Part shown: positions 1-32,000 of the stretch, piece after piece | Layout: each line of letters begins with the position of its first letter | How positions within the stretch are numbered: the stretch's first letter is position 1 | Assembly: GCF_000025665.1 (NCBI RefSeq) | Contig: NC_013926.1 | Coordinates: forward strand, 210,001-242,000 | DNA length: 32,000 bases | Reading direction: 5' to 3' | From: Aciduliprofundum boonei T469 | GTDB lineage: Archaea; Thermoplasmatota; Thermoplasmata; Thermoplasmatales; Aciduliprofundaceae | Notes under the pieces: model-generated | Told to the model about the DNA's origin: nothing | Database searches by the model: none | Seen by the model: only the letters and a program-made list of their open reading frames with translations | Translations under genes and position numbers: made by a program

Positions 1-130
1 GAATTAGGGGGATCGCATAAGCCTGAGGCTCTGTAAGCTCGGAATACTTGGAAGTAAACCACTCCCCTATAATCGGGTCAAAAAGCGATATCACCTCGTC
101 CATGCTGTACATCTTAGTAGCTCTCTCCAT
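1..130 (-). CDS. N-terminal fragment of an Lhr-type (large DEAD/DEAH) helicase; the gene runs off the left edge
   Basis: Manual minus-strand translation from ATG (complement of 130-128) gives MERATKMYSMDEVISLFDPIIGEWFTSKYSELTEPQAYAIPLI. The F-D-P-x-I-x-x-W-F ... L-T-x-P-Q-x-x-A-I-P pattern is the usual Q-motif region at the N-terminus of archaeal Lhr-like helicases. It is too short to appear in the ORF track. Confidence 0.45.
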   Translation of the reverse strand, partial: MERATKMYSMDEVISLFDPIIGEWFTSKYSELTEPQAYAIPLI

Positions 131-183
131 TTATCTACCTCAGAATTGTAGGATTAGTGTATAAAAGCATAAAAGTTTTTGCC

Positions 184-1041
184 TCACAATTTTAAATTTC
201 TCAGTATCCTTTTAGCAGTGGGGGTCGCAGCTATTCCCCCCTTCCCCGTCTCCCTTAAACTCTCAGGTAAAGCCCTACCGACCTTCTCCATTGCTTCTAC
301 AACTTCATCAAATGGTATAACGCTCTCAATTCCAGCCATAGCCATCTCAGCACTAGCAATGGCAATATTCACCGCAGTTGCATTCCTCTTCACACAAGGC
401 ACCTCCACAAAGCCCCCCACAGGGTCACATACAAGACCCATCAGAGATTTTAGAGCTATAGCAGCAGCGTGAGCGCATTTCTCCCCGTCCCCCGTGTAAT
501 AATATGTTAGCATGGCAGCAGCCATTGCAGCTCCAGAACCTATCTCTGCCTGACATCCTCCCTCCGCACCTGCCAATGTGGCTTTCTTGGAAATTACATC
601 CCCAATACCACCAGCCACAATAAAAGAATTAAGCAATTTATCAAAATCTTCTTCCTTACTCCACAATGCATAAACTATACCCGACATAACCCCACAGGCA
701 CCAGCAGTTGGGCACGCTACGATTCTCCCCATTGCAGCATTACTCTCGGCAAAGCTCAAAGCGGATATCATTGCTACCCTGTTGAATTCGCTTATGAATT
801 TTTGTTTGTAATTTTTCATCTTCCAAGCATTCGTACCTGTCATTCCCGTCAAGGTTCTCTGCTTCTTTCCAAAATTTCTGGCACCTTCTCTTATAATCGC
901 TCTCAATATCTTAGCAGCTCCTTTCCTCGTAATTTCGGGTGGCACACCCATATTCTCATACTCAGTATCCAAAATTATCTCGTGCAAAGGCCTTTTTTTA
1001 TCCTTGCTTCTTTTAACCAAATCCCCAAAATTCATCTTCAA
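184..1041 (-). CDS. sdaAA: L-serine dehydratase (iron-sulfur dependent), alpha subunit
   Basis: 285-aa ORF with CPTAGACGV and AEGGCQAEIGSGAAMAAA motifs typical of the SdaA alpha chain. There is a 4-nt start/stop overlap with the beta-subunit gene upstream. Confidence 0.9.
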   Translation of the reverse strand: MKMNFGDLVKRSKDKKRPLHEIILDTEYENMGVPPEITRKGAAKILRAIIREGARNFGKKQRTLTGMTGTNAWKMKNYKQKFISEFNRVAMISALSFAESNAAMGRIVACPTAGACGVMSGIVYALWSKEEDFDKLLNSFIVAGGIGDVISKKATLAGAEGGCQAEIGSGAAMAAAMLTYYYTGDGEKCAHAAAIALKSLMGLVCDPVGGFVEVPCVKRNATAVNIAIASAEMAMAGIESVIPFDEVVEAMEKVGRALPESLRETGKGGIAATPTAKRILRNLKL

Positions 1042-1688
1042 TCCCTCGGTATGTAAAATAACTCATAAACATAATCACATTCTTCCACTTTTTTTAAATC
1101 TTCCTTGGGCAAATTCTCATCCATTTCAATTATCCCTATCGCTATGTTCTCTGCAGCATTCACCCTGCGCATGTACAAATTCACGATATTCCTGGTGATA
1201 TTTTTCAGAATCTTGCTCATAGCTCCTACCTTGTCCTTCATAACTAGAACCAAGGTATTGTACTCCCAAGCAATATCGCATTCAACATCCTTGATTCTAA
1301 CTATCTTTATCTCTCCTCCCCCAATTGAAGAGCCCATCACATTGTAAATCTTCCCTCCTTTCCAAGTTTCAATAAGGACTGTGTTAGGATGCACATCTCC
1401 CAAATCCTCCTGGGCAAACTCATACTTGACTCCCAATTTATCTGCAATCTCATAGGCGTCCTTTATCCTTTCATCATTGGGCCTCATTCCCAAAATCCCT
1501 GCTAAAAGGGCTTTGTCAGTACCATGGCCTTTAAGGGTCTCCGCAAAAGAGCCATGAAGAGTGAACCTAACCTCCTCAGGAATACCTCCAGAAAATTTGT
1601 ATGCAAATCTTGCAATTCTCAGAGCGCCAAGAGTGTGTGAACTCGAGGGCCCAACCATAACGGGTCCAAGAACATCCAGTATTGCCAT
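1038..1688 (-). CDS. sdaAB: L-serine dehydratase (iron-sulfur dependent), beta subunit with C-terminal ACT-like region
   Basis: 216-aa ORF with the N-terminal GPSSSHTLGALRIA motif characteristic of the SDH beta domain. It is translationally coupled to sdaAA. Confidence 0.88.
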   Translation of the reverse strand: MAILDVLGPVMVGPSSSHTLGALRIARFAYKFSGGIPEEVRFTLHGSFAETLKGHGTDKALLAGILGMRPNDERIKDAYEIADKLGVKYEFAQEDLGDVHPNTVLIETWKGGKIYNVMGSSIGGGEIKIVRIKDVECDIAWEYNTLVLVMKDKVGAMSKILKNITRNIVNLYMRRVNAAENIAIGIIEMDENLPKEDLKKVEECDYVYELFYIPRD

Positions 1689-1764
1689 ATCTACTCTATA
1701 AGATGCATAAGAATAAATCTTTTTCGTGAGGAAAATTTATCTATATGCTTGAGATTTGCTTACT

Positions 1765-2295
1765 ATGAAACCTCGCATAATTAAAGGAAGAATATGGATG
1801 ATAAGGGACAAAGATGGGAAAAGAATTGATAACATTGATACCGATATGATTTTTCATAATAAATACCTCTACATCACAGATTTGAAAGAAATGGGTAAGT
1901 ATGCGTTTTCCAATCTTCCAGGCTGGGAGGATTTTCCGAAAAAAGCTAAAGAAGGGGATATCTTGATCGTTGGTCGTAATTTCGGTGCGGGAAGCTCTAG
2001 GCAGCAGGCTGTGGATTGCTTCATTGCCCTAGGAATCTCAGCCATAATTGGTGAGAGCTTTGGAGCAATATACAAAAGGAATGTGATAAACTCTGCTCTT
2101 CCCCTCATTGAAGCTCCCGGGATATTTGAATCGGATTTAAACAGCGGAGATGTCATTGAGGTAAACCTCGAAACCGGGGAGATTTTCAAGGACGGAAAAA
2201 TAATATTCAAGGCAAAGCCAATCTCAAAGGTAGCACTGGATATATACGATGCCGGAGGAATATTCGCATACGGGAAAACATTAGAAAATGCGTAG
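1765..2295 (+). CDS. Aconitase-family small subunit (LeuD/HacB-like swivel domain), with no large subunit adjacent
   Basis: NIDTDMIFHNKYL and GRNFGAGSSRQQAVD match the LeuD signature G-x-N-F-G-x-G-S-S-R-E-x-A. I place the start at ATG 1765; the track start at 1756 is a TTG. Confidence 0.8.
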   Translation: MKPRIIKGRIWMIRDKDGKRIDNIDTDMIFHNKYLYITDLKEMGKYAFSNLPGWEDFPKKAKEGDILIVGRNFGAGSSRQQAVDCFIALGISAIIGESFGAIYKRNVINSALPLIEAPGIFESDLNSGDVIEVNLETGEIFKDGKIIFKAKPISKVALDIYDAGGIFAYGKTLENA

Positions 2296-3139
2296 ATTTA
2301 CAGCCACCATATCTCTATTTCTCGTTTCTGTGGTGTGGGGCGCTACATTTCCCTTAGTGAAGGCTTCGCTTGAGTATATATCGCCCTTGGGATTCATAGC
2401 ATTAAGATTCTTGTTGGGCTTTGTAGTCCTCGCAATTTTCCTGTTCAAAAGCTTAAAAAATAGCAAAGATGCTTTAATTCCAGGACTAATTCTTTCTATA
2501 TTTCTCTTCCTTGGCTATTTCTTTCAAACTGTTGGATTGAAATATACCTCCTCATCCCATTCAGGGTTTATAACAGGCCTATATGTTGTTTTCACTCCTT
2601 TATTTGCAGTATTTATGATAAAAGAGAGAATCAGCGTGAGGGTATCAATCGCTGTTGTACTGGCACTAGTGGGTTTGTATCTACTCTCAAATATTGGTGG
2701 CGGCGTAAATTTTGGAGATTTCTTAACTCTTCTCTGCGCCATCGCCTACGCAATTCAAGTTGTTCTTGTGGCAAAATATAGTAGGATATACAACCCAAAT
2801 ACCCTAACCCTTATCGAGCTTGCCTTCGTCTTCATATTCTCCATTGGTGGGTGGGGTATTGAAGAATTCAGCATACATTGGAACTGGTTAATGATATTCG
2901 GAGTCGTATTCACCGGAATCTTTGCAACTGCTATAGCAATTCTTGTTCAAACCCATGCCCAAAGAGTATTACCCTCATCCCATGCAGCAATAATTTACAC
3001 AACAGAGCCCGTGTTTGCAGGGATATTTTCATACATTTTCCTGGGGGAGGGATTGGGAATAAAAGGGATGATTGGTGCAGTCCTCATTCTTCTTGGAATG
3101 CTCTTAGTAGCCCTCGATAGAGCTCATCAAGAGCTTTAG
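2288..3139 (+). CDS. EamA/DMT-superfamily transporter (about 10 TM)
   Basis: 283-aa polytopic hydrophobic protein with two similar halves (..GATFPLVK.., ..YTTEPVFAGIFSYIFLGE..) typical of EamA repeats. Its ATG overlaps the leuD-like stop by 8 nt. Confidence 0.8.
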   Translation: MRRFTATISLFLVSVVWGATFPLVKASLEYISPLGFIALRFLLGFVVLAIFLFKSLKNSKDALIPGLILSIFLFLGYFFQTVGLKYTSSSHSGFITGLYVVFTPLFAVFMIKERISVRVSIAVVLALVGLYLLSNIGGGVNFGDFLTLLCAIAYAIQVVLVAKYSRIYNPNTLTLIELAFVFIFSIGGWGIEEFSIHWNWLMIFGVVFTGIFATAIAILVQTHAQRVLPSSHAAIIYTTEPVFAGIFSYIFLGEGLGIKGMIGAVLILLGMLLVALDRAHQEL

Positions 3140-3821
3140 TAGCTTTCTCCCTTATAACAAAATTTGCGTATCTGCTAATTGGCGTCTCTTGTGGATTTAT
3201 CTCTATTATTTTTGCACCTTTACTCCAAGCGAGGCGAGGTAGATAGGCAGCGGGATAAACTTGAGCAGATGTACCTATGACAAGCATAACATCGCAGGAT
3301 TCTGTAAGCTCATAGGCCTTATCCACATCATAAACCGGCTCTCCGAACCACACAACATCAGGACGGAGTAATCCCCCACATCTCTTGCATTTGGGGGGAA
3401 TTTCTCTCAGAGGCACCTCGTAATTATAGTACCTTATGCCGCACTCTGTGCATTTAACCCTCCATATGTTTCCGTGCAACTCCACAACATTCTTGCTCCC
3501 AGCACGGCTATGCAGGCCATCAATATTCTGCGTTATAACCCAGAAATCGTAGAGATTCTCAAAGAGTGCAAGAACCTCATGGGCTCTGTTGGGCCTTGCT
3601 TTAGCTATATTTCTCCTCCTCTCATCGTAGAATTTCCACACCAATGCAGGATCTCTCTCAAATCCTTCAATAGTGGCAACCTTCTCAACAGGATACCCCT
3701 CCCAAAGTCCGCCTGTGCCACGAAATGTGGGTATCCCACTCTCGGCGCTTATACCTGCACCGGTGAGCGCGACAATTCTCTTGGCAGAGAGCAAGACTTT
3801 TATTACCTTAGAAAAGTCCAT
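3084..3821 (-). CDS. cobB: NAD-dependent protein deacylase, Sir2 family
   Basis: GAGISAESGIPTFRG, QNIDGLH, catalytic HGN, and a zinc ribbon CTECG...CKRCGG. The internal ATG at 3821 (MDFSKVIKVL) is preferred, because the track start at 3860 leaves only 15 nt to the divergent gene at 3876. Confidence 0.9.
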   Translation of the reverse strand: MDFSKVIKVLLSAKRIVALTGAGISAESGIPTFRGTGGLWEGYPVEKVATIEGFERDPALVWKFYDERRRNIAKARPNRAHEVLALFENLYDFWVITQNIDGLHSRAGSKNVVELHGNIWRVKCTECGIRYYNYEVPLREIPPKCKRCGGLLRPDVVWFGEPVYDVDKAYELTESCDVMLVIGTSAQVYPAAYLPRLAWSKGAKIIEINPQETPISRYANFVIREKATKALDELYRGLLRAFQEE

Positions 3822-3875
3822 AAAACCGCATGAGTTTATGGTAAAAAATTTTATAGCCAAACAGTATTTTCGTCC

Positions 3876-4571
3876 ATGGAATCCTACAGGAGGATTCTTA
3901 GGGGTATAGGAATCGATAATTATGATGTTTGGTACAATACCAGGAAAGTTCTAACTGTAGGGAATATCGTTACCTTTCTGCTCTTTCCATTAATCACCAT
4001 CTACTTCCTTCACGAGATTTACACAGATAGGTATTCTCTCACAATTAACTACATATTTATGCTGCTCCCACTCATTTACTATGCCTTTGCTCTATATGTG
4101 TATTTTAAAGAGAGGAAGATTGAGGGATGGAGGATGGATACAAGGGTAAATTCACTGATATCATCCTCACCCATAGTTGTATCTATGCTAATAATTATAA
4201 TTATCTCACTCTTCCAATATGCAATTACCGAAGAATCTATTATCAGAGTGTTTTTCTTGATTCTATCGGTGTTTTTAATTGCTCCAATTTGTTATACCAT
4301 CTATTCAATGATTTTGGGATACAAGGTAGAAAAGATGGTAAAAAGAATCTACAACATTCCAGATTTGAAGAAAGAGGTTTTCAAGAGATTGAAGAACAAG
4401 TTTCCAGAGGCAAAAGAAAAGGGAAAGTATATAGTAATTGATGGAATAAAAGTTGAAGTGATAAACAGTAAATTGAGCAATTATGCTGGAACTGTGAAAA
4501 TATATGGGTTGAGAGAATCAAATGCTTCAAAGGTAAGAAAAATAATGAAAATAGTTGATGTTCTTGGGTAA
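3876..4571 (+). CDS. Hypothetical membrane protein (about 4 TM plus a lysine-rich C-terminal soluble domain)
   Basis: 231-aa ORF with hydrophobic helices and no motif I recognise. Confidence 0.5.
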   Translation: MESYRRILRGIGIDNYDVWYNTRKVLTVGNIVTFLLFPLITIYFLHEIYTDRYSLTINYIFMLLPLIYYAFALYVYFKERKIEGWRMDTRVNSLISSSPIVVSMLIIIIISLFQYAITEESIIRVFFLILSVFLIAPICYTIYSMILGYKVEKMVKRIYNIPDLKKEVFKRLKNKFPEAKEKGKYIVIDGIKVEVINSKLSNYAGTVKIYGLRESNASKVRKIMKIVDVLG

Positions 4572-4572
4572 A

Positions 4573-5421
4573 CTATAGAGATTTTATCGACTCGGCTATC
4601 ACACCGGCCACAGTTATCTTGCTATTCCCTCCTTCTATGGTATCCGTGGCAGCGAAATCATTGACCTTGCGCATATTCTCCATAGCTCTACCTATGAACA
4701 GGCCATGGGTGCACACGGCGTATATTCTCTTCGCTCCTTGTTCCCTTAGCTGATCAGCAGCTCTTGCTATTGTACCCCCCGTGGAAATTATATCGTCCAC
4801 AATGCCAACGGTCTTACCCTCGGCATCCAGATTCTTGGGCTTTATTATGACCTCTGTACCGCTCAATCTAGTTTTTTCGAGATAATCAAACTCAACACCC
4901 ATCTCCTGGGCTACATATCTCGCCCTCTTATATCCTCCCTTGTCTGGAGATATCACCATATCCACACCCTTGGTCTTGAGCCACTCTGCAATTGGTTTTG
5001 TGGCATGTAGGTGCTTCGTTTGTATATCGAACCAAGTGAGAACATTCTCAGAATGCAAATCCATACCTATAAAATAATCGGCATTCATCTCTATGTGCCT
5101 TACCATAGCCCTCGCGCTTATTGCTTCACCTTTTTTGAATATCTTGTCCTGGCGAGAGTACCCAAAGTAAGGAATGACAGTTATTATTTTCTTCACTCCT
5201 ATTTCCCTCAGAGCATCCTGCAAGAGAAATAGCTCGATTATTTTCTCATTTGGATAGGTGGTTTGAATTAGCACTACTTCCTCATCAACATCACCATCAA
5301 TGCGAACATAGAGCTCTCCATCGGGGAATCTTTCAACATGGGGCCTTATAAAATCTTCACCAAGAATCCTTGCAACCTTCTCTCCAAGGCCTATGGATGC
5401 ACTTCCAGCAATAACATTCAT
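4573..5421 (-). CDS. prs: Ribose-phosphate pyrophosphokinase (PRPP synthase)
   Basis: FPDGELYVRI, GYSRQDK, DLHS and the PRPP-binding loop VDDIISTGGT. Confidence 0.93.
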   Translation of the reverse strand: MNVIAGSASIGLGEKVARILGEDFIRPHVERFPDGELYVRIDGDVDEEVVLIQTTYPNEKIIELFLLQDALREIGVKKIITVIPYFGYSRQDKIFKKGEAISARAMVRHIEMNADYFIGMDLHSENVLTWFDIQTKHLHATKPIAEWLKTKGVDMVISPDKGGYKRARYVAQEMGVEFDYLEKTRLSGTEVIIKPKNLDAEGKTVGIVDDIISTGGTIARAADQLREQGAKRIYAVCTHGLFIGRAMENMRKVNDFAATDTIEGGNSKITVAGVIAESIKSL

Positions 5422-5475
5422 AGTGGGTTATGGAAAATAAGATAAAAAAATTTTGTGAAGTAAAATATTTCATCA

Positions 5476-6489
5476 TTACCCAAACATTCTTTTGAAGAAT
5501 CTACTCGCTCCAAAGCGCAATACATCCTCGGCGGGCAATCCAAGCTCGTTTTCCACCTTATCTTTGAACTTGATTATCTCCTCGTCACTCATTTTCTCTC
5601 CATCTATGGCTATACCTACAACCTTTCCACCAGATACACTTTCGGCAAGAGATTCATACAATTCAATAGATCTCTCTAAACTTTGTATAGGAAAGCCCTC
5701 GTAATCGTGATGGTCTTTTCTAGTTGGGTCATGTGCTAAAACTATTTTCTTTGCATATGAGCCATGGAGAATTGCAAGAGTTACTCCACTATAGGCAGGA
5801 TGGGTCAAATCGGCTTGTCCCTCCACGAACACCATCTCATAACCCATAAATTGCTTTACCAACTCCTCCATAGCTCCAGCCATAAAATCCCCAGGAATGC
5901 GATCAATGACATATCCTGCATCCGCTCCCACCATTATACCTGTTTGTCCAGTAGCCACAAAGGCAGCTTTTCTACCTCTCTTCATAGCTTCTCTATAAAG
6001 CTCAACAGTCGTTATCATCTTACCCACGCTGCAATCCGTACCTGCTACCAAGATAGTGGGTGCATTTCTTCCACTACCATCGGCCACTTTCAGCTCTTTT
6101 GGAGGTTTTCGAACATCCCATATCTTGGCACCATTCCTCTCGGCAATTTTGCTAAGTTCTGGATCCTCACTTAAGAAATCATGTAATCCAGAAATTACCA
6201 TCTTTCCGTTTTCCAAGGCAATTTTTATCTCGTCTTTCCAATCTGCAGGCAATTTTCCACCGATAGGGGCAACACCGATTATCAACGCATCGTAATCCTC
6301 TGGAACTTGGGATATGTGCGCATATATGGGTACATCCCTCCCCTTAGGAAATATATCCTTCGCGCTCTTCCCAGCATTACTCCTGTCAAGAATACCAACA
6401 ATTTCATGCGGAGAGTAAAAGTACACGCCCCTCGCAGTTTTTCCACCTTGAATGGCAAAATAATCGTGTGCAAGTATCAGTACCCTCAT
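5476..6489 (-). CDS. DUF1611-family protein (DgcN-like putative N-acetyltransferase with a P-loop-like GTDCSVGKM motif)
   Basis: The overall pattern (VLILAHDYF..., GVAPIGGKLP, VAGTDCSVGKMITT, VEGQADLTHPAYSGVT) matches my recollection of DUF1611/PF07755. Start moved to ATG 6489 (MRVLIL...), which has a TATA-like CTTTATATAT about 20-28 nt upstream on the minus strand. Confidence 0.65.
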   Translation of the reverse strand: MRVLILAHDYFAIQGGKTARGVYFYSPHEIVGILDRSNAGKSAKDIFPKGRDVPIYAHISQVPEDYDALIIGVAPIGGKLPADWKDEIKIALENGKMVISGLHDFLSEDPELSKIAERNGAKIWDVRKPPKELKVADGSGRNAPTILVAGTDCSVGKMITTVELYREAMKRGRKAAFVATGQTGIMVGADAGYVIDRIPGDFMAGAMEELVKQFMGYEMVFVEGQADLTHPAYSGVTLAILHGSYAKKIVLAHDPTRKDHHDYEGFPIQSLERSIELYESLAESVSGGKVVGIAIDGEKMSDEEIIKFKDKVENELGLPAEDVLRFGASRFFKRMFG

Positions 6490-6566
6490 AGAAAAGTGTA
6501 GGAATGCGAATATATAAAGATATCTCCACAAAAAGTATTAAAACGAATAAAGAATATAGCAAGGTA

Positions 6567-7322
6567 ATGCGACTCAGCTTCGAAGCAAAACTTGCAGTGC
6601 TACTTATAATAAGCGCCATAGCTTTTTATGTTCTTAACTACTTTCTATTTAGAGATTTGAACTTCATTGAAAGGTATCTTTTAGCTCAACTTGGATTTTT
6701 ACCCATATCCGTACTTCTCGTTACCCTCGTGCTTAATAAATTGATGGTGAGAAGAGAGAAAATGGAGAGATTGGAGAAGTTAAACATAGTGGTTGGAACC
6801 TTCTTTGCGGAGTTGGGTAAGGACCTATTGAGATACCTATCAAAATACGACAAAAAAATAGAAAATATAGCTAGAGATTTAATGAATGTAGAAAATTTTG
6901 ATGATAGTGATTTTGAGAGAGTAAAAACAAAACTTGTAAAAAGAAAATATGATATTGACATCGAGAAAATCAACTTATACGAGTTGAGAAAATTTCTTCT
7001 TAACAATAAAGAATTCGCCATAAGTCTTCTCGATAACCCTGCAATAATCGAGCATGAAGCTTTTACAGAACTACTTTGGAATGTTCTACATGTAACCGAT
7101 GAATTAAGGAGAATACCAAGCTTTGAGAATATTGATAGGGAGGATTATCTTGATATAAAGGGAGATCTTGAAAAATTATACAAGTTGCTTATATATGAGT
7201 GGATAAGGTATGTGCAATATCTTCGTATCAGGCATCATCACATATTTGTGTATGAGGCAAAAACCAATCCTTTAATCCCTCATGCATACCATGTAAAAAA
7301 GAGAAAACTCATTGAGGAGTGA
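6567..7322 (+). CDS. Hypothetical membrane-anchored protein (2 N-terminal TM plus a helical cytoplasmic domain)
   Basis: ORF on the opposite strand between the DUF1611 and epimerase genes. ATG 6567 (MRLSFEAKLAVLL...) is preferred, because ATG 6504 would sit 14 nt from the divergent start at 6489. No family recognised. Confidence 0.5.
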   Translation: MRLSFEAKLAVLLIISAIAFYVLNYFLFRDLNFIERYLLAQLGFLPISVLLVTLVLNKLMVRREKMERLEKLNIVVGTFFAELGKDLLRYLSKYDKKIENIARDLMNVENFDDSDFERVKTKLVKRKYDIDIEKINLYELRKFLLNNKEFAISLLDNPAIIEHEAFTELLWNVLHVTDELRRIPSFENIDREDYLDIKGDLEKLYKLLIYEWIRYVQYLRIRHHHIFVYEAKTNPLIPHAYHVKKRKLIEE

Positions 7323-8349
7323 CTCCAAGTCCAGGCTTATCTGGCACATAATTGTAGCCGTCTCTATATTCCACCCCCAAATATGGCTGTTTAGTCAAAT
7401 CCCAATAGCCATCTAAATCAGCGTAATCTGCTCCTATTCCAAGGGCAAAATGGGTGCCTGCTGTTATGCCCACCTTTGTCTCTATCATACACCCAACCAT
7501 GATTTTCATACCTGCTGCTCTGGCAATGGATGCCATTTTCATCGCCTCGTATATCCCTCCGCTCTTCATAAGTTTTATATTAATTCCATCCACTTTGCCT
7601 ATCAAGCGCAGCACATCCAATGAATCGTGGACACTCTCATCTGCAATTATAGGTATATCCACACTCTCCCTCAAAATTTTCAGATTATCAATCTCGCTTG
7701 CAGGAATGGGTTGCTCTGCAAATTCTATTTCAAATTTTTCTATTTCTCGCAAAACTTTCATAGCTCTTTTTAGAGAATACCCCTGATTCCCATCAACTCT
7801 AATTTTAGCGTCTGTCATCTTTCTTATGGCCCTCACTCTTTCAATATCTTCATCAGGATTTAATCCTATCTTGACCTTCAGCACTTTTGCTCCAGCATCT
7901 AGGAGTTTCCTTGCGTGCTGCAAAGTATAATTCAAATCTCCAATATCCACCGTTAGAGATGTTTCTATCTTATCTTTCTTTCCTCCCAATATATCTTTAA
8001 GTGGTACCTCAAGTTTTTGAGCCAAAATATCATATAATGCAAAATCAATCGCAGCCTTGGCACTTGGAGTACCCAAGAGAGAGGAATTTAAATCATCCAT
8101 AATTTTACCTATTTTTACAGGATTCCTGCCTATAATCAGAGGTTTAAATCTTTTTAATGCTGCCACAGTAGATTCCACTGTGTCTCCAGTTATACGAGGC
8201 GCTGGCGCAGCCTCTCCATATCCGCAATACTCCTCAGTGCAGATTTTAACAATTACACCTCTGTATGTATCCATTGTTTCAAAAGCTATCTTAAATGGCT
8301 TTCTCAAAGGTATTTCCAAAACATCCCATTTCATACTCACAATTTCCAT
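7309..8349 (-). CDS. Enolase-superfamily dipeptide / N-acyl-amino-acid epimerase (MR/MLE subgroup)
   Basis: K-x-K motif (LKVKIG), metal ligands in RVDGNQG, FAEQP and IIADES, and the second catalytic Lys in KLMKSGG. Confidence 0.85.
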   Translation of the reverse strand: MEIVSMKWDVLEIPLRKPFKIAFETMDTYRGVIVKICTEEYCGYGEAAPAPRITGDTVESTVAALKRFKPLIIGRNPVKIGKIMDDLNSSLLGTPSAKAAIDFALYDILAQKLEVPLKDILGGKKDKIETSLTVDIGDLNYTLQHARKLLDAGAKVLKVKIGLNPDEDIERVRAIRKMTDAKIRVDGNQGYSLKRAMKVLREIEKFEIEFAEQPIPASEIDNLKILRESVDIPIIADESVHDSLDVLRLIGKVDGINIKLMKSGGIYEAMKMASIARAAGMKIMVGCMIETKVGITAGTHFALGIGADYADLDGYWDLTKQPYLGVEYRDGYNYVPDKPGLGVTPQ

Positions 8350-8383
8350 AAGTTGAGAATGGATACAAAGAAAATAAACTTTC

Positions 8384-9166
8384 TCATTTTTGCGTTATAA
8401 TTGTCACTTTCACATCTTCTCCATAATAGGGTGTGCGATAAACATCTAAAAATACAGGATCATAGGGCTTAGCTGCTATTCTTGCATCCTCTATATCCAC
8501 ATCACCCGTAAATAGCATAACCATATCTCCATCACTTATCCATGGTGAGTCAAGAGCATCGTTGATGGCAACCTCCAATTTATTCTTTCCAGAGCCAAAT
8601 CCTATGCCTATGCCCAATTCTCCCCTCAAGGGCACACTCAGCATGTTCTTAATGAGAATATTTCTAAAATCCAAAATTATATGCTTCATAACCTCTGGAG
8701 GAATGTTCATAGCAACTCGTATTTGAATATGTGAATAATGCTTCAAAAGCCCATCATTATCAAGTATGAAGTACATATCGTAGCTTTTTCTTATATCCTT
8801 CAAGGCCTCCCTGGCCAATTCTATTCTTCCACGATTCTCAGAAGAGAAGGGCAAGGTGAAAAGTCCTATCAGCTTGCTCTGACTTCTTTTAGACTTTCCC
8901 AAGATTCTAGCAATATTTGTACCCAGAACACCACCAAGGCCTGCAAGCACAAAAATGTATGGGCTGCTTATCCTAGAAATCCATGGAAAAGCCATATTTA
9001 TGAGCTTTTTATCCACGGTAGCATAAGCCATTACCTTTTTTTTATCCACTTTTATATCTCCATCATGCTCATTTATTAAGATAGGTCTTACAGAAAGCTG
9101 GGAAGTAACATACTCTGCAAATCTTACACCAGCGCCTCCACAGCCAAGAATGGTAAACATATCCAC
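8384..9166 (-). CDS. Short, divergent FtsZ/tubulin-superfamily paralogue with degenerate nucleotide-binding motifs
   Basis: 260 aa. FTILGCGGAGVRFAEYV resembles the archaeal FtsZ T1 region (V-G-C-G-G-A-G-x-N). FVLAGLGGVLGTNIARILG sits where the GGGTGTG signature should be. LFTLPFSSENRGR...YFILDNDGLL resembles VVTLPF-x-x-EG-x-x-R...VVIPN-D/E-KL. See findings. Confidence 0.6.
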   Translation of the reverse strand: MDMFTILGCGGAGVRFAEYVTSQLSVRPILINEHDGDIKVDKKKVMAYATVDKKLINMAFPWISRISSPYIFVLAGLGGVLGTNIARILGKSKRSQSKLIGLFTLPFSSENRGRIELAREALKDIRKSYDMYFILDNDGLLKHYSHIQIRVAMNIPPEVMKHIILDFRNILIKNMLSVPLRGELGIGIGFGSGKNKLEVAINDALDSPWISDGDMVMLFTGDVDIEDARIAAKPYDPVFLDVYRTPYYGEDVKVTIITQK

Positions 9167-9198
9167 ATTCCATAATGAACTTTAAATTATTAAACCTT

Positions 9199-9927
9199 TC
9201 ATAATTTTCTTCCAAAAACCATAAAGCCAGTGTGGGCAACTTCCACATTATCCGGCCTAGTTCCCATATCTCCCACAAGGATGTTACGCTTTATTATCTC
9301 TGTGGCTTCAAGGTCCACAAATCCCACGCTCTTCATCTTTCTATACACTCTTTCAAGCTGATTGTATGTAGGGATATAAGCCATAATGCATCCCGATTGC
9401 CTAAGGGCTTTTTTAGCCATATCCACCGCTTCCCATGGCTCTGGAATATCAAGAATGAACGCATCAACATCTCTCTCTTCCACATCCTTCCTTATATCTC
9501 CTTTCTTCAAGATCCAATGAGCCTGCAACCCTGCATTTTCCACATTTTTCTTTGCAATTGCAGCAAAATCATCTCTTAGCTCATATGTATAAACCTTGCC
9601 ATCGGGATATGTGTAATATAACAATGCAATACTCATGGCTCCAGATCCAGCACCTCCTTCAACCACACGCCATCCACTTCTTATTCCGCATCGTGCTATT
9701 ATGTAGGCAGCATCTTTAAGCGCTATAATTTGAGCCTTTCTCTTTATGGTACTTATGTAGTCATATAAATTGCTTCTAAGTACATAAACCTCCCTTGTTC
9801 CTAACTTGGCTTTGCCTTCCTTTAGATCCTTAAGCACTGCGAAATCTCCTATGTGGTACATGCCATTCTTCCTAGCAAGGTATCTTCTTTTCCCATCCAG
9901 AACAGTTAGCATATATGCTAATCGCAT
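9199..9927 (-). CDS. trmI: tRNA (adenine-N1)-methyltransferase TrmI (Gcd14 family)
   Basis: N-terminal beta-domain followed by SAM motif I VVEGGAGSGAMSIAL and DAFILDIPEPW, typical of TrmI/Gcd14. Confidence 0.85.
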   Translation of the reverse strand: MRLAYMLTVLDGKRRYLARKNGMYHIGDFAVLKDLKEGKAKLGTREVYVLRSNLYDYISTIKRKAQIIALKDAAYIIARCGIRSGWRVVEGGAGSGAMSIALLYYTYPDGKVYTYELRDDFAAIAKKNVENAGLQAHWILKKGDIRKDVEERDVDAFILDIPEPWEAVDMAKKALRQSGCIMAYIPTYNQLERVYRKMKSVGFVDLEATEIIKRNILVGDMGTRPDNVEVAHTGFMVFGRKL

Positions 9928-9997
9928 AGGAAATTAAAGAATTTTTGCAATGATGGACAAAAAATATAAATAATGGCTCTCATTTGGAGGATTTGTA

Positions 9998-10294
9998 ATG
10001 AAAAAGGTAATAACTGGACTTCCGGATGAGCTGTTTGCCTTGGAGGAGATTTCCAAGGAGCAGCAAGTGATAAAAATATACACAGATAAAAGGAGATACG
10101 GGAAAACAGTGACTATAATAGAGGGGTTTGATCCGAAAGATGTAGATCTGAAAGACATGGCTAGAGCTCTGCGTAAGAAAACGGCTTCTGGTGGAACGGT
10201 GAAGGACGGACGCATTGAACTTCAAGGGGATCAGAGAGAGAAAGCCAGAAAATTCTTGGAATCTCAGGGTTATACTGTTGAAATCATAGAGTAA
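9998..10294 (+). CDS. Translation initiation factor aSUI1 (eIF1 homologue)
   Basis: 98 aa with TIIEGF...LKDMARALRKKTASGGTVKDGRIELQGDQREK, the SUI1 domain signature. GGAGGA lies 8 nt upstream of the ATG and a TATA-like AAATATAAATA lies further upstream. Confidence 0.92.
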   Translation: MKKVITGLPDELFALEEISKEQQVIKIYTDKRRYGKTVTIIEGFDPKDVDLKDMARALRKKTASGGTVKDGRIELQGDQREKARKFLESQGYTVEIIE

Positions 10295-10296
10295 TT

Positions 10297-12498
10297 ATGC
10301 CAGAGCAAGACATTTTGGAACTCGTAGATGAACTTGTAAAGGAAGCAAAGCGCTGTAACCAGCGCAGGCTTATAGTCATAGCTGATAAGAGGGAAAGGGG
10401 TATAGCGCTCCTGCAAGAGATTTTAAGCAAGGTGCAATTGAGCAGGAAAATTACATTTGCAAAAACCATAGATTTCAAGGTACCCGGAGAGATTGAGGAA
10501 TTAAAGAACTCCGAGAAATATTTAGGCACGAATTATGAGCTTTTAGCTATGGATTTGCACCATTCTTTCATTCCGAACGACTTGGGAAAATTGATAAACA
10601 TTGTAGAAGGGGGAGGATTGATCATTCTCTTAACTCCGCCATTTGAGAATTGGCCTAAAATGAGAAATTTCTTCCATGAGGTTATTTTAACTCCCCCATA
10701 CACTATGGACGATATAAAGGGAAACTTTGCAAGATGGGTTATCAAAAAATTGAAAGAGCACAATGGAATAACGATAATCGAGAATGGAAAGATAACAAAA
10801 AGGGGAAATTTGAATTGCGAGAAGAGAGATAGAAAAATTGAAATACCGAAGAAAACAAGATTTCCCAGAGATGCCTACGAAATGTGCATGAGCCAAGACC
10901 AGGTTAGAGTTTTACAAACAATCGAAAGGATAGGCAAACATGGGGTAGTAATTATCACGGCAGATAGAGGACGAGGAAAGAGCAGTGTGCTCGGCATTGC
11001 TGCAGGCATGCTTGCTGGAAAATTAAAGAGAATTGGTATAACGGCTCCAGATTTCTCGAATATCAAGGAGATCTTCAGGTTCTTTGAGATAAGCGCTAGA
11101 GTGAGAGATTTAAAAGTGAAAAGAAGATGGAAAAGCATCGTATCTAAAAATTTCAAAATCGAGTATGTAGAACCAGTGAATGTAGAGCCGAAAAAGTACG
11201 ATTTACTTATAGTAGATGAGGCCGCGGGTATTCCAGTACCACTCTTGCTTAAGTATTTAAAATCGAAGAGGGTTATATACTCTACAACCACGCATGGCTA
11301 CGAAGGAACAGGGCGCTCTTTCTCAATAAGGTTTATGAAGGAAGTTAGAAGGAGGGTGAAGAATTTAATATTGATAGAGATGAACGAACCAATAAGATAC
11401 AGCAAAGATGACCCAGTTGAAAGATGGCTATTTGATACCTTGCTCCTAGACTCAGAGCCACCAAAGCTCGAAAAGGTGGAAATTGAAAAATTAGAGTACA
11501 AGAAATACGAAATTGAAGAGTTGCTAAGTGATGAGAATAAACTGAGAGAGTACTATGGCATATTTGTCCTTGCTCACTATAGAAACAACCCCAACGATTT
11601 TGGAATACTTTGTGATGCCCCCAACCATGAAATAAGAACTCTGGAGTACAATGGGCATGTTGTATGCTCAGTGCAGCTTGCAAGAGAGGGAGGTATTGAA
11701 AAATATGTGGATGAGCTCTACTACGGAACAACTCCTCCAGGGAATATAGTGCCAGATGTTATGATAAAGCACCACAGAATGAAGGATTTTGCAAAATATT
11801 CAGGATTTAGAATTGTTAGAATTGCAACGCATCCAGAGTTTATGGATATGGGCATTGGAAGTTTGATGCTTGAAAATATAAAAAGAGAGCAAGGAGATTG
11901 GATTGGCTCTTCCTTCGGTGCTACTGAGCGCCTTATGCACTTCTGGACAAGAAACGAATTCTATCCAATACATATATCTCCAAAAATAAATGAAAGTACA
12001 GGCGAGTATTCAGTGGTGATAATTTATCCTAAGAAGGATGATATAAAAGAAAAGGTTGAGATGGCGAGAAGAAAATTCGGAGAGAGATTCATAACGAGTT
12101 TGGGAGAGATACACAAACACATGGAGCCAGAAATTGCAAGAGAAATTCTTAACTCTTTGCCGAAGTATAAGAATTTAGAACTTGACCCGATTGACTGGAA
12201 GAGATTGATAGTGTATTCCTGGGGCCCTGGAAATTATGAGACTATGGTGGATGTGATTTACAGAATTGCATCCTCTTACTTCTTTCTAAAGTGCAAGCCA
12301 AAATTGAGCAGAGAACAGGAGATAATTCTAATATCAAAGGTATTGCAGCACGGGCAATGGGAAGAGGTTGGAAGGGGCATAGGAAAAGGTGGTACTTATG
12401 TGGTCATAGAATTGCGCGAGATAATGAGAAAATTCATAGGAGGAAGATACAATGACGAGGTACTTGAATTTCAGCGAAGATTTCATGGAGAAAATTAA
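10297..12498 (+). CDS. tmcA: tRNA/RNA cytidine N4-acetyltransferase TmcA (Nat10/Kre33 homologue)
   Basis: 733 aa. DUF1726-like N-terminal region, helicase-type P-loop ITADRGRGKSS, LLIVDEAA (Walker B), and a GNAT core RIVRIATHPEFMDMGIGSLML. Confidence 0.92.
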   Translation: MPEQDILELVDELVKEAKRCNQRRLIVIADKRERGIALLQEILSKVQLSRKITFAKTIDFKVPGEIEELKNSEKYLGTNYELLAMDLHHSFIPNDLGKLINIVEGGGLIILLTPPFENWPKMRNFFHEVILTPPYTMDDIKGNFARWVIKKLKEHNGITIIENGKITKRGNLNCEKRDRKIEIPKKTRFPRDAYEMCMSQDQVRVLQTIERIGKHGVVIITADRGRGKSSVLGIAAGMLAGKLKRIGITAPDFSNIKEIFRFFEISARVRDLKVKRRWKSIVSKNFKIEYVEPVNVEPKKYDLLIVDEAAGIPVPLLLKYLKSKRVIYSTTTHGYEGTGRSFSIRFMKEVRRRVKNLILIEMNEPIRYSKDDPVERWLFDTLLLDSEPPKLEKVEIEKLEYKKYEIEELLSDENKLREYYGIFVLAHYRNNPNDFGILCDAPNHEIRTLEYNGHVVCSVQLAREGGIEKYVDELYYGTTPPGNIVPDVMIKHHRMKDFAKYSGFRIVRIATHPEFMDMGIGSLMLENIKREQGDWIGSSFGATERLMHFWTRNEFYPIHISPKINESTGEYSVVIIYPKKDDIKEKVEMARRKFGERFITSLGEIHKHMEPEIAREILNSLPKYKNLELDPIDWKRLIVYSWGPGNYETMVDVIYRIASSYFFLKCKPKLSREQEIILISKVLQHGQWEEVGRGIGKGGTYVVIELREIMRKFIGGRYNDEVLEFQRRFHGEN

Positions 12499-12772
12499 AA
12501 GAGGAGAGAAAAGAGCCACGCTGAGATTGGGGGTAAAGGACTATAAGGTTGGAGAGGAAGTGGCAATAAGGTGCGGAGATAAGATAATAGGAAAGGCAGT
12601 AATAAAAAGCGTAAATTACAAAAAATTCAAAGAGCTAAGTCAAGAGGATATAATTTTAGACGGCTACAAAAAAAAGGATGAACTAAAATCTGCTTTAGAG
12701 AAATTCTACGGAAAATTCTCTGAAGACAATATATTCACGCAGATAATCTTTGAGTTAAGTGAAGTACATTAG
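12452..12772 (+). CDS. ASCH-domain protein (PUA-like fold; YqfB-like candidate N4-acetylcytidine amidohydrolase or ac4C reader)
   Basis: 106 aa. The N-terminal LNFSEDFMEKIKRGEKRATLRLG carries the ASCH G-x-K-x-x-T-x-R motif. The ORF overlaps the 3' end of tmcA by 47 nt, or by 14 nt if ATG 12485 is used. Confidence 0.7.
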   Translation: MTRYLNFSEDFMEKIKRGEKRATLRLGVKDYKVGEEVAIRCGDKIIGKAVIKSVNYKKFKELSQEDIILDGYKKKDELKSALEKFYGKFSEDNIFTQIIFELSEVH

Positions 12773-13276
12773 GGATGGCTCTTCTTCCTTTTCACCCATT
12801 ATGGATGCTCTTAGAGCTTTGAGAGATGAATTAAACGCTTTAAATATTCTCCTTCCTCTGTTAGTTTCTAACTCCATTTTCTTCATTATCTTCTCAGCAG
12901 AGCTCAATTTCCTCAAATTCATACTATGATTGAATGAGTTCATAAGAGAGAAGAAATTTCCGAGCCAGATTTGAACTTTCGTATAGTTGAGAATTATATC
13001 CTCCATAATTTTGTAATTTTTGTTTGAGGGAGGAGTAGATGAATACATATCCATTATCCACTGCATTGCCTTTGTATCCATATCGTAACCTTTCAAGTAG
13101 GTGGTATAACCCTCAACTCTCTTGCTCACAGATGAGAATCTTTTGAAAAGTTTTAATACCCTTTTATTCGGCTTTTTCTTTCCAAGTTCAAGCTCTAAAA
13201 GTGCCTTTTGGTCATCACTCAAATATGCAATATCAATAACCGTAAATCCATACTTGGCGAGAGTTTTCTCATCCAT
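12755..13276 (-). CDS. Hypothetical protein (helical, lysine-rich)
   Basis: 173-aa ORF. A TATA-like GTTTATATTG lies about 25 nt upstream of the ATG on the minus strand. No recognisable motif. Confidence 0.45.
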   Translation of the reverse strand: MDEKTLAKYGFTVIDIAYLSDDQKALLELELGKKKPNKRVLKLFKRFSSVSKRVEGYTTYLKGYDMDTKAMQWIMDMYSSTPPSNKNYKIMEDIILNYTKVQIWLGNFFSLMNSFNHSMNLRKLSSAEKIMKKMELETNRGRRIFKAFNSSLKALRASIMGEKEEEPSLMYFT

Positions 13277-13359
13277 GGGAATAAAGGTTCGTAATGCAAT
13301 ATAAACATTCGCATGAAATTTTCTTCAAAAAGTATATAAACCTCGGGCTCTATATTTTC

Positions 13360-13917
13360 ATGGCGAGGGCTATGAAGAGCATAACCGTTGAAGAAGTAAT
13401 GTCTAGAAATCCACGCATAGTATCTGGGGAGCTCACAGTGGAAGAGGGGGCAAAAATTCTGAAAGATTTAGGCATAAGCACACTCATCATAGAGGAGGAG
13501 GGCAAGCCCGTTGGTATCGTAACAGATAGAGATTTTGTTACAAAAATCATTGCGGAGGGACTACCTCCAAGTACAAAATTGAGAGACATAATGAGCACTC
13601 CAATAATTATGATTCCACACAAAGAGAATTTAGAGGATGCTGCAAAGATAATGACCCGGAGGAAAATAAGAAAATTACCCGTAATAAAGGATGATAAAAT
13701 CGTAGGCATACTTTCCGAGAACGATATTGCGAGAATCTCCCCGGACCTCATAGCCCTCGCCCAAGAGTATGCAAATATTCATCAAGAGAATTCAGAGAAG
13801 GAGAAAATGGAGGAGTACATTGCAGGAAAATGCGAGGTATGTGGCCAATTCTCCCTACGCTTAACCCTGTACAACGGCATGCTCGTTTGTCCAGAATGCC
13901 TCGATTCCATGAGGTGA
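13360..13917 (+). CDS. CBS-pair domain protein with a C-terminal zinc ribbon
   Basis: Two CBS repeats (VSGELTVEEGAKIL...IVTDRDF and IPHKENLEDAAKIM...ILSENDI) followed by C-E-V-C-G...C-P-E-C. Start set at ATG 13360, with TATA-like AGTATATAAA about 20 nt upstream; the track start at 13294 adds a non-conserved extension. Confidence 0.8.
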   Translation: MARAMKSITVEEVMSRNPRIVSGELTVEEGAKILKDLGISTLIIEEEGKPVGIVTDRDFVTKIIAEGLPPSTKLRDIMSTPIIMIPHKENLEDAAKIMTRRKIRKLPVIKDDKIVGILSENDIARISPDLIALAQEYANIHQENSEKEKMEEYIAGKCEVCGQFSLRLTLYNGMLVCPECLDSMR

Positions 13918-13921
13918 TTTT

Positions 13922-14320
13922 ATGGATAGAATCTATGTTACGAAAGAGGAGATTTTGAAAATTGAAGAGATGTACATGGATATAATGTCCTATGCCTCCA
14001 TAGGTCTGCTACTCAGAACCGGAGAGAGCATAGGAGATGTAATAACAGAAAGATTACCGAGAGAAGATTATTTTGAATCCCTCAAAGATATCTTGAAACT
14101 GAGAGGTTGGGTTGACGATATCGAGTTTGAGAAAGATAAAGTTATAGTAAAGGGCTCCGTGGAGGTTCATAAATCAAAATTTCCCACCTGTCATATTCTG
14201 CGGGGAATAATAAGAAAAATCTACGAAAATTACTACAAGACAATTGTAAATGTGGAGGAGGAGAAGTGCGAGAGCATGGGTGATGATAATTGCGTGTTCA
14301 AGATAAGCATGGTGGGGTGA
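13922..14320 (+). CDS. V4R (4-vinyl reductase-like) small-molecule-binding domain protein
   Basis: 132 aa ending in EEKCESMGDDNCVFKIS, the C-x-x-x-G-D-x-x-C-x-F signature I associate with V4R/COG1719 proteins. Confidence 0.6.
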   Translation: MDRIYVTKEEILKIEEMYMDIMSYASIGLLLRTGESIGDVITERLPREDYFESLKDILKLRGWVDDIEFEKDKVIVKGSVEVHKSKFPTCHILRGIIRKIYENYYKTIVNVEEEKCESMGDDNCVFKISMVG

Positions 14321-14325
14321 AAGAG

Positions 14326-14598
14326 ATGAAAGGATATGCAATAATTGGTAAGGATGGAAAATTCATAGAGGGAAGATTACCTGATGGTTTAGATAAGGAT
14401 AAGTTTTGCATAATGTGTGCAGCCGCCTTTGGCTCGGGTTATACCGCTCAGAGAGAGATTAAAGATATGACATTCAAAGTTGTTATAGAAGGAGGAAAAG
14501 ATAACATAATAATAAGAGAATTTGACCAGAAAAAATTGGTGGTAATAATAGGAAGCGAAGAAGATTTAGAGAAATTCATGAAAGGTGAATATCTATGA
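14326..14598 (+). CDS. Roadblock/LC7 (MglB-like) domain protein
   Basis: About 90 aa. MKGYAIIGKDGKFIEG ... VVIEGGKDNIIIREF...LVVIIG fits the alternating beta/alpha pattern of Roadblock/LC7. ATG 14326 is preceded by a GGTGGGGTGA SD-like sequence, and the stop overlaps the next gene's start. Confidence 0.5.
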   Translation: MKGYAIIGKDGKFIEGRLPDGLDKDKFCIMCAAAFGSGYTAQREIKDMTFKVVIEGGKDNIIIREFDQKKLVVIIGSEEDLEKFMKGEYL

Positions 14599-15317
14599 AA
14601 AATGTAATAGTTACAGGAGCCTCAAGGGGCATAGGGAGGGCAATAGCAATTGAACTAGCCAAAAGAGGATACAGAGTAGGAATAAACTATAATAAATCAG
14701 AAAAAGAGGCAAGAGAGCTTGCAAATCTTATAAATGAGAAATACGGTGAGGCGCATCCATATAAGGCAGATGTTAGCTCATATCAAGAGATTAAGAATAT
14801 GGTTGATTCCTTTCACAATGATTTTGGGGAGATATACGGGCTCGTGGCAAACGCTGGAATTTACATAAGAAAGAGAATGAGGGAGATGACCATAGAGGAC
14901 TGGAAAAGAACAATAGATGTGAATTTAAACGGAGCATTTTATCTCGTAAAGGCGTCCTTGCCTTACATATCCTATGGCTCGATAGTTTTCATTGCATCTC
15001 AGCTTGCCTTCAAAGGGTCTGAAAGTAGCGTAGCTTATGGAGCATCCAAAGCAGGAATTTTAGGATTAATGCGTTCTCTCGCACTTCAACTAGCTCCAGA
15101 TATCCGGGTAAATGCGGTTGCTCCTGGCACAATTGATACGGATATGATATCCACATACACCCCTAAGCAAAGGAGGGAGAGAGAAGAGAAGATACCATTA
15201 AAGAGAATTGGCAAACCGAACGAGGTAGCAAAAGTCGTTGCCTTCCTGCTAAGCGAAGATTCCTCATACATAACAGGAGCTACCATTGATGTGAATGGAG
15301 GACTCTACATAAGATGA
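14595..15317 (+). CDS. Short-chain dehydrogenase/reductase (FabG-like 3-oxoacyl reductase)
   Basis: TGASRGIGRAIA (cofactor motif), NAG, catalytic S...YGASKAG (Y-x-x-x-K), PGTIDTDM. Confidence 0.88.
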   Translation: MKNVIVTGASRGIGRAIAIELAKRGYRVGINYNKSEKEARELANLINEKYGEAHPYKADVSSYQEIKNMVDSFHNDFGEIYGLVANAGIYIRKRMREMTIEDWKRTIDVNLNGAFYLVKASLPYISYGSIVFIASQLAFKGSESSVAYGASKAGILGLMRSLALQLAPDIRVNAVAPGTIDTDMISTYTPKQRREREEKIPLKRIGKPNEVAKVVAFLLSEDSSYITGATIDVNGGLYIR

Positions 15318-15351
15318 AAGATTTTAATTATTAAATGGACATAAACCCAGG

Positions 15352-15972
15352 ATGCTGGTTATATTTGATCTCGATGGCACATTGATCGATACGAAGCAGG
15401 AAATCTTAGCTGTTTTCTCTCAGGCCTTTGAAAATTTAGGAAAAAAATTAGATTACTCAAAGATGGAGAAGAATATAGGGCTACCATTGGAAGAACTCTT
15501 AGAAGCTTTGCTAGGCAAATACGATAAGAGATTTGAGGAGGAAATAAAAAGGATTTATTACTCTCCTAGAGAGAGAAAGATAAGAATATTTCCGGGGTTA
15601 GATGAGCTCATTAAAAATGATGGCTTTAAAAAGGCCATACTTACATCGAAAAGAAGAAAAACTGCTCTTACAGATTTAAAATACCTTGGCATTGACAATT
15701 ATTTCCCAATAATAATTGGAGCGGATGATGTTGAAAAAAGAAAACCCTGTAAAGAAGGAATTGAGAAGATAATAGAGCTTGCAAACTGCAAAGATAGAAA
15801 AAAAGTTTTCATGGTAGGAGATACCGAGATGGATATACTCGCTGCAAAGAGAGCAGGAGTAAAAAGTGTAGCAGTTACTTGGGGATTTAGAGATGAGAAT
15901 TTTTTGAAAAAATATGAGCCAGATTACATAGCTCGCAATTCTAAAGAGCTTAAGGATATCCTAGGACTCTAA
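15352..15972 (+). CDS. HAD-superfamily hydrolase (phosphoglycolate phosphatase/PpaX-like subfamily IA)
   Basis: Motif I FDLDGTLIDT, motif II ILTSK, motifs III/IV K...MVGDTEMDILAAKRAG. Confidence 0.85.
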   Translation: MLVIFDLDGTLIDTKQEILAVFSQAFENLGKKLDYSKMEKNIGLPLEELLEALLGKYDKRFEEEIKRIYYSPRERKIRIFPGLDELIKNDGFKKAILTSKRRKTALTDLKYLGIDNYFPIIIGADDVEKRKPCKEGIEKIIELANCKDRKKVFMVGDTEMDILAAKRAGVKSVAVTWGFRDENFLKKYEPDYIARNSKELKDILGL

Positions 15973-16619
15973 GCCCACCTATGACCATATTTACCCACCA
16001 TAGGTACAAAGGCCACATCTCCCCAAACTCTCTTTTTTAAACCATTTCTCTCTTTCTTTATCACATACAACTCTTGAAAAAATGTTCCGCCTATGGGAAT
16101 TACCATTATGCCCCCGATTTTCAATTGCTCTATCAGAGGAGAAGGTACATCTGGAGCTCCGCAGGTTACAATTATCCTATCGTAAGGCGCTTCGGCTTCA
16201 TATCCACCAGAGCCATCGCCGAGCAAAATTCTTACCTTGGACCTGCAAGGACATTTCTCCATATTCTTTTTTGCCATATCTCTCAGCGCAGGTATTCTCT
16301 CTATGGTGTAAACCTCAGCTCCAGCGCATGCCATAAGACAGGCATTATAGCCAGAGCCCGTGCCTATCTCCAGGACTTTAGCTCCTTCAAATAATTCCAG
16401 TAATTCAAGCATTATTGCAACCATACTTGGCGCACTTATGGTCTGGGCATGCCCTATGGGCAAAGGATCGTCAAAATACGCTTTATCCCTATACTCCTCA
16501 GGCACAAAATTCGCCCTGTCCACCTTCAAGAAGGCTTCTTTTATTCTCTCACTTTTTATGTACCCGTACATCGCCAATGTCTCAACCATATGCTCATTAT
16601 TCACAAGCAAATATCTCAA
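15969..16619 (-). CDS. pcm: Protein-L-isoaspartate O-methyltransferase
   Basis: VDRANFVP, QTISAPSMVA and the SAM motif VLEIGTGSGYNA. Confidence 0.92.
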   Translation of the reverse strand: MRYLLVNNEHMVETLAMYGYIKSERIKEAFLKVDRANFVPEEYRDKAYFDDPLPIGHAQTISAPSMVAIMLELLELFEGAKVLEIGTGSGYNACLMACAGAEVYTIERIPALRDMAKKNMEKCPCRSKVRILLGDGSGGYEAEAPYDRIIVTCGAPDVPSPLIEQLKIGGIMVIPIGGTFFQELYVIKKERNGLKKRVWGDVAFVPMVGKYGHRWA

Positions 16620-16694
16620 TGCTCTTTAAAAACTTTATTTTAAGAGAAATGATTTTATATTCGTAATATTTATACTTAAAAAGGGGTTGATGTT

Positions 16695-17096
16695 ATGGAT
16701 GAAGAAACTACACAAACAGAATATTATGCACAACCACTGCCACCTGAGGCAGAGAGCATAAAGAGCTTGGTGAAAATAACAGGGATCATATCGTTGGTTT
16801 TTGGAATACTAAACCTAATCTGGGGAATTGCAGGGATTATAGTGATAGTAGGAATCGTAGGAATAATATTCGGAATAATTGATTTGCTTATTTGGAGTAA
16901 CTGCAAGAAGATAAACGGACTCATAGACCAGCGCAACTACAAGGAAGCAAAGGACAAAACTCTGATATGGATGATCATAGGATTCATATTTGGTGGCCTT
17001 ATACCAGGCATCTTACTGCTGATTGCTTACATAAAATACGATGAGGTTATACGCATTTCCCAGCAGTCAACCGTGCCACCGCCACCACCATCCTAA
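16695..17096 (+). CDS. Hypothetical small membrane protein (3 TM, glycine/isoleucine-rich helices, PPPPP C-terminus)
   Basis: 133-aa ORF with clear hydrophobic segments. No family recognised. Confidence 0.5.
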   Translation: MDEETTQTEYYAQPLPPEAESIKSLVKITGIISLVFGILNLIWGIAGIIVIVGIVGIIFGIIDLLIWSNCKKINGLIDQRNYKEAKDKTLIWMIIGFIFGGLIPGILLLIAYIKYDEVIRISQQSTVPPPPPS

Positions 17097-17114
17097 TCTC
17101 CTTCTTTTATTTTT

Positions 17115-17981
17115 ATGTACCCTCTGGACTTTGATGGAAAACTCGTCTTTTTCCCAACAGAAGATAATTTAAAAACTTCTGGATTTCTCATGCCTGCAAG
17201 AGGAAAAGATGTGGTTTTATTCGTACACGGTATGGGTGGAAACTTCTACAAGGATGGCTTTTTGAAAGGTGCAAGAGAATTGGTTAAAAGAGATGTGGCC
17301 TTTTTTTCCTTTAACACCAGAGGTGCAGAGGTAGTCAAAGATTTCAGAGATATTAATGGTGAGCATCACATGCTTGGCACTGCTTTTGAAATCTTTGAAG
17401 ATACCGTTAAGGATATAAGTGCAGCCATAACCTATCTTACCAATATCGGATATGAAAAATTTCATCTCTTGGGGCACAGCACAGGATGCCAAAAGATCCT
17501 TTTCTATCAATATTCAACTCAAGATGAGAGGGTAAAGAGCTTAATTCATGTCTCTCCCGCAGAAGATTATGAAATCTGGAAAAATGAACTAGGAGTGGAT
17601 TTTGAAAGATTTGTGGCAATCGCTAAAGATATGATGGATAAAGGAGAAGGAAATAGGATAATAATACCTCTGTATGAGAGAACTGGAGAACTCTGGAGCG
17701 CTAGAAGATTCTTGAGTTTCGCTGATAAATCAAATATGGAAGCAAGAATGTTTGATTATAAAAATCTAAGCATCTTTTCACAGATCCGCACTCCCACCTT
17801 AATTTTCTTGGGCAAAGATGACCAATATTTCTTGAAAGATTTAGAGTGGTATAAAGAGAAATTGGAGAGAAGTTACAAGGGGGAAAAGATAAAAATAGAA
17901 ATCATGCCAGGAGACCATAGCTTTCATGGATATGAGGACATTTTGTTCCGTAGGATTGCAGAGTTTATTAAAGACCTCTAA
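17115..17981 (+). CDS. Alpha/beta-hydrolase fold protein (DUF1749-like)
   Basis: HGMGGNF oxyanion region, nucleophile elbow GHSTGCQ (G-x-S-x-G), and late D...H (GDHSFHG). Confidence 0.75.
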   Translation: MYPLDFDGKLVFFPTEDNLKTSGFLMPARGKDVVLFVHGMGGNFYKDGFLKGARELVKRDVAFFSFNTRGAEVVKDFRDINGEHHMLGTAFEIFEDTVKDISAAITYLTNIGYEKFHLLGHSTGCQKILFYQYSTQDERVKSLIHVSPAEDYEIWKNELGVDFERFVAIAKDMMDKGEGNRIIIPLYERTGELWSARRFLSFADKSNMEARMFDYKNLSIFSQIRTPTLIFLGKDDQYFLKDLEWYKEKLERSYKGEKIKIEIMPGDHSFHGYEDILFRRIAEFIKDL

Positions 17982-17982
17982 C

Positions 17983-18495
17983 TCATTGTAATTTTCCCTT
18001 CTCAATGTGGAAATCTATGAAATCACAATGGTGGATTATCACAGCCTCCGGAATGCGAGTAACGAACTCACCCTCTTTAGAATGCGCCGCTATAATGTGG
18101 GCAATCTGATAGGGCAAATCAAATTTCTCAGCGAGCATAGCACCTCCAACTGGATGCCTAATACGCTTTCCATACTCACTTTTCACGACTTTTCCATTCT
18201 CAAGACCAAATTCAAGGAGCTTGGCAACATCATGCAATAATCCACCTGCAATAATGAAATCCATATTCACATCTCCACGCTCCTTAGCAACTGCCATAGC
18301 CATCCTAGTAACAGCACGGGTATGCTCTACCAAGTTTCTCTCTGTAGGGATTAAGAGCGTGAAGGGAATTTTATCCAGAGGATAATCTTTCCATCCTCCC
18401 TTTTCAATAGCATATTCCCAAATTTTTATTACTTTTTTGCGAATCTCTAGGTCTTTTATCTCATTAACTTCCGGAAAAATCTTTTCGACTTTCAT
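17983..18495 (-). CDS. HD-domain metal-dependent phosphohydrolase
   Basis: H (EHTRAV) ... LLHDVAK ... H-H-C-D pattern of the HD superfamily. Confidence 0.75.
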   Translation of the reverse strand: MKVEKIFPEVNEIKDLEIRKKVIKIWEYAIEKGGWKDYPLDKIPFTLLIPTERNLVEHTRAVTRMAMAVAKERGDVNMDFIIAGGLLHDVAKLLEFGLENGKVVKSEYGKRIRHPVGGAMLAEKFDLPYQIAHIIAAHSKEGEFVTRIPEAVIIHHCDFIDFHIEKGKLQ

Positions 18496-18526
18496 AGGGG
18501 TAGATAAAAATAAAGAATAAAAGGAT

Positions 18527-18862
18527 TTACTTTTTGAATTCCTCTATCGCCTTCATAAGAGGTATGAGATGCATCAAAGCTGGTCCTCCAGCCATAAGCA
18601 CAGCCACATATCCTGCTTCTACTAACTCCTCGGGCTTAGCACCTGCTTCAAGTGCATTCTTCGTATGCAATACGATGCACCATTCACAGCCGGCAGCAAT
18701 ACCTAAGGCAAGGGCAATGAGTTCTTTAGTTTTTGTATCAAGTGCCTTTTCCTGTATAGTGCGCCTTAGGAATGACATAAACGCCCCTGTCTCTTGAGGA
18801 TAATCCTTACCCAATTTTTCAAGATACATTCCTATCTCGTTAAGGGTTTCTTCCGGATCCAT
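18527..18862 (-). CDS. Carboxymuconolactone decarboxylase / AhpD-like family protein
   Basis: 111 aa with the AAGCEWCIVLH motif (C-x-x-C...H) typical of AhpD-like CMD domains. Confidence 0.8.
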   Translation of the reverse strand: MDPEETLNEIGMYLEKLGKDYPQETGAFMSFLRRTIQEKALDTKTKELIALALGIAAGCEWCIVLHTKNALEAGAKPEELVEAGYVAVLMAGGPALMHLIPLMKAIEEFKK

Positions 18863-18923
18863 TTTATCACCATTTAACGATATACAAACATACTATTTTT
18901 ATTTTTCGTATAAAAATTACGAA

Positions 18924-19712
18924 TTACGATATTTTTCTTACGGAAACATATTGAGAATCTTTTATAAAGAATCTGAGAGGCTCTTCAAGATCATTTCTAA
19001 CACCTATCCTGTGAGCTCTTGCCACCTTAAACTCATTCCAGGGAGATTGCGCAATAAAAATCTCTCCCCCCAAAGATTCCTCGTTCATTTCCTTTTTTAT
19101 ACCAAAAGCTCTTGTCCATTTGCCAGGTCCGTTGCAGAGTTCCTTTAACCTTTTACCCCTGCGCTCATACATTTTCTTAAGTCCAGCAATTGGCTCAACG
19201 GAGCGAATTAGTACGGCTTGCGCCTCTTCACCATCCGTAGTTATATTGAACATCCAGTTTGCATGCACCATATATATGAATATGTGCCCCCCAGAAAGCC
19301 ACATTCCCCTGTTGTAATTCTTCTTTCCCTTGTATGCTCGTGATGCAGGGTCTTTATTTCCGTAATACGCTTCAGTTTCCACTATTTTTCCTGCGAGTCC
19401 ATCGTAAACAATAATCTTACCGAGGAGCTCTAAAGCTACATCCTTTGCGTCCCTCTCAAAGAAGGAGATTGGTAGAGGTGAGAATCTAAAATTGGGATGA
19501 AAATAATCACCATGAGAATCAACGATTACAATGGGATAATTTCTAGCCAAGGAATTTTCAAATTTGGGGGTGGAGTTTATCACTCCTATCCTGCCATTCT
19601 TTTCCTCCTGCATTAACCCTTCAATATCTTTATCTTCTGAGAACTCCCATATCTTATCTATCCCATACAGTTTCAAAATTTCGGTATTCCTCTCTCTTAA
19701 AATATATATCAT
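18924..19712 (-). CDS. DNA-3-methyladenine glycosylase (MPG/AAG family) with an extra N-terminal extension of about 80 aa
   Basis: The C-terminal ~180 aa carry FFERDAKDVALELLGK, IVETEAYYGNKDPASRAY, AVLIRSVEP and CNGPGKW, all MPG hallmarks. The first ~80 aa match nothing I recognise. Confidence 0.85.
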   Translation of the reverse strand: MIYILRERNTEILKLYGIDKIWEFSEDKDIEGLMQEEKNGRIGVINSTPKFENSLARNYPIVIVDSHGDYFHPNFRFSPLPISFFERDAKDVALELLGKIIVYDGLAGKIVETEAYYGNKDPASRAYKGKKNYNRGMWLSGGHIFIYMVHANWMFNITTDGEEAQAVLIRSVEPIAGLKKMYERRGKRLKELCNGPGKWTRAFGIKKEMNEESLGGEIFIAQSPWNEFKVARAHRIGVRNDLEEPLRFFIKDSQYVSVRKIS

Positions 19713-19876
19713 GCAGGCCAGTAAATTTTGGCAAGTTCAACAACAAGCGCAAATATTATGGCCATGTACACCACAAGTTTTGGATCTATCTTTGGTCCCT
19801 TGCTCTTCTCTTCCTCAAAATACCTTATCAAACCAGCCGCAGATTGAAAACCTGTACCCTTGTTCTTCTTCGCCAT
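19709..19876 (-). CDS. secG: Preprotein translocase subunit Sec61-beta (archaeal SecG)
   Basis: MAKKNKGTGFQSAAGLIRYFEEE followed by one C-terminal TM helix, the classic archaeal Sec61-beta layout. An alternative ATG at 19897 would add 7 aa. The stop overlaps the MPG start (ATGA). Confidence 0.85.
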   Translation of the reverse strand: MAKKNKGTGFQSAAGLIRYFEEEKSKGPKIDPKLVVYMAIIFALVVELAKIYWPA

Positions 19877-19953
19877 ATTTCTCGCTATTTCCACCATAAA
19901 CTTAAAGTTTTCGGTTTAGAAAATAATAAATCCCCGCAACTCTTTGTACTATC

Positions 19954-21144
19954 GTGTTTGGAGAACTATGCGTTAAATGCAAGGGTCGATTGTGGTGTGG
20001 ATTGCCTAAGTGCCCAATACTTGAGAGTGCAAAAAATACTATCCCTAAAATAAAGATGTCATCAGATTCATTATATGGTCCCTCACCCCCAAGCGTTTTT
20101 GTTGGCAGATATGGATATCCAAATGTCTATGCTGGTCCTTTAATCTCGGAAAATGAAAGAATTTTCGGTTCTACGAAAGAACTTTATGGTAAATCCTTGA
20201 GCGAAATTCTTACAACCACATCCTCATTAGTGAGAGCTTCAAAAAAGATTAATGTTAGAAAAGTGGATAAAATCGTGGAAAAATCTCAAGTAATAGCAAT
20301 GTCTGAGAAATCTGTTGACACGGAGGTATGGGTTGAGAAATTCTATGGAGGAGCGAGCATCGACGATTTCTTTCATCCTACAGGTCCTAGGATCGAACCA
20401 AGAAAAATAGATATAGTGGATAATCCATCCATTCCCAAGAAGGTAGATATGGTTGTAGAAGAGAAATTAAAGGCAGAGATTGCAATAAGGGAATTGTACA
20501 GAAGCGGCTACGATGTGGATTATCTTCAGAGAATGATGGCCTCGGGAGTATTGGGAAAGGATAGAAAACTGGTACCAACGAGGTGGAGCATAACTGCCGT
20601 GGATGACATACTCTTCAAAGGATTGATAAAAGAAGTAAAGGGCTTTGATACAATAAACAAAGTAGAGTATTACAAAGAAAGTTTTATGGGCAACGAGTTC
20701 CACATTTTCCTCATTCCAGGAACTTGGGAGTACGAGATGCTTGAATCCTGGCTGAAAGGTGCACTATATTCTCCCGAACAAAACATTGTATCTGGAGATT
20801 ATGAACCCTATGAAGGGCGCAGAGGATATGCAAGTAACATAACAGGTGCATATTATGCTGCAAGATTGGCCATAGTGGAGAACTTAAAAAACAGGAGAAG
20901 GCAAGCAAAAGCTTTGGTGTATAGAGAAATAACACCTGAGTATAAACTTCCCCTTGGGGTATGGGTTATTAGGGAGAGCATGAGGCATGCACTTCTCAAA
21001 ACCCCTATTTATTTTGAAAATTTGGAAAATGCGTTGAAGTATGCTGGAGAAAAAACGCATCTAAAAAATTGGTATAAACGGAGCAAGATTCTATACAATT
21101 TAAAGCACCAGATGAAATTGGAAGATTTCATAGGTCAATTTTGA
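19954..21144 (+). CDS. Nre-family archaeal DNA repair protein (DUF650/DUF651)
   Basis: N-terminal Cys cluster C-V-K-C-K-G-R-L-W-C-G-L-P-K-C-P, PTRWSITAVDD, and a C-terminal PIP-like box QMKLEDFI. Apparent GTG start at 19954. Confidence 0.75.
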   Translation: MFGELCVKCKGRLWCGLPKCPILESAKNTIPKIKMSSDSLYGPSPPSVFVGRYGYPNVYAGPLISENERIFGSTKELYGKSLSEILTTTSSLVRASKKINVRKVDKIVEKSQVIAMSEKSVDTEVWVEKFYGGASIDDFFHPTGPRIEPRKIDIVDNPSIPKKVDMVVEEKLKAEIAIRELYRSGYDVDYLQRMMASGVLGKDRKLVPTRWSITAVDDILFKGLIKEVKGFDTINKVEYYKESFMGNEFHIFLIPGTWEYEMLESWLKGALYSPEQNIVSGDYEPYEGRRGYASNITGAYYAARLAIVENLKNRRRQAKALVYREITPEYKLPLGVWVIRESMRHALLKTPIYFENLENALKYAGEKTHLKNWYKRSKILYNLKHQMKLEDFIGQF

Positions 21145-21182
21145 GGCACAAACTTGAAATAATTTGACTTTATGCGAGCCCC

Positions 21183-22004
21183 ATGGATTTAATACTTACT
21201 TCCCAAGATGATCTAGCTTCCCTGAACATAAGAGAAAAGCTCCTCGCTATGGATGATTGGAAGAAGATAGGCATGTTTCATAATTTCCCCGTTTATAAAA
21301 GCGAAAAATTTTATTTAGTGCATATAAAAATTCAGAAAATTTATGCGGAAAATATAGATAAACATATAAGGGAGAGGTTAGGGATAGATTTTGATAATAT
21401 AATCGTAGCTTCAAAGCACAGGAGTTCTGCAGGGATAAGAAGCTTAACAGTGCATCCAATTGGGAACTGGGGCAAGGCAGAGTACGGAGGAAAAGAAAGC
21501 ACTGTGGTAAAGACAAATCCACATCTTATGACCGAGGCTTTGCGATTGCTCAAAAAGAATAATAATTTAGATGAATACACAGTTTCATTTGAAGCAACAC
21601 ACCATGGGCCTTATCTTGAAACTCCAACATTTTTCATTGAGATAGGAAGCACTGAGGAGGAGTGGAGAGACGATAGAGCAGGCGAGGTCCTTGCAAAAAC
21701 CATTATGGAGTTGGAGGAAAAAAGATACCTTCCTGCACTGGGAATTGGAGGAGGACACTATATGCCTAGAATAACAGATGTTGCCCTTCAATACAAGATA
21801 TCATTTGGACACATGCTACCATCCTACGCAGTTGAATATGTAAACGAGAATACGCTCAGGATGGCATGTGAGAAAAGTGCTCATTGCAAGCATGCATACA
21901 TCCATCGCAAGGGACTCAAAAGCGAGCAGAAAAAGAAGATTATAAAGATACTGGAGAATTTGGGAATAGAAATAATAAGCTCAAAAGAGCTAGAAAAATT
22001 ATGA
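21183..22004 (+). CDS. dtdA: D-aminoacyl-tRNA deacylase, archaeal DtdA (DTD2) type
   Basis: 273 aa. SLTVHPIGNWG, FEATHHGP and GGGHY motifs as I recall them for the DtdA family. Confidence 0.75.
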   Translation: MDLILTSQDDLASLNIREKLLAMDDWKKIGMFHNFPVYKSEKFYLVHIKIQKIYAENIDKHIRERLGIDFDNIIVASKHRSSAGIRSLTVHPIGNWGKAEYGGKESTVVKTNPHLMTEALRLLKKNNNLDEYTVSFEATHHGPYLETPTFFIEIGSTEEEWRDDRAGEVLAKTIMELEEKRYLPALGIGGGHYMPRITDVALQYKISFGHMLPSYAVEYVNENTLRMACEKSAHCKHAYIHRKGLKSEQKKKIIKILENLGIEIISSKELEKL

Positions 22005-23405
22005 GAGCAATTTCTTGAACCACTCTTCATTCTCGTATTTCTTCAATATTTTATCCCCTCTAATGTATTTCTTTATCTCTGAATCAAACTTCACACTCAT
22101 CATCAGGAAGTTTCTGGCACCCATGTCATTACCCTTTGCAGCCATAAGTTTCCCCTTGTAGAACAATGCCTTCGCATCTTTGAAATTTCTCTTTAATATC
22201 TCATTCAATATCTTCTCTGCATAATCGTATGCCTGGTGCGATAGCATCTCCTCCAAGATGATGTTACCCTTTTCTATCTCCAAATTATCCACCATAAATT
22301 TAGCTAGTTCAAAGCTAATCTCCCTGTTAGCTAAATCCATAAATTCATTAGGATTTAAACCTTTCAAAATTTCTTTGGCTTTATCTAAATTACCATCTTT
22401 GAAAGCTTCCAGAAAAGCATCTACCTTATTTATCTCCTCTTCCTTCGTTTCTTCTTTTACCTCTTCAGCTTCATTTCCTTCCGTACTCATATCCCCTATA
22501 GCCTCATCTATTCCAAGATCCCCAAATAACTCATCTACTGCAATAGGCTTAACTTCCTCTTTCTCACCCCCACTTATTTCCTCATAAAGCATCTGCACAG
22601 TAGGATCATCTGGATAATCCTCTTTAAGTTGCTCTATAATACGATTCGCTTCTACAAGCTCATTGTTATCCATAAGAAAACGAACCTTTGTGATAAGCAA
22701 ATCTTTGTTTCCCGGGTCTATATCTAGGCCTTCTTCCAGATATTTTTCATCTTTTGTAAGAGAATAAAGTCTATTGTAAACCTTAAGAAGCTCGTTATAA
22801 TTTCCCTTTTTCTTGAGAAGTTCTGCATATTTTTTAAGAACCTCAACATTATCGGGCTCTATCTTGAGAATCTTATTTATGACATCCTCATTCTCAGGAT
22901 CAACTTCCAACGCACGAAAATACGCTTCTAAAGCGCTCTTCAACTCTCCCTCCATCCTTAAAGCATCTCCAAGTAGAATATTTGCTTCAACATTATTTGG
23001 AGCGAGCTTGACTGCCTCTTTTAAGGATGCCACAGCATATGGTATTTGAACATTTCTTTCTAAGAGGTTTCTGCCTATATCCAGCCATGCTCTAACATTG
23101 TTTCTATCCAAGCTTTTTGCTTTCTCAAGTGTTTTAATTGCATACTCATAATCTTTCAAGACGAGCATTTTTTCTCCAGCTTCTGTGAGAATCCTTGACA
23201 AGGTTTTCTTCTCCTTTGGACTCAACGCAGAAACTCTATCAAAATCCTCGCTAACCCACCTATTTATCCTCCTCAGCAAAATCTGTGCTCTATCATCCTC
23301 ACCGCTATTCATAAGAGCTTTAGCGTCCTCTAAAGTTTTAGCATAATCTCTAACAATCGTAGATTCCCTCTTCTTTCTACCACCAAACAGAGGCAAATTC
23401 ATCAC
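21999..23405 (-). CDS. TPR-repeat protein with an acidic central linker
   Basis: Repeated A-x-x-x-Y-x-x-A-L-x-x-D-P-x-N style 34-aa units (e.g. ALEAYFRALEVDPENEDV, AVASLKEAVKLAPNNVEA) and a Glu/Lys-rich insert (EEVKEETKEEE). Confidence 0.8.
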   Translation of the reverse strand: MMNLPLFGGRKKRESTIVRDYAKTLEDAKALMNSGEDDRAQILLRRINRWVSEDFDRVSALSPKEKKTLSRILTEAGEKMLVLKDYEYAIKTLEKAKSLDRNNVRAWLDIGRNLLERNVQIPYAVASLKEAVKLAPNNVEANILLGDALRMEGELKSALEAYFRALEVDPENEDVINKILKIEPDNVEVLKKYAELLKKKGNYNELLKVYNRLYSLTKDEKYLEEGLDIDPGNKDLLITKVRFLMDNNELVEANRIIEQLKEDYPDDPTVQMLYEEISGGEKEEVKPIAVDELFGDLGIDEAIGDMSTEGNEAEEVKEETKEEEINKVDAFLEAFKDGNLDKAKEILKGLNPNEFMDLANREISFELAKFMVDNLEIEKGNIILEEMLSHQAYDYAEKILNEILKRNFKDAKALFYKGKLMAAKGNDMGARNFLMMSVKFDSEIKKYIRGDKILKKYENEEWFKKLLS

Positions 23406-23472
23406 CTACATTTGAACTTGAGTTTAGATATAATATGCATTAATCTTATAAAACCTTCGCTCCCCCGCAACC

Positions 23473-23492
23473 ATAAAATATACGATTTATAT
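23473..23492 (+). promoter_or_regulatory. Putative TATA-box region for the tRNA-Leu gene
   Basis: ATAAAATATAC is centred about 26 nt upstream of the tRNA 5' end (23504), followed by TTTATAT. The spacing fits archaeal TBP/TFB promoters. Confidence 0.4.
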
Positions 23493-23503
23493 CTCATTCT
23501 TAG

Positions 23504-23588
23504 GCGGAGGTTGCCGAGCTAGGTCAAAGGCGCCAGATTCAGGGTCTGGTCCCGTAGGGGTTCGCCGGTTCAAATCCGGCCCTCCGCA
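23504..23588 (+). tRNA. tRNA-Leu (anticodon CAG), class II with a long variable arm, no intron, CCA not encoded
   Basis: Hand-folded. Acceptor GCGGAGG/CCTCCGC plus discriminator A; 3-bp D stem; anticodon stem CCAGA/TCTGG with loop TTCAGGG; 14-nt variable arm; T arm GCCGG-TTCAAAT-CCGGC. Confidence 0.9.
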
Positions 23589-23595
23589 CTGAACC

Positions 23596-23638
23596 CTTTT
23601 CTTAGGAAGAAAAGTGCCACTGCCCTGCGTAGCAGGGC
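23596..23638. terminator. Two perfect hairpins between the convergent tRNA-Leu and nitroreductase genes (possible bidirectional terminator or processing signal)
   Basis: Hairpin 1 at 23596-23614: CTTTTCTT-agg-AAGAAAAG (8 bp). Hairpin 2 at 23622-23638: GCCCTGC-gta-GCAGGGC (7 bp). The T-run in hairpin 1 resembles archaeal oligo-T terminators. Confidence 0.3.
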
Positions 23639-23678
23639 GTGTTCGCATCTCACGATGCCTATTTACCTCCAAAGAATT

Positions 23679-24188
23679 TTAAAATTTTTCAAAATGGAGG
23701 CGATCTTTCTCTATCTTGGTATCATCATGGGAAGGCTTGGTCTTTTTGGGCACACCTACAGACATCATGCTCAGCACTCTGTATTTTTCAGGTATGCCAA
23801 GCAGTTTCTTTACATTTTCTTCAGCGTTTTCGACACCCCGCACCTGAATCCAGCATGCTCCAAGTCCCATATCCGCAGCCTCAAGCCACAGATGCTCACA
23901 GGCAATACTGCAATCTTCAATCCACCATGGCGATTTCTCCTCATCACCCACAATAACAAAAGCTGCACCTGCCTTGTATAGCATTTTTGCCCAAGGTGTG
24001 GCTTGCGATAATTTGAGAAGCGTATCCCTATCCCTAACAACGATCAGATGACACGGGCGCCAGTTCATTGCACTAGGAGCATAAAAGAATACACGAATTA
24101 AATTTTCAACCTGCCAATCCTCCAAGGGCTCTCCTGTGTAACTTCTCAAACTCCTTCTTATCCTTATTGCCTCAATAACGGGCTTCAT
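23679..24188 (-). CDS. Nitroreductase-family (FMN-dependent) oxidoreductase
   Basis: IRRSLRSY and APSAMNWRPCHLIVV motifs. Start at ATG 24188 (MKPVIEAI...) matches the usual family N-terminus. Alternatives are ATG 24245 and the track start at 24263, which is a TTG. Confidence 0.8.
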   Translation of the reverse strand: MKPVIEAIRIRRSLRSYTGEPLEDWQVENLIRVFFYAPSAMNWRPCHLIVVRDRDTLLKLSQATPWAKMLYKAGAAFVIVGDEEKSPWWIEDCSIACEHLWLEAADMGLGACWIQVRGVENAEENVKKLLGIPEKYRVLSMMSVGVPKKTKPSHDDTKIEKDRLHFEKF

Positions 24189-24310
24189 GGTGGGATAATG
24201 GGGAGAGATAGTAATTAAATTATTTGAACTACTTCCTTTATCCATTATCTTTATGTCATTCAAATTTTCGTATCTTGAATATACCTTGGAATAAACCTTT
24301 CCTGCACAAC

Positions 24311-24352
24311 ATTTTTATACCATACCTCATTTCCTTAATTAAATATAATTAA
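24311..24352 (+). promoter_or_regulatory. Putative promoter (ATTTTTATAC) plus inverted repeat TTAATT-N6-AATTAA upstream of the RHH/sat operon
   Basis: TATA-like element at 24311-24320. Perfect 6-bp inverted repeat at 24335-24340 and 24347-24352, where a transcript start would be expected. GAGGTGA SD-like sequence at 24354-24360, just before ATG 24365. Confidence 0.35.
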
Positions 24353-24364
24353 AGAGGTGAGAAA

Positions 24365-24586
24365 ATGAGTGATGAAAAAAAATATACCACGGTATCCATA
24401 CCAACTCCTCTTTTCAAGAAGATTGAGGAGCGTATTAAGGGCACTGGATTTACTAGTGTTAGCAGCTATGTTACCTATGTGCTTAGGGAGATCATAGCTG
24501 AGGATGAAGAGAGCGAAGAAGCATTCAGCAAAGAAGATGAAGAGAGAGTAAAAGAGAGACTACGAGCCCTAGGGTATCTGGATTGA
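24365..24586 (+). CDS. Ribbon-helix-helix (CopG/Arc-MetJ family) DNA-binding protein
   Basis: 73 aa. TTVSIPTPLFKKIEERIK (beta-strand plus helix 1) and SVSSYVTYVLREII (helix 2), then an acidic tail ending in LRALGYLD. Confidence 0.7.
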   Translation: MSDEKKYTTVSIPTPLFKKIEERIKGTGFTSVSSYVTYVLREIIAEDEESEEAFSKEDEERVKERLRALGYLD

Positions 24587-24596
24587 GGCGATTTTG

Positions 24597-25733
24597 ATGA
24601 TATATCCCCATGGCGGAAAGCTAGTTGAGAGATTGGATTTTAGCGAGAAGGCTAGAGAAGAGTCTATGGAACTTCCAAAATTATACATAACTCTAGACGA
24701 AGCCAGAGATCTCGGGAACATAGGACATGGTGTATTTTCACCCCTTGAAGGATACATGGTTAGAGAAGATTTTGAAAATGTTTTGGCTCAGGGGAGACTT
24801 AGCAACGACCTCCCATGGACAATTCCAATAGTTAAGGATGTCAGCGATAAGGATGTTGATATGCTATTTGAAGAAGATGAGGTTGCATTGGTTTACAAAG
24901 ATGTTCCAATAGCCATACTCAAGGTTGAAGAGATTTATCCCTACGATAAGAAAGAGTATGCAGAGAAGATATTTGGTACGATGAGCATAGAGCATCCAGG
25001 CGTTGCGAATTTAATGAAAAAAGAAGAGCATCTTGTTGGTGGGAAGATTATTTTAGTAAATGATCCACCCACAAAATTTCCAAATTACAAGTTATGGCCC
25101 AAGGAGACGAGAGTTCTTTTCAAAGAGAGAGGCTGGAAAACTGTTGTGGGATTTCAAACCAGGAATGCACCCCATGTGGGTCATGAATATGTGCAGAAAA
25201 CTGCACTGACCTTTGTGGACGGTTTGTTCATCAATCCCCTAATTGGCAAAAAGAAAAAGGGAGATTTTAAAGATGAAGTCATAATAGCCGCGTACGAGGC
25301 TCTGTTCGAGCATTACTATCCTAAAAACACAGCCACTCTAGGAATATTAGAAACAGAGATGCGCTATGCAGGACCTAAAGAGGCAATATTCCATGCCATA
25401 ATGCGCAAGAACTTTGGGTGTACGCATTTCATCGTGGGTAGAGATCATGCAGGTGTAGGCAACTTCTACGGCCCTTATGACGCTCAAGAGATATTCTACG
25501 AGTATCCCGATTTGGGCATAACCCCTCTGTTTTTCCGCTCGTTCTTCTACTGCAAGAAGTGCGGTACAGTGGTCAATGAGAAAATATGTCCCCACGGTCC
25601 TGAAGACCATATTAATTTCTCAGGAACTAAGATTCGTGAGCTGTTGCTCAAAGGTGAGAGACCTCCAGAGCTCATGATGCGCCCGGAAGTGGCAGATGCC
25701 ATATTGCAATTTGATAATCCCTTTGTGGAGTGA
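24597..25733 (+). CDS. sat: Sulfate adenylyltransferase (ATP sulfurylase), zinc-binding short form
   Basis: PUA-like N-domain, then QTRNAPHVGHEY (H-x-x-H), GRDHAG, and a C-K-K-C-G-x8-C-P-H cluster like the Zn site reported for Thermus-type ATP sulfurylases. ATG 24597; the track's first codon at 24594 is a TTG. Confidence 0.92.
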   Translation: MIYPHGGKLVERLDFSEKAREESMELPKLYITLDEARDLGNIGHGVFSPLEGYMVREDFENVLAQGRLSNDLPWTIPIVKDVSDKDVDMLFEEDEVALVYKDVPIAILKVEEIYPYDKKEYAEKIFGTMSIEHPGVANLMKKEEHLVGGKIILVNDPPTKFPNYKLWPKETRVLFKERGWKTVVGFQTRNAPHVGHEYVQKTALTFVDGLFINPLIGKKKKGDFKDEVIIAAYEALFEHYYPKNTATLGILETEMRYAGPKEAIFHAIMRKNFGCTHFIVGRDHAGVGNFYGPYDAQEIFYEYPDLGITPLFFRSFFYCKKCGTVVNEKICPHGPEDHINFSGTKIRELLLKGERPPELMMRPEVADAILQFDNPFVE

Positions 25734-25737
25734 TACA

Positions 25738-26658
25738 ATGCTTGTTCATCATTGGGATACCGACGGCATCACCTCTGCAGCCATATACATAAAACTGCAC
25801 GGAGAGGATAATTTATTTACCCCAAAAATCGGAAATTTCTACTTAGATTCTGAGGACTTTGATGTGGTTAAAAAAGCTGATAAAGTGGTCATTTTAGACA
25901 TGAACCTGCCGGACGCTGTTAAGCTCTGCAAGTATGCGGATGTGTATATCTACGACCACCATCGTGCTTCTAAGGTTGAATGTGCAAAAGAACATTACAA
26001 TCCATACCTTATGGGTATGATGTATCCTTCATGCACCACTGTACTTATGGAACGTTTCTCCTACAAGCCAGATTACCTTGTAGCACTGGGTATAATAGGA
26101 GACAAAGGGCCAGGAGCAAAGAAGATTGAAGAATGGAAAATAGTGGAGAAAGTGATGAGTAGTGAGAATCTTAGAGAAGGAGAACTTCAACTTGCTGTAG
26201 AGCTTTTAGATTCAAGCTTCAAGTTAAACAACAGGAATGAAGTAGTAGAGAATGTACACCTAGTTCTCCAAGGGATTAAGGAAGTTCTTGAAAATGATAA
26301 ACTGCACACAAATTTAGAGCATATATCCAAGGAGATTGAAATGTGGAGTGATAGAGCAGAGGATATGGGTAACTATATGTTTCTAGAGATGCGCAGTCCG
26401 TATATGATAATCTCGGCAGTTACAAGAAGAATTGCCTGGGGCAGAAAAAAGCCCGCAATAGTGGTGAATCACAAGGATGATAGGGACGAGTTCTACATAA
26501 GATTTCCAAATAATGAGCATTCTGCTCTACCTTTAATTGAATTAGCAAAGAAGAGAGGCTATAATGCTGGAGGCAAGGATGAGGTTATGGGTGCAATACT
26601 TCCTCAAGGCAAGAGCAAAGAGTTTGTAAAAGAAGTTTTGGAGGTGTTAAGATGGTAA
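25738..26658 (+). CDS. DHH/DHHA1-family phosphoesterase (NrnA-like; candidate 3'-phosphoadenosine-5'-phosphate phosphatase)
   Basis: DHH motifs I HHWDTDG, II VILDMN, III YDHH and IV GIIGDKG. The C-terminal DHHA1-like region has AGGKDEVMGA in place of the usual GGGH. ATG 25738 lies 4 nt after the sat stop with GGAG upstream; the track start at 25696 lies inside sat. Confidence 0.7.
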   Translation: MLVHHWDTDGITSAAIYIKLHGEDNLFTPKIGNFYLDSEDFDVVKKADKVVILDMNLPDAVKLCKYADVYIYDHHRASKVECAKEHYNPYLMGMMYPSCTTVLMERFSYKPDYLVALGIIGDKGPGAKKIEEWKIVEKVMSSENLREGELQLAVELLDSSFKLNNRNEVVENVHLVLQGIKEVLENDKLHTNLEHISKEIEMWSDRAEDMGNYMFLEMRSPYMIISAVTRRIAWGRKKPAIVVNHKDDRDEFYIRFPNNEHSALPLIELAKKRGYNAGGKDEVMGAILPQGKSKEFVKEVLEVLRW

Positions 26659-27212
26659 ACTACATAGTATCAGGACTGGAAAGGTCAGGCACTTCTATGA
26701 TGATGCAGATTCTGTATCTTGGAGGCATGAAAGTAGCGTTTGATACAAAAAGAAAGCCTGACGAACACAATCCCAAGGGCTATTTTGAACTAGAGGGGGG
26801 AAAGATAATAAACAGACTTATGGATGGCAGCTTTCCCATTGAGAAATACGATGATATGGTAATAAAGGTCACAGCTTACGGGTTGAAGTTCTTGCCTAAG
26901 GGAGAATACAAGGTCATCTATATGCTTCGCAACCTGGATGAGATTATGGCATCTATGAGCAAAATGATCGGTGAGAAACTGGGTGAAGAGGATAAAAGAG
27001 CTTTTGACAAACTGAACAGGTATGCTTTAAAACTTTTAGAAGAGAGAGATGATATGGATTACATAACCGTGCGCTACGACAAGGTTATAGAGAATCCACA
27101 CAGGGAGATTGAGAGAGTTAACGATTTTCTCGGCGGAATTTTGGATGTGGACTCTGCAGTTCGCGCTGTAGATCCATCCCTTTACAGAAACAGGAAGAAG
27201 GAGGTGAGATGA
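26652..27212 (+). CDS. Small PAPS-dependent sulfotransferase-like protein (186 aa)
   Basis: N-terminal strand-loop-helix IVSGLERSGTSMMMQIL fits the 5'-phosphosulfate-binding loop (x-x-R/K-S-G-T-T/S). YMLRNLDEIMAS gives R-N-x-x-D-x-x-x-S, with the same R-to-S spacing as the 3'-phosphate-binding motif of cytosolic sulfotransferases. GGAGGTG lies upstream, and the ORF overlaps the DHH stop by 7 nt. Confidence 0.65.
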   Translation: MVNYIVSGLERSGTSMMMQILYLGGMKVAFDTKRKPDEHNPKGYFELEGGKIINRLMDGSFPIEKYDDMVIKVTAYGLKFLPKGEYKVIYMLRNLDEIMASMSKMIGEKLGEEDKRAFDKLNRYALKLLEERDDMDYITVRYDKVIENPHREIERVNDFLGGILDVDSAVRAVDPSLYRNRKKEVR

Positions 27213-27751
27213 TGAAAGGAGCGACAATATGGTTTACTGGATTGCCGTGCAGCGGCAAGACCACAGTAGCCGATAAGGTTTATAACATTCTGAAAGAGAG
27301 AGGATACAAGGTTGAAAGATTGGATGGAGACATAATAAGAAAGAGTCCAATATCGAAGGATCTGGGATTCAGCAAAGAAGATAGGAGAAAGAATCTTGAA
27401 AGAGTGGCATTTATAGCTAAACTCTTATCGAGAAATGATGTAATAGTGCTTGCAACCTTCGTTTCGCCATACAATGAGATAAGAAGAGACATAAAAGAGA
27501 TAATTGGCCCTGATAGATTTCATCTAGTATGGACACGATGTCCAGTGGAGGTATGCATTGAAAGGGATGTAAAAGGCATGTACAAGAAAGCCCTTGCAGG
27601 AGAGATCCAGAACTTTACAGGCATAGACGATCCATTTGAAGAGCCTACTGATCCTGCTGCAGATTTAATACTGGATACGGATAAAGAGGATATTGATGAA
27701 AGTGTTGAAAAGGTCCTTGCCTACATGAAGAGGCGAGGTTTAATTGAATGA
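27209..27751 (+). CDS. cysC: Adenylylsulfate (APS) kinase
   Basis: P-loop WFTGLPCSGKTT, LDGDIIR, FSKEDRRKNLERVAFIAKLL, ATFVSPY. ATGA overlap with the sulfotransferase stop. Confidence 0.93.
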   Translation: MMKGATIWFTGLPCSGKTTVADKVYNILKERGYKVERLDGDIIRKSPISKDLGFSKEDRRKNLERVAFIAKLLSRNDVIVLATFVSPYNEIRRDIKEIIGPDRFHLVWTRCPVEVCIERDVKGMYKKALAGEIQNFTGIDDPFEEPTDPAADLILDTDKEDIDESVEKVLAYMKRRGLIE

Positions 27752-29084
27752 TAGAAAGACAATTTACCTTGCAACTGCATTCTTGATTCTCCTCATTTTT
27801 TATTTTTTACCCCAGCCTACTGGATTGAGTTATGAAGGAAAGATGATGCTAGGCATCTTGGTGTTTGGTGCTTTTTTATTCATAAGCGAAGCTTTGCCCT
27901 TGGGCATGTCCGGGTTGCTGGTAATGGTCATTCCTCCAATTCTTGGCATATTCTCGCCCCAAGTAGTGTTTGGATTCTTCGGCAACGAGGCCGTGTTCTT
28001 TCTGATCGGTGCGTTCATGCTCGCAGCAGGAGTGCAGAAAAGTGGATTGCATAAAAGAATTGCAACCTATATGCTCAAAGCATTTGGTAAGTCTTCAAAG
28101 CTTTATATCCTAGGCATACTGGTATTGGCAGCATCTCTATCTTTTATAATATCGGAGCATGCCGTAGTAGCACTGCTTCTGCCTATTATTGGCATATCAC
28201 TTCTCAACGTTGAGAAAGGAAGCAATATGGGCAAGGCGGGCATGATTGCATTAACCTATGGTGCCACTGCGGGGAGTGTTGCCACGCTGATGGGAGGTGC
28301 GAGAAACCCGTACACAGTTGCGTATCTAGCTGAGAATTACGGAATACATTTATCGTTTTTAAACTGGCTTATTATGGCACTTCCTGTAACGCTCATAATG
28401 ATCCCTATACTATGGACCTTAATAATAACCATTCACACTCCTGAGAAATTTATCGTACCAAATATGGAGATGCCGGGAAAGATTGATAGCAAAGAATGGA
28501 TCGTTATAGGAATATTAACTTTCACATTCATCATACTCCTCACGATCCACAGTTGGGGCATAGCCGTGGCGGTGATCATAGGTGCAGCATTGCTCTTCGT
28601 TTTTGGCATATTATCATGGAAAGATATTGAGAAGAGCATGCCCTGGGGCATAATTTTGCTTTACGGTGGTGCAATGACTCTGGGAAAAGGATTGCAGGTC
28701 ACTGGCGCTTCGGAATGGCTGGCTAGCTCTATTGTGGGAATAATAGGCACGAATCCGTATCTCATACTTCTAATCTTGTTGGTTATCACCGTGCTTATGA
28801 CAGAGCTTATGAGCCACGCGGCAGCCGTAGCACTGATGCTTCCAATCGCTACAGGCATGGCTTCTGTAACAGGCATGAGTGTGCTAGTTGTGAGCATGGC
28901 CATAGCTCTAGCGGGCGGATTTGGATACGCGTTGTTAATGGGCACCCCTGGGAACATAATGACTTACAGCACAGGGTATTTTAAGCATAAAGACATAATG
29001 AAGACTGGAGTGCTGGCAGATATGATAGGAATAGGAGTGGTATTCTTTATGGCCACAGTGCTCTGGCCTTTAATGGGGGTTTGA
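27744..29084 (+). CDS. DASS/SLC13-type anion permease (putative sodium:sulfate symporter, ArsB/NhaD superfamily)
   Basis: 446-aa polytopic protein with the internal duplication typical of DASS carriers (ISEALPLGMSGLLV ... MTELMSHAAAVALMLPI). Apparent TTG start at 27744 overlaps the cysC stop by 8 nt; the next ATG would remove the first TM helix. Confidence 0.75.
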   Translation: MNDRKTIYLATAFLILLIFYFLPQPTGLSYEGKMMLGILVFGAFLFISEALPLGMSGLLVMVIPPILGIFSPQVVFGFFGNEAVFFLIGAFMLAAGVQKSGLHKRIATYMLKAFGKSSKLYILGILVLAASLSFIISEHAVVALLLPIIGISLLNVEKGSNMGKAGMIALTYGATAGSVATLMGGARNPYTVAYLAENYGIHLSFLNWLIMALPVTLIMIPILWTLIITIHTPEKFIVPNMEMPGKIDSKEWIVIGILTFTFIILLTIHSWGIAVAVIIGAALLFVFGILSWKDIEKSMPWGIILLYGGAMTLGKGLQVTGASEWLASSIVGIIGTNPYLILLILLVITVLMTELMSHAAAVALMLPIATGMASVTGMSVLVVSMAIALAGGFGYALLMGTPGNIMTYSTGYFKHKDIMKTGVLADMIGIGVVFFMATVLWPLMGV

Positions 29085-29722
29085 TGATGAGATGTTTGAT
29101 CCCTGTGCACCAAGAGCTGTATCCTGAGAACTCGCTAAAAAGAGCTGAGAAGCTTTGCGATGAAGTTATTTTGCTCTACATAGTAGACAAGAAACTTATG
29201 GACAAGGTTCAGAGCGAGGCATCTTACATTCTCCCCAGCTTTGCACTGCAGAATGTGGAGGAATTTATACTCAATATACACAGGCAAGAGGCTGAAAAGG
29301 TGAAAAATAGCATAAGAAACATACCTGTAGAGCTGAGGTTTGTGAAGGGTGAGTACTATGAGAGTATTGAAAAGGAGATCCTGCGCCATACTCCTGACAT
29401 TCTGATGACCGATTCTTATCTTAGAGGTTTGGTAAACTTGAATGTTCCCGTATGGATAGATAGAGGAGGAAAGATAGAAGAATGCACTATGATGGTACAA
29501 TCTTTAAGGCGCATAGGAAAACTCAAGCACGCAATTGAGTTTGCAAAAAATGTGTGTAATAGACTCGGGGCCTCATTTTATATCCACTATACCCATGCTA
29601 CAGAGAGAGAAGTCCTTGAGCCCCTAGGCAGACTCGTAGAGAGCCCAAGAGGAGAATTGCTTGTATTTCTGAAAGGAGAGTTGCATAAATCTCCAGATGA
29701 TAAATCTCTGCTTCTTATCTAG
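29084..29722 (+). CDS. Hypothetical protein with a weak universal-stress-protein / adenine-nucleotide-alpha-hydrolase-like pattern
   Basis: CLIPVH...LKRAEKLCDEVILLYIVD ... PDILMTDS resembles a USP beta-alpha-beta core, but the G-x2-G-x9-G-S/T ATP motif is not visible. ATG 29084 overlaps the permease TGA by 1 nt (TGATG). Confidence 0.35.
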   Translation: MMRCLIPVHQELYPENSLKRAEKLCDEVILLYIVDKKLMDKVQSEASYILPSFALQNVEEFILNIHRQEAEKVKNSIRNIPVELRFVKGEYYESIEKEILRHTPDILMTDSYLRGLVNLNVPVWIDRGGKIEECTMMVQSLRRIGKLKHAIEFAKNVCNRLGASFYIHYTHATEREVLEPLGRLVESPRGELLVFLKGELHKSPDDKSLLLI

Positions 29723-29761
29723 AAGGCAAATGATTATATCGTGCGCATTAATCCCTGATTT

Positions 29762-31294
29762 ATGAGCAAGAGAACCTTGGTCATAGGCTGGGACGGTGCT
29801 CCCTACGACAAAATCAGTAAGTGGGTTCAAGAAGGTAAGTTGAAAAATCTGGGTAAGCTCGTGGATAAGGGTGCTTTTGGACCTTTAGAGACCACAAAGC
29901 TCACAATAAGCTCATGTGCCTGGACAACGATGGTCACCGGTAAGAACGCAGGCAAGCACGGGATCTATGATTTTTTCGGCACAAAATTCGTGGGCAATTC
30001 TTATTTTCGAGAGCCTATAAACTCAAAATGGAGACGCGCTAAAGCGCTCTGGAACTACCTTAGTAATTATGGATACAGAGTGGGCACTGTCAATATACCG
30101 ATCACCTATCCTGCAGAGCGCGTGAACGGGTTTATGGTAGGTGGAATGATGAGCCCCAGCGTAGATGCTCCCGGATTCACATATCCCGCCAATCTTCTAA
30201 AAGACTATCCCAAGCTCAAAGAGTACAGAATAGATATAGAGGGTGCCAAGCACTTAGATAGAGATAAGTTCATCTACGAGGTAAACAAAACCATCGAAGA
30301 GAGGTTCGATCTTTTCAGGTACTTGATAATAAAGAAAGATATTGACCTGTTCTTTGGAGTGTTTACATCTTCAGATAGGTTCTCTCACTATATGTGGCAT
30401 TTCTTTGATCAAAATCATCCCTACAGAAAGCACGAGAGTGAAGAAGATCTGAAAAAATACAAAAATTCTCTGCTAGAGCTTTATCAAAAGCTAGATGAGT
30501 ATTTGGGTGAGCTCATCTCCGAGTTCGGACCTGACAATGTTATGGTAGTATCTGACCATGGTTTTGCCTCTATATACAAGTACTTTGAGTTCAATAAATG
30601 GCTGTATTTGAAAGGATACTTAAAATTCAAGCCCAAGAGTGAGTGGAAAGAGTTCAAGCATGGCAAGCTCAATCCCAAGAGAACCTACATTTACGGCAAG
30701 GTAGATTGGAGCGAGACTCAAGCGTACATGATCGGCAAGAGGGGGTCAGTTTACATAAATTTAGAGGGTAGAGAACCCCACGGAGTGGTAAAGAAGGAAG
30801 AGTACGAAGATCTGGTAGAAGAATTGATCAAAGAGATAAAGAAGATAAAGGATCCAGAGACTGGTGAGTACATAGTGCAAGATGCTTTGCCCAGAGATGA
30901 GATATTCTCAGGTCCCTACTTGAACGAAGCTCCAGACATACTCACATTCTTCAAAGACAAGTACGCCTCCATAGGGTACATTGTTGATCTAAATTCTGAG
31001 GATTTGTTCATAGTTAATGACCGACCCGATTTAGAACTTGAGCTAGGTATAGAGAGATATGCGGGCATATTCGTTGCGTCTGGCTTAGATTATAGACATA
31101 CAAACGTGAATGCATGGATTGGAGATGTTACACCTACCATCTTGCACACCTACGGCATACCAAGAGATCCAGACATGGACGGAAAGGTGCTAGATATATT
31201 TGCAGAAGATTTCGTGTTCAAAGAGAGGAAGGCTGAGTTGAGTAAGAAAGAGAAGAGCATTATTGCAAAACTCAAAAAACTTGGCAAAATTTAA
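29762..31294 (+). CDS. Alkaline-phosphatase-superfamily enzyme, type I phosphodiesterase/nucleotide pyrophosphatase family
   Basis: LVIGWDGAPYD (metal Asp), TISSCAWTTMVTGKNAGKHGI (aligns by eye to the NPP nucleophile segment P-T-x-T-x-P-x-H-x-x-x-x-T-G-x-x-P-x-x-H-G, with Ser at the nucleophile position), FTSSDRFSH, VVSDHGF. Confidence 0.75.
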   Translation: MSKRTLVIGWDGAPYDKISKWVQEGKLKNLGKLVDKGAFGPLETTKLTISSCAWTTMVTGKNAGKHGIYDFFGTKFVGNSYFREPINSKWRRAKALWNYLSNYGYRVGTVNIPITYPAERVNGFMVGGMMSPSVDAPGFTYPANLLKDYPKLKEYRIDIEGAKHLDRDKFIYEVNKTIEERFDLFRYLIIKKDIDLFFGVFTSSDRFSHYMWHFFDQNHPYRKHESEEDLKKYKNSLLELYQKLDEYLGELISEFGPDNVMVVSDHGFASIYKYFEFNKWLYLKGYLKFKPKSEWKEFKHGKLNPKRTYIYGKVDWSETQAYMIGKRGSVYINLEGREPHGVVKKEEYEDLVEELIKEIKKIKDPETGEYIVQDALPRDEIFSGPYLNEAPDILTFFKDKYASIGYIVDLNSEDLFIVNDRPDLELELGIERYAGIFVASGLDYRHTNVNAWIGDVTPTILHTYGIPRDPDMDGKVLDIFAEDFVFKERKAELSKKEKSIIAKLKKLGKI

Positions 31295-31986
31295 AGATTT
31301 TTCAATATCTCTCTCGTATTTTTTATACCCACATTGAATAGCATGTCCAGAATAGAGAGATTTGGAACGAAATCTCCAAACCTTTGAGGATATACAGGAT
31401 GCTCAAATTCCTGATACACAAGCTTTATGCCGTTCTTTTCAAACACTTTAGGATCTTGATACCTCATAGCTCCCTTGCCTGAAAAATACACGGTTGCGCC
31501 CACCTTCTTGCAGAGCTCTATAATCATATCCATCTTCTTACCTTGTAGCTCTAAAGTGCTGGATCTGATAAATTTGCGATTAATATCCAGCATATTAACT
31601 ATTCTCATAATTATCTCTATGTTAAATTCTGCCAAGCTCTCCCATCGTAACTCATACACCTCTCGCAGTATAGGATAAACCTCTTCAAAGTATGGAGCTT
31701 TGGCATAGAAAGCTTTTAGGGTATCTGCATGTTTTTTATTCCATTTCTTGGTATTATCAATATGCACGTCCATTATTCTCATAGTTCCGTGCACTCTAAC
31801 AGGTACCGTGAGCCACACAGCACCTTTAGGACCTTTTACTCTGTTTCTATTTATGAATCCTCTACGACTAAACTGCACATGGTCAAGGATAATAAAAACA
31901 TCACTTTTTAAAATCTTATGAAAATACCCAATCCATGGAAGATAATTAGGCTGATGTGCCGCCACTATCTTATCCAAGTCAAACAC
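31291..31986 (-). CDS. WbqC-like family protein (usually found in polysaccharide/O-antigen-type clusters)
   Basis: The N-terminal AAHQPNYLPWIGYFHKI matches the H-Q-P-N-Y/F-L-P-W-L/I-G-Y-F signature of the WbqC family. There is no in-frame stop between ATG 31986 and the window edge, so the start is not fully certain. Confidence 0.7.
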   Translation of the reverse strand: MFDLDKIVAAHQPNYLPWIGYFHKILKSDVFIILDHVQFSRRGFINRNRVKGPKGAVWLTVPVRVHGTMRIMDVHIDNTKKWNKKHADTLKAFYAKAPYFEEVYPILREVYELRWESLAEFNIEIIMRIVNMLDINRKFIRSSTLELQGKKMDMIIELCKKVGATVYFSGKGAMRYQDPKVFEKNGIKLVYQEFEHPVYPQRFGDFVPNLSILDMLFNVGIKNTREILKNL

Positions 31987-32000
31987 CTCAATACTGCCAG

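Follow-up and report, generated by a model that had tools for sequence, protein, structure and literature searches.

The gene array described here, in Candidatus Aciduliprofundum boonei, is best explained as a conserved, autoregulated PAPS-cycle operon that is dedicated to sulfation, most likely of a sugar precursor, a reading to which we assign a probability of about 0.58. Sulfate would be imported by a DASS permease with a USP-like accessory protein and converted to PAPS by Sat and CysC, and a 186-aa sulfotransferase-fold protein (ST) would pass the sulfo group on to an acceptor in the cytoplasm; this may be a nucleotide sugar or else a lipid-linked glycan bound for the cell surface. A DHH-type phosphatase would clear the inhibitory product 3'-phosphoadenosine 5'-phosphate (pAp), and an RHH protein may repress the operon through a palindrome overlapping the transcription start. 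The NPP-like enzyme of the alkaline phosphatase (AP) superfamily would be a glycan-pathway gene, probably transcribed on its own, that is attached where the module meets a cluster of WbqC, PIG-L, UDP-sugar dehydrogenase and glycosyltransferase genes.

All eight same-strand ORFs are present in the window (the whole 32 kb stretch of DNA that was analysed) at the positions given in the original prediction, and re-reading of the coordinates returned the same array, the same junctions and the same convergent end. The gap between RHH and sat is 7 nt or 10 nt, depending on whether sat starts with the TTG at 24594 or the ATG at 24597, 4 nt separate sat from the DHH gene, the DHH and ST ORFs overlap by 7 nt, and ST and cysC share an ATGA overlap. 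Further downstream, cysC overlaps the TTG-initiated DASS gene by 8 nt, DASS and the USP-like gene meet in a TGATG overlap seen directly in the sequence, and a 39-nt gap precedes the AP ORF, the 3' end of which overlaps that of the convergent, minus-strand WbqC gene by 4 nt. With overlaps at four of the seven junctions and GGAGGTG-like ribosome-binding sites preceding five genes, the architecture is typical of an operon.

Pfam and NCBIfam profile searches of the window ORFs, together with homology, bore out the predicted identities of Sat, CysC, DASS, the pAp phosphatase, the USP-like protein, the AP-superfamily enzyme and WbqC. Sat (sulfate adenylyltransferase or ATP sulfurylase; 24594..25733, plus strand) matches PF01747 (E=1.6e-95), PF14306 and NF003166 (521 bits, cutoff 387), CysC (adenylyl-sulfate or APS kinase; 27209..27751, plus strand) matches PF01583 (E=2e-54) and TIGR00455 (200.8 bits, cutoff 138.7), and the DASS/SLC13-family anion symporter (27744..29084, plus strand) matches TIGR00785 (235.8 bits, cutoff 198.6) and PF00939 (E=2e-51), hence all three exceed curated thresholds. 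The DHH/DHHA1-type pAp phosphatase (25738..26658, plus strand) matches the solved structure of the M. thermolithotrophicus PAP phosphatase (PDB 8A8K; E=1.6e-40, 294 residues) with aligned HHWDTDG, DHH and GGK motifs, and homologues of this type have been characterised (PMC10322725, PMC8268124). The diverged USP-like ORF (29081..29722, with 29081 or 29084 as its start, plus strand) gave no direct match in the Pfam search; it is homologous (E=2e-14) to a neighbour-conserved protein of a related locus, L073, which itself matches PF00582 (E=1.6e-18).

Judged by its sequence, the 186-aa ORF (26652..27212, plus strand) is probably a PAPS-dependent sulfotransferase of minimal size. It scores above the cutoffs of PF00685 (38.7 bits, cutoff 22) and PF13469 (36 bits, cutoff 27), and the stretches that are invariant in its family, E10-R11-S12-G13-T14-S15 and R93...S101, align with the 5'-PSB and 3'-PB motifs of SULTs. 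The best Foldseek matches of its AF2 model (pLDDT 87) are StaL, Teg12, TPST2 and SULTs. The solved structures of StaL, Teg12, TPST2 and the SULT1 family have the fold and both PAPS-binding motifs in common with ST, at a sequence identity of only 16-21% and a TM-score of about 0.55-0.6, but ST is smaller by 60-110 residues and has no counterpart of the SULT catalytic His. Since Ala75 stands at that position, E46 and E10 are no more than candidates for the catalytic base. We know of no sulfotransferase assay on any member of the family. Profile and structure comparison, on which the predicted assignment had been said to depend, found sulfotransferase profiles and fold, and the assignment thus stands by profile, motifs and fold, against one biochemical report. 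The latter concerns TON_1705 of T. onnurineus, a probable ST orthologue at the same operon position, which is given as a weak inorganic pyrophosphatase (Lee et al. 2009) in PMC9653972 and PMC4463584; the kinetic table in the former lists a kcat of 2.1 s-1, about 1000-fold below the true pyrophosphatases of the same table, and a Km of 18.8 uM (PMC9653972).

The module was compared with 83 related loci (some counts cover 80, 77 or 86 loci). RHH, Sat, DHH, ST and CysC occur together in 37 of 80 loci, with ST placed either between the genes for pAp phosphatase and APS kinase or immediately downstream of cysC. The sat-DHH-ST-cysC order, the conservation of which had been left to be checked, is kept in dozens of archaeal genomes, and the part that is conserved comprises RHH-sat-PAPP-ST-cysC, in many cases with DASS and USP after it. 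DASS follows cysC in 35 of the 83 loci, and a TauE/TSUP permease fills its slot in six; this genomic context suggests that DASS imports sulfate. The USP-like gene is found only downstream of DASS (26 loci) and probably encodes an accessory of the permease.

The regulatory region is conserved as well. A candidate archaeal TATA box, TTTTTATA (24312..24319, plus strand), was read directly from the sequence, and related loci have a similar element equally far upstream of RHH, consistent with a promoter role. Between this element and the RHH start codon lies the palindrome TTAATTAAATATAATTAA (TAATTA-N4-TAATTA; 24335..24352), a candidate RHH operator that matches once in the window versus 0.05 expected. 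In a search of 86 loci, all 21 exact matches were just upstream of the RHH gene, and the related loci L021, L023 and L024 carry arrays with 10 bp phasing, which suggests that RHH represses the operon. The RHH protein (CopG-type, 73 aa; 24365..24586, plus strand) weakly matches the N-terminal RHH region of NikR, is labelled CopG/Arc/MetJ-type in the sources, and ends in a tail, FSKEDEERVKERLRALGYLD, that is conserved in all homologues. RHH and ST are neighbours in 60 of the 83 loci, some of them from bacteria without sat and cysC nearby, and the two families are of similar size (2124 and 2550 clusters, respectively). RHH is therefore probably an autoregulator and a dedicated partner of ST.

At its 3' end the array is less uniform. 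The original prediction of a single eight-gene unit stands for seven genes, which form the conserved module, but the AP gene accompanies this module only in close Aciduliprofundum relatives. It encodes a 510-aa cytosolic NPP-like enzyme (29762..31294, plus strand; PF01663, 122 bits) with conserved D11, S/T50, D205, H209, D265 and H266, and its AF2 model (pLDDT 93) finds NPP/ENPP enzymes as best Foldseek matches. About 25 nt upstream of the start codon lies a TATA-like element, ATGATTATATC (29731..29741, plus strand), which is kept in three related loci (L001, L004 and L007), and the AP ATG, in contrast to the starts of the other genes in the array, is not preceded by a ribosome-binding site. 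The AP gene thus probably has its own promoter and is transcribed separately, and this internal promoter may give a leaderless mRNA. AP homologues sit in glycan clusters, with WbqC directly after them in L084 and L086, and the gene is a lineage-specific addition, a glycan-cluster gene appended to the sulfate module at its 3' end.

WbqC (31291..31986, minus strand; PF08889, E=4.6e-84) is the first gene of the convergent glycan-biosynthesis cluster, which continues, as read beyond the window in L001, with a PIG-L deacetylase, a UDP-sugar dehydrogenase, GT4 and a GlcNAc-1-P-transferase-family gene. Of 77 loci, 29 have a glycan or UDP-sugar gene (GlmS, GlmU-like, UDP-sugar dehydrogenase, DegT, GT2/GT4 or flippase) no more than three genes away from the module edge; the loci are phylogenetically related and were counted without a formal background control. 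These glycan-flanked modules belong to DHVE2, other Thermoplasmata, Archaeoglobaceae, Thermococci, Dehalococcoidia and Aminicenantes, and also to an EPS cluster of Thermodesulfobacteriota; RHH-ST-AP occurs inside one complete EPS export cluster. The recurrence of such genes beside the module in many unrelated lineages strengthens the case for a carbohydrate acceptor, at which the WbqC neighbour alone had hinted, and suggests that ST acts on a sugar-type substrate. In addition, distant ST homologues are fused to NPP-like domains, including an AP-TPR-ST arrangement, which ties ST to the AP family, and an ST-HD phosphohydrolase fusion was found as well.

Sulfate activation for assimilation is a rather unlikely alternative, in which PAPS would go to unlinked PAPS and sulfite reductases, the 186-aa ORF would be a pyrophosphatase that pulls Sat, and DHH would clear the pAp released by the reductase. 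The label "assimilatory sulfate reduction" is attached to the cluster in the literature (PMC8268124), homologous ATPS, APSK and PAPP serve this purpose in M. thermolithotrophicus (PMC10322725), and TON_1705 was reported as a pyrophosphatase with the micromolar Km given above. Candidate PAPS and sulfite reductases are annotated elsewhere in the genomes of Thermococcales with the cluster (PMC4463584, PMC6981617), the PAPS-reductase candidates in T. onnurineus and Palaeococcus. The profile scores, motifs and fold of the ORF speak against this view, as does the low kcat of TON_1705. Moreover, the ST family occurs without sat nearby, in RHH-ST pairs of bacterial polysaccharide clusters and beside GlmS in Archaeoglobaceae, where a Sat-coupled pyrophosphatase would have no role. 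As a sulfur reducer that ferments peptides in sulfidic vents, A. boonei has a doubtful need for sulfate assimilation. The profile search found no APS/PAPS reductase or sulfite reductase family among the window ORFs of at least 100 aa, within which scope the original prediction holds, and none among the neighbours in the 83 related loci; the authors of the P. yayanosii study found no sulfite-to-sulfide enzyme. A dedicated sulfation module, as predicted, is thus favoured by the full PAPS cycle, the sulfotransferase-fold gene and the lack of a linked reductase, against the pyrophosphatase report on TON_1705.

Two further alternatives accept the sulfotransferase but not the glycan. Sulfation of a small soluble metabolite (osmolyte, piezolyte or cofactor), or PAPS/pAp signalling, with no glycan modified, appears quite unlikely. 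The very small, soluble ST is unusually conserved (median identity across loci 69%, compared with 63% for Sat), which would fit an invariant small acceptor and, being unusual for enzymes on variable glycans, counts against the glycan reading. Sulfotrehalose is an archaeal sulfated solute, and in P. yayanosii Sat, CysC and the protein at the ST position rise at high pressure, where the authors raise pAp/PAPS signalling. The recurrent sugar-nucleotide and polysaccharide genes, the EPS export cluster and the fusions of ST to NPP domains of the glycan-cluster type argue against this, and because a nucleotide sugar is also a small invariant acceptor, the alternative overlaps with sulfation of a sugar precursor. 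There is only a slim chance that ST acts on, or docks to, a C-terminal tail (FSxEDEExVKxRLRxLGYLD) shared by RHH and most NPP-like AP enzymes; sulfation or binding of this tail would couple PAPS supply to operon repression and bring ST to the glycan enzyme. Among 59 RHH homologues the tail stays invariant even when the DNA-binding core has diverged, the same module of about 20 aa ends AP homologues of haloarchaea, Methanomassiliicoccales, Chloroflexi and Syntrophorhabdaceae, no operon proteins are more conserved than RHH and ST, AP-TPR-ST fusions exist, and the best fold matches of ST include TPST2 as well as StaL and Teg12, which sulfate phenols. However, the motif lies internally after the AP domain in those fusions and may be no more than a structural helix of this domain, and the Tyr is missing from the A. 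boonei AP tail (LGKI). A similar LxxLGYI also closes the CysC proteins, so the motif could in part be a common helix cap, and the conserved operator marks RHH as an ordinary DNA binder.

Dedicated sulfation of a sugar precursor follows the same logic as bacterial sulfation loci such as rhizobial nodPQ-nodH, Xanthomonas raxPQ-raxST and mycobacterial cysDNC with stf genes, where PAPS synthesis is encoded together with a PAPS-dependent sulfotransferase whose product is secreted or lies at the surface. Those loci have CysDN-type activation, a CysQ-type pAp phosphatase encoded elsewhere, larger sulfotransferases and known acceptors, whereas A. boonei has Sat, a DHH-type phosphatase, a minimal ST and a dedicated RHH partner. 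The cluster itself is partly known, as it was drawn for A. boonei by Jin et al. 2021 (PMC8268124), who list aboo_0230-0235 in a "sulfate assimilation gene cluster". The same gene set and order (copG/RHH, ATP sulfurylase, DHH pAp phosphatase, small ORF, APS kinase, anion permease) is found in T. onnurineus TON_1704-1707 (Lee et al. 2009) and P. yayanosii PYCH_17520-17570 (Jin et al. 2021, PMC8268124). In the Thermococcales papers the small ORF is a pyrophosphatase or phosphodiesterase and the pathway assimilatory, whereas the A. boonei ORF has a sulfotransferase fold; the permease is TauE/DUF81 there and DASS with USP in A. boonei, where the module abuts a glycan cluster. The M. thermolithotrophicus locus has a homologous ATP sulfurylase and APS kinase and a PAP phosphatase of the same unusual DHH type, but carries a PAPS reductase feeding Fsr and no sulfotransferase, in contrast to the sulfotransferase-fold gene and absent reductase at the A. 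boonei locus (Jespersen et al. 2023, PMC10322725). The same authors already floated a sulfation route for PAPS in archaea, and the A. boonei locus fits their "route 1c", only hypothesised for other archaea (PMC10322725). Finally, archaeal Agl7 (2013, PMC3892788), for which no adjacent sat/cysC operon is described, sulfates a dolichol-phosphate-bound sugar in the cytoplasm and is encoded within a glycan cluster, a precedent for the glycan-precursor sulfation that the A. boonei module would carry out.

The operon opens with the gene of the 73-aa putative ribbon-helix-helix protein RHH (24365-24586, +), which is followed by sat, with two possible starts (24594/24597-25733, +), the DHH-family pAp phosphatase gene (25738-26658, +), the 186-aa sulfotransferase-like ORF, ST (26652-27212, +), cysC (27209-27751, +), the DASS permease gene (27744-29084, +) and a USP-like gene, also with two possible starts (29081/29084-29722, +). 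An alkaline phosphatase (AP)-superfamily ORF (29762-31294, +) lies beyond a 39-nt gap, and WbqC (31291-31986, -) is convergent with the array. The ORF listing and a direct reading of the junctions, four of which are overlaps, bear out the same-strand array described in the original prediction, and most of the genes carry GGAGGTG-type ribosome-binding sites. Divergent from the operon promoter is a nitroreductase-family gene (23679-24263, -), and a tRNA-Leu with the anticodon CAG (23504-23589, +) is located between this gene and a 468-aa TPR-repeat gene (21999-23405, -). Elsewhere in the window, four ORFs of 133-272 aa gave no Pfam match at E<=1e-4 (3876-4571, +; 6504-7322, +; 12755-13276, -; 16695-17096, +), and a 260-aa ORF (8384-9166, -) matches the Tubulin/FtsZ GTPase domain only partially (E=3.5e-9, profile positions 111-188) and may be a truncated or divergent FtsZ/CetZ-like gene.

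The proteins for sulfate activation are readily identified. Sat scores 521.5 bits against NF003166 (cutoff 387) and 391 bits against TIGR00339 (cutoff 323), and CysC scores 200.8 bits against TIGR00455 (cutoff 138.7). The DHH protein is homologous over its full length (residues 2-295 align to 23-323, E=1.6e-40) to 8A8K, the sequence of the crystallised PAP phosphatase from Methanothermococcus thermolithotrophicus (MtPAPP), and each of its motifs HHWDTDG, ILDMNLP, DHH, GDKG and NAGGK aligns with residues that PMC10322725 names in MtPAPP; the metal-binding HxDxD, D, DHH and D motifs and the DHHA1 GGK motif are thereby present in the alignment. Since pAp phosphatase activity has been biochemically proven for the M. 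thermolithotrophicus enzyme (PMC10322725) and for the Pyrococcus yayanosii homologue PyapApase (PMC8268124), the function proposed earlier for an "NrnA-type" DHH enzyme was right, and the assignment can be refined to a specific archaeal PAPP family. The permease belongs to the DASS/SLC13 family (TIGR00785, 235.8 bits, cutoff 198.6) and is presumed from its gene context to be a sulfate importer. DASS is found 3' of cysC in 35 related loci, and a TauE/TSUP (DUF81) permease takes that slot in 6, namely locus L023 (3581-4375) and five others, at the position where A. boonei has DASS and USP; P. yayanosii likewise has a TauE/TSUP permease after cysC (PMC8268124). The presumed importer of sulfate seems to have undergone non-orthologous replacement. 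The USP-like ORF matches no Pfam family directly, and is homologous to syntenic proteins with a clear Usp domain.

With 38.7 bits against PF00685 (cutoff 22) and 36.0 bits against PF13469 (cutoff 27), ST is above both gathering thresholds, and has no match in NCBIfam. In an alignment of 28 diverse homologues (57-87% identity), the 5'-phosphosulfate-binding loop, a P-loop-like xRSGT[ST] motif formed by E10, R11, S12, G13, T14 and S15, is invariant, as are R93 and S101 of the 3'-phosphate-binding motif, which a profile-to-PDB alignment pairs with R130 and S138 of SULT1D1, the 3'-phosphate-binding Arg and Ser. A single-sequence search of the PDB with ST returned noise only, whereas the family profile retrieved cytosolic sulfotransferases only, with weak but consistent SULT matches. 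When the AF2 model of ST (pLDDT 87.4, pTM 0.85) was compared to the PDB with Foldseek, the first 18 matches were all sulfotransferases (TM ~0.55-0.6, E down to 4e-6), StaL, Teg12, TPST2 and SULTs being the best, and guanylate kinases ranked below them. Several lines, from profiles and both PAPS-binding motifs to the predicted fold, support the view that the 186-aa ORF has a PAPS-binding sulfotransferase fold, as its sulfotransferase-like annotation had anticipated.

The catalytic base of sulfotransferases is a His in SULT and StaL, and a Glu in TPST and the heparan-sulfate sulfotransferases. At the ST position that corresponds to the SULT catalytic His, Ala75 is invariant, and the invariant E46 and E10 are candidate catalytic bases. 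A different activity has been assigned to TON_1705, which occupies the same operon slot in Thermococcus onnurineus and was published as an inorganic pyrophosphatase by Lee et al. 2009, as quoted in PMC9653972 and PMC4463584, with a kcat of 2.1 s-1 and a Km of 18.8 uM as later quoted in PMC9653972; in these later accounts, PPi hydrolysis is the sole biochemistry reported for this probable ST orthologue. We infer the orthology from operon position and a common legacy label, as many ST homologues bear the name "type I phosphodiesterase/nucleotide pyrophosphatase". The sulfotransferase reading of ST is tempered by the Ala at the SULT His position and by the TON_1705 report, although we regard the pyrophosphatase activity as more likely promiscuous or an artefact. 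Many stand-alone ST homologues were probably named nucleotide pyrophosphatases because NPP-TPR-ST fusions exist, and the "nucleotide pyrophosphatase" or PPase label is a probable database and literature misannotation that affects ~2500 protein clusters. The fusions with NPP-like enzymes are found among distant ST relatives in two arrangements, NPP-TPR-ST and ST-TM-NPP (proteins P0146, P0158, P0178 and P0261), and P0124 is a fusion of ST with an HD phosphohydrolase. No RHH-ST fusion was found among the longer homologues, whose N-terminal extensions are unrelated.

Jin et al. 2021 drew the cluster for several archaea including A. boonei (aboo_0230-0235) and called it an assimilatory sulfate-reduction cluster; they did not find sulfite-reducing enzymes in P. 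yayanosii and left the function of the cluster open (PMC8268124). The 32-kb window contains no APS/PAPS reductase or sulfite reductase, which agrees with the original prediction, and an unbiased clustering of all neighbouring ORFs revealed no recurrent PAPS/APS or sulfite reductase family in 83 loci. Linked PAPS reductases were also sought through the ECGxH motif and by using CysD to probe for PF01507; the motif gave one distant ORF and the probe only three full-length CysD genes and a 156-aa CysD-like fragment. Reductases linked to sat and cysC, as an assimilatory sulfate-reduction pathway would have them, were found neither in the window nor among recurrent neighbour families of the 83 loci. 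In related Thermococcales, annotated reductase candidates are located elsewhere in the genome and were not detected in proteomes (PMC4463584, PMC6981617). The CysD/PAPS_reduct-like fragment belongs to a Dehalococcoidia locus (L056, 9378-9848), where it lies directly upstream of ST, and may be a decayed sulfate-activation gene; the locus also has RHH, TauE and a short AP-like ORF.

The extent of the module was defined by comparative genomics. With each species represented by a single genome, ST relatives were identified in 245 genomes, 80 loci were fetched, and loci were counted with the window proteins as probes (n=83). ST is present in 83 of 83 loci, followed by RHH (60), CysC (57), DHH (50), Sat (45), DASS (35), USP (26), AP (6) and WbqC (5). 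The order RHH-Sat-DHH-ST-CysC, whether followed by DASS-USP or not, is the most frequent architecture, and is also that of A. boonei. Variations include a Thermoplasmatales clade in which CysC precedes ST, and loci in which CysD/CysN replace Sat or TauE replaces DASS, while bacterial members (Dehalococcoidia, Aminicenantes, Thermodesulfobacteriota and others) usually have the RHH-ST pair alone. Where the five core genes are all present (37 loci), the median identity to A. boonei is 78% for RHH, 69% for ST, 63% for Sat, 55% for CysC and 34% for DHH.

These comparisons place AP outside the conserved module, which is therefore defined by seven genes and not by the eight initially grouped as one unit: AP is found in only 6 of 83 loci, follows the module in close Aciduliprofundum relatives only, and pairs with WbqC in glycan clusters elsewhere. 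A conserved TATA-like element stands 5' of AP at a distance that suits a leaderless mRNA, and the gene lacks a ribosome-binding site. The 510-aa protein belongs to the NPP-like branch of the alkaline phosphatase superfamily, as it scores 122 bits against PF01663, its AF2 model (pLDDT 93) retrieves NPP/ENPP structures on top (E ~2e-15), the metal ligands D11, D205, H209, D265 and H266 are invariant, and all 31 sequences have Ser or Thr as the nucleophile at position 50. Its homologues (32-50% identity) are without exception part of glycan or polysaccharide clusters; WbqC comes directly after the AP homologue in Halobellus and in a metagenomic haloarchaeal-type contig, with other sulfotransferases and sulfatases nearby, and further homologues accompany GT2/GT4, DegT, flippase and Alg13/14-like genes, one of them beside cysD-cysN. 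AP therefore belongs to the WbqC glycan cluster, which continues past the window end with genes for PIG-L, a UDP-sugar dehydrogenase, GT4 glycosyltransferases and a GlcNAc-1-P-transferase-family protein, and the sulfate module is docked onto this cluster. In a Syntrophorhabdaceae polysaccharide cluster (L088, 10417-13617), a tail-bearing AP homologue lies near cysN-like, cysD-like and second PF01663 genes, with no PF00685 sulfotransferase in view, which hints at a possible link between this AP family itself and sulfate chemistry.

Independently of AP, a glycan or UDP-sugar gene is no more than three genes away from an edge of the module in 29 of 77 loci, which come from widely separated lineages. 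This count, made without a formal background control, strengthens the earlier suggestion of a glycan acceptor. RHH-ST-AP occurs inside a Wza/Wzc/WbaP-type EPS cluster, and in Aminicenantes the order is ST-RHH-epimerase-UDP-sugar dehydrogenase. Because glycan neighbours recur in unrelated lineages and NPP-TPR-ST fusions exist, a carbohydrate is the best guess for the ST acceptor, and a universal precursor such as a nucleotide sugar would fit the small size and high conservation of ST.

RHH has no Pfam match and only a weak NikR N-terminal one (E=7e-4, residues 9-58), and source names list it as CopG/Arc/MetJ. The 101-nt region upstream of its gene contains, in order, TTTTTATA, the perfect palindrome TTAATTAAATATAATTAA and a ribosome-binding site. 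The palindrome, TAATTA-N4-TAATTA, is located at 24335-24352, 3' of the candidate TATA box and 5' of the RHH start codon, and occurs once in the window as compared to 0.05 expected. Across 86 loci, all 21 exact occurrences are just upstream of an RHH gene (L004-L011, L021-L025, L031, L068, L071 and L076 have it 5' of RHH), and some Thermoplasmata have tandem copies in 10-bp phased arrays. Judged by sequence and position, the palindrome is a probable RHH operator, seemingly undescribed before. Its placement and its recurrence upstream of RHH fit a proposed role of RHH as an autorepressor, the binding of which would occlude the transcription start. The similar family sizes of RHH (2124 clusters) and ST (2550 clusters) are consistent with RHH being a dedicated partner of ST.

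The C-terminus of RHH, FSKEDEERVKERLRALGYLD (24527-24586), is invariant even in bacterial homologues with a diverged DNA-binding core. It represents a ~20-residue module, FSxEDEExVKxRLRxLGY[LM][DE], that RHH has in common with most AP-family members in archaea and bacteria (homologues P0406-P0507), where it reads, for example, FSAEEEEEIKKRLRALGYLAG or FTDEDKEEVVKKLRALGYMD. Neither Pfam nor NCBIfam has a family model for this tail, which bears only a sub-threshold resemblance to PG_binding_2. An HbYX proteasome-docking motif was ruled out, as the Tyr is not penultimate in RHH. A bolder proposal is that ST founds a widespread family of minimal cytosolic sulfotransferases, mislabelled "nucleotide pyrophosphatase", which act through a portable tail tag (FSxEDEExVKxRLRxLGYLD), by docking or O-sulfation, on the RHH repressor and NPP-like glycan enzymes. 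Through such a tag, repression of the operon would be coupled to the availability of PAPS and ST would be recruited to a glycan-building enzyme; archaea and bacteria would then have a cytoplasmic sulfation system directed by a tag. We consider this proposal very improbable, because fusion proteins retain the motif at an internal position, the A. boonei AP tail has it in a degenerate form (LGKI, 31241-31291), and the C-termini of some CysC proteins resemble it.

To conclude, the operon for sulfate uptake, PAPS synthesis, sulfotransfer and pAp recycling is real and was read correctly in outline, yet it is not a new kind of system, as the cluster had already been published (Jin et al. 2021). Jespersen et al. 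2023 also raised the possibility of a "non-canonical sulfotransferase" in archaea that retain ATPS, APSK and PAPP (PMC10322725), and our literature search for papers on archaeal sulfotransferases found none. What is new here is the fold-level sulfotransferase support, the definition of the seven-gene module, the RHH-operator pair, the reassignment of AP to the glycan cluster and its association with glycan genes across lineages in the case of the module; all functional steps that go further than membership in a family we infer. Several non-assimilating archaea (Thermococcales, DHVE2 and some methanogens) keep the genes for PAPS synthesis and pAp removal, and the use of PAPS was left open in Jin et al. 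2021 as well as in Jespersen et al. 2023. The module offers a candidate PAPS consumer in the small sulfotransferase-fold protein that the operon itself encodes and that is highly conserved, and it suggests a candidate acceptor class and a regulator-operator pair. If the acceptor is a surface glycan precursor, the module would reveal how glycans are sulfated enzymatically in thermophilic archaea, an essentially uncharted area.
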